Below, in pieces: positions 1 through 64,000 of a DNA stretch of 64,000 bases. The notes below the pieces were generated by a model that was not told the origin of the DNA, searched no databases, and was given only the letters and a program-made list of their open reading frames with translations. The stretch comes from an uncultured bacterium (GTDB lineage: Bacteria; Eisenbacteria; RBG-16-71-46; CAIMUX01; WJJG01), in contig CAZTDY010000005.1 in the NCBI GenBank assembly GCA_964612295.1, positions 70,666 through 134,665 of the forward strand, read 5' to 3'. The number at the start of each line of letters is the position of its first letter. Within the stretch, counting starts at the first letter, position 1. The translations under genes were made by a program, and so were the position numbers.

Positions 1-2106
1 GATCTACCGACGCCAATCTATGGGCAGAAGCTGAGACTGGAAACCGGCCGGATCGCCACGCAGGCCGACGGCGCCATCTGGCTGTCGATCGGCCGCACGG
101 TCATGCTGGTGACCGCGGTCAGCCAGCACAAGCCGGCCACCCATCTGGACTTCTTCCCGCTCACGGTCGAGTACCGCGAACGGATGGCGGCCGCCGGGCG
201 CGTGCCGGGCGGCTTCCTCAGACGGGAAACCCGTCCTTCGAACCATGAAATTCTGGGCTCACGGATCATCGACCGCAGCATCCGGCCCTCCTTCCCGAAG
301 AAGTACCGCTGCGAAACCCAACTGCTGGCGACCGTGCTCAGCTATGAACCGGGCGCCGACACGCAGGCGCTGGGCATCACCGCTGCGTCGGCGGCCCTCA
401 TGATCTCCGACATCCCCTGGACGGGACCGGTGGCCGGGGTGCGGGTGGCCCAGGTCGATGGGAAGCTGATTGCCGCGCCCGGAGCTGCCGAACGCGAGCG
501 GGCCGCGCTGGATCTGATCGTGACCGTCAGCCGGAACGGTCTGGTCATGGTGGAGGGCTCGGCCGACGAGGTGAGCGAAGAGGACCTGATTGCGGCGCTG
601 TCGGTGGCGTCCGAGGCGGCCGAGCCACTCTTGTCGCTTCAGGAGCAGATGCAGGCGGACCTGGGCCGGGAGAAGCGCCCGACCCCGGAGGAGCCGGCCC
701 ACGAGGAGATCTCCAAGATCGCGGCCGAAGGAATCCAGGCGGGCATCGACCAGGTCTTCGCCGGAGGCAACAAACACGAGCGGCGCCTGCGCGAGCGGGA
801 ATTGAAGGAGGCGGTTCTCGAGACGATCGGCGAGCCTGCGGAGGAAACGGATGAGACCGCCGAGCCGGATGTTTCACCGTCCGAGGTCGTCGCCGACGCA
901 CTGCGCACGGAGATTCGCGGCAGAGCGCTCAGGGACCAGCGGCTCGACGGCCGCCGGCCCGATGAAGTTCGCACCATCACCGGCGAGACGTCCCTGTTGC
1001 CCACCGCGCACGGCTCGAGCCTCTTCACCCGGGGGGAGACCCAGGCCGTGGTGACCTGCACGCTGGCGTCGTCCGACTCGGAGCAACTCGTCGAGAGCCT
1101 CCACGGTGTTCACAAGGAGGCTTTTCTCCTGCACTACAACTTCCCGCCCTACTCGGTGGGTGAAGCGCGCCCCATGCGCGGTCCAGGGAGGCGTGAGATC
1201 GGGCACGGCTGGCTTGCGCGCCGAGCGCTCTTGCCGGTTCTGCCGTCCCCCGACAGCTATCCTTATACCATTCGGCTCGATTCGGAGATCACCTCGTCGA
1301 ACGGGTCTTCATCGATGGCCACGGTGTGCGGGTCGAGCCTTGCGCTGATGGATGCGGGGGTTCCCATTGTGAGACCCGTGGCCGGTATCGCCATGGGGTT
1401 GATCTCGGACGGTTCCGACTTCGCGATCCTGACCGACATTCTGGGTGACGAGGATCATCTGGGGGATATGGACTTCAAGGTTGCGGGGACCACCGAGGGC
1501 ATCACGGCGGTCCAACTGGACAACAAACTCGGCAGTCTACCGCCCGAGATCCTGGCCCGGGCCATGACCCAGGCCAAGGATGCGCGCCTTCACATTCTGG
1601 AGCGCATGTCCGAGATCTGCGCCGGGCCGCGCGACGAAGCCCCCTCGCACGCGCCCAAGATGTTCACCCGCAAGATCCGTCCGAGCCGGATTCGCGATCT
1701 GATCGGGGCCGGCGGGCGGACCATCCAGGCCCTGCAGCAGGAGACCGACGTCAAACTCGATGTGGGACAGGACGGGCTGGTGCGCATTCAAGCCGGTCCG
1801 GATGCGAAACTCAAAGAGGCCCTGAAACGAATCGACTTTCTCACGGGTGAGCCGCGCGTTGGCGGGTTCTATCGCGGACGCGTGACCTCAGTTACCGACT
1901 TCGGCTGCTTCGTCGAGATCTTCCAGGGGATCGAGGGGCTGGTGCACGTGAGCGAACTCGATGCGGCCCGGGTGGATGATCCGCGGCAAATCGCCACGGC
2001 GGGCGAGGAGATGCTCGTCAAGGTCCTGGGCACGACGCACGACGGCAAGATCAAGTTGTCCCGCAAAGCCGCCCTGGACGCCGATCCGGCCGACGTCGAC
2101 GGCTAG
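1..2106 (+). CDS. pnp: Polyribonucleotide nucleotidyltransferase (PNPase), 5'-truncated at window edge
   Basis: The frame is open from nt 1 (DLPTPIYGQKLRLETGRIATQADGAIWLS...) with no in-frame start, so the gene begins upstream. It shows two RNase PH-like cores, a KH region and a C-terminal S1 domain (GRVTSVTDFGCFVEI...KVLGTTHDGKIKLSRK). Stop at 2104-2106. Confidence 0.95.
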   Translation, partial: DLPTPIYGQKLRLETGRIATQADGAIWLSIGRTVMLVTAVSQHKPATHLDFFPLTVEYRERMAAAGRVPGGFLRRETRPSNHEILGSRIIDRSIRPSFPKKYRCETQLLATVLSYEPGADTQALGITAASAALMISDIPWTGPVAGVRVAQVDGKLIAAPGAAERERAALDLIVTVSRNGLVMVEGSADEVSEEDLIAALSVASEAAEPLLSLQEQMQADLGREKRPTPEEPAHEEISKIAAEGIQAGIDQVFAGGNKHERRLRERELKEAVLETIGEPAEETDETAEPDVSPSEVVADALRTEIRGRALRDQRLDGRRPDEVRTITGETSLLPTAHGSSLFTRGETQAVVTCTLASSDSEQLVESLHGVHKEAFLLHYNFPPYSVGEARPMRGPGRREIGHGWLARRALLPVLPSPDSYPYTIRLDSEITSSNGSSSMATVCGSSLALMDAGVPIVRPVAGIAMGLISDGSDFAILTDILGDEDHLGDMDFKVAGTTEGITAVQLDNKLGSLPPEILARAMTQAKDARLHILERMSEICAGPRDEAPSHAPKMFTRKIRPSRIRDLIGAGGRTIQALQQETDVKLDVGQDGLVRIQAGPDAKLKEALKRIDFLTGEPRVGGFYRGRVTSVTDFGCFVEIFQGIEGLVHVSELDAARVDDPRQIATAGEEMLVKVLGTTHDGKIKLSRKAALDADPADVDG

Positions 2107-2603
2107 CGCCGGGCGTTCCAGAGAAGGATCCGGTCGGGCGCGATGCGCTCGATCTCGGTGGCGACCTTACCCGTGACAATCGCGAAGTCCCGCGGCAGCA
2201 GTTCGCCCGAATCCAAGATGGCCGTGTCCCCTTGGGCCAGGCGGCGAACGAGTCCGGGCGCCACGTCAAGGAAGGTGATACGCCCGTCCGGCAGCTCGAA
2301 GAAGAAGCGCTTCGGTCCCGCCTCTCGCATGCTCAGATCCGAATCCTTGAGGAGCGAAACCAGCCGGGACTGACCGCCGGCCGAGGCCTTGTCGGCGCGA
2401 AGCTGCTCCTCATGTTGGCGATCTTGGTCGCGTTTGCGTTCTTGTTCCGCCTGATGGGCTTCTTCGCGCTGCCGGCTCTCCGCTTCCAGACCGTCCTGCC
2501 CGAGTTTCTTGCGTTTGACGCGGTCGCCGTGCTTCTTCTGGCGGATCTCCTTGTCGGAGACCAACCCGGCCTTCTTCAATGCGTCGCTCAGATCAGCCAT
2601 CAT
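2103..2603 (-). CDS. DUF2058 (YaiL-like) protein
   Basis: The likely start is MMADLSDALKKAGLV at 2603. It has a lysine/arginine-rich middle and the C-terminal GPKRFFFELPDGRITFLDV...LAQGDTAI block typical of the DUF2058 family. The longer ORF to 2714 overlaps the neighbouring gene. Confidence 0.6.
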   Translation of the reverse strand: MMADLSDALKKAGLVSDKEIRQKKHGDRVKRKKLGQDGLEAESRQREEAHQAEQERKRDQDRQHEEQLRADKASAGGQSRLVSLLKDSDLSMREAGPKRFFFELPDGRITFLDVAPGLVRRLAQGDTAILDSGELLPRDFAIVTGKVATEIERIAPDRILLWNARR

Positions 2604-3484
2604 TGGCCACGCACTTGCCGGTAGATTGTCTTGATCCCGCCCCAGGTCCGCTTCTGTGAGGGAACCAGGAAGTCGCAGGGGTTTGGATCGCAGCGCACAT
2701 CCCAGCCGACCCACACGCCTCCGGTGGCGAGGCAGTCCAGCTCTTCAGAGATTGAACACTCATACCCGAAGCAGCAGACCCGCTCGAACGGAAGCTCGCT
2801 GATGCGCGGGTTCCAGCCGGCCATGTTGAGCCCCGCCGCGGGATAGGATTCCAAGGCCTTAACATGGTTGTCCAAACCGTTCATGTAGAAGAGCACCAAC
2901 CCGTGAATGGGGTAGGCGCCGAGCCACACGCGGCCGTTTCCACCGAAGGCGGCGAACCAGATCAGGGGCACGACATGGCTGGTTCTCGGCGGGTCGAATT
3001 CGATGCGAATGCCCGTGGTGTCACCCGGGAACTCGACATGCGGGTAGGCGTACCGGCCGGCGTGTCCCCAATCGAGGATCTCCAGGCCTTCGATGTACTC
3101 GATGCCGAACTCGACGATGTGAAGGTCCACGCAGGTCGTATCGGGGAAGACGGCGCACACCCAGAAAAGGCCGGTGGGGCCTAGGCTTCCCGGACCAGTC
3201 TGCACCTCCAGCGTGGGCTCCAGCGCGGTCCCGTAGTGGCAATCGTACATCAGCCGGTAGTATCCGCAGCTGTCCGGGGCGATCTCGGGGCAGGACTCCG
3301 GAAACAGATCGATGTAGTAGGCCGGATCGGTGATGTTCGGATCGTATTCCAGGGTTGGATCGCAATGGACCATCAGGTAGCCGCCCTCGTTGGATCCCAT
3401 TGCGGCGCAAGGCGCGCTGGCGACTAGGAGCATTCCGGCGACCGTCAAAAGCAAGCACATCCATTTGCCTATACGTGTGCGCAT
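2600..3484 (-). CDS. Secreted cysteine-rich protein with conserved Cys-rich C-terminal module
   Basis: N-terminal signal peptide (MRTRIGKWMCLLLTVAGMLLVASAPCAAMG). The C-terminal 61 aa, VCCFGYECSISEELDCLATGGVWVGWDVRCDPNPCDFLVPSQKRTWGGIKTIYRQVRGQ, share the motif found at the C-termini of the 43807..45231 and 62501..63301 products. The body resembles the 62501 protein loosely. Confidence 0.7.
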   Translation of the reverse strand: MRTRIGKWMCLLLTVAGMLLVASAPCAAMGSNEGGYLMVHCDPTLEYDPNITDPAYYIDLFPESCPEIAPDSCGYYRLMYDCHYGTALEPTLEVQTGPGSLGPTGLFWVCAVFPDTTCVDLHIVEFGIEYIEGLEILDWGHAGRYAYPHVEFPGDTTGIRIEFDPPRTSHVVPLIWFAAFGGNGRVWLGAYPIHGLVLFYMNGLDNHVKALESYPAAGLNMAGWNPRISELPFERVCCFGYECSISEELDCLATGGVWVGWDVRCDPNPCDFLVPSQKRTWGGIKTIYRQVRGQ

Positions 3485-3671
3485 GGCAGACCTCCTATCA
3501 CCATTGTTTCTGAGGGCGCCCCATCTTCGTCAACTATAAGTTGCACTATAGACAGGGCTACGGTCAATCTCCGATTCCGGGAGTTGCCCTGGCAGGCCCA
3601 CCGCGTATGATGCCCTCGCTGTTGGCTGTGACTCTATAAGTCTTTCAGAGAGCCTTGAGGGGAAGCGGTTT

Positions 3672-5714
3672 ATGCCCAACTCACCAGCGCCTACCTTGCG
3701 TTTTCTATTCCTATTGATCTGGCTTCTGGCCGGTTTTGCCGGGCCCGCGTTGGGGCAGGATCAGCCAGCGACCTGCCCAACCGGCGTGGGCGGGTTGCCG
3801 GAGGTCACCGGGAGGGGGCTCTCACCGGAGGCGATTCTCGGGCACCTCGAGGCCGACCTCGCCGAGGACTGGAAGAGCGGCGATCTGGTGACGCTCTTCG
3901 ACAGCACCCGCGTCGAGGTGGAGCTCTCCGGGTTGACGCACCGGTATCACCGCCGCTTGGTCAAGGTGATGTCGGAGGCGGGCGGCCGCCAGATGGCCTC
4001 GATCCGATTCGACTACGACCCGGCCTCGAACCTGATCGAAATCCGCCGGGTGCGCATCCATCGAACCGACGGACGGTATGAGGACATCGATCCCGCGCGC
4101 GCCCAGGACGGCTTCGCGCCCGCTCACTCGATCTACTGGGGCGCGCGCATGAAGGTGATCGCCCTGCCGCGTCTGCGTCCGGGGGATGTCGTCGAGACCA
4201 TCACCTACAAGAAGGGTTTCCTGATCGCCTACCTGCTGGAAACCGGCGAGGAAGATGAGCGCTACATCCCTCCGATGCGTGGCCACTTCTATGACTCGAT
4301 CCTCTTCGGCGAAGGCCATCCCTTCAAGATCAAGCACTACGAGGTGATCCTCGATCGGGAGAAGCCTCTGCAATTCGCCACCTACAACGGTGAGATCTAC
4401 GCTGCGCAAACCTTCACCGACAGCACGCTCACCTATCAATGGTGGTCGATCGATCAGGACGCGGTCACCTACGAACCGCGTCAGCCGGGCCGAAGCGACT
4501 TCGTCCCCAAGGTGGTCATGGCCACCGTGGATGACTGGCCGGAGAAGTCTCGCTGGTTCTTCGAGGTCAACGATCCGGTGTTCGCCTGGAACGAAGCGAT
4601 CCAGGCCAAGGTCGATGAACTCACCGAAGGTCTGAAGTCTCCGGAAGAGGAGTATGCCGTCCTGACCCACTGGGTGGCGGACAACATCCGCTACTCCGGC
4701 CTCAGCATGGGCAAGGGTGAAGGCTATACGATTCATCCGAGCACGATGACCTGGAACGAGCGCTGCGGTGTGTGCAAGGACATCGCCGGCATGCTCGTGA
4801 CCTTCCTGCGCGCCGCCGGCTACACGAGCTACCCGGCGATGACCATGGCCGGCTCGCGGGTGGAGCCGGTTCCCGCCGACCAGTTCAATCACTGCGTCGT
4901 GGCCGTGCGGCAGGACGACGGGGGTTATGTGATGCTCGATCCGACCTGGGTGCCGCGGTCGCGGGATGTCTGGTCGAAGGCGGAGGGGGAGCAGCACTAT
5001 GTGATTGGCTCCCCGGAGGGTGAGGAGCTCACCGCGATCCGCACCTTTGAAGCGCAAGAGAGTCCTCTGCATGTGGAACTGAACACCAAGATCGAGAAGA
5101 CCGGTGACCTGCGCGGCGAGATCACGTTGGTGGGTGAAGGGTATCTCGATTCAAGGCTGCGCAGAATGTTGGCAGGCGAGAACCGGCGGGACTGGGATCG
5201 CCGGATGGTGCGGCTTCTGCGCGCCATTTCGCCGGCCGTCCAGATCACCGAGAGCGAGTATGCCGACTTTCGCGACTACCGCGAACCGATGCGATGCAGC
5301 GCGCGCTTCCACATCCCAGGTTATGCGGCCATCACGGATTCGACCTGCGACTTCAGATCGCCTTCGCTTCGGTTTCTGCAGGGGTGTGGGGGCTTCGTGC
5401 GCTTTATCGGGCTCGCGCCGGTCGAAGACCGCAGCCACCCGGCGCTGTTCTGGGCAACCTCACTGGTGGACATCGAAGAGCGCCTTGAACTGCCCGCGAC
5501 CTACGAGATCGCCGCGGAACCTGAGGATGTCGAACTCGAGTTTGCCTCCGGGAGCTTCCTGACGACGACCGAGACCAAGGGCAAGAGGCGCACCAGCCAC
5601 CTTCGGCTCGCACTGCTCAAACGAACGGTGCCGGCAGATGAGTGGGCCGATCTGGTGACGATCGCGGACACGTTGGACACAATCGCGGAGTCGATGGTCG
5701 CCGGCCGCAAATGA
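3672..5714 (+). CDS. Transglutaminase-like cysteine protease domain protein with DUF3857-like N-terminal region, secreted
   Basis: Signal peptide is present. The Cys-His-Asp core reads NERCGVCKDIAGMLVTFLRAAGY ... FNHCVVAVRQDDGGYVMLDPTW, as in the transglutaminase-like superfamily. Confidence 0.75.
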   Translation: MPNSPAPTLRFLFLLIWLLAGFAGPALGQDQPATCPTGVGGLPEVTGRGLSPEAILGHLEADLAEDWKSGDLVTLFDSTRVEVELSGLTHRYHRRLVKVMSEAGGRQMASIRFDYDPASNLIEIRRVRIHRTDGRYEDIDPARAQDGFAPAHSIYWGARMKVIALPRLRPGDVVETITYKKGFLIAYLLETGEEDERYIPPMRGHFYDSILFGEGHPFKIKHYEVILDREKPLQFATYNGEIYAAQTFTDSTLTYQWWSIDQDAVTYEPRQPGRSDFVPKVVMATVDDWPEKSRWFFEVNDPVFAWNEAIQAKVDELTEGLKSPEEEYAVLTHWVADNIRYSGLSMGKGEGYTIHPSTMTWNERCGVCKDIAGMLVTFLRAAGYTSYPAMTMAGSRVEPVPADQFNHCVVAVRQDDGGYVMLDPTWVPRSRDVWSKAEGEQHYVIGSPEGEELTAIRTFEAQESPLHVELNTKIEKTGDLRGEITLVGEGYLDSRLRRMLAGENRRDWDRRMVRLLRAISPAVQITESEYADFRDYREPMRCSARFHIPGYAAITDSTCDFRSPSLRFLQGCGGFVRFIGLAPVEDRSHPALFWATSLVDIEERLELPATYEIAAEPEDVELEFASGSFLTTTETKGKRRTSHLRLALLKRTVPADEWADLVTIADTLDTIAESMVAGRK

Positions 5715-5737
5715 TGCGAGATGAGGGAGTGACGCCC

Positions 5738-7687
5738 ATGAAGGCGAGAGCCGCCACGATCAGCCTGTTCCTTCTGGTCATCCTGGGAGCACCGACGAGC
5801 GCCCGGGCCGACCTCGCGCCCCTCCTCGAACCGGATGAGGTGCGCGCGCTGGTTGCCGAGCACGCCGCCGCCGAATTCCCCGAGGAGGATGCCGTCGTTC
5901 TCTTCATGGGCGAGCGCGTGCGTCTGGAGCCGGACGGGTCGATCGCCCGCCGGACCCAACGGATCGTCCTCTTGCAGACCGAGCGGGCCATCGGCGCGCT
6001 CGGCGACCCCCGGGTGACCTTCAATCGGCGTCATCAGGAACTGCTGATCCACCGCTGCCGAACGTACGTCCCGGGAGGGATCGAGGTGGATGCCACCGAT
6101 CACGCCTTCAACCCCGTGACCCCGGATGCCGTCGCGCGTTGCCCGGATCGGATGTTCCATCAAGACATGGTGATCACCCATGTCGGCATCGAACGCGGTT
6201 GCGTGATCGAACTCGACACCGAGATTCGGGACCTGAAGCCCCATCAGGCCTGGCTCGAGGGGGAGGTCTTTCTCCACGAGCCGTACCCGGTTCTGGATCG
6301 GTTCCTGGAGATCGAGACGCCCGATCACGTCACGTTGCACTATGAGCTTTCGCGCCTGCAGGGCGGCCCGGAGCTGCATCAGGAACAGGGGCGGGCCCAT
6401 CACATCTGGCACTTCGGCCTCCTGCCGGGGGTCCGTGAGTCGGACGACGGTTACGGCGGACGATTGGCCCGCGGCCGGCTGCTCTACAGCACCTGCCCCA
6501 GCTGGGAGTATCTGGCCCGGCGAACGTGGGAACAGATCGACTCGGCCGCCCAACCCGACACGTTGATGGCCACGTTTGTGAACTCGGCCGAGCTCAAAGG
6601 GGCCGGCGAACTGGAACAGGCCCGGGAGATCCTGAGCGTCCTCTCCTCTCAGACGAGGCGGGCCAACGTTCGGCCGTTTGCCGGGCTCCCGAATCCCCGC
6701 AGTGCCGCGGAGACGTTCGTGTTTCGATGTGGCGATCCATGGGATCGGACCAGTCTTGCGATCGCCGCGCTTGGAATGGTCGATCTCGGCGTGGTCACGA
6801 CGCTGCGCGCCAATGCACGCGACGTCAAGAAAGGCGTGCCCATGATGGGCCAGTTCTCCGAGGTCTGGTTGCAGGCCCAGGTTGATGGGGAAACCGTGCT
6901 CTTGGACCCGGTGAGCGGCCACCTCGAGTCGCCGGTCTCCGTCGCGCGGCCCTTCCTGATTCTGGGTGAACGGGGGCTCGAATGGCGCGAGGAATCGGCC
7001 GGGCAGGGCCTGAGCCGACTGTGGGTCGACCTGGCGATGGAATCGGGAGGTGCGGTTGCCGGCCACGTCGACTTGCGGCTCGAAGGCGTCCAGTGGCGCT
7101 GGTCCGACCACGACGGCCCGGGCGACTTGGCCGATGAGGTTGCGGCCCAGATTCTCCCGGGATCCACGCGCGGTGAAGTGGATGTTCGCTGGTTTGGTCC
7201 CGATCGATGCGACCTCCGGTTCGAGGTTGAAGCGCCCTCGCTCGGCGAGCGTGACGGCTCGCGCACCTACGTGCGCCTTCCGGCTCCGCCGGCCGGGATT
7301 GCCGAGGCCATCGGTGGATACGGTCTCGATCGGACAGCGCGAAGCAGCCCGCTTTTCCTACCTGCTCCGATGGAGGAGGTGGTGAAGTGGCGTCTCCGTC
7401 TGCCCGAGGGGATCGAACCGGTCTACCTGCCCGCGGCGGCGGATGAGGACACCCGCGCTGCCCGTTTCGCCATGACGATTGAACGGATAGCGCGTCCCGC
7501 CGACGCGTGGTCGCGCCCGGATGAACGCGAGGCGCGCGGGGAGGAGATTCAAGTCAACTGGACCGCCGGCCTTCCCATGGCCGAGATTCCTCCGGCGCGG
7601 TACCTGGAGCTGAAGAAGGTGATCGGGCGGTATCAAGCTGAGAACCAGCGGCTTCTGATCCTGGGGGGATGGCCCGAGGGGGACTAG
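5738..7687 (+). CDS. DUF3857/transglutaminase-like paralog, probably catalytically degenerate, secreted
   Basis: Start MKARAATISLFLLVILGAPTSARA (signal peptide) at 5738, 24 nt after the upstream stop. It retains the Cys box (FRCGDPWDRTSLAIAAL) but the His position is altered (FSEVWLQAQVDGETVLLDP). It sits in tandem with the 3672 gene. Confidence 0.65.
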   Translation: MKARAATISLFLLVILGAPTSARADLAPLLEPDEVRALVAEHAAAEFPEEDAVVLFMGERVRLEPDGSIARRTQRIVLLQTERAIGALGDPRVTFNRRHQELLIHRCRTYVPGGIEVDATDHAFNPVTPDAVARCPDRMFHQDMVITHVGIERGCVIELDTEIRDLKPHQAWLEGEVFLHEPYPVLDRFLEIETPDHVTLHYELSRLQGGPELHQEQGRAHHIWHFGLLPGVRESDDGYGGRLARGRLLYSTCPSWEYLARRTWEQIDSAAQPDTLMATFVNSAELKGAGELEQAREILSVLSSQTRRANVRPFAGLPNPRSAAETFVFRCGDPWDRTSLAIAALGMVDLGVVTTLRANARDVKKGVPMMGQFSEVWLQAQVDGETVLLDPVSGHLESPVSVARPFLILGERGLEWREESAGQGLSRLWVDLAMESGGAVAGHVDLRLEGVQWRWSDHDGPGDLADEVAAQILPGSTRGEVDVRWFGPDRCDLRFEVEAPSLGERDGSRTYVRLPAPPAGIAEAIGGYGLDRTARSSPLFLPAPMEEVVKWRLRLPEGIEPVYLPAAADEDTRAARFAMTIERIARPADAWSRPDEREARGEEIQVNWTAGLPMAEIPPARYLELKKVIGRYQAENQRLLILGGWPEGD

Positions 7688-7690
7688 CCG

Positions 7691-9676
7691 CTACTCGATA
7701 TACCCCAGGCTCTTCAGCCGTTGCAGCTGACGGTCGTCCAGCTGCAACGATCCGTCTTCCCCGCTTCGGAGAACGGCCTCCTGAATATCCCGCGCCGCGG
7801 CCAGCTCCAGGCGCAGGATCTCCCGGAACTGGGCAAGGCAGGCCGGTTCCTCGGCCGGGAGGAGATTGTGCTCTTCTCCCGGATCGGCGGCCAGGTCATA
7901 GAGGTGCTCGGCGGCGGGATCGATCACCGCTCGGGTTTCTTTGCCGGTCGAGCAGATGTACTTCCAGTGCTCGGTCCGAATGCTGGTGGCGTGTACGGCG
8001 AATCCCATGCTGCGCGGATGGAGGATCTGAGCCGGCGTTGCCGCCGAGTCCGCTTCCTCGCCGCCGAAACCCAGGAACGGGGTAAGGCTCCTTCCCTGGA
8101 GGATGCCGGTCTTCTCCAGGCCGGCCAGATCGAGCACGGTGGGTACGAGGTCGACGAGCTGAACCAACTCCGCGCTCTTCGCCGCACTCTCCTGTTCGGG
8201 CAGCCGGATGAGCAGGGGCACGTGGAGCGACTCATCGTAGAGATCCAGATGGAGAGGCTTGCCGTGCTCGAAGAACTCCTCGCCGTGATCGGAGGTCAAG
8301 ATCACCACCGTGTTGGTTGAGAGATTCAGCGCCTCGAGCGTGTCGAACAGGCCGCCCAGAGCATCGTCCGCATAGGCGATCCCGCCATCGTAGTACGAGA
8401 TCACGTCTTCCAGGTCAGCCGCGGCCATGGGCGTGTCCACGTTGCCGAACCCATAGTCGCGGAGGAGTTCCGAGGCGCAGTGGCCGTTGGGTCCACAACC
8501 CGAGAACCGCGCCCGGGGCGGGTCGCTCAGAAACTCCGTCTGGAAAGGGGCGGGCTCCTCGTAGGGGAGCCGGTGGATATCGGAGTGGATGTCGAAGAGG
8601 TGCAGGAACAGGAAGAAGGTTGTCTCCTGGTGCCAGGTGAGCCACTTGAGAGCCTGGGCGATCTGGGGCTTTGCCGTACCGGTCTTGTGATGGACATAGG
8701 ACCAGCGGACTTTGTCACCGGTGCGCAAGAGCAGACCCCGTAGGAGCGGATGCGGATAGGGAGGATGGACGTAGTCCGCGAAACCCTGGGCGAATCCTCG
8801 GCGTTTTCCGATGTAGGAGGAGGCATCGCCGCCGACAAAGGCCCCGGCGCGATAGCCGTCCCCCTCCAATCGTTCGGCCAGGGTCGTGAATTGGGGGCTC
8901 AGGCGACTGCGATCCGCAACCAGGGCGAGGGCGAGGGGCGAGACACCGGTGAGCATCGAGGCGTGGGACGGCAAGGTCCAATGCGATTGAGCATACGCGT
9001 TCTCAAAGAGCGTTGCCCCTTGTGCCCAGCGGTCGATCACCGGCGAGGTGTCTTGCCCGTAGCCATAACATCCCAGGTGATCGGCACGGAGCGTATCGAG
9101 TGAGATCAGGATGATATTCGGCCGAGCCCCGGCCTCCGCGACAGCCGGGCGTTGCCATCCGAGAAAGGTGCCCAACCCGCACGCCACTGCACTCGCCGCC
9201 AGCCAGAGGGGTAGTCGTCGCAGCGCAGGACCCCACCTCCCGGTGGCCGAGGCGCCAAAGCGCTTCGGCAGGAGCCAGAGGATGACTGCGATGCTCAGGC
9301 TGCCCACCGCAATCAAGATCAAGGCCGCCTTCCACGAGACGCCGGGCAGGCTTCCCGCGGGCTGCGCCTCTTCAACCAGAAGGAAGGCGATAGCTCCGAG
9401 CACGCCCCCGCCGAACAGGGCCCGGAACCAACGCACCGCCGCACTGCGCGTCGCCCATCCGAAGAAGCGGGCCACGGGATGAAGAACGAGTACCACGGCC
9501 AGCAGCGCAACCGCATCGAAGGCCATGCTGAGGAGGATCGCGCCGAGGCGCAGCGAAGCATCCCCCGCCACGGCGGGCAGGAGGCGCAGGCTCAAGTAGC
9601 CGTCGATGAAACCGACCCAGAGCCCGATGCAGAGCCAGCTGAGCAGCCACCTCCGAGTCTGTGGGGAAGGAACCAT
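7691..9676 (-). CDS. Alkaline-phosphatase-superfamily (sulfatase-like) membrane hydrolase/transferase, LtaS/EptA-like
   Basis: Start MVPSPQTRRWLLSWL at 9676. The N-terminal region has about 6 TM helices. The periplasmic domain reads IILISLDTLRADHLGCYGY...SHWTLPSHASMLTG, with Thr and His in place of the formylglycine Cys and the Arg of true sulfatases. This favours a phospho-transferase such as LtaS, MdoB or EptA over a sulfatase. Confidence 0.7.
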   Translation of the reverse strand: MVPSPQTRRWLLSWLCIGLWVGFIDGYLSLRLLPAVAGDASLRLGAILLSMAFDAVALLAVVLVLHPVARFFGWATRSAAVRWFRALFGGGVLGAIAFLLVEEAQPAGSLPGVSWKAALILIAVGSLSIAVILWLLPKRFGASATGRWGPALRRLPLWLAASAVACGLGTFLGWQRPAVAEAGARPNIILISLDTLRADHLGCYGYGQDTSPVIDRWAQGATLFENAYAQSHWTLPSHASMLTGVSPLALALVADRSRLSPQFTTLAERLEGDGYRAGAFVGGDASSYIGKRRGFAQGFADYVHPPYPHPLLRGLLLRTGDKVRWSYVHHKTGTAKPQIAQALKWLTWHQETTFFLFLHLFDIHSDIHRLPYEEPAPFQTEFLSDPPRARFSGCGPNGHCASELLRDYGFGNVDTPMAAADLEDVISYYDGGIAYADDALGGLFDTLEALNLSTNTVVILTSDHGEEFFEHGKPLHLDLYDESLHVPLLIRLPEQESAAKSAELVQLVDLVPTVLDLAGLEKTGILQGRSLTPFLGFGGEEADSAATPAQILHPRSMGFAVHATSIRTEHWKYICSTGKETRAVIDPAAEHLYDLAADPGEEHNLLPAEEPACLAQFREILRLELAAARDIQEAVLRSGEDGSLQLDDRQLQRLKSLGYIE

Positions 9677-9779
9677 GCTCTCAATCCATTCATCCAAGCG
9701 GCATTCCGACGATCTCAAGTGAGCATCGTAGCACGGTAGCGGAGACGGTCCCACATGTCCATGGAGTTGCCCCGGAGGG

Positions 9780-10313
9780 CTAGTCCAGCCTGCGCAGATC
9801 CTGCAGTTTGAACGATTCGGTCTGGCCGCGTTCCTTCTCCGGCCTGAGCCCCGCCACGTCCCACAGGTAACGCAGCGCAACCTCGCCCGCCGAAGGCGAC
9901 GGGTCGGAGGCCGAATCCTCCTGGGCCGCGCTGCCCTGTTTCAGCCAGCGCTCGGCCTTGACCACGTCGTCGAACGAGAGGGCCTGGCAGAGCAACTCCG
10001 TGACCACGTAGTAGCGGGCAGTGCGATCCAGCTCATCCACCGGCAGCAGCGGGGCCAGCAGGTGACTGTCCATCAGGAGGTGAATGTCACTGAGATCGTC
10101 ACAGGTCAGCTCGGCGTCCTTGCCCTGGAAGTCGTTCAGCGCCAGGTGAAGGCGTCCGTCGATCGTGACGGCCAGACTGTCGGCATACATGAGGCAGACT
10201 GCCTCCGGAGCCGAGGCTCCGGCCGATGGCACGTAGGCCATCGACCAGAGCCCAACCATGAAGAGGCAGCCGGCGATCGTTCTGGCTAGAACGGTTGCCC
10301 GATCGTTACCCAT
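9780..10313 (-). CDS. Small secreted hypothetical protein (operon partner of upstream Omp85-like gene)
   Basis: N-terminal hydrophobic signal (…CLFMVGLWSMAYVPSAGASA). It overlaps the stop of the 10286..12022 gene by 28 nt, or starts at M19 (10259). No recognisable family. Confidence 0.45.
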   Translation of the reverse strand: MGNDRATVLARTIAGCLFMVGLWSMAYVPSAGASAPEAVCLMYADSLAVTIDGRLHLALNDFQGKDAELTCDDLSDIHLLMDSHLLAPLLPVDELDRTARYYVVTELLCQALSFDDVVKAERWLKQGSAAQEDSASDPSPSAGEVALRYLWDVAGLRPEKERGQTESFKLQDLRRLD

Positions 10314-12022
10314 ATCTTGGCGTCCGCATCCGAGTCATCCAGGGACTTGGCCAGGTCGACCCTGAGGTCTTCTCCCAATCGTATCCGCAGCCCGACCGTG
10401 GAGGAGAATTTGCCGTCATCGATGATGTCCGCATCTCGATCCGCGGTCTTGCCGATGTCATAGAAGATGGCGGGCTGAAAGTCGGTGAACGGGATCCGCG
10501 GCGCGTATTCGACGTTGGCGAGCACCATCTGATCGCCCATGAGGCTCTTGTGATCGATCCCGCGAATCGTGCGAGCCCCGCCCAGGTAGAACTTCCGGAA
10601 GAGGGGCAGGTCGCCCTCGGATGACCCGTACTTCACCCGCACGTTGATATTGCCGATGCCCTTGATCGGCTGAAAACGCTGCAGCTCGGCCGTGTAGCGC
10701 TCGTAGCAGAGATCACCCTTCAGATCCTCGCCGGCCTTGCGGTACTCCGCGCGGAAGATGACCCCGTACTCCGGGTATTCGTCGTCATCGACCCAGTTCA
10801 ATTCATACCAGGCGATGAGTTCGCCCAGCTTGGCGCTGAAGTCGTCCACGCCTGCGCTGAGCATCGAGTCGGGAAGGGTCGAGAAGTTGGGGCGGAACTG
10901 TTTGTGGGCGTCGAAAAGGTGCCAGAGATTGGGGTAGTGATCCTGCCAGGCCAGTTCCGTGAAGCGGTAGGCCGCACCGAACTCGTTGTGCCGCTCCGGT
11001 TGAATCGTCAGGAACCCGCGGGCGCCCTTCTCGAGGTAGTAATCGCCGTAGTCTTCGGCCGCGAGGAGCGAGAGCACCGTGGTCTCATCCCGGGGGGCGA
11101 GCCAGTAGTCGTCCGAGGTCGACTGCCGGAAGAAGCTCCCGCCGATGGTGATTGGAAACGCATCGAAGAATCGCTGCCGGGCGCCGAGTTCGTAGTCCCA
11201 CCGTCCGGGCATGAACGCGCGAGTGGCGCGGGCGAAGAAGGTCGGCAGGACGGAGTCGGGATCCGCGATCTGCAGGCGGGCGCTGATCGTGCCCCCATCG
11301 ACCCGGTTGTAGTATCCATCGGTCGAAAGGACGTGCTCGTTGTCCCAATCCCAGTCGTACTCCGCTCCATCTCGGCGGCCGCGGGAGATCGCGCGGTCCG
11401 AGAAAACCTCACCTTCCACATGGCTCTCACGGTCCAAGCGGATCCGGCCGGCGATCGCGACGACGTCGCCGTGCACGCGGGCATCCGGGGCGATGTCGAT
11501 GTCGCCGCCCAGGGCCACCACGTTGCGGCGGACCTCTCCGTCGACATAAACGTCACCACCAAAGCAGATCACATCCCCGTAGATGAAGTCCTCGGAGTCG
11601 ACGTCCAGATCGTGACCCAGCGCGAAAAGCGCCCGGCGCGAACGGAGCCGATTGTCGTCGCTCAGGCCGTGCCGGTTCGCGAAGCTGACCTCGATCCGGC
11701 CGCGCCTCCCGCGCACGCCGTCGACCAGCAGTTCGCCCAGGTCGTAGCGCAGCTGTCCCACCAGAATCGCGTCGCGCTCGATCATGACCTCCGAACAGAG
11801 CACCAGGCGGTCCCCACTCAGATAGATGTCATCGGCGTCGAATTCGATGGTGCGGGTCGTGCCGTTCTCCTCGAGGCGAATGAAGCCGTCATCTCCCTCG
11901 GTGCCGATCACGATGAGGGTGGCCTCTTCCATGCCCGCGTCCCTCGCGCCGGCCGGGCCCAATGCGGCCAGGGCCAGAAGCGCGATTCCGAGAAGGCGCG
12001 TGATCTGCTTCCTGCGTGTCAT
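10286..12022 (-). CDS. Outer-membrane Omp85-family beta-barrel protein with N-terminal bactofilin-like/beta-helical repeat domain
   Basis: Start MTRRKQITRLLGIALLALAALGPAGA (signal peptide) at 12022. The N-terminal region carries repeated G-D-V/I motifs (IYGDVICFGGDVYVDGEVRRNVVALGGDIDIAPDARVHGDVVAIAGRIRL) like polymer-forming bactofilin or beta-helix repeats. The C-terminal barrel has the Omp85 signature FYLGGARTIRGI and a terminal aromatic (…IWVTIGQPF). No POTRA domains are evident. Confidence 0.65.
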   Translation of the reverse strand: MTRRKQITRLLGIALLALAALGPAGARDAGMEEATLIVIGTEGDDGFIRLEENGTTRTIEFDADDIYLSGDRLVLCSEVMIERDAILVGQLRYDLGELLVDGVRGRRGRIEVSFANRHGLSDDNRLRSRRALFALGHDLDVDSEDFIYGDVICFGGDVYVDGEVRRNVVALGGDIDIAPDARVHGDVVAIAGRIRLDRESHVEGEVFSDRAISRGRRDGAEYDWDWDNEHVLSTDGYYNRVDGGTISARLQIADPDSVLPTFFARATRAFMPGRWDYELGARQRFFDAFPITIGGSFFRQSTSDDYWLAPRDETTVLSLLAAEDYGDYYLEKGARGFLTIQPERHNEFGAAYRFTELAWQDHYPNLWHLFDAHKQFRPNFSTLPDSMLSAGVDDFSAKLGELIAWYELNWVDDDEYPEYGVIFRAEYRKAGEDLKGDLCYERYTAELQRFQPIKGIGNINVRVKYGSSEGDLPLFRKFYLGGARTIRGIDHKSLMGDQMVLANVEYAPRIPFTDFQPAIFYDIGKTADRDADIIDDGKFSSTVGLRIRLGEDLRVDLAKSLDDSDADAKIWVTIGQPF

Positions 12023-12076
12023 GTCATGTCTCCCTCTCAAAGGGTCCACCAGGTTTCCTGTTCACCCTTGGAGAGT

Positions 12077-12091
12077 GCATGGGCTGTGCCA
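12077..12091 (-). promoter_or_regulatory. Sigma-54 (-24/-12) promoter candidate upstream of the Omp85-like gene
   Basis: The minus strand reads TGGCACagcccATGCA, with GG and GC at canonical spacing (consensus TGGCAC-N5-TTGCW). It lies 55-70 nt upstream of the 12022 start and directly downstream of the NtrC-family regulator gene. An inverted repeat caacggc…gccgttg at 12118..12156 upstream could be the enhancer. Confidence 0.5.
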
Positions 12092-12191
12092 TCTTAGCGC
12101 GCTTGCCGCAACCCACTGCAACAACGGCAGATGGGTGGTGCGCGCCGTGCGCCGCCGTTGTCAATTCCACAACACCGGCTCTCCGGCGTTG

Positions 12192-13562
12192 TCAGGAGGA
12201 CAACAACCCCAGCCGTTTCAGCTTGCGATAGAGGTTTCCGCGATCCACCCCCAGGTCCTGGGCCAGCTGGGTGATGTTCCCGCCGTGCCCTTCGAGCTGG
12301 CTTCGCAGATAGCCGCGTTCGAACTGCTCGACGGCCCGGGTCAGCCGGTTCTTGCCGTCCTCCGCGGCCGTTTCGCCCCCATTTGGACCCAGACAGGGCC
12401 GCACCTGGGTCGCGTCGATCGAATCGCCGCCGCACGTGTAGTAGAGCCGTTCGATCACGTTGCGCAGCTCGCGGACGTTTCCCGGCCAGGGGTGCGCCAT
12501 CAGAAGATCGAGCGCCTCGGGAGTGATCGCAGGGCAGAGGCCTCCCTCCCGGCGGTGCAGCCCATCACGGAAGTGCTCGGCCAGAGAGGGGATATCCTCA
12601 CGCCGCTCGCGCAGCGGCGGCACGGTCAAGGGGACGGTGTTGATTCGGTAGAGAAGATCCTCTCGAAACTGACCCCCGGCCACCATCTCATCCAAGCGGC
12701 GATGGGTCGCACTCAGCACCCGGACGTCGACCGCGGTCGGACGCTCGCCTCCCACCGGGGTGATTCGCCCGCTCTCCAGGGTGCGCAGAAGCTTCGGCTG
12801 CATGGCGAGGGGCATGTCACCGATCTCATCGAGCAGCAGGGTCCCCCGGTGGGCTTGCGCGAACCGGCCGGGCCGCGATTGGGTGGCTCCCGTGAAAGCG
12901 CCCTTCTCGTGACCGAAGAGCTCGCTCTCGACCAGCTCCGCCGGCATCGCCGAGCAGTTGAGCGTCACCAGGGAGCCTTCCGCCCTCGGGCTCCGAAAGT
13001 GGATCTGGGCGGCCACGTTCTCTTTTCCGGTGCCACTCTCGCCCAGAATGAGAATGCGCACATCGCTCGAGGCAAGTCGTTCGATCTGACCGAGCAGATG
13101 CGCCATCTGCGCGGAGCCGCCCACGAGCGGATAGTCCGCGAGCCGTTTCTCCTGCAGACTGCGATTGCTCTCTTTGAGCCGCGCGATCCGGAGTGCGTTG
13201 CCCACCACGGTCAGGAGCCGCGCTGGTTCGAATGGTTTCTCGAGGAAGTCGGTCGCGCCCCGCTTGATCGAATCCGCGGCCTCCTGGAGCGACGCCGCGC
13301 CGGAGACCATGACGATCTCGGGCGGGTGGGTCTGGGCGCTCAACTCGGCGAGCAGATCGGTTCCTTTCCCGTCGGGCAGCTGAATGTCGAGGAGCAGCAC
13401 GAGCGGGCGGTGGCGGGCCAGCGCTTCCCGGGCGGGGGTGAGGGCTTCGAACTCGGCCAGCGAGTATCCCTCCCGGGTGAGAAGCAGGCGGACCTCCTCC
13501 CGGAAGAGCGCATCGTCGTCGACCAAGTAGATGTCAGCCGGTGGCGTCGTCATCCGCGGCAT
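12192..13562 (-). CDS. Sigma-54-dependent response regulator (NtrC family: REC-AAA+-HTH)
   Basis: Receiver domain (DIYLVDDDALFREEV...LLLDIQLPDGKGTDLL), AAA+ with a Walker A (ILGESGTGKE), the GAFTGA-like ESELFGHEKGAFTGA box that defines sigma-54 enhancer-binding proteins, and a C-terminal Fis-type HTH (ITQLAQDLGVDRGNLYRKLKRLGL). Confidence 0.9.
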   Translation of the reverse strand: MPRMTTPPADIYLVDDDALFREEVRLLLTREGYSLAEFEALTPAREALARHRPLVLLLDIQLPDGKGTDLLAELSAQTHPPEIVMVSGAASLQEAADSIKRGATDFLEKPFEPARLLTVVGNALRIARLKESNRSLQEKRLADYPLVGGSAQMAHLLGQIERLASSDVRILILGESGTGKENVAAQIHFRSPRAEGSLVTLNCSAMPAELVESELFGHEKGAFTGATQSRPGRFAQAHRGTLLLDEIGDMPLAMQPKLLRTLESGRITPVGGERPTAVDVRVLSATHRRLDEMVAGGQFREDLLYRINTVPLTVPPLRERREDIPSLAEHFRDGLHRREGGLCPAITPEALDLLMAHPWPGNVRELRNVIERLYYTCGGDSIDATQVRPCLGPNGGETAAEDGKNRLTRAVEQFERGYLRSQLEGHGGNITQLAQDLGVDRGNLYRKLKRLGLLSS

Positions 13563-14457
13563 TCCAATCCAGGCTGAAGGTTGTTCCCGTGTTTCCCGTC
13601 CGGTAGGCGATCCTACCCCCCAGTGATCCGACGATCTTCTTCACAATCGCCAGCCCAAGTCCGGAGCCGGACGGCTTGGTCGTGACGTAGGGGTCGAAGA
13701 GCCGCTGCTCGATCTCGGGCGGGATCCCCGGACCGTCATCGCGCACCTCGATCCGCACGCCTACGCCGGTGGCGGCGGTGGCGATCGCTACCCGGCCATC
13801 GGGTCCGGCGGCCTCCCGGGCATTCTTGAGGAGGTTCACCAGGGCCTCCCTCAGCATATAGGGGTCGATGGAAATGGGGGGCAGGCCCGGCGCCAGCTCC
13901 ATGTCGATCCCGGCCGCGGGAGCGAAACTCTCACTTAGCCGTACGGCCTGCTGCACGATCGAGTTCGGTTCGGCGGGCAGAGGTTGAATGTCGATCGGCC
14001 GGCCGAAGAGGGAGAAATCGCGTGCGATTCGCTCCAGACGATCCAACTCCGAGCGCACCGTCTCCAGCGGCTTGCCCGCCGCGGAGTTCTGCTCGTCCGG
14101 TTGGGCCTGCTCGGGCAGGCGCGCGAGGGCGAGTTTGACCGGCGCCAGAGTGTTCTTGATCCCGTGGGCGATCGTGCGGGCGGTCTGCTGCCAGGCGGCC
14201 GTACGCTCGGCCTCGACGAGCCGCTCGGTGGCCTCGGCCAGGCGCGTCGACATTCGGTTGAAGCCGTCCACCAGGGCACCGACCTCATCTTTCCGCCGGT
14301 AGGGAAGGCGGACGTCCCACTGGCCCGGTCCCACAGACTCGGCCAGACGTTCCAGGTCCGCCAGGGGGCGGGTGAGGCTCCGCGCGGTGAACTGGCTCAC
14401 CATCAGGATGACGAGCAGGTACAGCAGGTTGGCCAGACCCCAGAGGAGCCGCAGCAT
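13534..14457 (-). CDS. Sensor histidine kinase core (TM-HAMP-HisKA-HATPase), lacking its periplasmic sensor region
   Basis: A single TM (LWGLANLLYLLVILMVSQF), an H-box (TIAHGIKNTLAPVKL), and N/G boxes (NLLKNAREA...GSGLGLAIVKKIVGSLGGRIA). It overlaps the regulator gene by 29 nt. The N-terminal sensor part appears displaced into the 14533..15348 ORF. Confidence 0.8.
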   Translation of the reverse strand: MLRLLWGLANLLYLLVILMVSQFTARSLTRPLADLERLAESVGPGQWDVRLPYRRKDEVGALVDGFNRMSTRLAEATERLVEAERTAAWQQTARTIAHGIKNTLAPVKLALARLPEQAQPDEQNSAAGKPLETVRSELDRLERIARDFSLFGRPIDIQPLPAEPNSIVQQAVRLSESFAPAAGIDMELAPGLPPISIDPYMLREALVNLLKNAREAAGPDGRVAIATAATGVGVRIEVRDDGPGIPPEIEQRLFDPYVTTKPSGSGLGLAIVKKIVGSLGGRIAYRTGNTGTTFSLDWNAADDDATG

Positions 14458-14490
14458 CCGGCGTCCTCCGCCCCTCAGGACCAGCTTCAG

Positions 14491-14890
14491 TGTAAGTACT
14501 CGCCGTACCCCGTTACGGTCGATTCAGGCGGATCAACTCATCAAGTCTGAAGGCAGGGTCACCGTTCCGGGCTTCTTGAGTGCGGCATAGGCGGCTTCTC
14601 GTAGGTACGCTTTCGGTTCCACGCGGCAGAGCTTCGCCGATTCCAATAGGCTGTAGAACAACGCCGCCACCTCGGTTCCGCGCTTCGATCGCGAACCATA
14701 GTGATTCTTTCGGCCCAAGACCACTCCGCGCAGCGCTCGTTCAGCCGCGTTGTTGTCCAAAGGGATCCGAGGATCATCCAGGAACGCGATCAACCGGGGC
14801 CACAGCTTCAGTTCTTCGAACCGCTGCAAGTGGAAGGCCAGCTCCTCGAGCAACCGGCCTTGGTCGACCGGCAGCCAACAGCCTGTGACC
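14491..14890 (-). mobile_element. IS66-family insertion sequence remnant (3' end of tnpC plus terminal inverted-repeat-like end)
   Basis: The transposase C-terminal coding fragment is followed at 14491 by TGTAAGTACTCGCC, which resembles the GTAAGCG… termini of IS66-family IRs. No tnpA or tnpB is present, so it is a degraded remnant. The inner boundary is approximate. Confidence 0.5.
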
Positions 14891-15348
14891 AGCAGATGGG
14901 TCTGTGACCAGCGGAGGGCGTAGGCCAGGACGCGCTCCTCGATAGACATCCAGCCTGAGCGGCTTCCGCTCAGCGGCGAGTCGGTGGGCGATGTTTCCCC
15001 CAACGCGAGCAGCCGGCTTCGGATGAAATCGGGCGAGAGATCTCCCTCGCCCGCGCTGGTGGTGTCCTCCCCGGTGACGAGGACCGCGATATCGAGCCCG
15101 TGGGCGAGATACTGCTCGGCGCTTGCGTAGATCGGGGAGGCGGGGGTGAGCTCCAGCGTCTTGCCGGCATAGGCTTCGAGGGTCCCATCGGCCAGGGCGT
15201 GGGCGTCGAGGAGCGCCTCCTCGATGCCGGGCGAGGCGATCCGCTCCAGGCTCCCGATCCCCAACTCCAGGCTCAGGTAGGACAATCCCGCCACGGGCAG
15301 GAAGGCAAAGAGGAAAAACGCGAGAAAGAGCCGGGTTTTGAGTCTCAT
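14533..15348 (-). pseudogene. Chimeric ORF: N-terminal fragment of the sensor kinase (TM1 + periplasmic region) fused to the C-terminal ~115 aa of an IS66-family transposase
   Basis: Residues ~1-150 form a signal/TM helix and a periplasmic-like domain. From ~WSQTHLLVTGCWLPVDQGRLLEEL onward the sequence HLQRFEELKLWPRLIAFLDDPRIPLDNNAAERALRGVVLGRKNHYGSRSKRGTEVAALFYSLLESAKLCRVEPKAYLREA matches the conserved IS66 TnpC C-terminus (…DNNxxERxxRxxxxGRKNxxFxxSxxGxxxxAxxYSLxxTxKLNGVxPxxYL…). Confidence 0.6.
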
Positions 15349-15457
15349 CCTGCCTCGCCTGGGCGCCCTTTTCGAGGGTCACCGACCTACACGCGCAAAC
15401 CCCGCCGCCTTGCAGGGAGAGGCCTATACTGAGGACTGATTTCCGGGAGGAAAGATG

Positions 15458-15531
15458 TGGCGGCGCAGGGACTCGAACCCCGGACACGCGGATTATGATT
15501 CCGCTGCTCTAACCAACTGAGCTACGCCGCC
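15458..15531 (-). tRNA. tRNA-Met (anticodon CAU; elongator type or tRNA-Ile2 lysidine type)
   Basis: The reverse complement GGCGGCGUAGCUCAGUUGGUUAGAGCAGCGGAAUCAUAAUCCGCGUGUCCGGGGUUCGAGUCCCUGCGCCGCCA folds as a cloverleaf: 7-bp acceptor stem, D-arm AGCUCAGUUGGUUAGAGC, anticodon stem GCGGA/UCCGC with loop AUCAUAA, and T-arm GGUUCGAGUCC. G1-C72 is paired, so it is not an initiator. CCA is not encoded. Confidence 0.85.
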
Positions 15532-15620
15532 AGCAGCGGTGAAATGTACCGAACCGCCCGGGCTTAGAGCAACCGGTTTTTCAAGCGGAGGGGAGGCGCG
15601 GGGGGAGGCCCCGCGTCAGC

Positions 15621-15650
15621 TTGACAGAGGTTTGGCCAGCCGGATATAGT
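15621..15650 (+). promoter_or_regulatory. Sigma-70-like promoter (TTGACA-N18-TATAGT) upstream of the OMP beta-barrel gene
   Basis: TTGACA at 15621-15626 and TATAGT at 15645-15650, about 120 nt upstream of the 15769 start. Confidence 0.4.
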
Positions 15651-15768
15651 GCAGCAATTCAAACTACAAGCGGGGATCCAAGGCAATTGCTTCCACGGCA
15701 GGATGGCCCCTCGAGGAGGCCGAGTCCGAGCCCCTACCCCGGCAGGCCGCGAAGAATGAGGACGTGGG

Positions 15769-16440
15769 ATGAAGAAGCTGAGTCTTCTGGTGGGGTGTCT
15801 ATTGGCCCTGGTGCTTCCTGGTTCGAGCCAGGCGGGCATCAGCCCCGATCTCAACGGCTTAGGCAGTTTCGGCATTAGCGTCGGCGCGATGCGCTGGTTC
15901 GCGGACGGGGATGCCAGCGAGTGGGAAGGCCATGCCGCGCAGATCCGGCCGATCGGGAAGGCCGTCTTCCGCTATCGGTGGAGCTCGACCTGGGCCGCCG
16001 CCGTCGAAGCCGGATTCGGCTGGAACAGCTATGCGGAAAGCGACGACCTCGTAACCTGGGTCATTCCACTCACGCTCGGTTTCGAGCGCCATATCGGGGA
16101 ATACTGGGGAGCCTCGACGTCGGTCAATTTCGGTTCCGGCATGTTCGTGTGGGGTCGGCGCCGCGGCGGGAACTTCCTTCACGATGAAATCACTCAGAAG
16201 AAGTATCACGCCACCGATCCGGGTCTGTTTGTCGGGCTGATCGGGGAGTACCACCTGGACGAGCACGTCACGATCACCAATCAGTTGACCGCGACCTACA
16301 TCTATTCTCTCCACAGCGACGACTTCAAGGCTGCGCTCGGCGGCGACGACCTGTTCGTCGATCTGCGGATAGGCATCAACTACTACTTCTCGACGCGCGA
16401 GGGGCTCATCGTCCGGGAGGGGGGGGGCGAAGGTCGATGA
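15769..16440 (+). CDS. Outer-membrane beta-barrel protein (OmpA-like/OmpW-like small porin family)
   Basis: Signal peptide MKKLSLLVGCLLALVLPGSSQA. Alternating amphipathic beta-strand pattern rich in aromatic residues, with a terminal aromatic region (…INYYFSTREGLIV). Confidence 0.6.
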   Translation: MKKLSLLVGCLLALVLPGSSQAGISPDLNGLGSFGISVGAMRWFADGDASEWEGHAAQIRPIGKAVFRYRWSSTWAAAVEAGFGWNSYAESDDLVTWVIPLTLGFERHIGEYWGASTSVNFGSGMFVWGRRRGGNFLHDEITQKKYHATDPGLFVGLIGEYHLDEHVTITNQLTATYIYSLHSDDFKAALGGDDLFVDLRIGINYYFSTREGLIVREGGGEGR

Positions 16441-17988
<1,548 letters not shown>

Positions 17989-18205
17989 CCTGCGCCCAAA
18001 GCACCAGCCCCCGATCCACTCCCGAAGGAGCGACCGGGGGCGGGGGCTGGGGAGGTGCGTGGGGCCACTCGAAGATGGCATGCCTCGCCCATCATGCCAT
18101 CGATGCGTAGATCAAGCGTGGGGGGGAGCCCGGCGCGTCACGGCTGCTTATCTTTGGCCCGCGTTTCACGCCGCGAAGGGGTGACACCGCCCCCACGCTT
18201 GGAAA

Positions 18206-19021
18206 TCAATTCGATCGCGTCTCCGGCTGCGATTCAGGCACCTCGAAGGTGAAGTTCGGATCGAGAACCTTGATCTGTTCGACCACTGCTTCGAGCTTCG
18301 CCTTCACCGCCGGGTCACTCGTTCTCTTCCACTCCGCGTAGAGATCCAGGAACTCGTCCTGTTTGCCGCGGAGATCTTCACAGCGCTTCGATTCACTGAC
18401 CGTCCGCTCGAGGTGATAAACCTCGCCGTGAGACAGCTTGTCCAAGAGGTTCAGATACTCCCCCCGCATGTGCGACAGAATGCGCAGGTACTTCTCGAAT
18501 CCAACACTGAGCTTCTCGAGCACGTCGGTGATCGCGGCGTGCGGATCGTGGATCTTCTGGCTGTACGTGTAGGCGAAGCGGTAGTAGGTCTTGCCCCGCC
18601 CGATGTACGCCTCTTCCGAGGGCTGGAACACCTGCCTCTCGGGCACGATCAGCGTGCTGGGATTCACCGGATCGGTCGCCACGGGATTGTCGAAGATTCC
18701 CAGGGAGACGAGCAGGAAGTCCGCATTGGTCTTGTACAGAGTATATTTCAGGCGCGCGTCCCGCGACTCGGCCAGCCGGCCGAAGACCTCGCTGTCATAC
18801 TTCGACAGGTATTTGTTTGCGCGCTGAATGTACTCCGGATTGATGAAGGAGTTCAGAAGATGGGCGATATAGACGTTCACATCTTCGTCGTAGTAGTCCT
18901 TGTTTGAAACCAGTCCGGTCTCGATGCGCGAATACAGCAGACACTTCAACATGAAGTAGTAGGTCGGCTTCAGATCCCGCGTCTTGCCCGTCAGGTCTAT
19001 GTAGCTGCTCCGGGTCGACAT
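18206..19021 (-). CDS. Hypothetical protein, locally low-GC orphan gene
   Basis: Start MSTRSSYIDLTG at 19021. No recognisable family. The Tyr/Lys/Asn-rich composition and GC (~55%) are clearly below the window average. Confidence 0.5.
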   Translation of the reverse strand: MSTRSSYIDLTGKTRDLKPTYYFMLKCLLYSRIETGLVSNKDYYDEDVNVYIAHLLNSFINPEYIQRANKYLSKYDSEVFGRLAESRDARLKYTLYKTNADFLLVSLGIFDNPVATDPVNPSTLIVPERQVFQPSEEAYIGRGKTYYRFAYTYSQKIHDPHAAITDVLEKLSVGFEKYLRILSHMRGEYLNLLDKLSHGEVYHLERTVSESKRCEDLRGKQDEFLDLYAEWKRTSDPAVKAKLEAVVEQIKVLDPNFTFEVPESQPETRSN

Positions 19022-19509
19022 CGCTCCAGAAACTCCCTTTCTAACCGCTCGTCGTCCGTTCAAATGGTGCGGTTTCAGAATCCCGTTGACACTCAGCGGC
19101 CCTCAACTCATGCTCGTGATGCCGGGTTCTGGTGGGGAGATTCAGCAACGGCTGTGCCAGCAACGGCTGGCCGGCGGCGCCGGGTCGGGAGGGGTTCACG
19201 CAGCGACGCATCAGGCAACCTGCAGGCGCTCACAGGTTCGATCCCGGCTGGCGAACCGATCCATCCTGCTAAGATTCTGTCTTTGGCGGGGATGTGGCGA
19301 GTACCCTCGCGTCGTTTGGTGCATCGGCCCACCCGTTCTGCGCGCTCACTCCTCTCCCAAAACCGCCCTGCCAATTGGCCCGATTCGCGTGTGGTTTCAG
19401 GCAAACCGCCCATCCGGATCTGAGCGACCCAAGCCCGGGTCCTTGCAGACTGCATCCGTGGCCCCCCGGCCGCGTGCATTCTGCGGTAGGAGAGAGGGAG
19501 AGATCGGTC

Positions 19510-20676
19510 ATGGGCGCGTCCCGGTGGACACCCCCGAAAACGCCGAGCCGAGGCGGATTCCGCCTCCGGCTGCTCCTCGCCTTCCTGATTCCGGTGGCGA
19601 TACTAGGTTGCGTTTGCGCCCTTCTCCTCGAGGCCCTCTTTGTCCGCGTGGCTCCTCCGTCGGGGATTCCGTTCGGGGCCTTTCGTCTGCTTCTGGCCGC
19701 CGGGGTCCTGCTGGCGATGGGCGTGGCGGTGGCTCTGGCCTTCCACATGGGAGACCGGTTCACCCGGCCGGTGGCCTGGCTACTGCGGGCGATCGACGCC
19801 GGCCAGGTGCGGTTGCTCAGCCAGGTTCCCCCGCCGGCGGCAGGCTGGGAACTCGGTGTGCTCTCCGAGAGGGTGCGGGTCCTTCTGCGGCAAAACCTCT
19901 CCGGGGCCACCGCCATGGAGGAACTCGAGTCGCTGCGCGACGAGATCGGCGCCGTCCTCGACGCGGCCGACACCGGGGAGCTGAATGCCGGTGAGTGGCC
20001 CGCAAATTGCTCAACCCATCCCCTCACGCGGCGTCTGCTCTCGTTTTTCAAGCTTCGCATCGAAAGAATCCGGGAGGCGGATGAAGGGGTCAGCCGGCTG
20101 CGGGGTCTTCTGGAGCAGGATTGGCGGGAGGAAACCATCGCGGTCGACGAGATCGTGACGCGCGCGGAACGGTGCCACCTGCTGCATACGCAGATCGGGG
20201 TCGAACTCCAGCGGCTCGATCGCGTTCTCGGGCGCGAACGCGAACGGCGGGTGGTGGGGGAGGATCTCCTCACCCTGCTGCGGGATCTCCGGCTGGGGAT
20301 CGATCGCTGGCAGAGCGAGGTCAAGGCCCTCCTGGGCGAGCAATGTGAAGAGGATCGCCTGATCGATTGGGAACATTGGATACGCGAAAGCCAGGTGCTG
20401 CTCAAGGAACAGGTCACCCGGGCGGCGGACGGTCGCCAGGGCGATATCGAGGATCTGACAGGTGGTCTGGAGAAGGTCTCGACGGCCCTGGCCGGGTCTG
20501 GACAGGAGGCCGGGGAGGTTTCGCGGGAGGCCGCCCAGCTCAAACGGGCGTGGGGACGTTTGGGCGAACGACTCCGGACCTTGACGGTGAGGGTCGGCGA
20601 ATTGCAGGATGGGGTACGTGGGACGAAGACTTCGCCATGGGAGGACACCAAGGGTGACGCAGCAGAGAGACAATGA
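19510..20676 (+). CDS. Membrane signalling protein: 2 TM + HAMP-like linker + coiled-coil region
   Basis: Start MGASRWTPPK at 19510. Two TM helices (LLLAFLIPVAILGCVCALLLEALF; LLLAAGVLLAMGVAVALAF) are followed by a HAMP-like segment (RPVAWLLRAIDAGQVRLLSQVPP...ELGVLSERVRVLLRQ) and long Glu/Arg/Leu-rich coiled coils. The antisense ORF 19269..20651 is judged an artefact. Confidence 0.55.
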   Translation: MGASRWTPPKTPSRGGFRLRLLLAFLIPVAILGCVCALLLEALFVRVAPPSGIPFGAFRLLLAAGVLLAMGVAVALAFHMGDRFTRPVAWLLRAIDAGQVRLLSQVPPPAAGWELGVLSERVRVLLRQNLSGATAMEELESLRDEIGAVLDAADTGELNAGEWPANCSTHPLTRRLLSFFKLRIERIREADEGVSRLRGLLEQDWREETIAVDEIVTRAERCHLLHTQIGVELQRLDRVLGRERERRVVGEDLLTLLRDLRLGIDRWQSEVKALLGEQCEEDRLIDWEHWIRESQVLLKEQVTRAADGRQGDIEDLTGGLEKVSTALAGSGQEAGEVSREAAQLKRAWGRLGERLRTLTVRVGELQDGVRGTKTSPWEDTKGDAAERQ

Positions 20677-20689
20677 CGTCCAGGACAGG

Positions 20690-22135
20690 GTGGTGCGCCT
20701 GCTAGACCTGATGGGCAAGATGATCCAGGAGGTCGGAGGGCTCGTCGAAGCGCAGAGCGCCGCCGCAGTTCCCCCGGTCCCTGCTGAGACGACCACCCCG
20801 CCCGAGGGCGCTGAGGAACCGGCGCCCCCGCCGGCCGCCCCTGAGGTTGCGGAGCCGATCCGCCCTGATCCCCCCGTCGCCGAGCCGGAGGAGAGCATCC
20901 CGCTCGAACCCACCCCGCCGGTGGCCGAGGAGCCGGACATCACCGGCGAGGATGAGATCAAAGAAGCTCTGAATGTCGAATTCGCCCATCTCTTCGGGGA
21001 AGATGAAATACGGGCCCAGACCCCATCCGAAGAGGCGCCGCCTGTGGAGGAGCCTCCGGAGGAGTCCCCGGTGGTGACCACAGATGCCCAGGCCGACGCC
21101 GTCCCCGAAATCCTCGAAGCTCCACCCCAGGAAGACCCCGCCGGGCAGCCCGTGGCAGAATCGGGCCCGCCGCCCGCCGTCCACCAGCTCTATCTGGTCT
21201 GTGAAGGGGAGCAAGGACGCCGATTGGCGATTCCCTGGGGATGGATTGTGGACACCCAGCTTTCCCAAACTGGTGCGCCAGAGGCCTTTACGCTCGTGGA
21301 TGGCGAAGACGTCCGGAAGATGAAGGTCAAGAAGGTGCGAGGCATCTGGTCGGCGAAGGAGCTCGAAGACTGGTCCGAGGATGTCCACTGGGTCACGGAC
21401 CTGAAGCAGCTCGCCCACCCCAGTCTGCTGGCCGCAATCGAGCCGGAGATCCCGGCCGCTCCGGAGCCTCCTGCCCCCCGACCTGAGCCGCAGGCCGAAG
21501 CACCCGAAATCCAGCCGGCGCACACCGTCGTGCTGCCGGAACTCCATGACGAACGCGAGGCGATGAAGGTGGTTCCGGATCCCTCTGTGATCGCCCCCCT
21601 CGAACTGGACTCGATGGACCAGACCCTGGCGGAGCCCGAAGAGGAGCCGTTCCAGGAGGATGCTGAAGGTCAACCTCCTACTGTATGGGTCGTTTCGCCG
21701 TCCGCCCTGGCCCGCAGGTTCCTGATGCGCCATCTGGATGAAACTGGAATCGAAGTGCATGAAGCACGAGATCTTGATGATCCCCTTCTCCCGGCCGATC
21801 TAGAGGGTGCAGGGGCTCTCTTTCTGGATGAGAGCCTCCAGGAGCACTGGAGTGCCCACCCGATGGCGACCACGATCCGGGTCCCCTTGGTTCTGCTGAC
21901 CGTGGACGGAAACCTCCGGGTACCGGCCGCGGGTGTCCACTCCACTGAGGGAGCAGCCCTTCCCAGACCGTTCGAGCGCTCGGAGGTCGAAACGGTCGTG
22001 ACCTGGCTGCGGTCCCTCTGGGATCTGGACTCGGCAGGGGGTAACGGCGCTCATGGAGACTCGCAAAACGACACTTGGCTCTTTGCAGACCCCTTCGGGA
22101 ACGCAGACGCGGGAAAACGTCCTGGTGGTAGATGA
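20690..22135 (+). CDS. Hypothetical signalling adaptor: acidic Pro/Glu-rich N-terminal region, a central region weakly resembling a CheW-like domain, and a C-terminal receiver-like (pseudo-REC) domain
   Basis: The start is uncertain: GTG 20690, or ATG 20711 (MGKMIQEV). The long PxxP/E-rich low-complexity segment resembles FimV/CheA linker regions. The C-terminal VWVVSPSALARRFLMRHLDETGIEVHEARDLDD…ALFLDES resembles a receiver fold. Confidence 0.4.
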   Translation: MVRLLDLMGKMIQEVGGLVEAQSAAAVPPVPAETTTPPEGAEEPAPPPAAPEVAEPIRPDPPVAEPEESIPLEPTPPVAEEPDITGEDEIKEALNVEFAHLFGEDEIRAQTPSEEAPPVEEPPEESPVVTTDAQADAVPEILEAPPQEDPAGQPVAESGPPPAVHQLYLVCEGEQGRRLAIPWGWIVDTQLSQTGAPEAFTLVDGEDVRKMKVKKVRGIWSAKELEDWSEDVHWVTDLKQLAHPSLLAAIEPEIPAAPEPPAPRPEPQAEAPEIQPAHTVVLPELHDEREAMKVVPDPSVIAPLELDSMDQTLAEPEEEPFQEDAEGQPPTVWVVSPSALARRFLMRHLDETGIEVHEARDLDDPLLPADLEGAGALFLDESLQEHWSAHPMATTIRVPLVLLTVDGNLRVPAAGVHSTEGAALPRPFERSEVETVVTWLRSLWDLDSAGGNGAHGDSQNDTWLFADPFGNADAGKRPGGR

Positions 22136-23648
22136 TGACGTTCGCGTCATCGAGCTTCTTCAAATCACCCTCTCGGGTCGCGGCTACTCTGTTCACACCG
22201 CCTTCGACGGCCACAGCGCGGTCGAACAGATCGAAAAGCGGAAGCCCGACATGGTGGTCCTCGACGTGCGGCTCCCGCGAAAGAGCGGCTTCCAGGTTCT
22301 GGAGGAGATCCGCTCCGACCCAGATCGGGCGCAACTGCCCGTCATCCTGATCTCCGGGAATCCATCGAATGAGACCCGCATTCAGGGCCTGCGCCTGGGC
22401 GCGGATGACTTTCTGATCAAGCCGTTTTCACCCCGCGAACTCATCATGAAGATTCGCCGCATCCTCGATCGGGTCGGGGATCAGAAGATCCTGCAGACCC
22501 GCAATCTGGCCCTCGAGGACGAGGTGGCCCGACAGCGCGAGCAGCTGCTGCAGACCCACGCCGACATGCACGCGAACCTGATGCGGATCGGCACGGTCCT
22601 GCAGCGGGTCGAGCAGATCAATGACCGCAGCAGTCTCCTGAAGGTGATGGAAGGCTTCGTCCGGGCGATCATCTCCGATGTTGGCGTGGATTCGGTTTGC
22701 CTCTTCACCCGGGATATCCACAGCCGGCGGTTTCGACCGGAGGTCTGGCGCGGCCTGTCGGGGTCGGCGGTCCTCAATCTTGTTGTTGAGGGAGAGGGAT
22801 TCCTGGCGCAGGTGCTCACCCTGGAAGCCCGCACGATGGGATTGGATGAATTCGAAGACTACCCCCGCGCCTCCGAGGAGCTGATGAAGCTCTCCGCGGC
22901 CGGGTTCACCCACCTGACCCCGGTCAAGTTGGCCGGCGAGATGATCGCCCTGATCGCCGGTGGCGACAAACTCGGGGGACACACCCTCGAGCCGATCGAC
23001 ATTCACCTCCTCTCGGTCCTGGCGCGGGCGGCCGCAGCCTCGATCAAGAACGCGGAGATGCTCGACGAGTCACGCCGCTCCTTCGTGGACACCTCCGCCG
23101 AGTTGATTCGGCTGATCGAGGATCGCTACGACAGCGTCCGGGGACACTCCGAGCGCGTTCACGATCTGTCCCTGGGGATCGCCGGCGAGATGGATCTGGG
23201 CCGGCGGGAACGGCAGACGATTGCCCATGCCGCCAGGCTCCACGACCTGGGGGCGCTCAACGAGTATGAGACCCTCTTCGTGGGGGAGACCACCCTCGAC
23301 GACGATCAGCGCAAGGCGCTCCGCCGAAAAGCCTCGGAGGGTGTGCAGCAACTGCTCGACCGCACCCACATGCCGGAAGTGGCCGAAGCCGTCATGCACG
23401 TCAACGAATACTGGGACGGCAGCGGGCTTCCCGACGGGCTGGCCGAGGAGTCGATTCCACTGGCCTCACGCGTGGTGGCCGTCGCCAACGCCTATGATGC
23501 GCTGGTCCACGATCGTCCCCACCGGCAGGCTTATCCGCATGAGGCCGCGCTGAAACTCATCGATGAACGTGGGGGTCACCAATTCGATCCGCAGGTGGTT
23601 GCGTGCCTGGCGAAGGCCCTGGCCCGCGCCGAGGCGCCGGTCGACTAG
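22053..23648 (+). CDS. Response regulator with GAF and HD-GYP (c-di-GMP phosphodiesterase-type) domains
   Basis: REC (NVLVVDDDVRVIELL…MVVLDVRLPRKSGFQVLEEIR…ADDFLIKPF), a central GAF-like region, then HD-GYP (GHSERVHDLSLGIAGEM…ARLHDLGAL…HVNEYWDGSGLPDGL). The ATG at 22053 overlaps the upstream gene by 83 nt, so the true start may be the in-frame TTG at 22083. Confidence 0.8.
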   Translation: METRKTTLGSLQTPSGTQTRENVLVVDDDVRVIELLQITLSGRGYSVHTAFDGHSAVEQIEKRKPDMVVLDVRLPRKSGFQVLEEIRSDPDRAQLPVILISGNPSNETRIQGLRLGADDFLIKPFSPRELIMKIRRILDRVGDQKILQTRNLALEDEVARQREQLLQTHADMHANLMRIGTVLQRVEQINDRSSLLKVMEGFVRAIISDVGVDSVCLFTRDIHSRRFRPEVWRGLSGSAVLNLVVEGEGFLAQVLTLEARTMGLDEFEDYPRASEELMKLSAAGFTHLTPVKLAGEMIALIAGGDKLGGHTLEPIDIHLLSVLARAAAASIKNAEMLDESRRSFVDTSAELIRLIEDRYDSVRGHSERVHDLSLGIAGEMDLGRRERQTIAHAARLHDLGALNEYETLFVGETTLDDDQRKALRRKASEGVQQLLDRTHMPEVAEAVMHVNEYWDGSGLPDGLAEESIPLASRVVAVANAYDALVHDRPHRQAYPHEAALKLIDERGGHQFDPQVVACLAKALARAEAPVD

Positions 23649-25327
23649 TCCCGGTGCAGACCGACGATCTGCGGGCCCTGCCGCGAGTCGAAGTAGATGT
23701 GCACGTCGGTCCGGCCCGGCAGCCATTTCCCCAGATGCGAGTAGGCGCGGACCTCGGCCACGGCGTAGCGCTGCGGGTCGTGGCGGTGCAGGTGCACAGG
23801 CGGAATGAAGGCGGTAAGATCGAAGTGCCGGTAGTGTCCCCCACGAGACTGCTGCCCGAGTTTCCCACCGAAGTCCGGTAGCCGGAAGATCATGCTGTAC
23901 TGAACATCGTCGGGATGGGACACACCCGCCAGCACCCCCAGATCCTCGAACGCCAGCATCCAGCGCCCCGGGGTCGGACTCTGAATCTCGAACCTGTCGG
24001 CCGCCGTGGATCCACCCAGGTAGGCGGCTGCAATGCGGTCACGCCGTTGGGCCAAGGTCCCGGTGAGATAGGTGGCGGCGGCGGGATCGCTGAGGCGTCC
24101 GGCGGACACCGCGGCGGCGATCTGTTCATCCGTGAAGCCGGCGACGATCTTGGCCGCCCAGAACGCGTCCGCCCAACCTGTGTTGACGAACGGCTCGAAC
24201 CGGTAGGCCGGTGTCCAACCGGCGGGGTCGAACCCGCGGGCCTCGAAGGATCCCACGCCCACAAATCGCTGCTCGGCGGGGCGATCCTGATAGGCCGGTC
24301 CGAAGCCTAGTTTGAAGATGTTCCTGAACCAGCGGCCCATTTCCCAGTACGACTCCTGTCCCTCGGTTCCGAAGGGGTGGGGAGCCTGCAGCCGCGCGCC
24401 CAGACTCAGGCCCAGGCCGGCCAGGTGATGGCGCAGGTAGTCGCCCTCGCTGAGCCACACGTCGAGAGTGCGGTCGCTGCGCATGCGGGTCAGATCGATC
24501 CAGCTGCAGAAGACCTTGAGCCCGCGCAGCGAGCGGCGGTGTTCGTGCGGAATCCGATCGTTCGGGTCGTCGCCGCGCGTGCCCTTGCCGGCGAAACCGC
24601 CCTTTGAGATGCCGCCGGGAAGCCGGCAGGCCGCCGCCCTGAGCGGCGCATCGCCGGAGTCGAGCCGCTCGAGCAGCTTGGCGAGATCTCGCGAGCGAAG
24701 ATCGGCTTTGCCGCCGAATTCGCCGAACTTGCGCGCGCCTACGGCGACCTCGAGGTCCGCAGGATCGACGTCGGTGACAAAACTCTCCAAGACGTGGTAG
24801 CCGGCAGCATAGAGCAGCCGGCCCGCGATCACCGTGGCGGCGGTGCGCATCTGCGGATATTGAGGATCATCGAAGACGAGAATGCACTGCCGCCCGGTCG
24901 TCTCTTCGATCACCACAAACGGCTCTTTCCCATCGACCCGGGCCGCAACGACCGGCAGAGACCCGGCGGTGCGAAGCACCCCGCTGACCACCGGTCCCCG
25001 TCCGACGACGTCCGGGGGCATCGTACGGGTGCCCATCCGCGGCGTGAACCAGGAGGAGGCCGGGACCTCTTCGGCGCTGTTCACATCCTGGGCTAGGGCC
25101 GGGCGCCGCAATCCAAGCAGGTCGTGCATGGGCCTGAGCCAGTAGCCGTCGATGAAGCCGTGGTAGCGGTTCTCTCCCCGCAACCCCGGCTCCGGAATCG
25201 GCTGCGTATCGAGGACCGTCCACACGGGTTCGTCGGTCGTGAAGCGGAGGGAGGTCGCGGCCGCACCGTCATGGACCAGGCCAAGCCCTGCGATAGCCAC
25301 GAGCGCCCAGAGGGCAGGAGATCTCAT
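23645..25327 (-). CDS. Secreted hypothetical protein (560 aa), translationally coupled to upstream Omp85-like barrel gene
   Basis: Signal peptide MRSPALWALVAIAGLGLVHDGAAA. Its start overlaps the stop of the 25324..26694 gene in an ATGA arrangement. No recognised catalytic motif. Confidence 0.6.
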   Translation of the reverse strand: MRSPALWALVAIAGLGLVHDGAAATSLRFTTDEPVWTVLDTQPIPEPGLRGENRYHGFIDGYWLRPMHDLLGLRRPALAQDVNSAEEVPASSWFTPRMGTRTMPPDVVGRGPVVSGVLRTAGSLPVVAARVDGKEPFVVIEETTGRQCILVFDDPQYPQMRTAATVIAGRLLYAAGYHVLESFVTDVDPADLEVAVGARKFGEFGGKADLRSRDLAKLLERLDSGDAPLRAAACRLPGGISKGGFAGKGTRGDDPNDRIPHEHRRSLRGLKVFCSWIDLTRMRSDRTLDVWLSEGDYLRHHLAGLGLSLGARLQAPHPFGTEGQESYWEMGRWFRNIFKLGFGPAYQDRPAEQRFVGVGSFEARGFDPAGWTPAYRFEPFVNTGWADAFWAAKIVAGFTDEQIAAAVSAGRLSDPAAATYLTGTLAQRRDRIAAAYLGGSTAADRFEIQSPTPGRWMLAFEDLGVLAGVSHPDDVQYSMIFRLPDFGGKLGQQSRGGHYRHFDLTAFIPPVHLHRHDPQRYAVAEVRAYSHLGKWLPGRTDVHIYFDSRQGPQIVGLHRD

Positions 25328-26694
25328 CGGCGATCCCTCCTGTCCTCGCGCTGGAACGCGGATTCGAGCGTGCCGAAGATCATCAGGTCCTCATCACTGC
25401 GGGCTGCCTGCAGACGGAACCAGAACTTCTCGTGAGTGGCAATGCGGAGGCCGGCGCCAAAGGACCGGTGGAGGTCCTCGAAGTCGACGTCCAGCAGCCG
25501 CGGCAATACCTTGCCGAAGTCGGCGAACAGCGTGATCTCCGCAAAGGGACTGATCGCGTAGCGATACTCTCCGGTCGCGAACACGGCGGCCTGATCGCGA
25601 TAACGATCCTCCAGATACCCACGCAGGGTGCTGCGTCCGCCGAGGGTGGGGAGCTCGGTGATCTTGATCGGGAGGGCGCCCCCGGTTCGCGCCTCCTCAC
25701 CCGCCACCCGCAGCACGAGCACGCGGCTGCCGCCGAGCGAGATGTAACTCTGGGCCTCGCCTCCATAGCGCACGTAGTTGACCGCATCCGGTCCGCTGCC
25801 CTTGTAGTAGCCGAAGAACCCCTCGCCCCAGAAACCGGACGTGGGCCGTCCGCGGTGATTGCGCAGGTCGATCGTCAGGGCCACCTCGCCCGACATGTTC
25901 TGCGGGTTGACGTACAAGCCCGGCGCCATCGACTCGCTGTGGAAGATCTGTTCAATGCTCTTTTCGTCACCCTCGACGTAGGCCCCGCGCGAGATCTGGT
26001 GCCGCTGCATCGCGGCGGTCAGATGCCAACGCATCCAGGGCTTGGGGGCGTAGCCGAACTTGCCCAGCAGGAGGTAGCGTTCATCGGTGTAGAACGTGCG
26101 GTTCGCGTAGAGGCTCACGTTGCCGATGCCGAAATAGTGGTGATCGGGGATGATCTCGTACTTGCCCGTGAGCCGATAGGTCCACTTGCTCAGCTCTAAG
26201 TCCCGGCTGCGGAAGGTCATGGCGGCGATATACCGTTTCGTCCCTCCCCAGGCGGCCCGGTAGGTGACACACCCGCCCCCGTGGAGCGGATTCCCGTGGC
26301 TCGCGCGAAATCCGGCATTCAGGCCGGGGTCAGGATCGAGCCCCACGACGGGAATGAAGTAACGGTTGTTGCGAAGGCCGCGCGCCGTGCGATCGATGAG
26401 CCCCGAGGACGAGGTGATCCCCACGATCGTCCTGACCGGATAGGTGCCCGCGGTGACCAGGATGCGGGCGGGGTAGAGGATCAGTCGCGGGAACAGCAGC
26501 GCGGCTCGCTCGCCCCCTTTGCCGGAGGTCTTCTCGTAACCTCGGGCGCCGTTGGGGCGATTCGGATCCGCAGCGTCCTCATCGGCCGCTGAGGGGGCGA
26601 TGAGTCCAAGTAACAGGCAGCAAAAAACCACGCCCCAACCCAGGCCGAATGCTGCACCCGGGCTTCGGCGAGGCTGCTTCATCACGCGCCGCAT
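25324..26694 (-). CDS. Omp85-superfamily outer-membrane beta-barrel protein (barrel-only, no obvious POTRA)
   Basis: Start MRRVMKQPRRSPGAAFGLGWGVVFCCLLLGLIAPSAA at 26694; the longer ORF to 26943 lacks a signal peptide. Omp85 motif LPTLGGRSTLRGY; beta-strand-rich. Confidence 0.65.
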   Translation of the reverse strand: MRRVMKQPRRSPGAAFGLGWGVVFCCLLLGLIAPSAADEDAADPNRPNGARGYEKTSGKGGERAALLFPRLILYPARILVTAGTYPVRTIVGITSSSGLIDRTARGLRNNRYFIPVVGLDPDPGLNAGFRASHGNPLHGGGCVTYRAAWGGTKRYIAAMTFRSRDLELSKWTYRLTGKYEIIPDHHYFGIGNVSLYANRTFYTDERYLLLGKFGYAPKPWMRWHLTAAMQRHQISRGAYVEGDEKSIEQIFHSESMAPGLYVNPQNMSGEVALTIDLRNHRGRPTSGFWGEGFFGYYKGSGPDAVNYVRYGGEAQSYISLGGSRVLVLRVAGEEARTGGALPIKITELPTLGGRSTLRGYLEDRYRDQAAVFATGEYRYAISPFAEITLFADFGKVLPRLLDVDFEDLHRSFGAGLRIATHEKFWFRLQAARSDEDLMIFGTLESAFQREDRRDRR

Positions 26695-27157
26695 CCATGC
26701 GGGCCATCTAGTCGGCCGGTGGGATCTGTATCCCCGGCCTTTCCCGAAGGTCAGGGATGGACCCACAGGTCCACCCACCTTCCTTTCTGTCACGATGCCT
26801 CCCATGGTTCGTCCCTTAGCTCCCTGGACGACCAACATGAGTAGGGGCAGTCTACAGATCACACCGAAGGGTGCAAGTGTCCCTCTTGCACGGATTCGAA
26901 GCTCCGGTGCCGGGCACGGAGATGCGACGACCACATCGCGCAAGCTCGCATTATGCGCCCGCTCTTACCAGATAACCATCGGCCATTGAGGAACGGTCCC
27001 TTTGCCTGGCGCAATTTGACCAGGCGACCACTGCTGGGGTGGATGAGCCTGCCTCCGGCGCCGATTCCCTGTCTTGGAGGGCAGATTGAACACCGGCTGC
27101 GCTTACGGCTCGCATCGCCATTTCCACCCGGGGTTCGACGCCAAATCCGTAAACAGG

Positions 27158-27201
27158 GCCCGGCTCACCTAATTGTCAAACATCTAAGCAGCCGGGCCCT
27201 G
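27158..27201 (-). terminator. Rho-independent terminator candidate for the aldolase-like gene
   Basis: Inverted repeat CAGGGCCCGGCT…AGCCGGGCCCTG (12-bp stem, ~20-nt loop) immediately 3' of the minus-strand stop at 27204, followed on the transcript by UUUACGGAUUU. Confidence 0.45.
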
Positions 27202-27203
27202 CT

Positions 27204-28007
27204 CTAACCTCCCCCTTTGGACAACCCCGAGAGCATCCTGATCCCGATTTCCGCGGCCGCCTCCACACACAGGCCGAGGTCGAGGGTTTCCCGCAGGTCG
27301 CCACCCCAGATGATCATCCCATGGAACGGACAAACCAGTATCCGATAATTCTTTACGGCTTCGGCGCATCGGCTGGCCAGTGCCCGGCTGGCAGGCGGCT
27401 CGGGCTGCAATACCGTCATCGTTTCAGGTAGGACCGTGGCCTCGGGGGTGAGCGATCCCAGAAAGCCGGCCAGGTGGGGAGGGGAACAGACCTCCAGAGG
27501 GTCGACCCGCGCCCGCGAGAGGGCGGGCCCCTTCTGCCCGAGGTGTGTAAGTGCAATTAGGTAAGGAGGATGCATGTGTAGGACGGTACAGTCCTGCTCG
27601 GCTTGCTCCTGGATGGCCGCGTGGATGGCGAGATGGACCTCCAGATCACCGGCCGGCGGACCATCGGTCACCCAGAGGAAATCGCCGGTCGAACTCAGCT
27701 GAGTGAGACAGAGTTCATCGGCGGGCGAGGAGGCCAGATCGTCCATGCGACACGTGTCGCGGGTCAGCACCAGGCTTCGTCCGCCCAGCGAGGCGAGCGG
27801 CAGCCCGAGCGACGCGGGCTGGGCTCCGGAAGACTCGGGATCCGGTTGTCCCTTCGTCTGAAGCGGGAGGAGAACCGAGCAGTTGCCGCTCGTGGGTGTG
27901 CCCCAACGTCGCGGCGCGAGCTGATTGGCGACGTAGGCGATGTCATCCAGGACCGCAGGCGGTACGCCTTGCAGCCACCTCGGCTCGTGATGGAACGGGT
28001 TCGGCAT
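27204..28007 (-). CDS. Class II aldolase/adducin-family protein (fuculose-phosphate aldolase / MTRu-1-P dehydratase-like)
   Basis: Start MPNPFHHEPRW at 28007. Metal-binding His cluster (…VLHMHPPYLIALTHLG…) and a class-II aldolase fold pattern. Confidence 0.6.
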   Translation of the reverse strand: MPNPFHHEPRWLQGVPPAVLDDIAYVANQLAPRRWGTPTSGNCSVLLPLQTKGQPDPESSGAQPASLGLPLASLGGRSLVLTRDTCRMDDLASSPADELCLTQLSSTGDFLWVTDGPPAGDLEVHLAIHAAIQEQAEQDCTVLHMHPPYLIALTHLGQKGPALSRARVDPLEVCSPPHLAGFLGSLTPEATVLPETMTVLQPEPPASRALASRCAEAVKNYRILVCPFHGMIIWGGDLRETLDLGLCVEAAAEIGIRMLSGLSKGGG

Positions 28008-28242
28008 GGTCGGTCTGCGCGCCTCCCCAAGGTCTTCTGCTCTGTTGCCGGATGGCCCCAATGAGTTCGCCCGCGTCATCTTAGTGCTCTCCGTGCCCGG
28101 ATGCCACCCCGGGCAATCTCCCCCTGACCGGGGGGCGGACGTTCTGCGATTGATGTCGGTCCGGCCCCTCGACTAGACTGGTTGGCCACCTGGCCCCTCG
28201 ACAGCGAGGGACCTGAGCAGATCGGATCCGGAGGGAGTCTGA

Positions 28243-28974
28243 GTGAAACGGAAAACACCCCCAGCGCCGGAAAACGTCCCCCAGCACATCGTGCTGATTC
28301 CGGATGGAAATGGACGTTGGGCTCAAGAGCGTAGCCTCCCGGTCGCGGAAGGGCATCGGCGCGGAGCGAAAGCGGTCGAGGCGTTTCTGAAGGTCTGTCG
28401 CGATTGGGACGTTCCCTACGCCACGATCTGGGGGTTCTCGACCGAGAATTGGAAGCGTTCCGGGGCGGAGATCGGCGCCATCATGAAGCTGGTCGAAGGT
28501 GCGCTGCGCCGGAACCGGAAGAACTTCGCGCGCGATGGGATTCGTTTCATCCATCTGGGCCGGCGTGACCGGCTCGCCGAGCAGTTTCCGCGCCTCCATT
28601 CTCTGCTGCTCGATCTGGCCGATGAAACGGCCGGAAACGAGCCCTTCACGCTGAACCTGGCGCTCGACTACGGCGGACGGGACGAGATCGTCCGGGCCGC
28701 CCGAAGACTGATGACCAGTGGTCGGGTGGCGGAGGAGGTCGACTGGACGGATCTGGCCGCACTCCTGGATACGGCCGGGCAGCCCGATCCCGATCTGGTC
28801 ATTCGAACCTCCGGGGAACATCGCCTCTCGGGCATTCTGCCGCTGCAGGCGGCCTATGCGGAGATGATCTTCCTTCCGGACTTTCTGCCGGGGCTCTCCG
28901 AGGACAACTTCAGGGAGGCGATTCGCGAATTTGCCCGCCGCGATAGACGTTTCGGGCAGCGGCCCACCGCGTGA
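28243..28974 (+). CDS. uppS: Undecaprenyl-diphosphate synthase (cis-isoprenyl transferase)
   Basis: GTG start with an upstream GGAGGG. Motifs HIVLIPDGNGRWA, ATIWGFSTENWKR, ALDYGGRDEIV and RTSGEHRLSGILPLQAAYAEMIF. Confidence 0.9.
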   Translation: MKRKTPPAPENVPQHIVLIPDGNGRWAQERSLPVAEGHRRGAKAVEAFLKVCRDWDVPYATIWGFSTENWKRSGAEIGAIMKLVEGALRRNRKNFARDGIRFIHLGRRDRLAEQFPRLHSLLLDLADETAGNEPFTLNLALDYGGRDEIVRAARRLMTSGRVAEEVDWTDLAALLDTAGQPDPDLVIRTSGEHRLSGILPLQAAYAEMIFLPDFLPGLSEDNFREAIREFARRDRRFGQRPTA

Positions 28975-29008
28975 CCGCCAGCCCCTACCAATGGAATGAG
29001 GTCCCTCG

Positions 29009-30130
29009 ATGGAAATCGATAGCACTGTTGACCTGTCGGCCGTTGAAGACGCCAAGCAATACCTGCTCGATAACGCCAGCGCCCTGGGATCGGTCTTCTC
29101 CGACTACTGGGCCGAGAAGCGCAAGCGTTGGGGAGAGGTGGCCCCCATCGTGGCCGGGGCCGCCGATGCGTACGACCTTCTCACCAGCGATGGAAAGAAG
29201 ATCCGGGCCAGCCTGGTCAAATTGGGATACGACGCCTGCCGCCATCCGGACTCACCTACACCCGAGTCCACCGACGGACTGCTCCGCGCGGCCGGCAGCG
29301 TGGAGATTCTGCACAACGCGTTTCTCATTCACGATGACATCGTCGACAACAGCAGCTTGAGGCGCAATGCGCCCACCGTCCACTGCCGCTACGCCAAGGC
29401 CTCGCGCGATCGATTCGACTCGGAAGCGGAGGCACTCGAGTACGGCAAGGCGGTGGCCCTCAACTTCGGAGACAAGGGCCAGGCTCTCGCCCAGGACCTC
29501 CTCATCTCATCCGGGTTTCCGGAGGAGATCCTCTTGCGCGGGGTCAATCTGCTCAGCGAGGTGACCATCGAGACGGTGATGGGCCAGCTGCTCGACGTGG
29601 AAGACGTTCGGCTCGACGAGCTGAGCGAGGACCTGGTCCTGCGGATCCACCGGTTCAAGACCGCCCACTACACCATCATGTTGCCCTTGCTGCTGGGAGC
29701 CACCCTGGCCGACGCCTCGCCTTCGGTGCTGGATCACATCCGGCGCTACGCGGTCCCGATCGGGATCGCCTTCCAGATTCAGGACGACATTCTGGGTCTG
29801 TTCGGCGACGAGACCGAGCTCGGCAAACCCGTGGACTCGGACATCCGGGAAGCCAAGAAGACCCTGCTGTTCGTACACGCCTTCGAGACCGCCGGGGAGG
29901 AAGATCGCGCGTTCCTGCTTCAGGCCCACGGAAACCCCGATCTGCCGGCCGGAGACGTGGATCGCGTCCGCCAGATCGTCCAGGGCGGCGGGGCCCTGCA
30001 GCGATCCGAGGAGATCGGGTGGAGGCATGTGCAGGAGGGAAAGGTCTATATCAAAGGGATTACGGACGATGCACAATGGCGTCGGAAGCTGGGCGGACTG
30101 GCCGACTACTTCATTGTGCGCCGCTACTAG
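29009..30130 (+). CDS. Polyprenyl (geranylgeranyl/farnesyl-type trans) diphosphate synthase
   Basis: First aspartate-rich motif LIHDDIVDNSSLRRNAPT and second FQIQDDILGLFGDE…GKPVDSDIREAKKTLL. Confidence 0.85.
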   Translation: MEIDSTVDLSAVEDAKQYLLDNASALGSVFSDYWAEKRKRWGEVAPIVAGAADAYDLLTSDGKKIRASLVKLGYDACRHPDSPTPESTDGLLRAAGSVEILHNAFLIHDDIVDNSSLRRNAPTVHCRYAKASRDRFDSEAEALEYGKAVALNFGDKGQALAQDLLISSGFPEEILLRGVNLLSEVTIETVMGQLLDVEDVRLDELSEDLVLRIHRFKTAHYTIMLPLLLGATLADASPSVLDHIRRYAVPIGIAFQIQDDILGLFGDETELGKPVDSDIREAKKTLLFVHAFETAGEEDRAFLLQAHGNPDLPAGDVDRVRQIVQGGGALQRSEEIGWRHVQEGKVYIKGITDDAQWRRKLGGLADYFIVRRY

Positions 30131-30663
30131 CCTGGCCGGCACGCCTCGAATCGATTGACCGCCCGGGTGTGGTAGTATTAGGTTGTTCTGTTCATACAAG
30201 AGTGATGCGCGCGCTTTGCGCGCATGACACGCAGGGGACAAGCCGTGGCCAATCGGTGCCGCATCGAACGGGCACCATTCGTCAGCCCCCCATCCAGGGA
30301 TCTATGTAGACGCCCCCTCCGGCCAGAGCCGTGGTATGCAGGTGCGAGCGTCCGTCGATCCCCCTGCGGGACATCAGGGTTCCGCGAGAGAAGAAAAGTT
30401 TTCACCGCGCGCCACCGGGCGTCGACGAACACAAGAGGCCCCGCAGATGATGCGGAAGAGCGTTTCCCGGCCGCAGACAGGCCGAGCGGAAGCGAAGAGG
30501 CCCTCGTCGACCAACCGCAGATTCTAGGCGGTCCCGAATGGTGGGCGGACCCGGAGCGTGATTCGGAATCGCGCGAGAACTGGGGGCGATTGGGGGCGGG
30601 GGCGCTCCCACAGAGAACGGGCCACCGCAATTCCTCTGCAACCGCAGAGGAGTACGTACATAC

Positions 30664-32046
30664 ATGAGAAATATCTTCATGGGGGTTGCCGTCCTCTCGG
30701 CGGCAATCGAAGCCCTCGCTGGGTTATCGCTGGCGGTACCGTCGGTTGCGAGGGCTATCTGGGGCCGGTTCCCCGAGCCGCTGGGGGGTGCCCTGCTGGC
30801 GCCCGAACCCCAGGCTTTCTGCTTCCGCCTGTTCCTGGCAGCCGGCTTCTTGCTGGCCGCGGTACTGCAACTGATGGCTCTCCGGTGGTTTATCGACGAC
30901 CGCGAGGAGGGCCACACGGTCTTCAACATCTATGGCGGCTTCCTCATTCTCGCTGGAGCCTGCCTCTTCTTCTCCGCCGGCGCGGCCGGCGTGGCCTGGG
31001 CATTCGTCCTGGGTGATGTTCTGCGCGGCGTGCTTCTCCTGACGCTGTCTCTGGTCGTGCTGCACAGCCCGGAAACGCTCAGCGAGCTTCGTCTGCCGCC
31101 CGATCGAGCGGGCGCGAGGCGTGGAACCGCGCGCCGCAGCGGCGGGCGATCGCGTTCTGGCGAGCGGCGCTCGGGGGAGAGGCGGCCCCGAGGTGGGTCC
31201 TCGAGAAGGGGTGATCGGGATCGACCGCGACCCTCATCGGGACGTTCACGTGGGGGCCGACGGAGCGAGAGTCCGGCGGCGAGAGATCGCGATGGATCGG
31301 ACGGCGGGTCGGAGCGCCGCCGGCGACCCCGCCGGGGACGACGCCCCAGACGGAGCGAACCGGCTGCCTCCGGAGCGGGGGACGTCCAAGCGCGGGCAGC
31401 GTCTGCCCTAACCTCTAGCGGACGTGCCGGTTCGGAACGATCACGGGATTCGGAACCTCGGAGAGAGGATAGTTCGGAACGTCGTGAGAGGTCCCGTAGG
31501 TCGCGTGGGCGCCGGGAGCGTCCGCGAGGTGGAGACGATCGCGGCCCTCGGCGTGATCGGCCCCGCGATGAGGAATCACGGTCCACCCGGCGCGGGCCGT
31601 CCCGCGACAGAGATGAACGCGCCCCGCGGCGTGAACGAACGCGAGACCGCGATGAGCGTTCCGCGCGACGTGAGCCGGCGCGAGACCGCGAGGAGCGCTC
31701 TCGTGACCGATCGGCCGATTCAGGTCCGGCCTCTGAGCAGACCGAACGGGCGTCCCGGAGCAGTGTTCGACCGCCCTGGCGGAGTACGGGAGACGAGTCC
31801 CCGCGGCCTTCGAAGACGTCGGGCAAGCAGGGCGGATCCGACGATGACAACGGCGAGGGCGACAACGGCGTCATGGAGTCGCGGGTCGAGATGGGCCGCA
31901 AGCCTCGCCGAGGCCGGTCCTCCACGGGTGCCTCGTTCCGACCGCGCCCCAAGCGTGTGCGCCGGCCGCTCTGGGGTGACGCTGGGGAAGAACCCCGCCG
32001 GGACAAGAAGCGCTCCTCTGAGGAATCCGACGACTCCGGCGAGTAG
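30664..32046 (+). CDS. Membrane protein (4 TM) with ~330-aa Arg/Ser/Asp/Glu-rich intrinsically disordered C-terminal tail
   Basis: GAGGAG RBS 8 nt before the ATG. The N-terminal 140 aa form 4 predicted TM helices. The tail is RSRSGERRSGERRPRGG…RDRDERSARREPARDREERSRDRS… The antisense ORF 30930..32141 shares wobble positions, so the strand call rests on the RBS and TM domain. Confidence 0.45.
   Translation: MRNIFMGVAVLSAAIEALAGLSLAVPSVARAIWGRFPEPLGGALLAPEPQAFCFRLFLAAGFLLAAVLQLMALRWFIDDREEGHTVFNIYGGFLILAGACLFFSAGAAGVAWAFVLGDVLRGVLLLTLSLVVLHSPETLSELRLPPDRAGARRGTARRSGGRSRSGERRSGERRPRGGSSRRGDRDRPRPSSGRSRGGRRSESPAARDRDGSDGGSERRRRPRRGRRPRRSEPAASGAGDVQARAASALTSSGRAGSERSRDSEPRREDSSERRERSRRSRGRRERPRGGDDRGPRRDRPRDEESRSTRRGPSRDRDERAPRRERTRDRDERSARREPARDREERSRDRSADSGPASEQTERASRSSVRPPWRSTGDESPRPSKTSGKQGGSDDDNGEGDNGVMESRVEMGRKPRRGRSSTGASFRPRPKRVRRPLWGDAGEEPRRDKKRSSEESDDSGE
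31100..32040. repeat. Low-complexity GC-rich coding repeat region (RS/RD/RE dipeptide-encoding)
   Basis: Reiterated cgg/cga/gat/gag/tcg units keep both strands open for more than 900 nt. Confidence 0.6.
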
Positions 32047-32172
32047 CCATCGGCCACATCCTCTTTCTTTTGGCCCCCATCCCGGGCTCGGGTTGGGGGC
32101 CTTTTGATCTCTGCGACCTCGTGCGAATCCCGTCGGGACATTGTCCTTATCAGACAGATTAGTAGGACTTTC

Positions 32173-32202
32173 TTGACGTTTGTGTACCCCTGTAACTATG
32201 TT
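32173..32202 (+). promoter_or_regulatory. Sigma-70-like promoter (TTGACG-N18-TATGTT) in an AT-rich island upstream of the hydrogenase small-subunit remnant
   Basis: TTGACG at 32173-32178 and TATGTT at 32197-32202. The palindrome-like CACCGGTTTCCGGTA at ~32218-32232 between promoter and RBS is a possible operator. GGAGG RBS before the ATG at 32278. Confidence 0.45.
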
Positions 32203-32277
32203 TTTCCTGTTATGTCTTGGTGCACCGGTTTCCGGTACACATCAATTGTTTCATATCGAGCACATTTCGGAGGACCC

Positions 32278-32676
32278 ATGCAGATTGAGAAAATCCCCCA
32301 TGGCCTGCTGGAATCCGTGGTGAGCCGGGGGCTTGCCCGGCGGGACTTCTTGAAGATCTGTGCGACCACCGCCGCCACCTTCGGCCTCTCGCAGATGGAG
32401 GTGGTGCGCAACGTCGCCGAAGCCGTCGGAGGAGCGAAGACAAAGCCGCCGGTCATCTGGCTCGAGGGTCAGGACTGCGCCGGATGTAGTATCTCCTTCA
32501 CGGGCAATCTCAATCCGCCCGCGCTCGACATTATTCTCGATTCGATCTCCCTTCGTTATCACGAGACCGTGATGGTCGCCTCCGGATACCAATCCGAGGA
32601 TGCCTACCATCACACCGTGGAACAGGGCGGCTACGTTCTGGTGGTCGGCTGGGGCGCGACCTCGCGCACTTCCTGA
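32278..32676 (+). pseudogene. [NiFe]-hydrogenase small subunit, N-terminal fragment only (Tat signal + first Cys motif), truncated
   Basis: MQIEKIPHGLLESVVSRGLARRDFLKICATTAATFGLS has a twin-arginine signal. PVIWLEGQDCAGCSISF…ILDSISLRYHETVMVASGYQSE aligns with the HyaA/HoxK N-terminus (PVVWIHGLECTCCTESF…ILSLISLDYDDTLMAAAG). The ORF stops after ~133 aa. No frame continues the distal Fe-S cluster Cys domain, and no large subunit follows. Confidence 0.65.
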
Positions 32677-33098
32677 GCAATCCTCCGAGCTTGTGCCGTG
32701 ACGTAACTGCAAGAGTCATCATCAATTGCATGGATCTCGCTGGCCGTAGCCAGCGGACTACCAGTCCGCTGGCACGGGACAGGTGCAAACGGCGCACCCA
32801 TCTGCAGGGCAATTGGTTGACATCCGACCCCGGGGTCGAGTTTCGTCACTTACGGCCTCGCCGTGGCCGGCCGGCACGTATCAGTGCGTTCGACTCCTCG
32901 ACGGCTTCGATCCGGGCGATCTCCAGCTCACCCCCTGCGAGGCGGGCCGATGGAGTTATCGCCAACGAGAACACATCCTCCCTTCATGCTCAGCCCAGGG
33001 TGAATCTGGCCTCCCTTGCATCGCGCCATCCATTTGTGCAATAATCCAGCAATGGACTATTAGATTGGACCACTCCACGAGCCGGAAGGAAGCATCTC

Positions 33099-34400
33099 AT
33101 GACATCCCCACTCCTTGGACTCATCGTGTTCGCCGCTCTCACCGGTCCGGCCCTGGCCGACTGGGCGCCCACGCAGCGGCTGACCGACAATCCCAGCGAG
33201 TCCTGGACGGCCTTCTGCAACGCCTGGTGTGTCGCGATCACCCCCGGTCCGGTCATTCATACGGTCTGGTGTGACGCCCGCGCCGGCAACTTCGAAATCT
33301 ACTACAAGCGCTCCATCGACAACGGTCTCTCGTGGAGCCCCGATACGCGGCTGACGACGGCGGCAGGGTCATCGATCTACCCATCGATCACCGCCTCTGG
33401 GAATGCGCTTCACGTGGTCTGGAACGAGGACCGCGACGGGAACGCCGAGATCTACTACAAGCAGTCCTTGGACGGCGGGGCGAACTGGTCGGAGGACATT
33501 CGTCTGACCGAGGAAACCAACCCATCGCACACGCCCACGGTCTGCGCCACCGGATCAAATGTACACGTGGCCTACCAGCTCGCGTACGGGAGCAACACGG
33601 AGATCTTCTATCTGCGTTCTCTCAACGAGGGCGCCACCTGGGGCGCGCCCCTGCGGCTGACCACCAACGCAGCCCACTCCGACATCCCTACGATTGCCGT
33701 CTCCGGGGAGCACGTTCACGTGGCCTGGTACGATACCCGCCAGGGTAACGACGAGATCTTCTACAAACGATCGGACGACAACGGCGACACGTGGACCGCC
33801 GACCTGAACATCTCGGTCAACTCCTCGGACTACTCTCGCTGGCCTTCTCTGGTGGTCTCCGGGGATGATGTGCACGTTGTCTGGGAACGGTGGTTCTACA
33901 CCTACAACATCTTTTACCGGCACTCGACCGACGGGGGCGTGACCTGGGAGTCGGTCGTCAACCTCTCGAACAACTCGGGCGACTCCTGGTATGCGTCCGC
34001 GGCATGTCTGGGATACGGGGTTCACGTCGTCTGGATGGACACCGTTCACGGCAACAAGGAAATCTACTACCGCAACAACCTCCCCGAGGCGGCCGCACTC
34101 GATGAACGCGTCCCTTCCGCCCAGCCAATTCAGATGCGGGCCGGGCCCAATCCATTCGGCGGGATGTTGGAGATCAACTGGGCGGTGCCTGCTTCAGAGG
34201 AGGGTCGTGTCCAGCTCAGGATCTTCGATCTCTCCGGACGACTGATTCATCAGGACGAACGTGACGCCGGAAGGGGTGCGGGACGCTTCGTCTGGCATCC
34301 AAAGGACGCTCCCGGGCAGGATTTGCCGGGAGGAATCTATTGGATTCGCCTGTCGCTTGATGAATACTCTGTCAGCCAGCCCGTGTTGCGGGTGAAGTAG
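33099..34400 (+). CDS. BNR/Asp-box repeat (sialidase-like beta-propeller) protein with T9SS-type C-terminal sorting domain
   Basis: Signal peptide. Repeated …YYKRSxDNGxxWS/…YKQSLDGGANWS/…RSLNEGATWG/…RSDDNGDTWT Asp-box motifs. The C-terminal ~85 aa, NPFGGMLEINWAVP…VQLRIFDLSGRLIHQ…GRFVWH…LPGGIYWIRLSLDEYSVSQPVLRVK, fit the Por/T9SS C-terminal domain pattern. Confidence 0.8.
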   Translation: MTSPLLGLIVFAALTGPALADWAPTQRLTDNPSESWTAFCNAWCVAITPGPVIHTVWCDARAGNFEIYYKRSIDNGLSWSPDTRLTTAAGSSIYPSITASGNALHVVWNEDRDGNAEIYYKQSLDGGANWSEDIRLTEETNPSHTPTVCATGSNVHVAYQLAYGSNTEIFYLRSLNEGATWGAPLRLTTNAAHSDIPTIAVSGEHVHVAWYDTRQGNDEIFYKRSDDNGDTWTADLNISVNSSDYSRWPSLVVSGDDVHVVWERWFYTYNIFYRHSTDGGVTWESVVNLSNNSGDSWYASAACLGYGVHVVWMDTVHGNKEIYYRNNLPEAAALDERVPSAQPIQMRAGPNPFGGMLEINWAVPASEEGRVQLRIFDLSGRLIHQDERDAGRGAGRFVWHPKDAPGQDLPGGIYWIRLSLDEYSVSQPVLRVK

Positions 34401-34431
34401 GTTGGGACCCTGAGACACGTCCGATGCGATC

Positions 34432-34977
34432 ATGACGAAACTAAGCAATGCAGAGTTCGTGTTGCTGCAGATCATCGCCGAAACTGCGGGCGTTTCCGGC
34501 TATGAGATCAACAAGGTCGTCTCGGTGCGCGGCTTTGGGGAGTGGGCCGGCATCGGCCGCAGTTCGTTGTACAATGGCCTGAAGAAACTGGCTGAGAGAG
34601 CACTGATCCGTTCCCATCTGGATCGCGACAAAGTGGGCAAAGGTCCCTTACCCACCGTGTACAGCCTGACCAGCAAGGGCAAGACCACGATTCGCAACGC
34701 GATGGTCGAAGCGCTTTCGGCAACGCGGGAACGTGACATCCGTTACGAACTCGCACTCACCGGTTTGCAGGTGCTGGATCCTGCCCTCGCCATCGATGCG
34801 CTCACCGAACGAATCGTCTTCCTCAAAGCAGAAGAGGCGAAGCTGAAAGCAGAGCACAAACGTTGCCGCCCCTGCCTGCCCTTGGGGGGCGAAGCGCTCT
34901 TCCGTCACATCTTCAGTTCGATCACGAGCGAGATCGAAAGCGTAGAGGACTTGATTCGCCTGCTCCGCACGTCCTGA
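34432..34977 (+). CDS. PadR-family transcriptional regulator
   Basis: Winged-helix region LLQIIAETAGVSGYEINKVV…GEWAGIGRSSLYNGLKKLAERALI…GKGPLPTVYSLTSKGK with a coiled-coil C-terminus. Confidence 0.7.
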   Translation: MTKLSNAEFVLLQIIAETAGVSGYEINKVVSVRGFGEWAGIGRSSLYNGLKKLAERALIRSHLDRDKVGKGPLPTVYSLTSKGKTTIRNAMVEALSATRERDIRYELALTGLQVLDPALAIDALTERIVFLKAEEAKLKAEHKRCRPCLPLGGEALFRHIFSSITSEIESVEDLIRLLRTS

Positions 34978-34982
34978 CCCGC

Positions 34983-37034
34983 CTACATTGCATCCGGGGC
35001 CTGAATTCCCAGCAGCGAAAGTCCCCGCCTGAGCGTCGCCGCAACGGCCAAACTCAAGTGCAGCCGCGCCCGGCACAGCTCCTCGGTGTCCGCCTTGAGC
35101 ACCGGGCAATTATGGTAGAAGCGCGCGTAGGCTTTCGTGAGCTCGAGCAGGTAACCGGCCAGCGGAGACGGGCTCAGTTGATCCGCCGCCTGGCGAATCG
35201 TACGTTCGAAGAAGACCAGCTCGAGTCCCAAGCGCTTTTCTTCCGGATGCACGAGGAGCGCCGGATCGACCGCTTCGGCCCGCAGTCCCACCGCCCGCGC
35301 GGCGGCGACATACTCCGGTGGGCCGGTGCGATGCAGCGTGCCGACCGGCTCACCGGCGGCCTTCACCGGGGATCCGGTGCCCAACTCCGCGAAGGGGTTG
35401 GGCAATTCGGTCTGAAGCAGATCTCCCTCGGTGATCTTCCCCTGCGCCAGCGCCTTGCGCACGATGCTGCAGATCCGCGCATGGCTGTACTGCACCGCGG
35501 GGCCGGTGTCGCCCTCGAAGTCGAGGGTGGCGTCCGGATCGAAGGTGATGTTCTTCTCGGCGCCGACCTGCAGCAGATACATCTTGAGGGCCCCCTGGCC
35601 GATGGCATCCGCCAGCGCATCCAGATCGACCTGCTCCTCGCTGACCATACCGCCGTCCGACGCCTTCTGCCGGGCGATGGCGGCCAGCTCGTCGAGCAGA
35701 TCGTCGGCGTCGGCCCGCCGACCCTCGCGCGACTTCAGTTTGCCCATCCCGTGGGGCAGGGTCACCAGGCCGTAGCTCAGGTGTAGGCATCCGTCCGCCC
35801 AGGGCAGCCCCAACTTCCGCAGGATGGTGAACAGCAACTTGAAGTGCAGGATCTGCTCGCTGCCGACCACGTAGATGGAACGGTCCATCCCGTAGTCCTC
35901 GAACTTGAGCACTGCGGTGCCGAGGTCCTGCGTGATGTAGACCGAGGTGCCGTCGGAGCGCAGCAGGATCTTGTCCTTCAGACCCTCATCCTCGAGCGGC
36001 GCCCACACGGACCCGTCCTCGTGCCGCGAGAAGCACCCATCCGCCAGGCCTCGCTCGACCAGTTGCTTGCCGAGCTTGTAGGTGTTGCTCTCGAAGTACC
36101 ACTTCTGGAAGTAGCAGCCGAGGCGGTGATAGGTCTCATCGAATCCCGTGTAGACCCAGCCGTTCATCGTGCGCCACAGTTCGCGCACCTCGGGGTCGTT
36201 GTCTTCCCATCGGCGCAGCAGCTCGCGGGCTTCCTGCCCGAGTGGGGTGGCATCTTCGAGTTTGTGCGCTGTGTCGGAGTCCACGGTCCTGGGGTCGAGT
36301 CCCTGCTGCTCGGCCAGCCGGTCGCGCTCGGTCGCGAGTTCCTGACTGAATCGGACGTAGTATTCGCCGACCAGATGGTCACCCTTTCGGCCTTCGGCCT
36401 CGGGCGTCCGGCCCTCGCCCCACTTCAGGTAGGCGACCATCGACTTCGCGATGTGAATGCCGCGGTCGTTGACCAGGTTGACCGGGATGACCTCCTCGCC
36501 GGCCGCGTTCAAGATGTTGCACAGGCTGAGCCCGAGAAGGTTGTTGCGGACATGGCCCAGGTGCAGCGGCTTGTTGGTATTGGGCGCCGAGTACTCGATC
36601 ATGGTCTTGCGGCCGTTAGGCGGCAGGGCGGCCCCGAAGGGAGCGGTGGCAGCAGAGATGCGATCACAGATCCAGCCCGCCAGCGACCCGCCGGCGAAAC
36701 TCACGTTCAGGTAGGGACCCGCGGCGGCGACCGTTTCGATCTGGGGGATGAGGCCGTCGGCCGCAGCCCGGCGGAGCCGATCCTCGGCGGCTTGCGCGAA
36801 TTCGCCGGCGATCTGGGGAGGCGCCTTGCGCAGGGCTTTCGCGAGCGGGAAACAGGCCAGGGCCACGTCGCCCATATCCGGCTTGGGTGGGCGCACGACC
36901 GATAGGGAAGAGTCAGGCCCAGCCAGACCCAGATCCTCCAGCGAGCGACCGGACCACTCTTCGAGCGCCTCGGTCAGCAATTCCTGGACGATAACGGCGA
37001 TATCCGTGCCCATTTGGGGCTTCTCATGCGTCAC
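34983..37034 (-). CDS. argS: Arginine--tRNA ligase
   Basis: Class I HIGH motif (PNTNKPLHLGHVRN), KMSKS-like GKLKSREG, and the DALR anticodon-binding C-terminus (…LLELTKAYARFYHNCPVL…). Confidence 0.9.
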   Translation of the reverse strand: MTHEKPQMGTDIAVIVQELLTEALEEWSGRSLEDLGLAGPDSSLSVVRPPKPDMGDVALACFPLAKALRKAPPQIAGEFAQAAEDRLRRAAADGLIPQIETVAAAGPYLNVSFAGGSLAGWICDRISAATAPFGAALPPNGRKTMIEYSAPNTNKPLHLGHVRNNLLGLSLCNILNAAGEEVIPVNLVNDRGIHIAKSMVAYLKWGEGRTPEAEGRKGDHLVGEYYVRFSQELATERDRLAEQQGLDPRTVDSDTAHKLEDATPLGQEARELLRRWEDNDPEVRELWRTMNGWVYTGFDETYHRLGCYFQKWYFESNTYKLGKQLVERGLADGCFSRHEDGSVWAPLEDEGLKDKILLRSDGTSVYITQDLGTAVLKFEDYGMDRSIYVVGSEQILHFKLLFTILRKLGLPWADGCLHLSYGLVTLPHGMGKLKSREGRRADADDLLDELAAIARQKASDGGMVSEEQVDLDALADAIGQGALKMYLLQVGAEKNITFDPDATLDFEGDTGPAVQYSHARICSIVRKALAQGKITEGDLLQTELPNPFAELGTGSPVKAAGEPVGTLHRTGPPEYVAAARAVGLRAEAVDPALLVHPEEKRLGLELVFFERTIRQAADQLSPSPLAGYLLELTKAYARFYHNCPVLKADTEELCRARLHLSLAVAATLRRGLSLLGIQAPDAM

Positions 37035-37233
37035 GCTTCTGACTCCCTCCCATCTCGTTCACCTCAAGCGGGCTCGATACTACCCCAGATCTTGGTCTCC
37101 GGCAGCGCCCGATTTCGCCCCTCCAGGCACTTGATTCGCGCCGCCCGTCCGGGTTCACTGTAACCTGCCCCCGGCGATTCCAGTAGTGAGGGGGAGGTAC
37201 ATCAATCGAGTCTTCGAGGTTTGAGGAGGTTTC

Positions 37234-38595
37234 ATGCGCCCATTCCACCGGACCGCTGGCCAGGGGGGCCGGCCCGCCCGCAACATTTCGACCCTGCTGC
37301 TGTTCGCCGTCCTGCTCCTGCAGGTGGGCGTGGTGCTGCTGACCGGATGCTCCCGCGCTCCGCGCATTCCACCCCTCACGGCCGAGGAGCACGCGCTGGC
37401 CCGGGAGTCCTTCGACCACGTCTGGACGACCATCCGCGACAAACACTGGGACCAGGAACTGGGGGGAGTGGACTGGGATTCGGCCCGCGTCGAACTCGAG
37501 TCCGAGCTGGAAGCCGCCGGCACCATGCCCGAGGCTCGCGCGGTCATGCGCCGCCTCATCGCCCGGCTCGGCCAGTCCCACTTCAACATCATCTCGCGCA
37601 ATGCCTACGATGATCTGCGCGGTCCGGACGTGAAGAACACCGACGGGGTCACCGGCCTGGATGTCCGTGTCTTGGGCGGCCGCGCGCTGGTGACCGGCGT
37701 GGATCCCGGCTCCGGGGCGGAAGAGGCGGGCGTGGGAGTCGGATGGGAGATCCTCCGCATTGGTGAACGCGACATTCCCGAACGCCTCAAGAAGGCGATG
37801 GAGGAGCTGGGCGAAAAGGCTTCGGCTCCTTACATGATTGCGATGTCGGTGGCGGCCCGCTTGCGAGGCGAACCGGGCGGCACGCTCGACGTTCGTTTCC
37901 TGACGGGCGAAGACAAGAAGGTGGATCTCGAAGTCCCTCTGCGTGATCCCCGCGGGAACAAGGTCAAGTTCGGCAACCTTCCCGCGACCTGGGTGTGGAT
38001 CGATACGCTGACCGTCGACGCCAATGTCGGATACACTAAGTTCAACTTCTTCTTCGATCCCATGAACGTGAACACGACCTTCAATGCAGCCATGGAATCC
38101 TGGATGGATGCCGAAGGCGTCATCATCGACCTCAGGGGGAACCCCGGGGGGATCGGGGTGATGGCCATGGGCATGTCGGGTTGGTTCATCGAGGAGAAGG
38201 GCCGGCGGCTGGGCACCATGTCCACCCGGATGAACGATGTGAAGTTCATCGTGACGCCGCGTCTTCAGACCTACGAGGGCCCGCTGGCGATCCTGATCGA
38301 CGGGCTCTCGGCCTCGACCAGCGAGATCATGGTCGGAGGGCTCAAGGATCTGGGGCGCGCGCGCGTGTTCGGCCAGCGATCCGCGGGGGCGGCTCTACCT
38401 TCGACCATCGAGCGGCTGCCCAACGGCGACGGCTTCCAATACGCGGTCGCGAACTACATTTCCGAGGGTGGGGAGGTCCTGGAAGGTCAAGGCGTGGTGC
38501 CGGATGTCGAGCTGATCCCGGATCGGGAAGGCCTCCTGGCGGGGCGCGATCCGGTCCTCGAGGCGGCCCTCGCCTGGATTCGAGAATCTGATTGA
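37234..38595 (+). CDS. S41-family serine peptidase (C-terminal processing protease-like), lipoprotein
   Basis: Lipobox LLTGCSR. A PDZ-like region and S41 catalytic motifs IIDLRGNPGG and LIDGLSASTSEIMVGGLKD. Confidence 0.8.
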   Translation: MRPFHRTAGQGGRPARNISTLLLFAVLLLQVGVVLLTGCSRAPRIPPLTAEEHALARESFDHVWTTIRDKHWDQELGGVDWDSARVELESELEAAGTMPEARAVMRRLIARLGQSHFNIISRNAYDDLRGPDVKNTDGVTGLDVRVLGGRALVTGVDPGSGAEEAGVGVGWEILRIGERDIPERLKKAMEELGEKASAPYMIAMSVAARLRGEPGGTLDVRFLTGEDKKVDLEVPLRDPRGNKVKFGNLPATWVWIDTLTVDANVGYTKFNFFFDPMNVNTTFNAAMESWMDAEGVIIDLRGNPGGIGVMAMGMSGWFIEEKGRRLGTMSTRMNDVKFIVTPRLQTYEGPLAILIDGLSASTSEIMVGGLKDLGRARVFGQRSAGAALPSTIERLPNGDGFQYAVANYISEGGEVLEGQGVVPDVELIPDREGLLAGRDPVLEAALAWIRESD

Positions 38596-38717
38596 CGGAG
38601 ACCGGATCCGGGCGTGAGAGTCACGCCGTTGCGCACGTTGCACAATCCACCCGACCGACGGGTGGACCCACATCGGAATTGATGATCTCGGCCGCGAGGC
38701 CGAATAAGGAGGCATTC

Positions 38718-39536
38718 ATGAACCGCTTCACGGTATCGCCGCGGCGAATCCGCGGCCGGAAGCTGATCGGCTTGATGCTGCCGATCCTGGCTCTCGTGGC
38801 CGCGTTCTGTGCGGGTCCCTCCCAGGCCGGGGATCTTCCCAGCGCCGAAGAGGTGATCGACAAGTCCATCGAGGCGATGGGCGGCCGCGCGGCTTTTGAA
38901 GCGATCAAGAACCGGGTGACCCAGGGGACCCTGAACATCCCCTCGATGGGCATCACCGGCAAGATCCTGGCCTACTCCGCGCCCCCGAATCTCTCCTACA
39001 CGAGGATGGAGGCCGAGGGATTGGGCGTGGTGGAATCCGGCACCGACGGCGAGATCGTCTGGGAGAAGAGCGCGATGGCGGGCGCCCGGGTCAAGGAAGG
39101 CCCCGAGCGGGCGAGCAGCCTCAGGGATTCGAAGTTCAACAGCGCGCTCGTGTGGAAGGAACTCTACGCGACGGCGGTGTGCGATACGATCGAGATGATC
39201 GAGGAACGCCCCTGCTACCGGATCGTGATGACGCCTCACGAGGGTGAGGGGGCTCCCGAGATGCACTTCTACGATCAAGAGACGCACCTTCTTGCGAAGA
39301 TCACCATGGTCGCCCAGACCGAGATGGGGGATATCCCGATCGAATCCACGATTTCCGACTATCGGGTGGTCGACGGGATCAAGATCGCCCACAAGACCGT
39401 CCAGGTGGTCATGTCGATCCAGCGGATGGAGATGACCCTGGATAGCATCGAACACGGTGCGGAGATTCCGGCCGACCAGTTCAAGGTGCCCGAGGACATC
39501 ATGGCCCTCGCAACCAAGGCCCCAGCCTCGAATTAG
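38718..39536 (+). CDS. Secreted hypothetical protein
   Basis: Start MNRFTVSPRRIRGRKLIGLMLPILALVAAFCAGPSQA at 38718, after an AAGGAGG RBS; the longer ORF from 38592 lacks a signal peptide. No recognised catalytic motifs. Confidence 0.55.
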   Translation: MNRFTVSPRRIRGRKLIGLMLPILALVAAFCAGPSQAGDLPSAEEVIDKSIEAMGGRAAFEAIKNRVTQGTLNIPSMGITGKILAYSAPPNLSYTRMEAEGLGVVESGTDGEIVWEKSAMAGARVKEGPERASSLRDSKFNSALVWKELYATAVCDTIEMIEERPCYRIVMTPHEGEGAPEMHFYDQETHLLAKITMVAQTEMGDIPIESTISDYRVVDGIKIAHKTVQVVMSIQRMEMTLDSIEHGAEIPADQFKVPEDIMALATKAPASN

Positions 39537-39710
39537 CGCCGACGGGGGCGGGAGAGCACTGCCCTCCCGCCCTCCGGTAGCCCCGCCCCAATTCTTGCTT
39601 CCGGCCTTTCTGGGGAGTATCCTCTCCGTTCAATTGTACGTACTGACTTGAGTATCCGTTTTCGACCGGCACGTCCGGCCGAATTCAATTGAGATCAATT
39701 CGAAATCCTC

Positions 39711-41273
39711 ATGGAGGTGACCATGAAAATGGGACCCTACACCCTCGCCCGCACGGGGCTGAGCGGGGTCGTGATCGGCGTCATGACGCTCTTGCTTCTG
39801 GGGAGCGCTGCTTCGCCCTCCCAGGCCGGTTCTCTCAAGGAACTCGAGGACTCGGTCCAGGAGTTCACGCTCGAGAATGGCCTCCGCTTCCTCATTATCG
39901 AGAACCATGACGCGCCCGTATTCTCCTATGCCACCTGCGTCGATGCGGGCGGTGTCTGCGAGAAGGTAGGGACGACCGGCATCGCCCACATGTTCGAACA
40001 CATGGCTTTCAAGGGCACCACGACCGTCGGAACCACGAACTACAAGAAGGAGAAGGCAGTCCACGCCCGGATCGACGAGGCCTGGGACGCGATCCTCGAT
40101 GAACGCGCGAAACGTTTCGAGGCCGACTCCACTCGATTGGCTGCGCTCGACGACGAGTTCAAGGCGGCCATCGAGGAAGCCCGCGAATTCGTCATCCCCA
40201 ACGAGTACAGCAAGGTGATGGAAGAGAACGGCGCCCGGGGACTCAACGCGTTCACCGGTACCGACATCACCTGCTACATCTACAGCCTTCCGTCGAATCG
40301 GCTGGAGCTGTGGGCTCGCATGGAGGGCGATCGCCTGACCAATCCGGTCATGCGCGAGTTCTACAAAGAGCGCGAGGTCGTCCGCAATGAACGGCGCATC
40401 GGCACCGAGTCGACCCCCATGGGCCGCCTCTTCGAGGCCGCTCTGACGACCGGCTTCATGGCCCACCCGTATGGGAACGGCGTGATCGGCCACTCGTCGG
40501 ACATCGAGAGCTTCCACCGGCGCGATGCGTTGAACTTCTTCGAGAAACACTACGTCGCCAAGAACATGACCGTCGTCTTGATCGGTGATGTCTATCCGGA
40601 CGAGGTCAAGAAGCTGGCAAAGAAGTACTTCTCCGGGGTGAGCGATGGCCCCGATCCGCACCCGATCATGACCGTCGAGCCGGCCCACACCGCGGAGCGG
40701 CGCGTGATCATGGAAGAGGACGCCAATCCGGTTGCCATCATCGGCTATCAGGGGCCGGCCAGTTCCGACCCCGACTACGCGGCGATGGAATTGCTCATGG
40801 AGATTCTGGGCGGCGGACGTTCGAGTCGCCTCTACGAGCGGTTGGTCAAGGAGGAGCAGATCGCGACGCAGGCCGGTGCCGGGACTGGCATGCCGGGCGA
40901 GAAATACGAGAACCAGGCCATCGTGTTCTGCATGCTGGCCGCGGATCGCGATCCCTTCGAGGCCGAGGACATGGTGTACGAGGAGATCGATCGCCTGATC
41001 GAAGAAGGCCCCACGGCCGCCGAGGTCGCCAAGGTGAAGGCCGGCTACAAGGCGCGCGTGCTGCGCCAGATGCGTGAGCCCGGCCGGTTGGTGGTCTCCA
41101 TGGCAAGCGCCGATCAGCGCGAGGGCGACTGGCGCTTTCTCTTCCGGCAGCTCGAGCGAGTTGACGAGGTGACCGCCGACAGGATTCAGGAGCTGGCAGC
41201 CGAACGCCTCATCAAGGCGCGCCGGACCGTGGCGATGATCGTGCCCCCGGAGGAAGTGGAAGAGGACTCCTAG
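39711..41273 (+). CDS. M16-family zinc metallopeptidase (pitrilysin/insulinase-like), active subunit
   Basis: Signal peptide and the inverted zinc-binding motif GIAHMFEHMAFKGT (HxxEH). The antisense ORF 39630..41924 is an artefact. Confidence 0.85.
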   Translation: MEVTMKMGPYTLARTGLSGVVIGVMTLLLLGSAASPSQAGSLKELEDSVQEFTLENGLRFLIIENHDAPVFSYATCVDAGGVCEKVGTTGIAHMFEHMAFKGTTTVGTTNYKKEKAVHARIDEAWDAILDERAKRFEADSTRLAALDDEFKAAIEEAREFVIPNEYSKVMEENGARGLNAFTGTDITCYIYSLPSNRLELWARMEGDRLTNPVMREFYKEREVVRNERRIGTESTPMGRLFEAALTTGFMAHPYGNGVIGHSSDIESFHRRDALNFFEKHYVAKNMTVVLIGDVYPDEVKKLAKKYFSGVSDGPDPHPIMTVEPAHTAERRVIMEEDANPVAIIGYQGPASSDPDYAAMELLMEILGGGRSSRLYERLVKEEQIATQAGAGTGMPGEKYENQAIVFCMLAADRDPFEAEDMVYEEIDRLIEEGPTAAEVAKVKAGYKARVLRQMREPGRLVVSMASADQREGDWRFLFRQLERVDEVTADRIQELAAERLIKARRTVAMIVPPEEVEEDS

Positions 41274-41327
41274 CTCTGACGGCGGCAACCGACCTATAGC
41301 ATTCACGCGAGAAAGTGGAGGATAAAG

Positions 41328-43469
41328 ATGAAGGCTCGTATCGCGACGATACTGAAAGCCACGGCGATCCTGGGCGTCACGCTGGCCCTGGCGGGCACGG
41401 CGGTCGCGGGCAAAGGGTTCAAGGACCCGCGCGAGATGGAATTCCCGCCGCTGGGTGAGATCAAGGCCCCGCAGGCCGAGCGGCATGTCCTGGACAACGG
41501 CATGGTTGTCTATCTGATGGAAGATCACGAGTTCCCGCTGGTTGACTTCCGGGCCATGGTCCGGGTCGGTTCGATGTATGAGCCCGAGGCCCTCCGAGGT
41601 CTCGCCGACATCACCGGCACGGTTCTGCGCACGGGCGGGACGGCCGACCTGCCCGGGGACGATCTCGATGTTCATCTCGAGTCGATGGGCGCCTATATCG
41701 AAGCCAACATCGGGGATACCGACGGCTCGGTGGGCGCATCGTTTCTCAGCGAGAATGCCACCGAAGGGCTCCGTCTCATGGCGGACCTCATTCGGAATCC
41801 GGCCTTCCCCGACGAGAAGATCGACCTGGCCAAGGTCGATGCCCGAACCGGAATCGCCTCCCGCAACGACGAGCCGATCCCGATCGCGATGCGCGAGTTT
41901 CGCAAGCTCATGTATGGCGAGCATTCACCTTATGGGTGGCACACGGAGTACGAGACCATCGAGGCGATCACCCGCGATGATCTGGTGGCCTTCCACGGTC
42001 AGTTCTTCCGGCCCGACCAGATGATCTTCGCCGCCTCAGGAGATATCAATCCGGACCAGATGCTGGCGCAGATCAAGGAGGCCTTCGGCGACTGGCCTCG
42101 CGGCACGGCGCCCATCCCGCCCGACCCCTCCATCCCGGACCAGGGACCCCAGGGGGTCTACTATGCCGAGAAAGACGGCGTCACGCAGAGCACGGTTCTG
42201 TTCGGCCTGAGGGGCACCGTGGCGTCCGATCCGGACTACGCAGCTCTCCAGCTGGTCAATCAGATCCTCGGTTCAGGATTCAGTTCACGCCTGGTCAACG
42301 AAATCCGCACCAAGCGGGGCCTGGCCTACGCCGTCGGATCCGGTCCCGGCACCGGACTTCATCACCCGGGAACCTGGGTCTGTTATCTGTTGGTTCAGGG
42401 GGACTCGACCCTGGTGGCGACCGAAGCCATGCGCCTCGAGGTGGAGAGAATCGTCTCCGAACCGATCAGCGAGGATGAGATCCAGGCGGCGAAGGACATT
42501 CTCCTCAACGATCTGGTCTTCGAACTGTCGTCGAAGCGGTCCGTTCTTAGGCGCAAGATGCGCTACGAGTTCTACGACTATCCGCAGGACTTCCTCGAGT
42601 CCTACCAGCGCAACATTCGCGATCTTGACGCGGACGATCTGCTTGCCGCGGCCCAGCGCCACATTCACCCCGAGCAGATGGCGACCTTCGTGGTTGGATT
42701 CCAGGACGACTTCGACGGTCCGCTGGCGGAGCTGGGAGAGGTCACCGAGATCGACATCACGATTCCCGAGCCTGCCTCGACGCTGATCATTCCGGAACCG
42801 ACCATGGATGCGCTGGAGGCAGGGCGCGCCGTCGTTGACGACGCGTACGATGCCCACGGTGGCCCGGCCATGGAACGAGTGGACACGATCAAGGAGTCCG
42901 GCAAGGGTCAGATGTCGGCCATGGGCCAGCAGATGAACTTCACACTCGAAACGCTGCAGGATCTGCCCGATCGGAGCTACGCCAAGATCGTCATTGGCGG
43001 GATGTTCACGATCGAGCGCGTCGGCTTCGAAGGCGGCGGCTGGACCAAGACGCCGCAGGGCGTGATGGATCGCGCGCCGGAGGAAATCGAAGAGGCCCAG
43101 CTCGAGAAGCTGAGGACGCCGATGCTGTTCCTGCCGGGCCGCGACGGTCTGACCTGGCAGTCGCTGGGCCAGCAGGACTTCGAAGGGGTCCTGTGCGACG
43201 TCGTTCACGTCCCGGACTCAGGCATCAAGGAGTGGCTGTGCTATTTCGATGCCTCGACCCACCAGCTCCACGCGATGACCTACCGCAGCCGCGGCCAGAC
43301 GGGGCCGATCACCGTGACGGAGCTGCCCCGTAACTACAAGAAAGTAGAAGGGGTGGCGATGCCGTTCGCGCTCGAAGTGCGTCACGATGGGGAGCCGTTC
43401 CTGTCGCTCGAGAACGACAATGTGGAGATCAACGTGCCGGTGGATGAGGCGCTCTTCCAGAAGCCCTAG
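41328..43469 (+). CDS. M16-family peptidase paralog lacking the HxxEH motif (likely non-catalytic partner)
   Basis: Signal peptide. It has the M16 fold pattern, but the corresponding region reads MVVYLMEDHEFPLVDFRAMVRVGSMYEP without HxxEH. Tandem with the 39711 gene. Confidence 0.75.
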   Translation: MKARIATILKATAILGVTLALAGTAVAGKGFKDPREMEFPPLGEIKAPQAERHVLDNGMVVYLMEDHEFPLVDFRAMVRVGSMYEPEALRGLADITGTVLRTGGTADLPGDDLDVHLESMGAYIEANIGDTDGSVGASFLSENATEGLRLMADLIRNPAFPDEKIDLAKVDARTGIASRNDEPIPIAMREFRKLMYGEHSPYGWHTEYETIEAITRDDLVAFHGQFFRPDQMIFAASGDINPDQMLAQIKEAFGDWPRGTAPIPPDPSIPDQGPQGVYYAEKDGVTQSTVLFGLRGTVASDPDYAALQLVNQILGSGFSSRLVNEIRTKRGLAYAVGSGPGTGLHHPGTWVCYLLVQGDSTLVATEAMRLEVERIVSEPISEDEIQAAKDILLNDLVFELSSKRSVLRRKMRYEFYDYPQDFLESYQRNIRDLDADDLLAAAQRHIHPEQMATFVVGFQDDFDGPLAELGEVTEIDITIPEPASTLIIPEPTMDALEAGRAVVDDAYDAHGGPAMERVDTIKESGKGQMSAMGQQMNFTLETLQDLPDRSYAKIVIGGMFTIERVGFEGGGWTKTPQGVMDRAPEEIEEAQLEKLRTPMLFLPGRDGLTWQSLGQQDFEGVLCDVVHVPDSGIKEWLCYFDASTHQLHAMTYRSRGQTGPITVTELPRNYKKVEGVAMPFALEVRHDGEPFLSLENDNVEINVPVDEALFQKP

Positions 43470-43497
43470 CCCGTGCACGGCCAATTCGACCTTATGA

Positions 43498-43530
43498 GGG
43501 GGCAGGCTGGGCCTGCCCCCTTCGCTGTGT
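43498..43530 (+). terminator. Intrinsic terminator candidate after the M16 peptidase pair
   Basis: Perfect 10-bp GC stem GGGGGCAGGC-tgg-GCCTGCCCCC followed by UUCGCUGUGUG, 29 nt after the stop at 43469. Confidence 0.5.
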
Positions 43531-43578
43531 GCTCGCCCGATCCCCACCCCTCCGACACCCCTCAAATCCAGCTTTCAC

Positions 43579-43608
43579 TTGATAAACCCGGCACTTACAC
43601 GCTATAAT
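43579..43608 (+). promoter_or_regulatory. Strong sigma-70-like promoter (TTGATA-N18-TATAAT)
   Basis: TTGATA at 43579-43584 and a consensus TATAAT at 43603-43608. The next start codon is 43807, implying a ~190-nt leader. Confidence 0.55.
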
Positions 43609-43806
43609 CCGCGTTGTGATGGGGGATTGGACCGATTGGTCAGAGCACCGGTCCGTGTTCGGGTTCGGATGGGCACGTTGTGTGGCCACCAACTTTGCTT
43701 CCGTCCGGAAGGAGCTTCCCGGGCAGGATTTCGATCCAAGTCTTCCCAGCATCAGACCCATAGGCAACTAGGTAACCGGCAACCCTAGGAAGGGGAGGAC
43801 CTGCCA

Positions 43807-45231
43807 ATGCGTGCACGCACTATCATGTCTCTGTTGGCCGTCCTAGCTCTCGCCATTCCGGCAGGAGCGGATGTGCTGATCAACGAGATCGACTGCGACA
43901 CCTCGGGAACCGATACACTCGAGTTCCTCGAGCTGTTCGGCGATCCGAACGCTCCCTTGGATGGAATGGTCCTGGTCCTGTACAACGGATCGGACGATGC
44001 ATCCTACAACGACGCCTTCGACCTCGATGGCTTCACCCTTGATGGAGACGGCTTCTTCCACATCGGTAATGTCGATGTGGTCCCGACGCCGGACATCATC
44101 ATCCCCAGCAACGGTATCCAGAACGGTCCCGATGCGGCTGCTCTGTACTACGGTGACGGCGTGGACTTCCCGAATGACACGCCCCTCACGCTCGACAATC
44201 TGATCGACGCCGTGGTCTATGGCACCAGCGATGGTGACGATCCCGAGCTGCTCGTCCTGCTTCTCGCCGGCCCCCAGGTCGATGAGAACCTGAACGGCAA
44301 CAAGGACTTCGAGTCCATCTTCCGTTGCCCCGACGGTGGCGGCGGCGCTCGCGTGACGACTGAATTCGCGGTTGGCGTCCCGACGCCTGGCGCGACCAAC
44401 GATCCGAGCTGTGGCGGTGGTCCCGAGCCGACCGACTACAACCTCTGCGATCTGCTTGAGCTGGACGCCCTGGGTGTTCCGGTCCTCGTGGGTGAGTATG
44501 TTCACGTCATCGAGCCGCTCCTCGTCCTGCAGGATTACGGCACGATTGCCACCGGCCGCATCGACAACGCTGCGACCGACGGCACCTGCTGCATCTACCT
44601 CTTCGATTACAACCAGGATCTGCCCCTCTACGAGGGTGATGAGCTGGACGTGATCGGCGTGGTGGACTTCTACAACGGCAAGACCGAGATCTCGGCTCTG
44701 GAGATCACGCTCCTCTCGTCGGGCAATCCGCTTCCGACGCCTGAGCTGATCACCACCGAAGAGCTCGCGGTCAACGGTGAGGACTATGAGTCCTGCCTGA
44801 TCCAGATCGACGATCTCGCGATCGTCGGCGGCGACTGGCCGCTCGAGGGCGACAGCGCCAACCTCGATGTTCAGGATGAGACGGCTGTCCCGACGGTCCT
44901 GCGCATCGACAGCGACACCGACATCGACGGCAGCCCCGCTCCCGTCGAGCCGTTCATCTGCACCGGGATCGCCGGCCAGTACGACTACAGCGAGCCTTAC
45001 GATGAGGGCTACCAGATTCTGCCTCGCAAGCTCGAGGATATTGAGGGCTTCGTGCCCCCGCCGACGCAGGCTTGCTGCTTCGACGACGGAAGCTGCCTGG
45101 AGCTGACCGCCGAGGACTGCGAAATTGCTGGTGGAGTCGTTTACGACGACGAATTCTGCGATCCGAACCCTTGCCCGCCCACGCCGGCCGACAATTCGAG
45201 CTGGGGCGAGATCAAGAGCCTGTATCGCTAG
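43807..45231 (+). CDS. Secreted lamin-tail-domain (LTD) protein with Cys-rich C-terminal module
   Basis: Signal peptide MRARTIMSLLAVLALAIPAGA. The LTD hallmark DVLINEIDCDTSG…LEFLELFG… and a second beta-sandwich-like region. The C-terminal 52 aa ACCFDDGSCLELTAEDCEIAGGVVYDDEFCDPNPCPPTPADNSSWGEIKSLYR. Confidence 0.75.
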   Translation: MRARTIMSLLAVLALAIPAGADVLINEIDCDTSGTDTLEFLELFGDPNAPLDGMVLVLYNGSDDASYNDAFDLDGFTLDGDGFFHIGNVDVVPTPDIIIPSNGIQNGPDAAALYYGDGVDFPNDTPLTLDNLIDAVVYGTSDGDDPELLVLLLAGPQVDENLNGNKDFESIFRCPDGGGGARVTTEFAVGVPTPGATNDPSCGGGPEPTDYNLCDLLELDALGVPVLVGEYVHVIEPLLVLQDYGTIATGRIDNAATDGTCCIYLFDYNQDLPLYEGDELDVIGVVDFYNGKTEISALEITLLSSGNPLPTPELITTEELAVNGEDYESCLIQIDDLAIVGGDWPLEGDSANLDVQDETAVPTVLRIDSDTDIDGSPAPVEPFICTGIAGQYDYSEPYDEGYQILPRKLEDIEGFVPPPTQACCFDDGSCLELTAEDCEIAGGVVYDDEFCDPNPCPPTPADNSSWGEIKSLYR

Positions 45232-45307
45232 GACTGGACAAAGGCACCTGCGGGCTGGTGGCGTAAGCTCACTGACCAGAACGTAACGCCTGAGTTTGAA
45301 GAGAGGA

Positions 45308-45342
45308 TGGCCCGCTTCCTTGCGGGCCGCCTCTCTTTTTTT
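45308..45342 (+). terminator. Rho-independent terminator
   Basis: GGCCCGC-ttcctt-GCGGGCC stem-loop followed by CTCTCTTTTTTT, 77 nt after the stop at 45231. Confidence 0.7.
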
Positions 45343-45348
45343 GTAGGC

Positions 45349-45486
45349 GGGGGGAGGGGGAGATCCCAGCAGCTCTCGTCGCTCCGGGCTTCGCAAGGCT
45401 CAGAGTCGCTCCTCGAGCTCTGGGATCTCCCCCTCCATCCACAAAGCAAGCGTGTGCCCTCTGGATCTCCCCCCCATCCTCCCGCC
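45349..45486. repeat. Three copies of a ~17-nt G/C-rich element (GGAGGGGGAGATCCCAG), one forward and two reverse, forming a long inverted repeat
   Basis: 45353-45369 GGAGGGGGAGATCCCAG; 45420-45436 CTGGGATCTCCCCCTCC (perfect reverse complement); 45468-45486 a degenerate third copy, CTGGATCTCCCCCCCATCC. Confidence 0.6.
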
Positions 45487-45549
45487 GACCGCAACCTCCC
45501 GACCTGCTCCCCACGTATCGTCAGATATGCCAGGCGCCACTCGGGCACC

Positions 45550-45579
45550 TTGACCCGGACGCGGGAGCGTGCCTATGCT
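45550..45579 (+). promoter_or_regulatory. Sigma-70-like promoter candidate (TTGACC-N18-TATGCT) for the Yip1-like gene
   Basis: TTGACC at 45550-45555 and TATGCT at 45574-45579, ~55 nt upstream of the 45634 start. Confidence 0.35.
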
Positions 45580-45633
45580 GCGTGGTGACATGGGGCGAAG
45601 CTGTGCCCGTGAGAGACGGGCAGGGAGGTCCTG

Positions 45634-46155
45634 ATGAACTTCACGGATGCGATCAAGAAGGGCTTCGAGCTGGTCAAGCTGAACCGCGAGGCCTACCGGG
45701 AGATCGCCGGCAATCCCGAGGCGTTCACGCCGGCCATCCTCATTGCGGCAGTGGCCGGCCTCGCCAATTGGCTCAGCCCACCGTTCAATCTCCTCGGCTT
45801 CATTCTGTATCCCATCTTCGAAGTGATTGCCCTGGCTTTCGTGACGGCCGTGATCCACTTCGTGGTCATCCTCCTAGGGGGTCGAAGCGACTACATGACC
45901 CTGTTCCGGGTTCTGGGGATTGCCTGGATCATCCGCTGGGCGCAGGTGATCCCGGCGCTCGGCTGGGTGGTCGGCATGGTCTGGGGGCTGGTGATGTCGG
46001 TCGTGGCCGTTGAGGAGCTGGTCGGGTTCGATCGAATGAAGTCGATCGTCACCGTGATCCTTCCCTTTGCCGCCGTCATCGTCTTGGGGCTCATCTTCTC
46101 GGTCATCTTTGGGGTGGCCATGCTGGGCTTCATGGGCTTCTCGGGCATGTGGTAG
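45634..46155 (+). CDS. Yip1-domain integral membrane protein
   Basis: Five predicted TM helices and the conserved Yip1-like N-terminal pattern (…EAFTPAILIAAVAGLANWLS…). Confidence 0.6.
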   Translation: MNFTDAIKKGFELVKLNREAYREIAGNPEAFTPAILIAAVAGLANWLSPPFNLLGFILYPIFEVIALAFVTAVIHFVVILLGGRSDYMTLFRVLGIAWIIRWAQVIPALGWVVGMVWGLVMSVVAVEELVGFDRMKSIVTVILPFAAVIVLGLIFSVIFGVAMLGFMGFSGMW

Positions 46156-46167
46156 GGCAGGCAATCC

Positions 46168-47253
46168 ATGGCGCTCAAGCTGGGAATCATCGGCATGCCC
46201 AACGTGGGCAAGTCCACGCTGCTGAACGCCCTCACGCACGCCCATGCGGAAGCCTCGAACTACCCGTTCTGCACCATCGAGAAGAACGTGGGCGTGGTGA
46301 CCGTCGCCGATCCCAACTTAGAGAAGCTCGCCGGCGTGCTCGAACCGAAGGAGACGATTCCAGCCCACATCGAATTCGTGGATATCGCCGGGCTGGTGCG
46401 CGGGGCCAGCAAGGGGGAGGGCCTGGGGAACAAGTTCCTCGGGCACATCCGGGATGTCGATGCCGTCGCGCACGTGTTGCGCTGCTTCACGGATGAGAAT
46501 GTGGCGCACATCGACGGTCGCGTGGATCCCATCGCCGATTTCGAGATCGTGGAGACCGAGCTTCTGCTGGCGGATCTCGAGGCCCTGGAGCGACTCAAGG
46601 ACCGCACCGAAAAGCAGGGCAAGAGTGATCCGAAGGGGATCAAAGAGGATCTCGACCGCATCGAGAGCCTCATGGAGCGGGTCAAAGAGGGCGTGCCCCT
46701 GCGCCGCCTCGAGCTGGGCGAAGAAGAGCAACACTGGGCACGCGAGTACGGTCTCCTGTCGGCCAAACCGGTCATGACCGTCGCGAACGTGGATGAGGAC
46801 GACCTGACCGGAGGGGGATGGGTCGGCCGCCTTCGGGAGTCGTTGGGATCAGAGGTGGCCGTACTGCCGGTGCCGGTTCGGATCGAGGAAGAACTGGCCG
46901 CACTGTCGCCGGAGGAGCGCCAGACCTTCATCGAGGAGCTGGGACTGGAGGGCAGCGGTCTGGACCGCGTCGTGTCTGAGGGCCGCAAGCTCCTAGGTCT
47001 GATCACCTTCTATACGATCGCCAACGAGAAGCTCCAGGCCTGGTTGATTCCCCAAGGGATGACCGCGCCGCGCGCCGCGGGACGCATCCACACCGACATG
47101 GAGAAAGGCTTCATTCGTTTGGAGGCCATGTCGGTCGCGGACCTGCTCGAGCATGGCGGCCGGGCGGCCCTCCAGAAACTGGGCAAGGTGCGCGTCGAGG
47201 GGCGCGACTACCTCATCCAGGAAGGGGACGTCTGCCAGGTTCTCTTCAACTGA
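46168..47253 (+). CDS. ychF: Ribosome-binding ATPase YchF (Obg-family)
   Basis: GIIGMPNVGKSTLLNALT, NYPFCTIEKNVGVV, DIAGLVRGASKGEGLGNKFL, plus a C-terminal TGS domain. Confidence 0.9.
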   Translation: MALKLGIIGMPNVGKSTLLNALTHAHAEASNYPFCTIEKNVGVVTVADPNLEKLAGVLEPKETIPAHIEFVDIAGLVRGASKGEGLGNKFLGHIRDVDAVAHVLRCFTDENVAHIDGRVDPIADFEIVETELLLADLEALERLKDRTEKQGKSDPKGIKEDLDRIESLMERVKEGVPLRRLELGEEEQHWAREYGLLSAKPVMTVANVDEDDLTGGGWVGRLRESLGSEVAVLPVPVRIEEELAALSPEERQTFIEELGLEGSGLDRVVSEGRKLLGLITFYTIANEKLQAWLIPQGMTAPRAAGRIHTDMEKGFIRLEAMSVADLLEHGGRAALQKLGKVRVEGRDYLIQEGDVCQVLFN

Positions 47254-47337
47254 CCCCGTTGGTGGCCGGTGGACCGTCAGAAAGCCCCGGCTTCTGAAAG
47301 CTCCCCCGCATGTCGATACCTCCATCAGGAGGTCGTC

Positions 47338-47958
47338 ATGCCTGCGGATCGACAACCGCATTCCGCGAAGAATCAGCCGCTCACCCTGGGACTCTTGGTC
47401 CTGGGGATCGCGGAAGTCCCCGCTCCCGAAGACTCCATCGTCTGGTCTCTCCTGGATCAATCCGTCCGGCAGCTGAGTCAGCGGTGCCCCAGGCCGGGAC
47501 TGCTGATCGAGCCATTGAAGCTCCGCTCACTTTCACAGCACGTGGTCGGGCTTGCCGCCCAGTCCCATCGGGTGATCATCCTCGATGGACAGGAGGGGGG
47601 GACGGCCGGGAATCGGTGTTGGGCGCGCCAGCGACTGACCTCGCCCACGGTGCCGGGGGAATCGGCCCGGCTGACGACGGTGGAGCCCCTCATCACCCCG
47701 ACCGGGGAGGAGATCACGGAAGAACCAACCGAGGACGATCCAGGCCTCCCGAGCTGGTTCGCACACGCGATCCCTCCGGGGGGTGTGGACCGGGTCACGT
47801 TGGACCTGCCGGCCCGCGGCGGCCTGGCTTGGGTCCTGCCTCAGATCGGGATCTGGTTCCCGGAGACGGTGCAACGCCTCTCGGACCTCCTGTGGGAGAT
47901 CGGTCAGGAGACCGTGGATCCGGGCGCTTCGGGGCGCGGCCCCGGAGCCGTGGCCTGA
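47338..47958 (+). CDS. Hypothetical protein (weak call)
   Basis: ORF in the gap between ychF and the mscS-like gene. It overlaps the 3' end of the convergent mscS gene by 55 nt, and no family is recognised. Confidence 0.25.
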   Translation: MPADRQPHSAKNQPLTLGLLVLGIAEVPAPEDSIVWSLLDQSVRQLSQRCPRPGLLIEPLKLRSLSQHVVGLAAQSHRVIILDGQEGGTAGNRCWARQRLTSPTVPGESARLTTVEPLITPTGEEITEEPTEDDPGLPSWFAHAIPPGGVDRVTLDLPARGGLAWVLPQIGIWFPETVQRLSDLLWEIGQETVDPGASGRGPGAVA

Positions 47959-49082
47959 TCCTCGCCACCCTGCTCATACCTCAAGCTGAGGGTCTCATCC
48001 TTGCCGAAGTAGACCGACTGACTCGGGAAGGCCATCTCCAGGCCGCGCTCTTCCAGGATCTCCATGATCCTCAACATGACCTCTTGCTGGATGCGGCTGT
48101 GATCCACATAGCCGGTCGCCCCGGTGAATCCTCTGATGAGCAGATCGAGGGAGCTGTCCCCGAAGTTTCTGAAGCGCACCAGAATGCCGTCTTCGAGAAT
48201 CCCCTCCTGATCGCGGAGCATCTGCTCGAGCACCTCGAGTAGATCGCGCATCTGCCCTGCGGTCGTATCATAGGTGATCCCTACGGCGAGGCTCATCCGC
48301 CGAGCAGGCATGGCCTGGTGATTGTCGACGATGAGATTGGCCATCTCGCGGTTGGGAACCGTGACCAGCGTCTTGGGGAAGGTGCGGATCCGGGTGGATC
48401 GGAAGCCGATCTCTTCGATCACGCCCTCGAAATCGCTGCCTTTGACCCAATCGCCCACCTGGAACGGTCGATCCAGCAGGATCATGATCGATCCAAAGAG
48501 ATTCGCGACCGTGTCCTGGGCCGCCAGGGCCAAGGCCAGCCCCCCGATTCCCAACCCGGCGATGATGCCGGTCACCGAATAGCCGAGGTTCTGAATGGCG
48601 ACGACCACGGCCACCACGGCGAAGAAGACCTTGAGCGCCTTGCGAAAGAGGGGGATCAGAGCGTCGTCCAAGGTGCTCTCGGTGTGTGCGGCCCTTCGGG
48701 TGAAGAAGCCTCCTAGCGTATCGATCACCCGGAAGATCATCCAGGTGACGACCACCGTGATCGCGACGGAGAACAGCGCTCCCCCAAACCGGCGCAGATC
48801 GACCGGCTCGGTCGGGAGGGCGAGGATCCCGAGAGCGAGTCCCACAGCGACCAGAACGATGGCGGCCTCGATCGGCTTGCGGAGGGCATCGACCAAGAGA
48901 TCGTCGATATCGGTCTCACTCTTCTCGGTCAGCTTGGCCAGGCGGTGCAGGACGAAGTTGCTCATGAAGCGGCGGAGGATCAGCCCCGCCAGGATGATGA
49001 GAAAGGCCAAGATCATATTAGCCAAAGTCATGCCAAAGTAGACCGTGGTTGTGAGGTAGTCCCAGATTCCGACCATGCTCAT
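47904..49082 (-). CDS. Small-conductance mechanosensitive channel (MscS family)
   Basis: TM helices are followed by the MscS beta-domain signature GDWVKGSDFEGVIEEIGFRSTRIRTFPKTLVTVPNREMANLIVDN. Confidence 0.85.
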   Translation of the reverse strand: MSMVGIWDYLTTTVYFGMTLANMILAFLIILAGLILRRFMSNFVLHRLAKLTEKSETDIDDLLVDALRKPIEAAIVLVAVGLALGILALPTEPVDLRRFGGALFSVAITVVVTWMIFRVIDTLGGFFTRRAAHTESTLDDALIPLFRKALKVFFAVVAVVVAIQNLGYSVTGIIAGLGIGGLALALAAQDTVANLFGSIMILLDRPFQVGDWVKGSDFEGVIEEIGFRSTRIRTFPKTLVTVPNREMANLIVDNHQAMPARRMSLAVGITYDTTAGQMRDLLEVLEQMLRDQEGILEDGILVRFRNFGDSSLDLLIRGFTGATGYVDHSRIQQEVMLRIMEILEERGLEMAFPSQSVYFGKDETLSLRYEQGGEDQATAPGPRPEAPGSTVS

Positions 49083-49233
49083 CCTCCCCGATTTCTGCCC
49101 ATTTTAGGGTCCCCAAGGTAGCCAGCCCGGGTGCCGTTGTCCACGAGAAAGCCCCGGGGAGGGGCCCGGCGGCATCGGGCGGGCAGATCGGTCCATCCGG
49201 CAAAAAACGAGGAACTTGGGAGAATGAGGACTG

Positions 49234-49261
49234 TTGACCCTATCTAGTATTTTGCTAGAGT
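49234..49261 (+). promoter_or_regulatory. Sigma-70-like promoter (TTGACC-N16-TAGAGT) for the atp operon
   Basis: TTGACC at 49234-49239 and TAGAGT at 49256-49261, ~25 nt upstream of the atpZ-like start. Confidence 0.45.
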
Positions 49262-49283
49262 ACCCAATTCGGACAGTCGTGCC

Positions 49284-49544
49284 GTGGTCAGAGGGGGGGT
49301 GCCGATGTCCGGTTCCAAGGATTCGAAGTATCGCTCTGCACGAGTGGTATCACAGCTTGGATTAATCCCCCTTATATTGGCCGTTTCGCCCTTGGTGGGT
49401 TTCGGCATGGGGTACCTGCTGGACCAGTGGCTCGGCACCGGGCAGGTTCTGCGATTGGTCTTCTTAGGGCTCGGGTTCATCGCCGGGGTCCGAGAGATGA
49501 TTCGTCTCTTGAGGAGAGCTCAGAAGGATGTCGATCGGCTTTGA
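49284..49544 (+). CDS. AtpZ/AtpI-family small membrane protein (F-ATPase-associated)
   Basis: 86 aa with two TM helices (…LGLIPLILAVSPLVGFGMGYLLDQWLGTGQVLRLVFLGLGFIAG…). First gene of the atp cluster. Confidence 0.65.
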   Translation: MVRGGVPMSGSKDSKYRSARVVSQLGLIPLILAVSPLVGFGMGYLLDQWLGTGQVLRLVFLGLGFIAGVREMIRLLRRAQKDVDRL

Positions 49545-49598
49545 GGCGGGCTCCGCAACCTGCGCCGGGCTCAGGCGCGTGAATTCAGGGACAAGACG

Positions 49599-50087
49599 AT
49601 GAACCAAGCTGCGGCCCCGGAGTTCGGGGTGCGCTCTCCATCGGAGCCGGTGAAGCTTTTCTCGGGACCGCGGTCGGAGACCATCCGCCGCATCCTGATC
49701 ACCACCGCGTGGCTTGGCGCGCTGGTGGCGCTCGTCGCCTGGGTTTACTTCGGGTGGCCCTGGGCGCTGGGCTTTGCGGGCGGGACCTTGATCGGCATGG
49801 CCAATATCTTCTTCCTCTCCCTCCTGTCCCAGATGATCCTGACGACCGGCGAACGGAACAAGGGCGCGATCGCGGCAGTGGTGGCGCTCAAGATCCTTGT
49901 TGTATACGGAGGCCTGGCGGCCCTCCTGCTCTGGCACCTGCCGTCCGCCCTATCGGTGGTGGCCGGGTTTTCCGTGGTGCTGTTGGTGATCGTCCTCAAG
50001 GCCGCAGGGCGGGCCATGTTGGACGCGGGCCTCTTCGGGCGAGGAGCAACCTCTGATCACACGGGGGAAGAGAATGGGCAGTCCTAA
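49599..50087 (+). CDS. atpI: ATP synthase protein I-like membrane protein
   Basis: 162 aa with 4 TM helices, directly preceding atpB and overlapping it by 14 nt. Confidence 0.55.
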   Translation: MNQAAAPEFGVRSPSEPVKLFSGPRSETIRRILITTAWLGALVALVAWVYFGWPWALGFAGGTLIGMANIFFLSLLSQMILTTGERNKGAIAAVVALKILVVYGGLAALLLWHLPSALSVVAGFSVVLLVIVLKAAGRAMLDAGLFGRGATSDHTGEENGQS

Positions 50088-51123
50088 GGTGGCGGTGGCC
50101 TCGATGTCCCGGGGCATTCTCTGGAGTATCCTCTGTCTGGCCCTCTCGCTGGGGTTTGCCGGGGGAGCATTCGCCTCTGATGATCACGATGCCCACGGCG
50201 TGACCGCTGCACACGACGAGCATGGCGAGCACGAGGCCCACGGCGCAACCGCTGCACACGACGAGCACGATGCCCACGATGAACACGGCGAACACGAGGC
50301 GCACCCCGAGTTACCCAACTTCGTGCATCTCATCTACAAACAAGTCGCGAAGGAGGGGGCGCCCCCCGAATGGGCCAAGATCATGCTTCGCTTCCAGGAT
50401 GTCATCTTTGCGATCCTGGTCGCGATCATCATTGTCGTCATCGTCAGGCTGGGCACGCGCCACATGAAGATGATTCCCGGCCCGCTCCAGAACGTGGTCG
50501 AATTCTTCGTCGACGGTTTCCGCAGCTTCATTCTGGGCATCCTGGGTCCCGGCGGGGAGCAGTACGTACCTTTCCTCGGCTCGCTGTTCCTCTACATCTG
50601 GTTCATGAACTTGTTCGGCCTCGTGCCGCTGATGCGTTCGCCGACCTCCGCGCTCAACACGACCGGCGCACTGGCGGTGAGCGTCTTCCTATATGTGCAG
50701 TACACGGGACTGCGCCGTTTGGGCCCGGTGAAGTTCTTCCTTCACCTGGCGGGCGATCCGAAGGATGTCGTCGGCTGGTGCCTCGTCCCGCTCATGCTGC
50801 CCTTGCACATCATCGGGGAGTTCGCCAAGCCGGTCAGCCTCTCGCTGCGACTCTTCGGGAACATCCTTGGCGAGGATGTGCTGATCGGGGTCTTTGCCGG
50901 GATGGGCGTCGCGCTCTTGGCCTTCGCCAAGCTCCCGATCGGGATTCCGCTGCACCTGCCCTTCATCATGCTGGCGCTCCTGATGAGCACCGTTCAAGCG
51001 CTCGTGTTCACCCTGCTGAGCACGACCTACATCATGCAGGTGCTGCCCCACGATGAGCATGACGAGGATGAGGCGCCGGCGGACGAGGGCCCCGTGGCCT
51101 CCGCCGCGCAGGGCGCACACTAG
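50074..51123 (+). CDS. atpB: F0 ATP synthase subunit a with signal peptide and His/Asp/Glu-rich N-terminal extension
   Basis: Conserved C-terminal region LSLRLFGNILGEDVLIGVFAG…LLMSTVQALVFTLLSTTYI. The N-terminus has a signal-like helix (ILWSILCLALSLGFAGGAFA), then SDDHDAHGVTAAHDEHGEHEAHGATAAHDEHDAHDEHGEHEAH. Confidence 0.9.
   Translation: MGSPKVAVASMSRGILWSILCLALSLGFAGGAFASDDHDAHGVTAAHDEHGEHEAHGATAAHDEHDAHDEHGEHEAHPELPNFVHLIYKQVAKEGAPPEWAKIMLRFQDVIFAILVAIIIVVIVRLGTRHMKMIPGPLQNVVEFFVDGFRSFILGILGPGGEQYVPFLGSLFLYIWFMNLFGLVPLMRSPTSALNTTGALAVSVFLYVQYTGLRRLGPVKFFLHLAGDPKDVVGWCLVPLMLPLHIIGEFAKPVSLSLRLFGNILGEDVLIGVFAGMGVALLAFAKLPIGIPLHLPFIMLALLMSTVQALVFTLLSTTYIMQVLPHDEHDEDEAPADEGPVASAAQGAH
50195..50310 (+). 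repeat. Tandem ~36-nt coding repeat encoding the His-rich AHG(V/A)TAAHDEH…GEHEAH units inside atpB
   Basis: The unit gcccacggcg[tg/ca]accgctgcacacgacgagca is repeated with a further partial copy. Confidence 0.55.
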
Positions 51124-51199
51124 AGGTTTTTGGAGACCCTCCGCCAACGGGCGCGGGTCATCAGTCAATCGACAGAGGTGAAGAAGAGGAGGATGTAGG

Positions 51200-51430
51200 A
51201 TGGATGCTGGGACTGCCCTAGGATTTGCCCTTCCGGTGGGTCTGGGACTCGCGGCCGTGGGGTCTGGTTTGGGTCTCGGTCGCGCGGTGGGGGGCGCCAT
51301 GGAAGCCATGGGGCGTCAACCCGAAGCGGCGGGCAAGATTCAGACGGCGATGATCATCGGCGCGGCCTTCATTGAGGCCCTGACGATCTACGCCTTCGTT
51401 AGCATCTTCGTGCTCTCCGGGAAAATGTAG
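51200..51430 (+). CDS. atpE: F0 ATP synthase subunit c
   Basis: 76-aa two-helix hairpin [54 protein letters not shown] with the conserved ion-binding Glu. Confidence 0.9.
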
Positions 51431-51521
51431 TTGGCCCGCAAGCCTTAGGCTACATGGGGCCGGCTGTTGGCGCTCTGAGCGGCAGGTGTGCCGCGAGCGC
51501 CGGTGAGCAAGGAGTGAAGCT

Positions 51522-52016
51522 GTGCAATTGATTGATCTAAGTGTCCTGATCACCCACGTCATCGCATTCGTGATCGTGCTCTGGATCCTGCGCCGCTTTG
51601 CCTGGGGACCCGTACTCGGCTTCCTCGAGGCGCGCCGCGAAAAGATCGCCGCTGAATTCAGCGAGATCGATCATCAGCGCGCAGAGGTGGCGACGCTGAA
51701 GGCGGAGTACGAGGATCACCTGCGCAACATCGAATCGGAAGCGCGCGCGCGCGTTCAGGAGGCGGTGGCCGAAGGCAATGCCGCCGCGGACCGCATCAAG
51801 GAACGCGCCCAGGAGGAGCGGCAGCAGCGACTCGCTCGCGCGGAGGAGGAGGTCAAGCTTCTCGAGGAAGCTTCGGCCGAAAACCTGCGCAGGAACACGG
51901 TCGATCTGGCGCTTCGAGCGGCGGAGAAGGCGGTGCAGGAGCGGCTCGACGATGAGAAACATCGCGAGATGATGACGCGGTTCCTCGACGATCTTGAACG
52001 CGCCGAGGGACAGTAG
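51522..52016 (+). CDS. atpF: F0 ATP synthase subunit b
   Basis: A single N-terminal TM followed by a long charged coiled coil (…RREKIAAEFSEIDHQRAEVATLKAEYEDHL…). Confidence 0.85.
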   Translation: MQLIDLSVLITHVIAFVIVLWILRRFAWGPVLGFLEARREKIAAEFSEIDHQRAEVATLKAEYEDHLRNIESEARARVQEAVAEGNAAADRIKERAQEERQQRLARAEEEVKLLEEASAENLRRNTVDLALRAAEKAVQERLDDEKHREMMTRFLDDLERAEGQ

Positions 52017-52089
52017 GGGGTGAGGTCGAAGCAAGCAGGTCCGCATCCGCCCTGAAGGGGCAGGAGCGGACCTAGCACGAGGCAGAGCC

Positions 52090-52641
52090 ATGATTCGTGA
52101 GCCTGTGGCCAGACGATATGCGCGAGCCCTTTTCGAGGCCTCTCGAGATCGGAAGATCCTGGATGAGGTGGCGGGCGATCTGGAAAGCATCAAGCTGCTG
52201 CTCACGCAGCAGCCTGAGCTGGATCGACTGCTGACTGCGCCCCAGATCGAACAGAAGGCCAAGAAGAGCGTGGTCGGCGAGGTCTTCACGGATCGCGTGC
52301 ATCCCATTGTCCTGGAGCTGCTCTATCTGCTGATGGACAAGAAACGTCTGGTGGTGTTGACCCAGATTATCGAGGGGTATCGCGATCTGCTCGAGGCACG
52401 GCGGGGTATCGCGCGGGCCGAGGTGACGACGGCGGTTCCGCTGCCGGAAGGGCAGGAGCAGCGGCTCAAGGAGAAGCTCGAAGCCCTCACGGGGCAGACG
52501 ATCCTCTTAGAGAAGCGCGTCCTGCCGGCCATCTTAGGCGGCATGATGGTGCGCCTTGGTGATCAGATTATCGATCGGAGCATACGGCGTACGTTCGAAG
52601 AGATGCGACAGCAACTCGGCGAAGTACCGGTCTACGAGTAA
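52090..52641 (+). CDS. atpH: F1 ATP synthase subunit delta (OSCP)
   Basis: MIREPVARRYARALFEASRD… is the OSCP family N-terminus. 183 aa. Confidence 0.85.
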   Translation: MIREPVARRYARALFEASRDRKILDEVAGDLESIKLLLTQQPELDRLLTAPQIEQKAKKSVVGEVFTDRVHPIVLELLYLLMDKKRLVVLTQIIEGYRDLLEARRGIARAEVTTAVPLPEGQEQRLKEKLEALTGQTILLEKRVLPAILGGMMVRLGDQIIDRSIRRTFEEMRQQLGEVPVYE

Positions 52642-52686
52642 ACCGGCGGTTCGGGATTTGCTGCCGAAAAGAAGGACGGATCAGTT

Positions 52687-54252
52687 ATGGGATTCAAGCC
52701 TGAAGAAGTCAGTTCGGTATTGCGCAAGGAGCTGGAGAAGTATGAGACCCAGCTCGAGATGGCCTCGGTGGGCCAGGTCCTGCAGGTGGGAGACGGGATC
52801 GCGCGCGTGTGGGGGCTTCAGGAGGCCATGGCGGGCGAGCTGCTCGAGTTCCCCGGCAATGTCGTGGGCATGGTCCTCAACCTGGAAGAGGACAATGTCG
52901 GTGTGGTGCTCTTTGGCTCCGACGAGCTGATCAAAGAGGGCGACATGGTGCGCCGAACCGGCAAGCTGGCCAGCGTGCCGGTGGGCAAGGGCGTGATCGG
53001 CCGGGTTGTCAATCCGCTCGGTGAACCCTTAGACGGCAAGGGCGAGGTCGTGTTCGAGGAGGAGAGCCCCCTCGAGGCCGTGGCGCCCACCGTTGTGGAA
53101 CGCCAGCCCGTGAATCAGCCGGTCCAGACCGGCCTCAAGGCGATCGACTCGATGATCCCGATCGGCCGCGGGCAGCGCGAGCTGATCATCGGGGACCGCC
53201 AGACAGGCAAGACCGCCCTGGCGATCGACACGATCCTCAATCAGAAGAACTCCGACATCATCTGCATCTACGTCGCCATCGGTCAGAAGGAATCGACCGT
53301 GGCCCAGGTGGTCAAGACGCTCGAGAACTACGGCGCCATGGAGTACACCACCGTGGTGAATGCGAGTGCCTCGCAGCCGGCTCCTCTGCAGTACATCGCT
53401 CCCTACGCCGGCTGCGCGATGGGCGAGTACTTCCGCGATCGCGGCCAGCACGTCGTCTGCATCTACGATGACCTGTCGAAGCAGGCCGTGGCCTACCGGC
53501 AGCTCTCGCTCCTCTTGCGCCGCCCGCCGGGTCGCGAAGCCTATCCGGGTGACATCTTCTATCTTCACAGCCGTCTACTCGAGCGGGCCGCCAAGCTCAG
53601 CGACGAGAAGGGCGGGGGCAGTCTGACCGCGCTGCCGATCATTGAAACCCAGGCCGGCGATGTCTCAGCCTACATTCCCACCAACGTCATCTCGATTACC
53701 GACGGACAGATCTTCCTGGAGAGCGACCTCTTCTATGCCGGAATCCGTCCCGGTATCAACGTCGGTATTTCGGTGTCGCGAGTTGGTGGTAAAGCCCAGG
53801 CCAAGGCGATGCGTAGGGTGGCGGGCCGCCTGCGTCTCGACCTCGCGCAGTATCGTGAGCTCCAGGCCTTCGCCCAGTTCGGTTCCGATCTGGACGAGGC
53901 CACTCAGCGGCAGCTTCTGCGCGGCGAACGGATGACCGAGATTCTCAAGCAGGGCCAGTATGAGCCCCTGTCACTCGAAGACCAGGTCATGATCATCTAT
54001 GCTGGGGTGGGCGGCCTCTTGGACACGCTTCCGGTGGAGAGCCTGCATCGCTTCGAGAAAGAGTTCCTCGCGCACATGCACGAGAAGAATCCCGACGTCC
54101 CCAACGCCATCAAGGAGGAGGGGAGCATCTCGGAGAAGACCGAAACGGCGCTGAGGGGTGACATCGAGCAGTTCGTTGCTTCCTTCGACGCCGATGTTGA
54201 AGTCAGAGCCAAAGAGGCGCGAGAGGCGGCTGCAGCCCAGGCGGCGCGGTAG
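52687..54252 (+). CDS. atpA: F1 ATP synthase subunit alpha
   Basis: P-loop [18 protein letters not shown] and [32 protein letters not shown]. Confidence 0.95.
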
Positions 54253-54281
54253 ATTGCCGGACAAGAGGCGGGATTGAACTG

Positions 54282-55397
54282 ATGCGTAGGGTTGTTCTGG
54301 TCATAGTGCTGCTGCTCCTTCTGGGAGCCGGCTACGTGGGCACGAAGAAATTCGTGACCTACGCGCACGCCTATACCGGAACGACCTTCAATGCAGCAAG
54401 CCTCGAAGGCTCCGAGCCTGGCTACTTCTATCTCGACTGGCGGGGCGATCTGTCTCCTGAAGCGGTGAGCGGCCTGCTCGATGCGAACGGCCTGCTCGAC
54501 TTCGGGGATGCCGAGTCGTTTAGAGACCGCACCTACCGGGACCCGCTGCGCGTCATTCAGGCTTGCCTGGGGCTGCACGATCAGCTCCTGACCTCCCCCG
54601 ATCCGGAACTGGAGACCCTTCTCCGGCGGCAGGTCGACTGGCTTTTGGATGAGGCCATGCTGGAGCTTCCGGGCGATATCCCCGTCTGGCCGCAGTACTA
54701 TCGCTTCGATCGCTACGGGCTCACCGCTCCCTGGATTTCGGCTCTCACGCAGGGGCAGGCCATCAGCCTTCTCGTCCGCATGGCCGTCCTGACGGGCGAA
54801 GAGCGCTACGCGGAGCACGCCTTCCAGGCCACGCTCGCGTTCACGACAGAGGGCTGCCCGATTGTCTGGCGCGGAGAAGACGGGCTCTTCTTCGAGGAAT
54901 ATCCCTGCGATCCGCCTTCACACGTGCTCAACGGGTGCCTGTTTGCCTGGTTGGGGTTGTGGGATTGGGCCCGCTATCAAGGGGACCAAGGCTACCGTCA
55001 ATACTGCCTCGATTGCCTTGAGCAGATCGAGCAGAGGGTCCCGGAGTTCGAACTCGGCAACTGGACCCGCTACGACGTCCTGCAAGAGCGCCCCACCAGC
55101 CCGACCTATCAGGAGATTCACGCTGCGTTGGCCGAGGCGCTCGAGGCGATCACCGAGAAGCCCTTCTGGGCCGATCGTGCTCACCGTTGGCGCGGGGCGG
55201 CTGACGATAGGCTGGTGCGAAGCCGCGTGTTTTTCGAAGTGCTGGTCAATCGCATTTCCGAGAAGATCCTCGGGCGCCCCCAGCCCGAGGGACGGGGACT
55301 CAAGAACGTCCGGCTTCTCCAGACGCAAGCCGGTCGGCCAATCCTGCTCGATGATCGGGCGCATACCCTATCCGGACGCAGAAGGGAGATCGCGTAG
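54282..55397 (+). CDS. D-glucuronyl C5-epimerase-like domain protein with N-terminal membrane anchor, inserted inside the atp operon
   Basis: N-terminal TM (MRRVVLVIVLLLLLGAGYVG). …PWISALTQGQAISLLVRMAVLTGEERYAEHAFQATLAFT…FFEEYPCDPPSHVLNGCLFAWLGLWDWARY…NWTRYDV… parallels the C-terminal domain of eukaryotic/bacterial glucuronyl C5-epimerases (…[21 protein letters not shown]…[26 protein letters not shown]…). Its stop is 1 nt before the atpG start. Confidence 0.7.
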   Translation: MRRVVLVIVLLLLLGAGYVGTKKFVTYAHAYTGTTFNAASLEGSEPGYFYLDWRGDLSPEAVSGLLDANGLLDFGDAESFRDRTYRDPLRVIQACLGLHDQLLTSPDPELETLLRRQVDWLLDEAMLELPGDIPVWPQYYRFDRYGLTAPWISALTQGQAISLLVRMAVLTGEERYAEHAFQATLAFTTEGCPIVWRGEDGLFFEEYPCDPPSHVLNGCLFAWLGLWDWARYQGDQGYRQYCLDCLEQIEQRVPEFELGNWTRYDVLQERPTSPTYQEIHAALAEALEAITEKPFWADRAHRWRGAADDRLVRSRVFFEVLVNRISEKILGRPQPEGRGLKNVRLLQTQAGRPILLDDRAHTLSGRRREIA

Positions 55398-57685
<2,288 letters not shown>

Positions 57686-57695
57686 GAGCCAAGCC

Positions 57696-58115
57696 ATGGA
57701 AGCAACCCATCAGGTCGTACTGCTGACCCCGGAGAGGACCCTCCTGGAAACGGAGATCGCCAGTCTGGTCGCCCCCGGGTCCGAAGGATTCCTCGGAATC
57801 CTGGCTCATCATGCTCCTCTGATCACCGGCCTGAAGCCCGGGCCCGTGACCTTGACCCTTCCGGGAGGTCGCAAGGAGGTGTACTCTGTCAGCGGCGGCT
57901 TCCTCGAGGTTTCGAACAACCGAACGGTAATCCTGGCGGATGCCGCCGAACGGCCGGAGGAGATCGACCTGAGCCGGGCCGAAGCCGCGCGGGATCGCGC
58001 CAAGGACCGCCTGGAGCGCCGCACGCCGGAGTTGGATGCAGCCCGCGCAGAAGCGGCCCTGGCCCGGGCGCTCAATCGGGTCTACGTTGCGAGGACCTTC
58101 GTAGGAAGCCTGTAA
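57696..58115 (+). CDS. atpC: F1 ATP synthase subunit epsilon
   Basis: 139 aa with a beta-sandwich N-terminal domain and helical C-terminus (…VSGGFLEVSNNRTVILADAAERPEEID…). Confidence 0.85.
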   Translation: MEATHQVVLLTPERTLLETEIASLVAPGSEGFLGILAHHAPLITGLKPGPVTLTLPGGRKEVYSVSGGFLEVSNNRTVILADAAERPEEIDLSRAEAARDRAKDRLERRTPELDAARAEAALARALNRVYVARTFVGSL

Positions 58116-58170
58116 CAGCCGCCCAGGGGGCACATCCGGTGGGGGTGGCCGCTGGCGGCAGGACGGTGGC

Positions 58171-59406
58171 ATGCCCGACCCTCAAAGCTCACCGACAACC
58201 CTCGACCTTCTTGTTCGCTTGCTCCGCTGGCGCCGTCTGATTCTGATCAACACGCTTGTTGTGGCCGTCGCGGCGGTGGTGATCAGTCTCCTGCTCCCGA
58301 ACTGGTATGAGGCCGAGGTGAGCCTCCTGCCCCCGAAGGACGAACTCGGCATGTTGGGCGGAGCGCTGGGGGGCCTGGCCGGCTCGATGGGAGGCGGCAG
58401 TTCCGCCCTGGCCACGCTGTCTGCAAGCTATAACCTCCCTCTCTGGTCTTCTCCCTCGGATCTTCTGGTCGGTGTTCTTCGCAGTCGCCGGCTTCGCGAA
58501 GCGGTCGCGCGGGAACATGAGCTGGCCGAGGTGTACAAGGTCGAGAATATCGACCAGGTCCTGCTGGCGATGCGCGAGCGGATCAAGACCGGCGCGAGGA
58601 TCAACGGCATCGTCTGGATGAAGGTTCTCGACAAGGAACCGGAACGGGCGGCCGCGATCGCTCAGTCCTGTCTCGATCACTTAGACACCATTCAGCGCGA
58701 GACCAACCGCAGCCGTGCAGCGGCAGTCCGGCAGTTCATCGAGCAGCGGTTGGCGGCGACCGAGCAGGGCCTGGGAGCGGCCGAGGATTCCCTGCAGGCG
58801 TTCCAGGAGCGGCACGGCCTGCTGGCCCCTGAGGAGCAGACCCGCGCTCTGGTCGAAACGATTGCCGGCGTGGAGGCCCAGCGCCTGGCTGCGGTCGTGG
58901 AACGGGACGCGCTTCTCGCACAGGTGGGGGCCGATCATCCCGAGGTGAAACGATATCAGGCGCTCGTCACCTCCCTGGAAGAGGCAAGGGCCTCTCTCGA
59001 GGGAGACTGGTCCCGGGCGGCGAGGGGAGGCCCCTCGGCGATCATCGGGCTCGATCAGCTGCCCTCGCTCACCTTTGAGTTCCTGCGCCGCTATCGCGAA
59101 GCGGAGATCCAGGCCGCCGTCTTCGAACTGCTGACCCAGCTCCATGAGCAGTATCGTATCCAGGAAGTCCGGGATCTGCCGACGATTCAGGTGCTCGATC
59201 CGCCCGTCGCTCCGCTGGAAAAGGCGCGGCCCCATCGCGCGGTGATCTGCGTGATTGCCACGCTGCTCGCCTTTTTTGTCAGCCTCCTCGTGGCCTGGCA
59301 ACTCGATCGCGCGGCACAACTGGCGGAACGTAGTCCAGGTCAGTACGCGCAACTCGAGCGTCTGCTCTCCGGTGTCGGCCTGCGGTTCATCCTCCCGCGG
59401 AGGTAG
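58171..59406 (+). CDS. Polysaccharide co-polymerase (Wzz/chain-length determinant) family protein, no kinase domain
   Basis: An N-terminal TM after LVRLLRWRRLILINTLVVAVAAVVISLLLPNWYEAEVSLLP (Wzz-type start), a long periplasmic coiled-coil region, and a C-terminal TM (AVICVIATLLAFFVSLLVAW). Confidence 0.7.
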   Translation: MPDPQSSPTTLDLLVRLLRWRRLILINTLVVAVAAVVISLLLPNWYEAEVSLLPPKDELGMLGGALGGLAGSMGGGSSALATLSASYNLPLWSSPSDLLVGVLRSRRLREAVAREHELAEVYKVENIDQVLLAMRERIKTGARINGIVWMKVLDKEPERAAAIAQSCLDHLDTIQRETNRSRAAAVRQFIEQRLAATEQGLGAAEDSLQAFQERHGLLAPEEQTRALVETIAGVEAQRLAAVVERDALLAQVGADHPEVKRYQALVTSLEEARASLEGDWSRAARGGPSAIIGLDQLPSLTFEFLRRYREAEIQAAVFELLTQLHEQYRIQEVRDLPTIQVLDPPVAPLEKARPHRAVICVIATLLAFFVSLLVAWQLDRAAQLAERSPGQYAQLERLLSGVGLRFILPRR

Positions 59407-59408
59407 CC

Positions 59409-60917
59409 ATGAACGCCGCCGCGGTCGCCAATCTGCCGCAGCGCGGATTCTGGTTGTCGGTTCTGTTTGCTGACCTCCTGATCCTTCTGCTCTTGCCCAA
59501 GGTCACCCTCTTGGTTCTGGTCGCGGCGATCCTCCTGCTCGTTCTGGGCGGTCTGAGACGTCCCGAGTGGATCCTGGCATTCATGCTGACCGGAACACCG
59601 CTGCTCGGTGCACTGCCTCCCCATTCGATCTCAGGCAGCGTGTTGATCTACGGGCTTCGACTCATGTTCGTGATCGGGCTGATCTGGGGGCTCCGGCAGG
59701 TTCGCCTGGGCAGTGGGGGCACAGGGTTCGGCATCGGATCCGTGGCCGGTCCGGTCCTTCGCGACAGCCGCACGTGGATTGCCATCGGACTGCTGGTCGT
59801 GCTCTGGGTCGGATTGCAGGCCACCCCTTCGCCACACTATGGGAGCGGGAAGACGGTCTCGTTCCTCCTGCTGCCGGTCTTCCTCTACCTCGCCGGAGCG
59901 CTCATGTGGCCGCTTTGGTCTACGCCCGGCCACCTGAATCGCCTCTTGCGCGTTTCTGTCGTTCTGGGGGGGGTGGTGGCAGCCTGCGGTTTGGCGGCTG
60001 CGTTGGGGGCAGACCATGAGTTTCTCCGGGCCAACCAGGGCGGGGGACTGTATCGCGGCGGTGGGCGACTGGCCTGGTTAGGGTCGAACGTGATCTGGAT
60101 GGCGCGCATCCTCGCGGTCTGGATGGTGCTGCTACTCTGGGCGGCCTCGAGAAACGTCGTGCGACCGGCAGTCGCAGTCCTGCTGGTCGTGGCCGGACTC
60201 TATCTCATGCTGCGCACCGGATCTCGCGGGCCACTTCTGGCGTTGCTGCTCTCACCTTCGGGGCTGCTGCTATTGCCGAAGAGACCGAAGCCGGCGGCTC
60301 CGGAAGTCACGCCCGGCCGATCACGTCGCTCGCGAACCTGGGGACTGGCCGTCGCGGTGGTGCTACTGGCGGTGGGTGCGCTCGCTCTGACGACGCCCGA
60401 ACAAAAGGCCACGCTGACCCAGGCCGTCGGACGGGGGACGTTCGGTACAATGCTCCAGGTGGTGGGCATCGACACGGCTTCTCTGGGAGGCGGACAGCTG
60501 GCCGCGGCAGACCCGTCCGCCAACTTCAGGCTGCAAATCGCACAAGGCGGTCTGGAGCAGATGCGCGAGGGTCTGCCCTGGGGCCACGGCACGGGCGCAT
60601 TCTCAACCGTCCTTTTTGGTCGGGACTTCCGGATCTATCCCCACAATGCCTTTGTTGAAGTTCTCTTCGAGAACGGCTTGCCAGGCTTGCTGCTCCTGCT
60701 CCTGTTCATTCTCCTCTCCTGGCGCGGTGCCATCCGGCTTTCGCGTCACACACCCGCCGCCCGCTGGCTGTGGGTGTTGCTGATGATGGCGCTCATCAAC
60801 GCTCAGGTCAGCGGAGATCTGCCGGCCAACGAGCTGATCTGGTTCTGGGGCGGGATGATCGTGGCCTTGCAGATCGCCGCGCACCGCCGGCTGCTCCAAG
60901 CGTCGCACGCAGGATAG
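59409..60917 (+). CDS. O-antigen ligase / Wzy_C-domain polymerase-like membrane protein
   Basis: About 11 TM helices, with a large periplasmic loop carrying the Wzy_C/WaaL-like motif GHGTGAFSTVLFGRDFRIYPHNAFVEVLFENGLPGLLL. Confidence 0.7.
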   Translation: MNAAAVANLPQRGFWLSVLFADLLILLLLPKVTLLVLVAAILLLVLGGLRRPEWILAFMLTGTPLLGALPPHSISGSVLIYGLRLMFVIGLIWGLRQVRLGSGGTGFGIGSVAGPVLRDSRTWIAIGLLVVLWVGLQATPSPHYGSGKTVSFLLLPVFLYLAGALMWPLWSTPGHLNRLLRVSVVLGGVVAACGLAAALGADHEFLRANQGGGLYRGGGRLAWLGSNVIWMARILAVWMVLLLWAASRNVVRPAVAVLLVVAGLYLMLRTGSRGPLLALLLSPSGLLLLPKRPKPAAPEVTPGRSRRSRTWGLAVAVVLLAVGALALTTPEQKATLTQAVGRGTFGTMLQVVGIDTASLGGGQLAAADPSANFRLQIAQGGLEQMREGLPWGHGTGAFSTVLFGRDFRIYPHNAFVEVLFENGLPGLLLLLLFILLSWRGAIRLSRHTPAARWLWVLLMMALINAQVSGDLPANELIWFWGGMIVALQIAAHRRLLQASHAG

Positions 60918-60920
60918 GCG

Positions 60921-62393
60921 GTGGTCATGGGGAATCGGGTCGCAGCAGAGTCGCCACCAGCCCAGCCCAAGTGGGCGGGATTGATTCTGGTGGGTGCCAC
61001 CCTGCTGATTGCCTTCGGACTACTCGATTCGATCGCTCGTTTCCCTCGCGGACTGCTGACCGACGACGCCTACTTCTACGCCAAGATCGCATCGAACCTG
61101 GCGCGCGAAGGCCTCGCATCGTTCGATGGAATTCATCCGACGGACGGCACCCATTTGCTGTGGACCTGGGTCCTGGCCGGCGTCTCCTGGCTCATGTTTC
61201 GTCTGACGACGGACAGCGGAGTTCATCTCTCTGCGATGATCGCGGCCTACCTCTTGCTCGCCGCCTGGATTGGAATGCGCTTCGGGCGCTCGCTCGCCTG
61301 GGCCATCGTCCTCTTTCTGCTCAGCGTCATTTTCAAGATGCTCATGGAGACGACGCTGCTGGCCTTTCTTCTGCTGATCCTGAGCGACGAACTGCTCTGG
61401 CGCCCTTCGCGAGGCAGGCGGGGGTGGTGGAAACTCATCCTCTGCGCACTCCTGGTACCGCTCGTGAGGATCGATGCGCTCTTCATGCCGATGCTTCTCG
61501 CAGTGGGAGCTCTGATCGCCCGGAGAGATCAGCATAGCGGTTGGCTGGTGGGGGCCTCGTCGACCCTGGGAGGCGGGCTTCAGCTCATCGCCAACCATGC
61601 GATCAGTGGGCACTGGACATCGGTATCCGCCCAGATCAAAGCCGCGCCCCTGGCGATCGGGCAGAACCTGGCAGCCAATCTGACCGGCCTCTACTGGGGC
61701 GGGATGCTCTCATTCGGGCTGTTTGTCCTGGCTCTCCTCTTTGCGTTCCTGCGTGCGCGGCGCCAAACGCGCCATGATCTGCGATGGGGGAGTTACGCCG
61801 CGCTCGCGACAGCCAGCGCCTTCGTTGTGGCGCATCTGCTGCTGAACAGCTGCATGCGCTATTGGTACTACGTGCCGGCCCTCTATCTGGTCCTTCAGAC
61901 GGTCATCGCGTTGTCCTCGGGCCGAAGAGGTTCCGATCTGAAGACCTTCTCGCGGGTGCTCGCGGTGGTCCTCATCACTGGGCTGATCGCCAAGTACGCG
62001 GTGGACAGTCACCTTCGGGCCCGCGAGATCGATCATTCGAGACACTTCGTTACGGAGGTCAAACGCCTGGTTCCTCCAGACGCCCCTGTGTTCCAGATCG
62101 ACGGGACCGGCTATGTCGGATACTTCACGGGGCGCACGATCATCAACGGGGACGGCCTAGCCAACACGCACGCGTTCGCACGGCGATTGCGCGAGAACGG
62201 TTTGGCTGGATATCTCGAAGAGAACGGTATCCGGTATCTGGTCCACAGTACCTATCCGGTTCAGGACAGGTTGCTTTCACATCATGGTCTCGTCGTGCGC
62301 TCAGAAGATGTGGAGGTGCTGGTGACTCCGCCTGCGGGGCTCGCCCGGCATACCGCCTTTGGGTTGTATAAGCTCAACGGGGAAGCGCCCTAA
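60921..62393 (+). CDS. GT-C-fold-like integral membrane glycosyltransferase candidate
   Basis: Multi-TM protein with an early periplasmic DDAYFY motif (DxD/DExxY-like, as in ArnT/PMT/GT39-83 families) after TM1. Confidence 0.45.
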   Translation: MVMGNRVAAESPPAQPKWAGLILVGATLLIAFGLLDSIARFPRGLLTDDAYFYAKIASNLAREGLASFDGIHPTDGTHLLWTWVLAGVSWLMFRLTTDSGVHLSAMIAAYLLLAAWIGMRFGRSLAWAIVLFLLSVIFKMLMETTLLAFLLLILSDELLWRPSRGRRGWWKLILCALLVPLVRIDALFMPMLLAVGALIARRDQHSGWLVGASSTLGGGLQLIANHAISGHWTSVSAQIKAAPLAIGQNLAANLTGLYWGGMLSFGLFVLALLFAFLRARRQTRHDLRWGSYAALATASAFVVAHLLLNSCMRYWYYVPALYLVLQTVIALSSGRRGSDLKTFSRVLAVVLITGLIAKYAVDSHLRAREIDHSRHFVTEVKRLVPPDAPVFQIDGTGYVGYFTGRTIINGDGLANTHAFARRLRENGLAGYLEENGIRYLVHSTYPVQDRLLSHHGLVVRSEDVEVLVTPPAGLARHTAFGLYKLNGEAP

Positions 62394-62442
62394 ATCGTGC
62401 GCCGGGGGGTGTCGGAATAGGCCGGGCCGACTATCCTTGCTG

Positions 62443-62487
62443 GTGAGAGAGAACATACTGTGACATTGACGGCCGTTGCTCTCTCAC
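62443..62487 (+). promoter_or_regulatory. Stem-loop (9-bp GTGAGAGAG/CTCTCTCAC arms, 27-nt loop) immediately upstream of the RBS of the 62501 gene
   Basis: Perfect inverted repeat ending 6 nt before GGGAGGAAGCC-ATG. It may be an attenuator or operator, or may occlude the RBS. Confidence 0.3.
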
Positions 62488-62500
62488 GCGGGAGGAAGCC

Positions 62501-63301
62501 ATGCGCATCACCGGTCTACTTCTAGGAATACTCCTCTTCACGCTCACCCCGGGCCAGGTCAGATCGGATCCCGACGATCTCTTCGCAGGCTATCTGATCA
62601 CCCATGCCCCAGCCGACTTCGTCTACTCAGCGGGCATGGATTGGTGCTCATCATACGGCGAGTACGGTATCTCCCATACTGCGGAGCAGATCGTGACAAT
62701 GCCGATTACGGCCGATCCCCTGAACCCCACACTGTTCTTCGTCGTGGCAGCGTTTGAGGAGGACAAAACGTGGTGTGCAACGGAATTCGGATTCTCCGCT
62801 GACTTCAACGGGCTGTTCTATTTCACCGAAAGCGGCCCCTGTCTGGCGCACAACCTCGAGAACGCGACCGATGGGTGGCCGGGCCCTGGCGAGGGAACCG
62901 CTGTCGTGGCAACCGATGTCCAATGGGAAGGCAACCTCCTTCCCGTGTATTTCTTCATCGGGTACACCTACTACGAGAGCCTGATCTCTCTCGACGTGGA
63001 TCCTGCCATGGACTTCGCGGGATTCGGCAATTGCGAACTTCCCTCCACGACTTTCGACGCCGTCTGTCTGGGGGCCATGGGGGTGGGCATGGACGGCCAT
63101 ATGTGCGGTGGCCCCGGTCCGGTATATGGCGCCTGCTGCGTGGATGGGGAACCCTGTGACTACGTCGTTGAAGACGACTGCACGGAGGTCGGAGCGACCT
63201 TCTTTCCCCACACGAGTTGCGACCCCGACCCCTGCGTCACCCCGGCAGTCAAGGCACCCAGCTGGGGCTGGGTCAAAGCGAAGTACCGTCCGACGCGATA
63301 G
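62501..63301 (+). CDS. Secreted protein with Cys-rich C-terminal module (paralog-like to 2600..3484 product)
   Basis: Signal peptide MRITGLLLGILLFTLTPGQVRS. The C-terminal 56 aa ACCVDGEPCDYVVEDDCTEVGATFFPHTSCDPDPCVTPAVKAPSWGWVKAKYRPTR. Confidence 0.75.
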   Translation: MRITGLLLGILLFTLTPGQVRSDPDDLFAGYLITHAPADFVYSAGMDWCSSYGEYGISHTAEQIVTMPITADPLNPTLFFVVAAFEEDKTWCATEFGFSADFNGLFYFTESGPCLAHNLENATDGWPGPGEGTAVVATDVQWEGNLLPVYFFIGYTYYESLISLDVDPAMDFAGFGNCELPSTTFDAVCLGAMGVGMDGHMCGGPGPVYGACCVDGEPCDYVVEDDCTEVGATFFPHTSCDPDPCVTPAVKAPSWGWVKAKYRPTR

Positions 63302-63453
63302 AGGCCGCCTTCGAAATGAGGACCTGAAGCGCTTGGGCCCACCTCACCCGAAGATGCCCGTGGCAAGATCAAACGCTAGGGGATAGACTGCAGCTCTGAT
63401 CGTCTGATGATCGGAAGCCAATGCTTATGTGACCGGGGGGGCAGGACACGAGC

Positions 63454-64000
63454 ATGATTGGTCTTAGGCATCTCCTTTCAAGACTACTCCTTGTCTGCGC
63501 GGGGCTAGCCATTGTCGCCCTCCTGCTTATCACCCTCAATCTGACCCAGGGTGAACCTCTTCGCTTGAGTCGGTTTCGAGAGACTACCTTGATATTCCAT
63601 GGTTTGATGGCGCTGGCACTCCTGATCGCTCCCGACCGCCGCCGCCGCTTGAGCCAATGGGCATCCAGGGCGCGAACCGTGTTGGAACACCCCCGCTTTG
63701 TTCACTTCGCAGTACCTATTCTGGCCGGTTTGTTTGTCTGGAGATCAATTTGTGGACATCTTGCCTATCAGACCTTCTCGCATGATTTCTCAATGATCGA
63801 TGAGGCTCTGTATCAGACGCATCAAGGCAATGTCATGTTCAGCTCCATCCTTGGCCGGAGTTTTTTCTCGGAGCACTTCTCTCCGATTCTGCTTCTTCTT
63901 GTTCCATTGCACCGGCTATGGACAAGCCCCTATCTACTCCTTGTTGTGCAGCCGCTGGCGCTGATCGGTGCGGGGCTCCTCGTGCGGCGGATCCTGCTTG
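63454..64000 (+). CDS. DUF2079-like integral membrane protein, 3'-truncated by window end; locally low GC
   Basis: ATG at 63454. TM-rich with the conserved-looking YQTFSHDFSMIDEALYQTHQGNVMFSS motif, similar to the (H)HDFDLGIxxQALWN region of DUF2079 proteins that accompany glycosyltransferases. GC ~52% versus ~66% for the window. Confidence 0.45.
   Translation, partial: MIGLRHLLSRLLLVCAGLAIVALLLITLNLTQGEPLRLSRFRETTLIFHGLMALALLIAPDRRRRLSQWASRARTVLEHPRFVHFAVPILAGLFVWRSICGHLAYQTFSHDFSMIDEALYQTHQGNVMFSSILGRSFFSEHFSPILLLLVPLHRLWTSPYLLLVVQPLALIGAGLLVRRILL

Follow-up and report, generated by a model that had tools for sequence, protein, structure and literature searches.

A 371-aa member of the PF06662 (GlcE-type C5-epimerase) family is encoded between atpA and atpG in the F1Fo ATP synthase operon of an uncultured bacterium of the Eisenbacteria, within the 64,000-nucleotide stretch of DNA analysed here (the window). 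The atpA-epimerase-atpG order is a real inherited oddity and not an artefact, and the gene is intact and under purifying selection. Our preferred reading, to which we assign a probability of roughly 60%, is that the gene encodes a periplasmic glycan uronate epimerase that entered the operon by a single insertion, is co-transcribed with the atp genes, is translationally coupled to atpG and acts as a partner of the glycan genes located downstream.

The operon and the genes that follow it comprise these features:

49234..49261, + strand: promoter-like site (TTGACC-16-TAGAGT, with TG) upstream of atpZ, candidate operon promoter by consensus match only
49284..49544, + strand: atpZ (PF09527 ATPase_gene1, E=1.6e-11)
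49599..50087, + strand: atpI-like gene (PF03899, 23.6 bits, just below the 25.1-bit cutoff)
50074..51123, + strand: atpB, subunit a, with an N-terminal extension of ~110 aa (PF00119, E=3.5e-52, match from residue 111)
51200..51430, + strand: atpE, subunit c (Pfam match)
51522..52016, + strand: atpF, subunit b (Pfam match)
52090..52641, + strand: atpH, delta/OSCP (Pfam match)
52687..54252, + strand: atpA, alpha (PF00006, E=5.7e-84, with matches to the N- and C-terminal domains too)
54282..55397, + strand: PF06662 (GlcE-type C5-epimerase family) gene, 371 aa, ATG start, TAG stop
55398..56255, + strand: atpG, gamma (PF00231, E=7e-94)
56273..57685, + strand: atpD, beta (Pfam match)
57696..58115, + strand: atpC, epsilon (Pfam match)
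58171..59406, + strand: Wzz/GNVR polysaccharide co-polymerase (Wzz 31.8 bits, cutoff 25.5; GNVR 28.1 bits, cutoff 27.7)
59409..60917, + strand: Wzy_C-domain protein, O-antigen polymerase/ligase family (PF04932, E=2.2e-14, 53.9 bits, cutoff 31.7)
60921..62393, + strand: polytopic membrane protein with a GT-C glycosyltransferase fold (Foldseek)

All eight F1Fo structural genes (a, c, b, delta, alpha, gamma, beta and epsilon) are ordered on one strand with short spacers, as in the canonical atpIBEFHAGDC operon. Together with atpZ and the atpI-like gene, whose position is also occupied by a gene in relatives, they bear out the description of an operon that is canonical apart from its insert. Two features set it apart from the canonical arrangement: a gene of 1.1 kb with no relation to ATP synthase parts atpA from atpG, and beyond atpC, where no terminator was detected, the cluster runs on into the genes for the Wzz, Wzy_C and GT-C-fold proteins. 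The scan that retrieved the candidate operon promoter found three promoter-like consensus sites against 2.1 expected. Few gene orders in bacteria are as stable as the adjacency of atpA and atpG. Extra reading frames are on record in atp operons, an unidentified ORF in Rhodopseudomonas blastica being one example; such insertions are rare, not unprecedented. Literature searches retrieved nothing relevant on known insertions between atpA and atpG, and only ecological surveys on Eisenbacteria.

Within and around the inserted gene the following features were located:

54253..54281, + strand: atpA-epimerase spacer of 29 nt, with the purine-rich Shine-Dalgarno-like sequence AAGAGGCGGGA
54285..54365, + strand: N-terminal signal-anchor helix, residues 2-28 (helix in the AF2 model; predicted N-in, with the catalytic domain periplasmic)
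54897..55109, + strand: active-site stretch, from the alignment to 4pw2_A
54897-54899, + strand: E206, equivalent to human GlcE E499
54900-54902, + strand: Y207, equivalent to human GlcE Y500
54930-54932, + strand: N217, equivalent to human GlcE N510
55071-55073, + strand: Y264, equivalent to human GlcE Y560
55107-55109, + strand: Y276, equivalent to human GlcE Y578
55299..55397, + strand: C-terminal tail, ~residues 340-371 (pLDDT 36-63), of varying length and sequence between lineages
55381..55397, + strand: last epimerase codons (R-R-E-I-A-stop), which hold GAAGGGAG, the Shine-Dalgarno sequence of atpG, located 9 nt before its ATG

The reading frame and both flanking genes were thus confirmed as originally predicted. 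The atpG ATG directly follows the epimerase TAG (gap of 0 nt), so the abutment stood, and the spacer on the atpA side, previously given as 30 nt, was corrected to 29 nt. GC content and GC3 of the gene (GC3 = 0.77) are on par with those of its neighbours, and no direct or inverted repeats beyond chance and no insertion scars were found at the two junctions; recent horizontal acquisition is without support from these data. Comparison with a 92%-identical ortholog gave a dN/dS of 0.16, within the range of the atp genes (0.04-0.26) and equal to that of wzy (0.16). The source is a metagenome assembly of an uncultured organism, which would leave room for a chimeric contig or a decaying pseudogene. 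However, the identical protein was found on 12 contigs from four sources (NCBI, JGI, Logan and ENA), the longest of 135 kb, protein P0001 was read on 18 contigs, and the same gene order recurs in independent assemblies of five diverged lineages. A chimera, the outcome that would have undone the original prediction, is ruled out by these observations, and with the intact, selected reading frame the chance of any artefact is negligible.

The search against PF06662 proposed with the original prediction was run and gave a clear match to this domain (C5-epim_C; 114.4 bits vs a 23.3-bit cutoff, E=6e-33) over residues 135-304, covering profile positions 6-187 of 188, in agreement with the predicted similarity to the C-terminal domain of glucuronyl C5-epimerases. 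Zebrafish and human GlcE were retrieved by phmmer at E=3e-15 to 2e-13. The AF2 model of the protein is an alpha-helical barrel (pLDDT 92.9, pTM 0.91), and the best eight matches of this model in the Foldseek PDB search were GlcE structures (among them 6I02, 6I01, 4PXQ, 6HZZ and 4PW2), with E~2e-10 over 215 columns, rmsd of 2.9-3.8 A and 27-29% identity; AGE-family 2-epimerases came next, at only E~1e-4. The alignment is confined to the GlcE C-terminal domain, with a target-normalised TM-score of 0.34. All five catalytic residues of GlcE (E499, Y500, N510, Y560 and Y578, as listed in PMC13308652) are kept in the aligned window protein. Among 44 relatives E206, N217, Y264 and Y276 are invariant, and position 207, the Y500 equivalent, is Tyr or Phe; Phe is found in about half of the family, some embedded copies included, so details of the chemistry may vary. 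The subfamily of the window protein is small and centred on Eisenbacteria, comprising 15 of 3,282 related 50%-identity clusters at E<=1e-30.

Comparison with animal GlcE (GLCE; 4PW2, 4PXQ, 6HZZ, 6I01 and 6I02) shows that the helical PF06662 catalytic domain and the five catalytic residues are common to both proteins. Animal GlcE is a type II Golgi membrane protein, and its single N-terminal anchor and non-cytoplasmic catalytic domain are also predicted for the window protein. On the other hand, animal GlcE is longer (~585-617 aa vs 371 aa), has no atp-operon setting and carries N-terminal beta-hairpin and beta-barrel domains, involved in the dimer and the substrate cleft, that are absent from the window protein, which consists of a transmembrane helix, a linker of ~60 residues and the helical domain. 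Since these beta domains are absent, the overlap spans 215 columns and the TM-score is 0.34, substrate specificity is not transferable from GlcE. The designation D-glucuronyl C5-epimerase, as originally given, holds at the level of the PF06662, GlcE-type family and is to be read as a family assignment. N-sulfated heparosan is not an obvious substrate, because neither a heparosan synthase nor a sulfotransferase was found in the 64-kb window. By analogy with GlcE, the enzyme would most likely invert C5 of a hexuronic acid residue in a glycan, converting GlcA to IdoA or acting on a related uronate.

The prokaryotic PF06662 candidates described by Raedts et al. 2011 (PMC3068255) have the same domain, an N-terminal signal or anchor, a length of ~300-400 aa and surface-polysaccharide genes nearby, as does the window protein. 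The described prokaryotic PF06662 members lie in O-antigen- or capsule-type clusters with glycosyltransferases, and none has been reported in an atp operon. The enzyme of Bermanella marisrubri RED65, the sole characterised bacterial PF06662 enzyme in the account of Raedts 2013 given in PMC13308652, is likened to the window protein by description. The archaeal Agl32 of Halobacterium salinarum is, like the window protein, a prokaryotic single-domain alpha-helical epimerase, and the IdoA it forms is part of a surface glycan. The GlcE catalytic residues, all five present in the window protein, are missing from Agl32, for which another mechanism is thought likely (PMC13308652). The same logic as proposed here, C5-epimerisation of polymer uronates outside the cytoplasm during export, applies to periplasmic polymer-level enzymes such as AlgG in alginate synthesis. 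AlgG is encoded in the alginate operon and is a right-handed beta-helix, a fold unrelated to PF06662.

The membrane anchor noted originally was recovered as the sole hydrophobic segment of the protein (~residues 1-27), coinciding with the helix modelled at residues 2-28. Such an anchor is present in 37 of the 44 relatives, 29 of which follow the positive-inside rule for N-in, with more K/R residues before the anchor than after it; the charge bias of the window protein itself is weak (2 K/R before vs 1 after). These sequence features suggest an N-in orientation with a non-cytoplasmic catalytic domain. The protein would thus be a functional GlcE-family enzyme anchored in the inner membrane and facing the periplasm, and it would act on the chain, or on its lipid-linked repeat unit, after transfer to the outer side of that membrane.

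To assess the expression of the gene, the region was scanned for regulatory signals. The consensus scan from atpA to atpC revealed no promoter-like site, and the terminator scan of the same region returned a single, weak match within the epimerase ORF. This candidate (55215-55228) was rejected, as it has a weak 5-bp stem whose folding is no better than that of shuffled sequences (z=0.40). No terminator or promoter was found in the 54253..54281 spacer, which folds like shuffles (z=0.47), and there was no structured RNA at the junctions, where folds matched those of shuffled controls (z=0.06-0.5). The only Rfam match in the window is a tRNA located elsewhere. Co-transcription had been called almost certain; the lack of promoters, the weak terminator match, the unstructured junctions and the conserved abutment favour it, and we would place it at that lower strength, with the epimerase probably read from the atp operon transcript.

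The junction with atpG is conserved beyond the window. Stop and start abut without any gap (0 nt) in four lineages, where the final epimerase codons keep the Shine-Dalgarno sequence, and AGGGAGATNGCNTAG-ATG is kept in the window, L006, L001 and L012; L002 has a 21-nt spacer before atpG, with its own Shine-Dalgarno sequence. In most lineages, the epimerase frame appears to have been extended until its stop touched the atpG start, with its last codons supplying the atpG ribosome-binding site. Because these codons would serve as the ribosome-binding site and the stop touches the start, we infer that translation of atpG is coupled to that of the epimerase.

Inspection of related genomes, as the original prediction had recommended, revealed the atpA-epimerase-atpG arrangement also in L006/L007, L001, L002, L012 and L017, that is, in at least five diverged Eisenbacteria lineages. 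The claim that the position is highly unusual was borne out: of 79 further PF06662 loci retrieved from metagenomes, none lies near atp genes, and atpA adjoins atpG in sister Eisenbacteria operons and in the Zixibacteria outgroup. The same adjacency is seen in L013 and L014, which lie inside or beside the insertion-bearing radiation, and L098 is an Eisenbacteria atp operon without adjacent glycan genes. The embedded epimerases group into a single clade (96% bootstrap) that also takes in four close homologs found on short contigs; the embedded copies have diverged to ~60% identity, with saturated dS between lineages (>1). These data are consistent with one entry into the atpA-atpG junction, in the ancestor of one Eisenbacteria subgroup, and with vertical inheritance of the embedded gene ever since. 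The insertion-bearing genomes did not form a clade in the species trees (1.3-1.6% of bootstraps), which were NJ trees of two and six proteins with a support of 25-78%, varying with the data, for the nodes of L002, L013 and L014; as these nodes are weak, one loss or more, or recombination, may need assuming. The source may plausibly have been a glycan locus already adjoining the atp operon, from which the gene would have made a short-range move. Relocation of this kind is plausible and not more, since the epimerase tree, at deep nodes that carry no support values, places P0029 and P0009, not the L016 and L097 copies, nearest the embedded clade.

The glycan genes described as starting directly after atpC were found there. 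The Wzz gene begins 55 nt after atpC, with no terminator found in the gap, and thus the co-polymerase (Wzz/PCP) and the Wzy_C protein of a Wzx/Wzy-type locus are both present. The third protein (d3, 60921..62393) had no Pfam or NCBIfam match; its best 22 Foldseek PDB matches were all GT-C proteins (STT3, ArnT, DPY19, AftB, ALG12 and PglB), with E-values down to 6.6e-6 and TM-scores of ~0.5, and its residues D48 and D49, after TM1, are invariant. Modelling thus suggests that it is a GT-C member at the fold level only. It shares the GT-C fold alone, without BLAST-level similarity, with the PMT_2 genes beside distant PF06662 homologs, so a relationship with these was discarded, and a 596-aa protein of L016, considered as a homolog, matches a putative metalloprotease/FlgD_ig-type family instead. 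The search of the window (47 long ORFs across 64 kb, nearly all scanned against Pfam) revealed no ugd, no Pfam-matched glycosyltransferase beyond the GT-C protein, no flippase and no priming transferase; the missing genes of the pathway may lie elsewhere in the genome.

The association of this locus with atp genes extends to relatives. In a wider Eisenbacteria group, every one of the eight lineages with a locus reaching beyond atpC has orthologs of Wzz and Wzy_C after that gene (the window, L006, L001, L002, L013, L014, L015 and L016), with gaps or overlaps as small as 0-13 nt, and Wzz orthologs follow atpC in eight loci other than the window (L001, L002, L006, L007 and L013-L016). In the deeper lineages L016 and L097, a PF06662 gene lies a few kb past the orthologous Wzy gene. 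Other PF06662 homologs are found in polysaccharide loci or adjoining PMT_2 GT-C genes, and the neighbourhoods reported by Raedts et al. 2011 (PMC3068255) agree with this polysaccharide context. A Poly_export relic within the atp operon of L015 indicates that DNA of this glycan locus entered atp operons more than once. The proposed link between a surface-glycan pathway and the atp operon is strengthened by the atpC-Wzz-Wzy_C order in eight lineages and by the PF06662 genes past Wzy in two. Against the preferred reading, the window lacks further uronate-pathway genes. The epimerase probably modifies the same glycan on which the Wzz, Wzy_C and GT-C proteins act. A more far-reaching version of this link, in which a single expression unit running from atpZ to the GT-C gene (~14 genes) keeps glycan proteins in fixed proportion to ATP synthase, gamma is made by termination-reinitiation and energy-glycan coupling is the selected trait, we regard as unlikely.

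It is possible, if rather doubtful, that the enzyme works but its position is meaningless, a chance insertion having been fixed in a small, fast-radiating lineage while the protein serves a pathway encoded elsewhere. The L013 and L014 operons suggest that lineages can do without the insert and that some may have lost it. Outside the embedded group, the closest homologs in the tree are from unrelated settings; no further uronate-pathway genes were found in the window, and L098 shows that Eisenbacteria manage without glycan genes beside the atp operon. On such an account, the abutment of stop and start merely restores atpG translation. However, the position has been held through the divergence and dS saturation described above, the placement of the Shine-Dalgarno sequence in the epimerase tail has been refined and conserved, and Wzz/Wzy orthologs recur directly after atpC in eight sampled lineages, two of which have a PF06662 gene within that locus or a little beyond it.

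Two further explanations bear on what the protein does. The same fold might perform other chemistry: within the alpha/alpha-barrel superfamily, the protein could be a lyase of uronate polymers, a hydrolase or a module that binds glycans without catalysis; the absence of the GlcE beta domains with only ~215 residues superposed, the Phe at the Y500 equivalent in half of the family and the presence of polysaccharide lyases, GH76/GH105 hydrolases and 2-epimerases among the lower Foldseek matches all leave room for it, and a single bacterial PF06662 enzyme has been assayed so far (PMC13308652). That enzyme, however, is a GlcA C5-epimerase according to Raedts 2013 as cited there, GlcE structures precede all other folds, with E-values some six orders of magnitude lower, and the four invariant residues, with Y207 kept in the window protein, make a change of chemistry improbable. 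Even less probable, to the point of being very hard to sustain, is the recruitment of the gene as an ATP-synthase factor, either a translational throttle that lowers the gamma:alpha ratio through TAG-ATG termination-reinitiation or a membrane assembly factor. Its location at the exact boundary between 3-copy and 1-copy subunits, its stop abutting the atpG start and a Shine-Dalgarno sequence in the conserved last four codons of an otherwise variable tail would fit such a role, but purifying selection acts on the entire barrel and its catalytic residues, beyond the needs of a simple spacer, the catalytic domain is predicted in the periplasm, away from F1, L002 keeps its spacer and separate Shine-Dalgarno sequence, and sister lineages do without the gene. 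Altogether, we favour the periplasmic glycan uronate epimerase described at the outset.

The operon variant is new, and the enzyme family was already known. A selected break between atpA and atpG would constitute a natural experiment on how a stoichiometry-sensitive operon tolerates a foreign coding sequence and on the means by which the following gene regains its translation, here apparently the extension of the epimerase frame. If the linkage with the glycan genes is only historical, the arrangement is a well-documented curiosity of gene order. The compact version of GlcE, an anchor plus a barrel, is a candidate minimal uronate C5-epimerase, and the locus hints at a surface glycan of this uncultured phylum that awaits study, with Wzz/Wzy genes bound to the atp operon in an unusual way.

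The 371-codon open reading frame at 54282..55397 (+), with an ATG start and a TAG stop, matched PF06662 (D-glucuronyl C5-epimerase C-terminus) over nearly the full profile (E=6e-33, 114 bits vs a 23-bit cutoff), which confirmed the family assigned to it in the original prediction. Strong Pfam matches likewise bore out the predicted neighbours, with atpZ, an atpI-like gene, atpB, atpE, atpF, atpH, and atpA upstream and atpG, atpD, and atpC downstream. The epimerase ATG follows the atpA stop codon after 29 nt, and its TAG directly abuts the atpG ATG. A spacer of 55 nt, in which no T-run or significant hairpin was found, separates atpC from three genes:

58171..59406, Wzz/GNVR co-polymerase, first gene 3' of atpC
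59409..60917, Wzy_C protein, second gene 3' of atpC
60921..62393 (+), 490-aa polytopic protein, third gene 3' of atpC

The subunit a encoded by atpB is unusually long in the window (349 aa; 50074-51123, +) and in two relatives, L016 (406 aa; 5518-6738) and L098 (504 aa; 5517-7031). The Pfam match of the window protein starts only at residue 111, and its gene overlaps the preceding atpI-like ORF by 14 nt.

A phmmer search of PDB sequences with the epimerase retrieved only the zebrafish and human D-glucuronyl C5-epimerases (GlcE; E=3e-15 to 2e-13). In the AlphaFold model, which was built with 44 relatives as input and was confident (pLDDT 92.9, pTM 0.91), a helix spans residues 2-28; after a short mixed linker, an alpha-helical barrel runs up to residue ~330, and the tail beyond it is of low confidence. 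Foldseek ranked eight GlcE chains first (E~2e-10, 215 columns, ~3 A rmsd, 27-29% identity), followed at only E~1e-4 or weaker by AGE-superfamily 2-epimerases, lyases, and GH76/GH105 enzymes. PMC13308652, citing Debarnot 2019, gives E499, Y500, N510, Y560, and Y578 as the catalytic residues of human GlcE; all five are kept in the window protein, where they align with E206, Y207, N217, Y264, and Y276. In the alignment of the 44 relatives, E206, N217, Y264, Y276, and H280 are invariant. At residue 207 (window 54900-54902), equivalent to GlcE Tyr500, 20 of them have Tyr and 21 have Phe; it is the only one of the five catalytic positions to vary, even within the atp-embedded clade. This variation may point to a mechanism that differs from that of animal GlcE. 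The window epimerase has neither the beta-hairpin nor the beta-barrel domain of animal GlcE. Although not orthologous to heparan-sulfate GlcE, the protein belongs to the PF06662 family and probably shares the GlcE mechanism. Its sole hydrophobic segment is N-terminal. Such an anchor is present in 37/44 relatives, and because Lys and Arg are more frequent before than after it in 29 of these 37, the protein is predicted to be oriented N-in, with its catalytic domain in the periplasm, the charge bias of the window protein itself being weak.

Almost all relatives of the epimerase came from Candidatus Eisenbacteria MAGs, and the atpA-PF06662-atpG order recurred in related genomes, as follows.

Loci with the order atpA-PF06662-atpG
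Window
L006, L007, L017: epimerase identity 92%
L001: epimerase identity 64%
L012: epimerase identity 63%
L002: epimerase identity 62%

No embedded PF06662 gene was present in five other Eisenbacteria operons (L013, L014, L015, L016, L098) or in the Zixibacteria operon L099, in which 3-38 nt separate atpA from atpG. When metagenome contigs were scanned by pattern, 80 PF06662 loci (24-92% identity) were retrieved, and an atp gene lay beside PF06662 only in L017, a fragment that belongs to the species group of the window; the value of 0/79 for the other loci overstates the thoroughness of sampling, as many contigs are short. An exhaustive profile-free search returned 3,282 related 50%-identity clusters, 15 of them at E<=1e-30. 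The PF06662-related superfamily is therefore large, and the subfamily of the window epimerase is small.

The exact epimerase sequence was found on 12 contigs from NCBI, JGI, Logan, and ENA, the longest of 135 kb, and the exact AtpG sequence on 10. In addition, 18 contigs carried a 92%-identical ortholog (P0001), in an identical layout from atpZ through the GT-C gene. These observations effectively refute an artefactual arrangement. The GC3 of the gene (0.77) falls among those of its neighbours (0.73-0.83), its base composition also matches, and no repeat scars were found flanking it. Its dN/dS against the 92% ortholog was 0.16, the same as for wzy, with atp genes at 0.04-0.26. The epimerase gene is intact, of native composition, and under purifying selection.

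In a neighbour-joining tree of 24 epimerases, five embedded copies and four close homologs from short contigs formed one clade (96% bootstrap), which indicates that the gene was inserted once and then inherited vertically. Two species trees, one of AtpA plus AtpG and one of six concatenated proteins (2,024 columns), grouped the window, L006, L001, and L012 firmly, and both placed the insert-bearing L002 and the insert-free L013 and L014 in a radiation of unresolved branching. Since the insertion-bearers were monophyletic in <2% of replicates, either the insert would have been deleted later in the L013/L014 lineage or lineages, or the resolution of these simple trees is too low. In L016, Wzy_C is followed by Poly_export, a 596-aa protein, a nitroreductase on the other strand, and then a PF06662 gene (49% identical) 6.8 kb beyond atpC; L097 carries this same block (59-65% identical), whose PF06662 gene is 56% identical to the window protein. 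The family thus adjoined the atp operon before one copy came inside. A short-range relocation would be a plausible route, and is a hypothesis because the L016 and L097 copies do not come out in the epimerase tree as the nearest outgroup of the embedded clade.

The glycan locus predicted after atpC has a wider distribution. Wzz and Wzy_C orthologs (40-92% identity) lie directly 3' of atpC in L001, L002, L006, L007, L013, L014, L015, L016, and the window, L012 being left out of the count as its contig ends within atpD. L016 marks the far end of this range (AtpG 55% identical). The atpC and wzz genes overlap by 13 nt in L016, abut in L015 (0 nt), and lie 4 nt apart in L013; neither L098 nor L099 has the pair after atpC. 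This linkage predates the epimerase insertion and is more widely distributed, and it is perhaps the more general peculiarity. In L015 (GCA_030629055), the atpD-atpC gap is unusually long (257 nt) and contains a ~30-nt imperfect direct repeat and an inverted 45-codon relic of Poly_export (L015:8378-8512, -), with 58% identity to residues 141-185 of the Wza-like Poly_export of L016 (E=2e-10). The relic is independent evidence of traffic between the atp operon and the glycan locus, and suggests repeated rearrangement between them. Among more distant PF06662 homologs, that of L008 belongs to an ordinary polysaccharide cluster, and those of L009/L010 and L003/L011 have PMT_2 GT-C genes as neighbours, in agreement with the prokaryotic neighbourhoods described by Raedts et al. 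(PMC3068255).

Neither Pfam nor NCBIfam matched the 490-aa protein, for which only 12 homologs were found among 5.8 billion proteins. The top 22 PDB folds matching its model (pLDDT 84, built from these homologs) were all GT-C glycosyltransferases (STT3, ArnT, DPY19, AftB, ALG12, PglB), and an Asp-Asp pair after TM1 is invariant. The GT-C call of the original prediction is supported at the fold level, this fold being confidently predicted, and the protein looks like an undescribed GT-C family.

Scanning of the + strand from atpA to atpC revealed neither a promoter-like site nor a convincing terminator; a weak terminator hit inside the epimerase ORF (55215-55228) folded no better than shuffled sequence. 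No significant RNA structure was detected at either epimerase junction or in the atpC-wzz spacer (z=0.06-0.5). The most telling expression feature is the 3' end of the epimerase. In the window, L006, L001, L012, and two short-contig homologs (P0002, P0004), the C-terminal tail varies freely in length and sequence, and its end is constant, R-E-(I/M)-(A/V)-stop. In the first four, the last codons read AGGGAGATNGCNTAG immediately before ATG, so the atpG Shine-Dalgarno sequence is contained within the epimerase, 9 nt 5' of the atpG start. The early-branching L002 epimerase stops ~20-30 codons sooner, keeping a 21-nt spacer with its own GAGAGG, and its close homolog P0006 ends equally early. On the simplest reading, the frame subsequently grew through the spacer as far as the start of atpG, which would produce classic stop-start translational coupling of atpG to the epimerase.

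Further downstream, GC drops to 0.58-0.60 (62200-63400), and a doubtful 266-aa ORF (62501-63301) without a family match contains the top terminator-like hairpin of the + strand (62923-62946), which has a 9-bp stem and a T-rich tail. This hairpin may be the true end of a long atp-glycan transcript.

Elsewhere in the window, an IS66-family transposase fragment (14533-15531, -), matched only by the C-terminal ~47 residues of the domain, adjoins the single tRNA, tRNA-Met(CAT) (15457-15531), and is perhaps what is left of a mobile element that inserted at a tRNA gene. About 45 kb from the epimerase, a 729-aa protein (7691-9880, -) carries Sulfatase and SGSH_C (N-sulphoglucosamine sulphohydrolase C-terminal) domains after an N-terminal region of ~250 aa. 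There are also two Omp85-family genes (10286-12049, -; 25324-26943, -) and several long high-GC3 ORFs (285-560 aa) without Pfam match at E<=1e-4 (within 18206-21760, 23645-25327, 30664-32046, and 43807-45231).

Altogether, we favour, with a probability of about 0.6, a membrane-anchored, periplasm-facing uronate C5-epimerase that would act on the glycan that the neighbouring Wzz, Wzy_C, and GT-C proteins handle, and that would have been fixed once inside the atp operon, co-transcribed with it and translationally coupled to atpG. The weak points of this explanation are the missing GlcE beta domains, the Tyr/Phe alternation at 207, and the lack in the window of genes for ugd, a flippase, a priming transferase, or a cytoplasmic glycosyltransferase. 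A neutral passenger whose position carries no functional meaning is a less likely alternative. That the same fold performs another chemistry is unlikely, given residue 207 on one side and the kept catalytic residues on the other. A recruited factor for ATP-synthase expression or assembly, considered beside both the atpG junction and the GlcE-like active site, is very unlikely.

The PF06662 enzyme family was already known, as were its occurrence in prokaryotes and its link with surface-glycan loci. Extra ORFs occur inside the atp operons of other bacteria, so an insertion as such is rare but not unprecedented. The new elements are the conserved, selected separation of atpA from atpG by the gene of a glycan enzyme, an atpG ribosome-binding site that forms part of the last codons of the insert, and the linkage of Wzz and Wzy to atpC across part of Eisenbacteria; a non-exhaustive literature search found no published description of any of them. 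In this uncultured lineage, the embedded epimerase, whose function is putative, represents a well-supported gene-order curiosity and provides a testable coupling hypothesis.

Follow-up and report, generated by a model that had tools for sequence, protein, structure and literature searches.

The protein encoded near the end of the window (the whole stretch of 64,000 nucleotides analysed here) terminates in a short motif, [ST]-W-G-x-I-K-x-x-[YF]-R, that is previously undescribed and that recurs at the extreme C-terminus of many otherwise unrelated proteins of Candidatus Eisenbacteria. With moderate confidence we read this end-motif, from comparative sequence data, as a lineage-specific, non-tripartite C-terminal sorting or retention signal, and the Cys-rich units that precede it in some carriers as a stalk. 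Its role would probably be to direct unrelated secreted proteins within the cell envelope. Judging from the distribution of the two parts, the tag that is shared among the carriers is the end-motif and not the Cys unit. Pfam and NCBIfam hold no family that matches the tail, and a search of the literature on the motif and on secretion, sorting and Cys-rich proteins in Eisenbacteria returned nothing relevant.

According to the preliminary description, bases 63131-63301 encode the third copy of a Cys-rich C-terminal module, and the count is borne out. The quoted peptide matches the C-terminus of the ORF exactly (...ACCVDGEPCDYVVEDDCTEVGATFFPHTSCDPDPCVTPAVKAPSWGWVKAKYRPTR*), with residues A211-R266 corresponding to bases 63131-63298, and a six-frame regex scan of the window returned exactly three places where the Cys pattern and the tail lie together, at 2600-2776(-), 45073-45231(+) and 63134-63301(+). 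Shuffling the window 200 times gave 0.0 tail-pattern and 0.35 Cys-pattern hits per shuffled window, compared with three observed for each, and an alignment of the three modules has 17 invariant columns. It is the word 'module' that needs revision: the element is indeed shared, but it is not a single unit, since each of its two parts, the Cys unit and the terminal motif, is also found without the other. The three proteins, here called A, B and C (Table 1), all possess a signal peptide. Protein B differs from protein C in having an unrelated N-terminal part, which gave only weak matches to DUF5689, an OB-fold and ExeM/NucH in domain searches; the gene order M16-M16-B-membrane protein-YchF is conserved in five genomes. 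The N-terminal domains of proteins A and C are remote homologues (hhalign probability 98.3%, E 1.7e-14), and the BLASTP alignment of the two is confined to the C-terminal module.

Table 1. Positions in the window of the three tagged genes, the parts of protein C and the genes around it.
Feature	Positions	Strand	Remarks
Protein A, third tagged gene, 294 aa	2600..3484	-	Cys unit 2675-2776; tail TWGGIKTIYR 2618-2647, then QVRGQ
Protein B, second tagged gene, 474 aa	43807..45231	+	Cys unit 45073-45174; tail SWGEIKSLYR 45199-45228
Wzz/GNVR	58171-59406	+	Pfam; upstream context, outside the tagged system
Wzy_C	59409-60917	+	Pfam; upstream context, outside the tagged system
490-aa GT-C-like membrane protein	60921-62393	+	No Pfam match of its own; context
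Hairpin	62443..62487	+	9-bp perfect stem, 27-nt loop; from sequence
Protein C, tagged gene, 266 aa	62501..63301	+	ORF list and sequence; stop codon 63299-63301
N-terminal signal peptide of protein C, ~residues 1-22	62501..62566	+	Boundary approximate
Predicted beta-sandwich domain of protein C, ~residues 26-200	62576..63100	+	Cohesin-like fold; AF2 pLDDT mostly >90
Single 6-Cys unit of protein C, A211-C245	63131..63235	+	ACC..C..C..C-DPDPC
Pro-rich linker of protein C	63236..63259	+	VTPAVKAP
Terminal motif of protein C with extra PTR	63260..63298	+	SWGWVKAKYR at 63260-63289
DUF2079 membrane protein	63454..64000	+	Pfam PF09852, E 8e-10; runs off the window; context

Protein C is present in identical copies on 20 contigs from several samples. 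Its N-terminus combines a basic start with a hydrophobic core according to a crude Kyte-Doolittle heuristic; the AF2 model has low pLDDT in this region. A Foldseek search of the PDB with the model of the following N-terminal domain gave the cohesin modules 2vo8 and 2jh2 as best matches (E 5e-4, TM 0.62-0.65 normalised by target, 9-11% identity), and the Pfam search of this domain yielded no match, Cohesin (PF00963) included. The modelled head of protein C is thus cohesin-like at the level of fold only. Closer relatives of the protein (51-59% identical) carry three tandem Cys units at the place where protein C has one. Its copy of the motif is atypical, with V instead of I and the three surplus residues PTR. 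Signal peptide, cohesin-like head, disulfide-rich spacer, Pro-rich linker and 10-residue end-motif would together make up the layout of a displayed surface protein.

The consensus of the tail, drawn as a logo from 146 non-redundant sequences, is [ST]-W-G-x-I-K-[AS]-[LRI]-[YF]-R. Conservation of W and K is imposed, as the search pattern fixed both; within the classes that the pattern allowed, conservation reaches 99% for G, 83% for I, 99% for Y/F and 89% for R. Positions outside the pattern are conserved as well, with Ser/Thr at -1 in 100% and Pro at -6 in 77% of the tails and T/V at -7. The protein ends exactly at the Arg in 116 of the 146 tails (79%) and at most eight residues away from it in the remainder, a precision which suggests that the terminus itself may be what is recognised. 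No transmembrane segment follows, as the proteins stop at the motif, and the maximum 15-aa Kyte-Doolittle value over the last 40 aa has a median of 0.16. The basic residues amount to one terminal Arg and an internal Lys and form no cluster.

At least 91 genes in the loci examined carry the tail at their extreme C-terminal end; they fall into 34 BLAST-unrelated groups, and most of them have no Cys unit. Among the passenger domains are right-handed beta-helix/NosD, PPC and choice-of-anchor E. Several copies are found per genome: three contigs of the MAG CAZNJE01 (L005, L009 and L014) carry 2, 1 and 2 tagged genes, respectively, and tandem clusters comprise up to five. A signal-peptide-like N-terminus was called in 89 of 116 tagged proteins as opposed to 109 of 385 untagged ORFs, by a crude heuristic whose misses among the tagged proteins are in many cases visibly mis-called starts. 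With an HMM of the N-terminal domain of protein C, 83 proteins were retrieved from the pool. Sixty-one of them end in the tail and about 14 in a terminus of the type '..GVYF.RL...R.LVLLR'; all eight proteins of the latter type that were tested have FlgD_ig and/or Por_Secre_tail/CHU_C as their terminal domain. The named genomes with tail matches, from a scan for the module that used a 5-sequence alignment, are nearly all Candidatus Eisenbacteria MAGs, and the YchF encoded in the window is 70-76% identical to that of these MAGs. Every known carrier of the tail comes from an uncultured organism.

The 6-Cys unit of ~35 aa has a far wider distribution, as a tandem extracellular repeat. A word-indexed search with the module profile recovered only 26 short fragments, whereas an exhaustive search with the 6-Cys profile gave 5,510 clusters (50% identity), in which a single protein can contain as many as 34 units. 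The unit has no match in Pfam, NCBIfam or the PDB, by sequence or by fold; its AF2 model is a small beta-beta-alpha-beta fold (pLDDT 80-86). Many of the repeat proteins finish without the tail, and in other lineages they have termini that, judged by eye, resemble dockerin-type or TM-anchor-type ends. Because this family of 5,510 clusters is covered by neither Pfam nor NCBIfam, a domain model for the unit would bring annotation to thousands of giant surface proteins.

In the mechanism that we propose, protein C would be exported via the Sec pathway with [ST]-W-G-x-[IV]-K-x-x-[YF]-R at or beside its free carboxyl terminus. In the periplasm a putative envelope factor would read the end-motif, and this reading would send the protein to the envelope or retain it there, along a route parallel to that of the T9SS-type C-terminal domains of the same organisms; the Cys units would form a stalk whose length varies. 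We infer the sorting or anchoring role, the receptor and the stalk; what the sequences themselves show is the anatomy of the domains, the independence of Cys unit and motif, the C-terminal placement, the multiple copies in a genome, the variety of carriers, the exchange with T9SS-type domains and the near-confinement to Eisenbacteria-affiliated MAGs. A clustering of gene neighbourhoods over ~0.89 Mb of tagged loci detected no recurrent untagged family beyond ordinary synteny, and no candidate for a reader or processing enzyme. Four apparent candidates for the machinery were discarded. An initial 'cluster' of large proteins beside tagged genes proved to combine T9SS-type with tail-bearing proteins, linked through domains that they share, M16 peptidases recur only through the synteny around protein B, RND/MFP pumps recur in five loci in varying arrangement, and the S41 peptidase of the window (37234-38595) is not syntenic in relatives. 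As a tentative outline, which goes further than the reading of the motif itself and in which we place less than even trust, Eisenbacteria, together with a small number of neighbouring lineages of the FCB group, could possess an undiscovered sorting or anchoring pathway in which the TM-less peptide [ST]WGxIKxx[YF]R-COOH, of roughly ten residues, is read via its free C-terminus, beside the T9SS of the same cell, on dozens to hundreds of secreted proteins that mostly lack annotation, and in which the 6-Cys repeats constitute a new and very widespread extracellular stalk family. Such a tag would mark the surface proteome of an uncultured phylum whose secreted proteins are almost wholly unannotated, and the tail is defined well enough to serve as a target in phylogenetic profiling for the machinery that reads it.

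The same features of the tail could be read in other ways. It might be a docking peptide, a miniature 'dockerin' that binds a partner beta-sandwich non-covalently, such as the heads of proteins C and A, and thereby builds a surface scaffold of several proteins; it would then serve assembly and not be a signal for a sorting machine. The cohesin-like fold of the C head, with its remote homologue in A, agrees with this, as does the presence of the tail on many unrelated passengers; the precise C-terminal end would fit a binding pocket, and the hydrophobic moment, which peaks at the periodicity of a beta-strand (0.60 at 180°), is in keeping with the addition of a strand. The likeness to cohesin is nonetheless restricted to the fold, given the low identity (8-13%) and the missing Pfam match, and proteins that combine head and tail would self-polymerise, so that docking appears unlikely. 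Alternatively, the tail could be a self-sufficient anchor that needs neither receptor nor processing, a short interfacial helix of amphipathic character, with many Trp, Tyr, Lys and Arg residues, that attaches the exported protein peripherally to a membrane leaflet or an anionic envelope polymer. C-terminal amphipathic anchors are known in PBP5 and MinD, the composition of the tail (W, I, L and Y plus K and R) is typical of interfacial anchors, and AF2 places a short helix over W-x-x-K-x-x-Y in two independent models (pLDDT 45-66). The helical moment at 100°, 0.43, is however within one standard deviation of that of shuffled tails (0.37 ± 0.18) and lower than the moment at 180°, for which reason the amphipathic-helix reading of the tail was rejected; nine or ten residues would moreover make a very short anchor, and the near-invariant S/T, W, G, K and terminal R together with the exact end are far stricter than generic amphipathic anchors require. 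We consider a self-sufficient anchor distinctly unlikely. Hardly any weight can be given to the idea that the motif is a structural cap, the last element of Cys-repeat arrays that would serve folding or disulfide register and have no targeting role. All three tails in the window do come after a Cys unit, and many multi-repeat proteins finish with a unit and then the tail. Yet most tagged genes in the fetched loci are devoid of Cys units, the tail follows a non-Cys segment in several multi-repeat proteins (P0048, P0054 and P0099), many repeat arrays end untagged, and AF2 sets the tail apart from the unit, beyond a low-confidence linker. The data on carriers and models have already largely refuted such a cap.

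A further reading starts from the genes around protein C, which the preliminary description assigned to a glycan-biosynthesis locus, with protein C as a possible substrate or component of a surface-glycan or cell-surface assembly pathway. Pfam confirms Wzz, Wzy_C and DUF2079, while the GT-C label is backed solely by one remote homologue that carries STT3/PMT_2/GT22. Protein C could, for instance, receive O-linked glycans in its Pro/Thr/Ser linker or be joined to a glycan of the surface. All of these genes share one strand, the gaps around the protein C gene measure 107 and 152 nt, and no terminator-like or sigma-70-like site was found in these gaps. An invariant Ser/Thr and a Pro-rich linker precede the rest of the motif. 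The Wzy_C family (PF04932) includes WaaL, PglL and PilO and thus protein O-oligosaccharyltransferases. C-terminal tags also have precedents in this respect: exosortases are often situated within EPS loci, and T9SS cargo is described as attached to A-LPS (PMC5562754). The adjacency is, however, conserved neither when viewed from the tagged genes nor when viewed from the glycan genes. Three relatives of protein C on long contigs adjoin NUDIX/PGI, YceG/phosphodiesterase or unknown genes, homologues of Wzz, Wzy_C, the GT-C-like protein and DUF2079 were found in none of the 41 other tagged loci, and the other two tagged genes of the window sit beside pnp/transglutaminase-like genes and M16/YchF genes. 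Conversely, four loci with homologues of the GT-C-like protein contain no tagged gene within 7 kb, and a metagenome scan with this protein gave no match. One of these four, the closest relative (L046, 81% identical protein), keeps the whole atp-Wzz-Wzy_C-GT-C-like block without a tagged gene; nucleotide synteny with it (85% identity) breaks at 62375, a little short of the 3' end of the GT-C-like gene, and neither the tagged gene nor DUF2079 is present at the corresponding position. The GC3 of the DUF2079 gene is 0.60, compared with 0.73-0.79 in its neighbours. Since the tagged relatives are located elsewhere and the L046 block has no tagged gene, the link to the glycan locus is unsupported; involvement of protein C in this pathway is improbable, and its place beside sugar-polymer genes looks coincidental. 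What stands of the earlier suggestion is that the proteins which bear the shared element are exported, as the signal peptides of the tagged proteins indicate, and probably destined for the surface or envelope. A connection of the tag as a whole to glycans, independent of the locus at 58171-64000, may still exist. As a caution of method, proximity to a glycan locus proved to be no functional evidence in this case.

Upstream of protein C, the hairpin that had been said to sit directly on the ribosome-binding site does have its 9-bp stem, in which GUGAGAGAG (62443-62451) pairs with CUCUCUCAC (62479-62487), but it stops 2 nt before the Shine-Dalgarno sequence GGGAGG (62490-62495). A riboregulatory role was rejected: the region folds no better than shuffled sequence (z = -1.5, 15 of 200 shuffles as good, not significant), and the other copies of the hairpin are all from the same organism.

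A sorting or retention signal of the kind proposed here can be measured against the eight attributes of small C-terminal sorting signals (Haft, bioRxiv 10.1101/2023.06.07.544157, section 5), six of which the tail displays (1, 2, 3, 6, 7 and 8). Like the tripartite signals LPXTG/sortase, PEP-CTERM/exosortase, GlyGly-CTERM/rhombosortase and MYXO-CTERM/myxosortase, it is C-terminal, occurs in several copies per genome, contains an invariant motif and is found on unrelated carriers with signal peptides, some of whose homologues bear other signals. The two attributes that it lacks are the hydrophobic TM segment after the motif (attribute 4) and the terminal cluster of 2-5 basic residues (attribute 5). 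With neither of these, the tail resembles none of the signals of sortase, exosortase, rhombosortase or myxosortase type, which makes it unlikely that an intramembrane or membrane-anchored transpeptidase of such a kind acts on it. T9SS C-terminal domains offer a parallel in that they, too, occupy the extreme C-terminus of soluble, Sec-exported proteins, many per genome and on unrelated passengers. T9SS-type domain and tail are alternatives on homologous passengers, and the organism itself carries both kinds of protein, the T9SS type being represented in the window by a BNR protein (33099-34400). A T9SS domain is nevertheless a folded Ig-like domain of ~70-100 aa, for which the tail, 10-17 aa behind a Pro-rich linker, is far too short. 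None of the three proteins of the window was hit at E<=1 by Por_Secre_tail (PF18962/TIGR04183), CHU_C (PF13585) or FlgD_ig (PF13860), the last of which serves as a C-terminal domain of this type in FCB-group bacteria, and the HMMs of T9SS C-terminal domain families likewise had no match in ten multi-repeat tail-bearing proteins.

Other systems share individual traits. As in cohesin-dockerin pairs, the predicted fold of the C head is cohesin-like and a short C-terminal element is distributed over many proteins; unlike in these pairs, there is no match by sequence to the Cohesin or Dockerin families, and the tail is devoid of Ca-binding EF-hand repeats. The 6-Cys unit is small, tandem and extracellular like the repeats of adhesin stalks (B-repeats of LPXTG adhesins, EGF/PSI-like disulfide modules), and its number varies among homologues (1 versus 3, and up to 34) between head and putative C-terminal anchor, but it matches none of the known repeat families in sequence or fold. 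The exact end in 79% of the tails recalls peptides that are read through their carboxylate, among them the OMP signal, the PDZ ligands of DegS/DegP, the substrates of tail-specific proteases and PTS1. The OMP beta-signal has a terminal aromatic residue that closes the beta-barrel, whereas the tail ends in Arg (89%) and is borne by soluble proteins of beta-sandwich or beta-helix type rather than by OMP barrels. To our knowledge, the well-understood small C-terminal sorting signals of prokaryotes either have the three parts motif, TM helix and basic cluster or consist of a folded domain of the T9SS type. If a C-terminal tag that is short and soluble bears the same comparative-genomic hallmarks, it would point to a different mechanism of recognition.

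A six-frame scan of the window for a CC..C..C..C..C pattern followed by W-G-x-x-K-x-x-Y-R near a stop codon returned three places, each the C-terminal end of a protein with a signal peptide (A, B and C, 3/3). These modules, each consisting of a six-cysteine repeat of about 35 residues (the Cys unit), a linker and a terminal tail (SWGxIKxxYR), share 17 invariant columns in an alignment. Shuffled windows average 0.0 tails and 0.35 Cys patterns each, so the three copies are real rather than a product of chance. This confirms C, described preliminarily as the third copy, and the peptide quoted for it is an exact match to its last 56 residues. Around B the gene order is kept in five genomes (the window and loci L008, L009, L015 and L018), while the S41 peptidase lies just upstream of this block only in the window.

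Module copies and other features of the window
Feature	Position	Strand	Remarks
Module copy, protein A	2600-2776	-	C-terminal end of ORF 2600..3484 (294 aa)
Two adjacent DUF3857 genes	3672-7687	+	About 660-680 aa; divergent from tagged gene A; one with transglutaminase core, other with sub-threshold DUF3858 match
Sulfatase gene	7691-9676	-	Next after DUF3857 pair
Omp85-superfamily outer-membrane protein gene	10286-12022	-	
Omp85-superfamily outer-membrane protein gene	25324-26838	-	
BNR/sialidase-like repeat protein	33099-34400	+	Ends ...GIYWIRLSL...VLRVK
S41 peptidase	37234-38595		Tricorn_C1 + Peptidase_S41
M16 peptidase - M16 peptidase - B - small polytopic membrane protein - YchF GTPase	38682-47253		
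Module copy, protein B	45073-45231	+	C-terminal end of ORF 43807..45231 (474 aa)
D-glucuronyl C5-epimerase C-terminal domain gene	54282-55397	+	PF06662, E 6e-33; inside ATP synthase operon between atpA and atpG
Hairpin stem	62443-62451 with 62479-62487		
Shine-Dalgarno of C	62490-62495		
Module copy, protein C	63134-63301	+	C-terminal end of ORF 62501..63301 (266 aa)

The AF2 model of C (16-sequence alignment, mean pLDDT 80) contains a confident beta-sandwich at residues about 30-200, a Cys unit with a small beta-beta-alpha-beta fold (pLDDT 71-86), and a linker and tail of low confidence. The N-terminal domain of A is a remote homologue of that of C (hhalign 98.3%); the N-terminal part of B is unrelated to it. 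Closer relatives of C are 51-59% identical in this domain, and in place of the single Cys unit of C the relatives have three in tandem, followed by a C-terminal end ...SWGSIKALYR.

The module is made of two independent elements, the Cys unit and the tail. Neither matches Pfam-A, NCBIfam 20.0 or PDB sequences, and an AF2 model of the isolated module found no Foldseek match in the PDB. The Cys-repeat domain has no existing Pfam or NCBIfam model and is nevertheless very widespread: an exhaustive profile search (E<=1e-3) gave 5,510 clusters at 50% identity, with proteins of up to 4,145 aa and up to 34 matched units. Among the best 150 of these clusters (P0044-P0193) the tail ends at least 54, and other C-termini are T9SS-type or, judged by eye, dockerin-type or TM-anchor-type. 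BLAST divides the 91 tagged genes into 34 mutually unrelated groups, and the head of one tail-bearing protein is of the NCBIfam 'choice-of-anchor E' type (E 3e-43).

A logo of 146 non-redundant tails gives the consensus [TV]-P-[VTA]-[EQRD]-x-x-[ST]-W-G-x-I-K-[AS]-[LRI]-[YF]-R, with Arg as the exact C-terminal end in 116 cases. Two positions that the search pattern left free are conserved as well, -1 as Ser/Thr (100%) and -6 as Pro (77%). The motif strings were not found in the literature searched. By a crude heuristic, 77% of tagged proteins are signal-peptide-like vs 28% of untagged ORFs. Tagged genes often form tandem paralogue arrays of 2-5 in a row (L005, L007, L013, L022, L045); the repeated, nearly identical C-terminal ends of L013 suggest recent duplication or assembly collapse. 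Named-taxon matches in the genome collection are nearly all Candidatus Eisenbacteria, with one Gemmatimonadota and one Latescibacterota label. The YchF of the window is 70-76% identical to that of Eisenbacteria-labelled MAGs, and its AtpA about 90% identical to AtpA of MAGs with the same gene order; from this the window is inferred to belong to the Eisenbacteria lineage.

That C is a substrate of the adjoining glycan genes is poorly supported. The neighbours themselves are as described (Wzz/GNVR, Wzy_C, a 490-aa polytopic membrane protein, the tagged gene, DUF2079), the 'GT-C' label of the 490-aa protein deriving solely from a remote homologue with STT3/PMT_2/GT22 domains. The proposed link to the glycan pathway is not supported, as the adjacency is conserved from neither side: homologues of the four glycan/membrane genes are absent from 41 other tagged loci, and no tagged ORF lies within 7 kb of GT-C-like homologues (51 in all) in the four loci examined. 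On long contigs, relatives of C adjoin NUDIX/PGI, YceG.../phosphodiesterase or unknown genes, often with further tagged paralogues. The closest relative (L046; 81% identical protein) retains atpA-C5-epimerase-atpGDC-Wzz-Wzy_C-GT-C-like, collinear with window 53959 to 62375 at 85% nucleotide identity (8.4 kb). Similarity breaks off there, at the GT-C-like gene's 3' end (L046 8449 onward), and L046 continues with a convergent FlgD_ig protein where the window has the tagged gene and DUF2079. The tagged gene thus sits directly beyond the conserved block, in a segment that varies. The GC3 of the DUF2079 gene (0.60 vs 0.73-0.79 in neighbours) hints at recent acquisition. The hairpin reported directly on the RBS exists, but stops 2 nt short of the Shine-Dalgarno sequence; its region has no folding advantage over shuffled sequence (z = -1.5), and no terminator-like or sigma-70-like site was found in the two intergenic gaps at the tagged gene. 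The C5-epimerase insertion in the ATP synthase operon recurs in L009, L010 and L046. A general link of the tag to some envelope glycan is possible by analogy with T9SS and A-LPS (PMC5562754) and with exosortases in EPS loci; the window locus offers no evidence for it.

The best-supported reading, drawn from comparative patterns alone, is that on proteins exported by Sec the tail serves as a lineage-specific C-terminal signal for sorting or retention, and the Cys units would form a stalk of variable length from functional head to anchor. That tails end strictly at Arg points to recognition that includes the free carboxylate. That the tail instead caps Cys-repeat arrays is poorly supported, tail-bearing ORFs in the loci taken from species-representative genomes and metagenomes being mostly devoid of any Cys unit. 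A rival role as docking peptide for cohesin-like heads recalls the top PDB matches of the C sandwich, cohesin modules 2vo8 and 2jh2 (E about 5e-4, TM 0.62-0.65 normalised by target), although in the model this likeness is a fold-level resemblance only. Another rival makes the tail a self-sufficient interfacial anchor. The tail may be helix or strand: AF2 gives it a short low-confidence helix, and its hydrophobic moment is 0.43 at 100° (shuffles 0.37 ± 0.18) and 0.60 at 180°. As for partners of a sorting signal, once ordinary synteny is set aside, about 0.89 Mb of loci shows no untagged family that recurs beside tagged genes. Pairs of RND transporter and membrane-fusion genes lie a few kb from tagged genes in L028, L043, L050, L051 and L093, a proximity that is probably incidental because orientation and spacing vary.

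The two Omp85-superfamily genes, one with a weak ShlB/FhaC match, confirm a diderm envelope. Genomes with the tail, the window included, also encode T9SS-type cargo: the BNR protein has weak FlgD_ig and Por_Secre_tail matches and a T9SS-type end, and the organism therefore has such tags besides SWGxIKxxYR tails. An HMM of the C N-terminal domain matched 83 proteins in the pool, 61 ending in the tail and about 14 in '..GVYF.RL...R.LVLLR'-type termini; each of the eight tested among the latter (8/8) has FlgD_ig and/or Por_Secre_tail/CHU_C at its extreme C-terminus, FlgD_ig above gathering score in six. Of the eight attributes of small C-terminal sorting signals (Haft, bioRxiv 10.1101/2023.06.07.544157, section 5), the tail shows 1, 2, 3, 6, 7 and 8 but lacks 4 (transmembrane segment) and 5 (basic cluster). 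As the tail has no TM helix, the known kinds of intramembrane or membrane-anchored transpeptidase are unlikely to act on it. SWGxIKxxYR is probably a new variant of C-terminal protein-sorting tag in an uncultured phylum.
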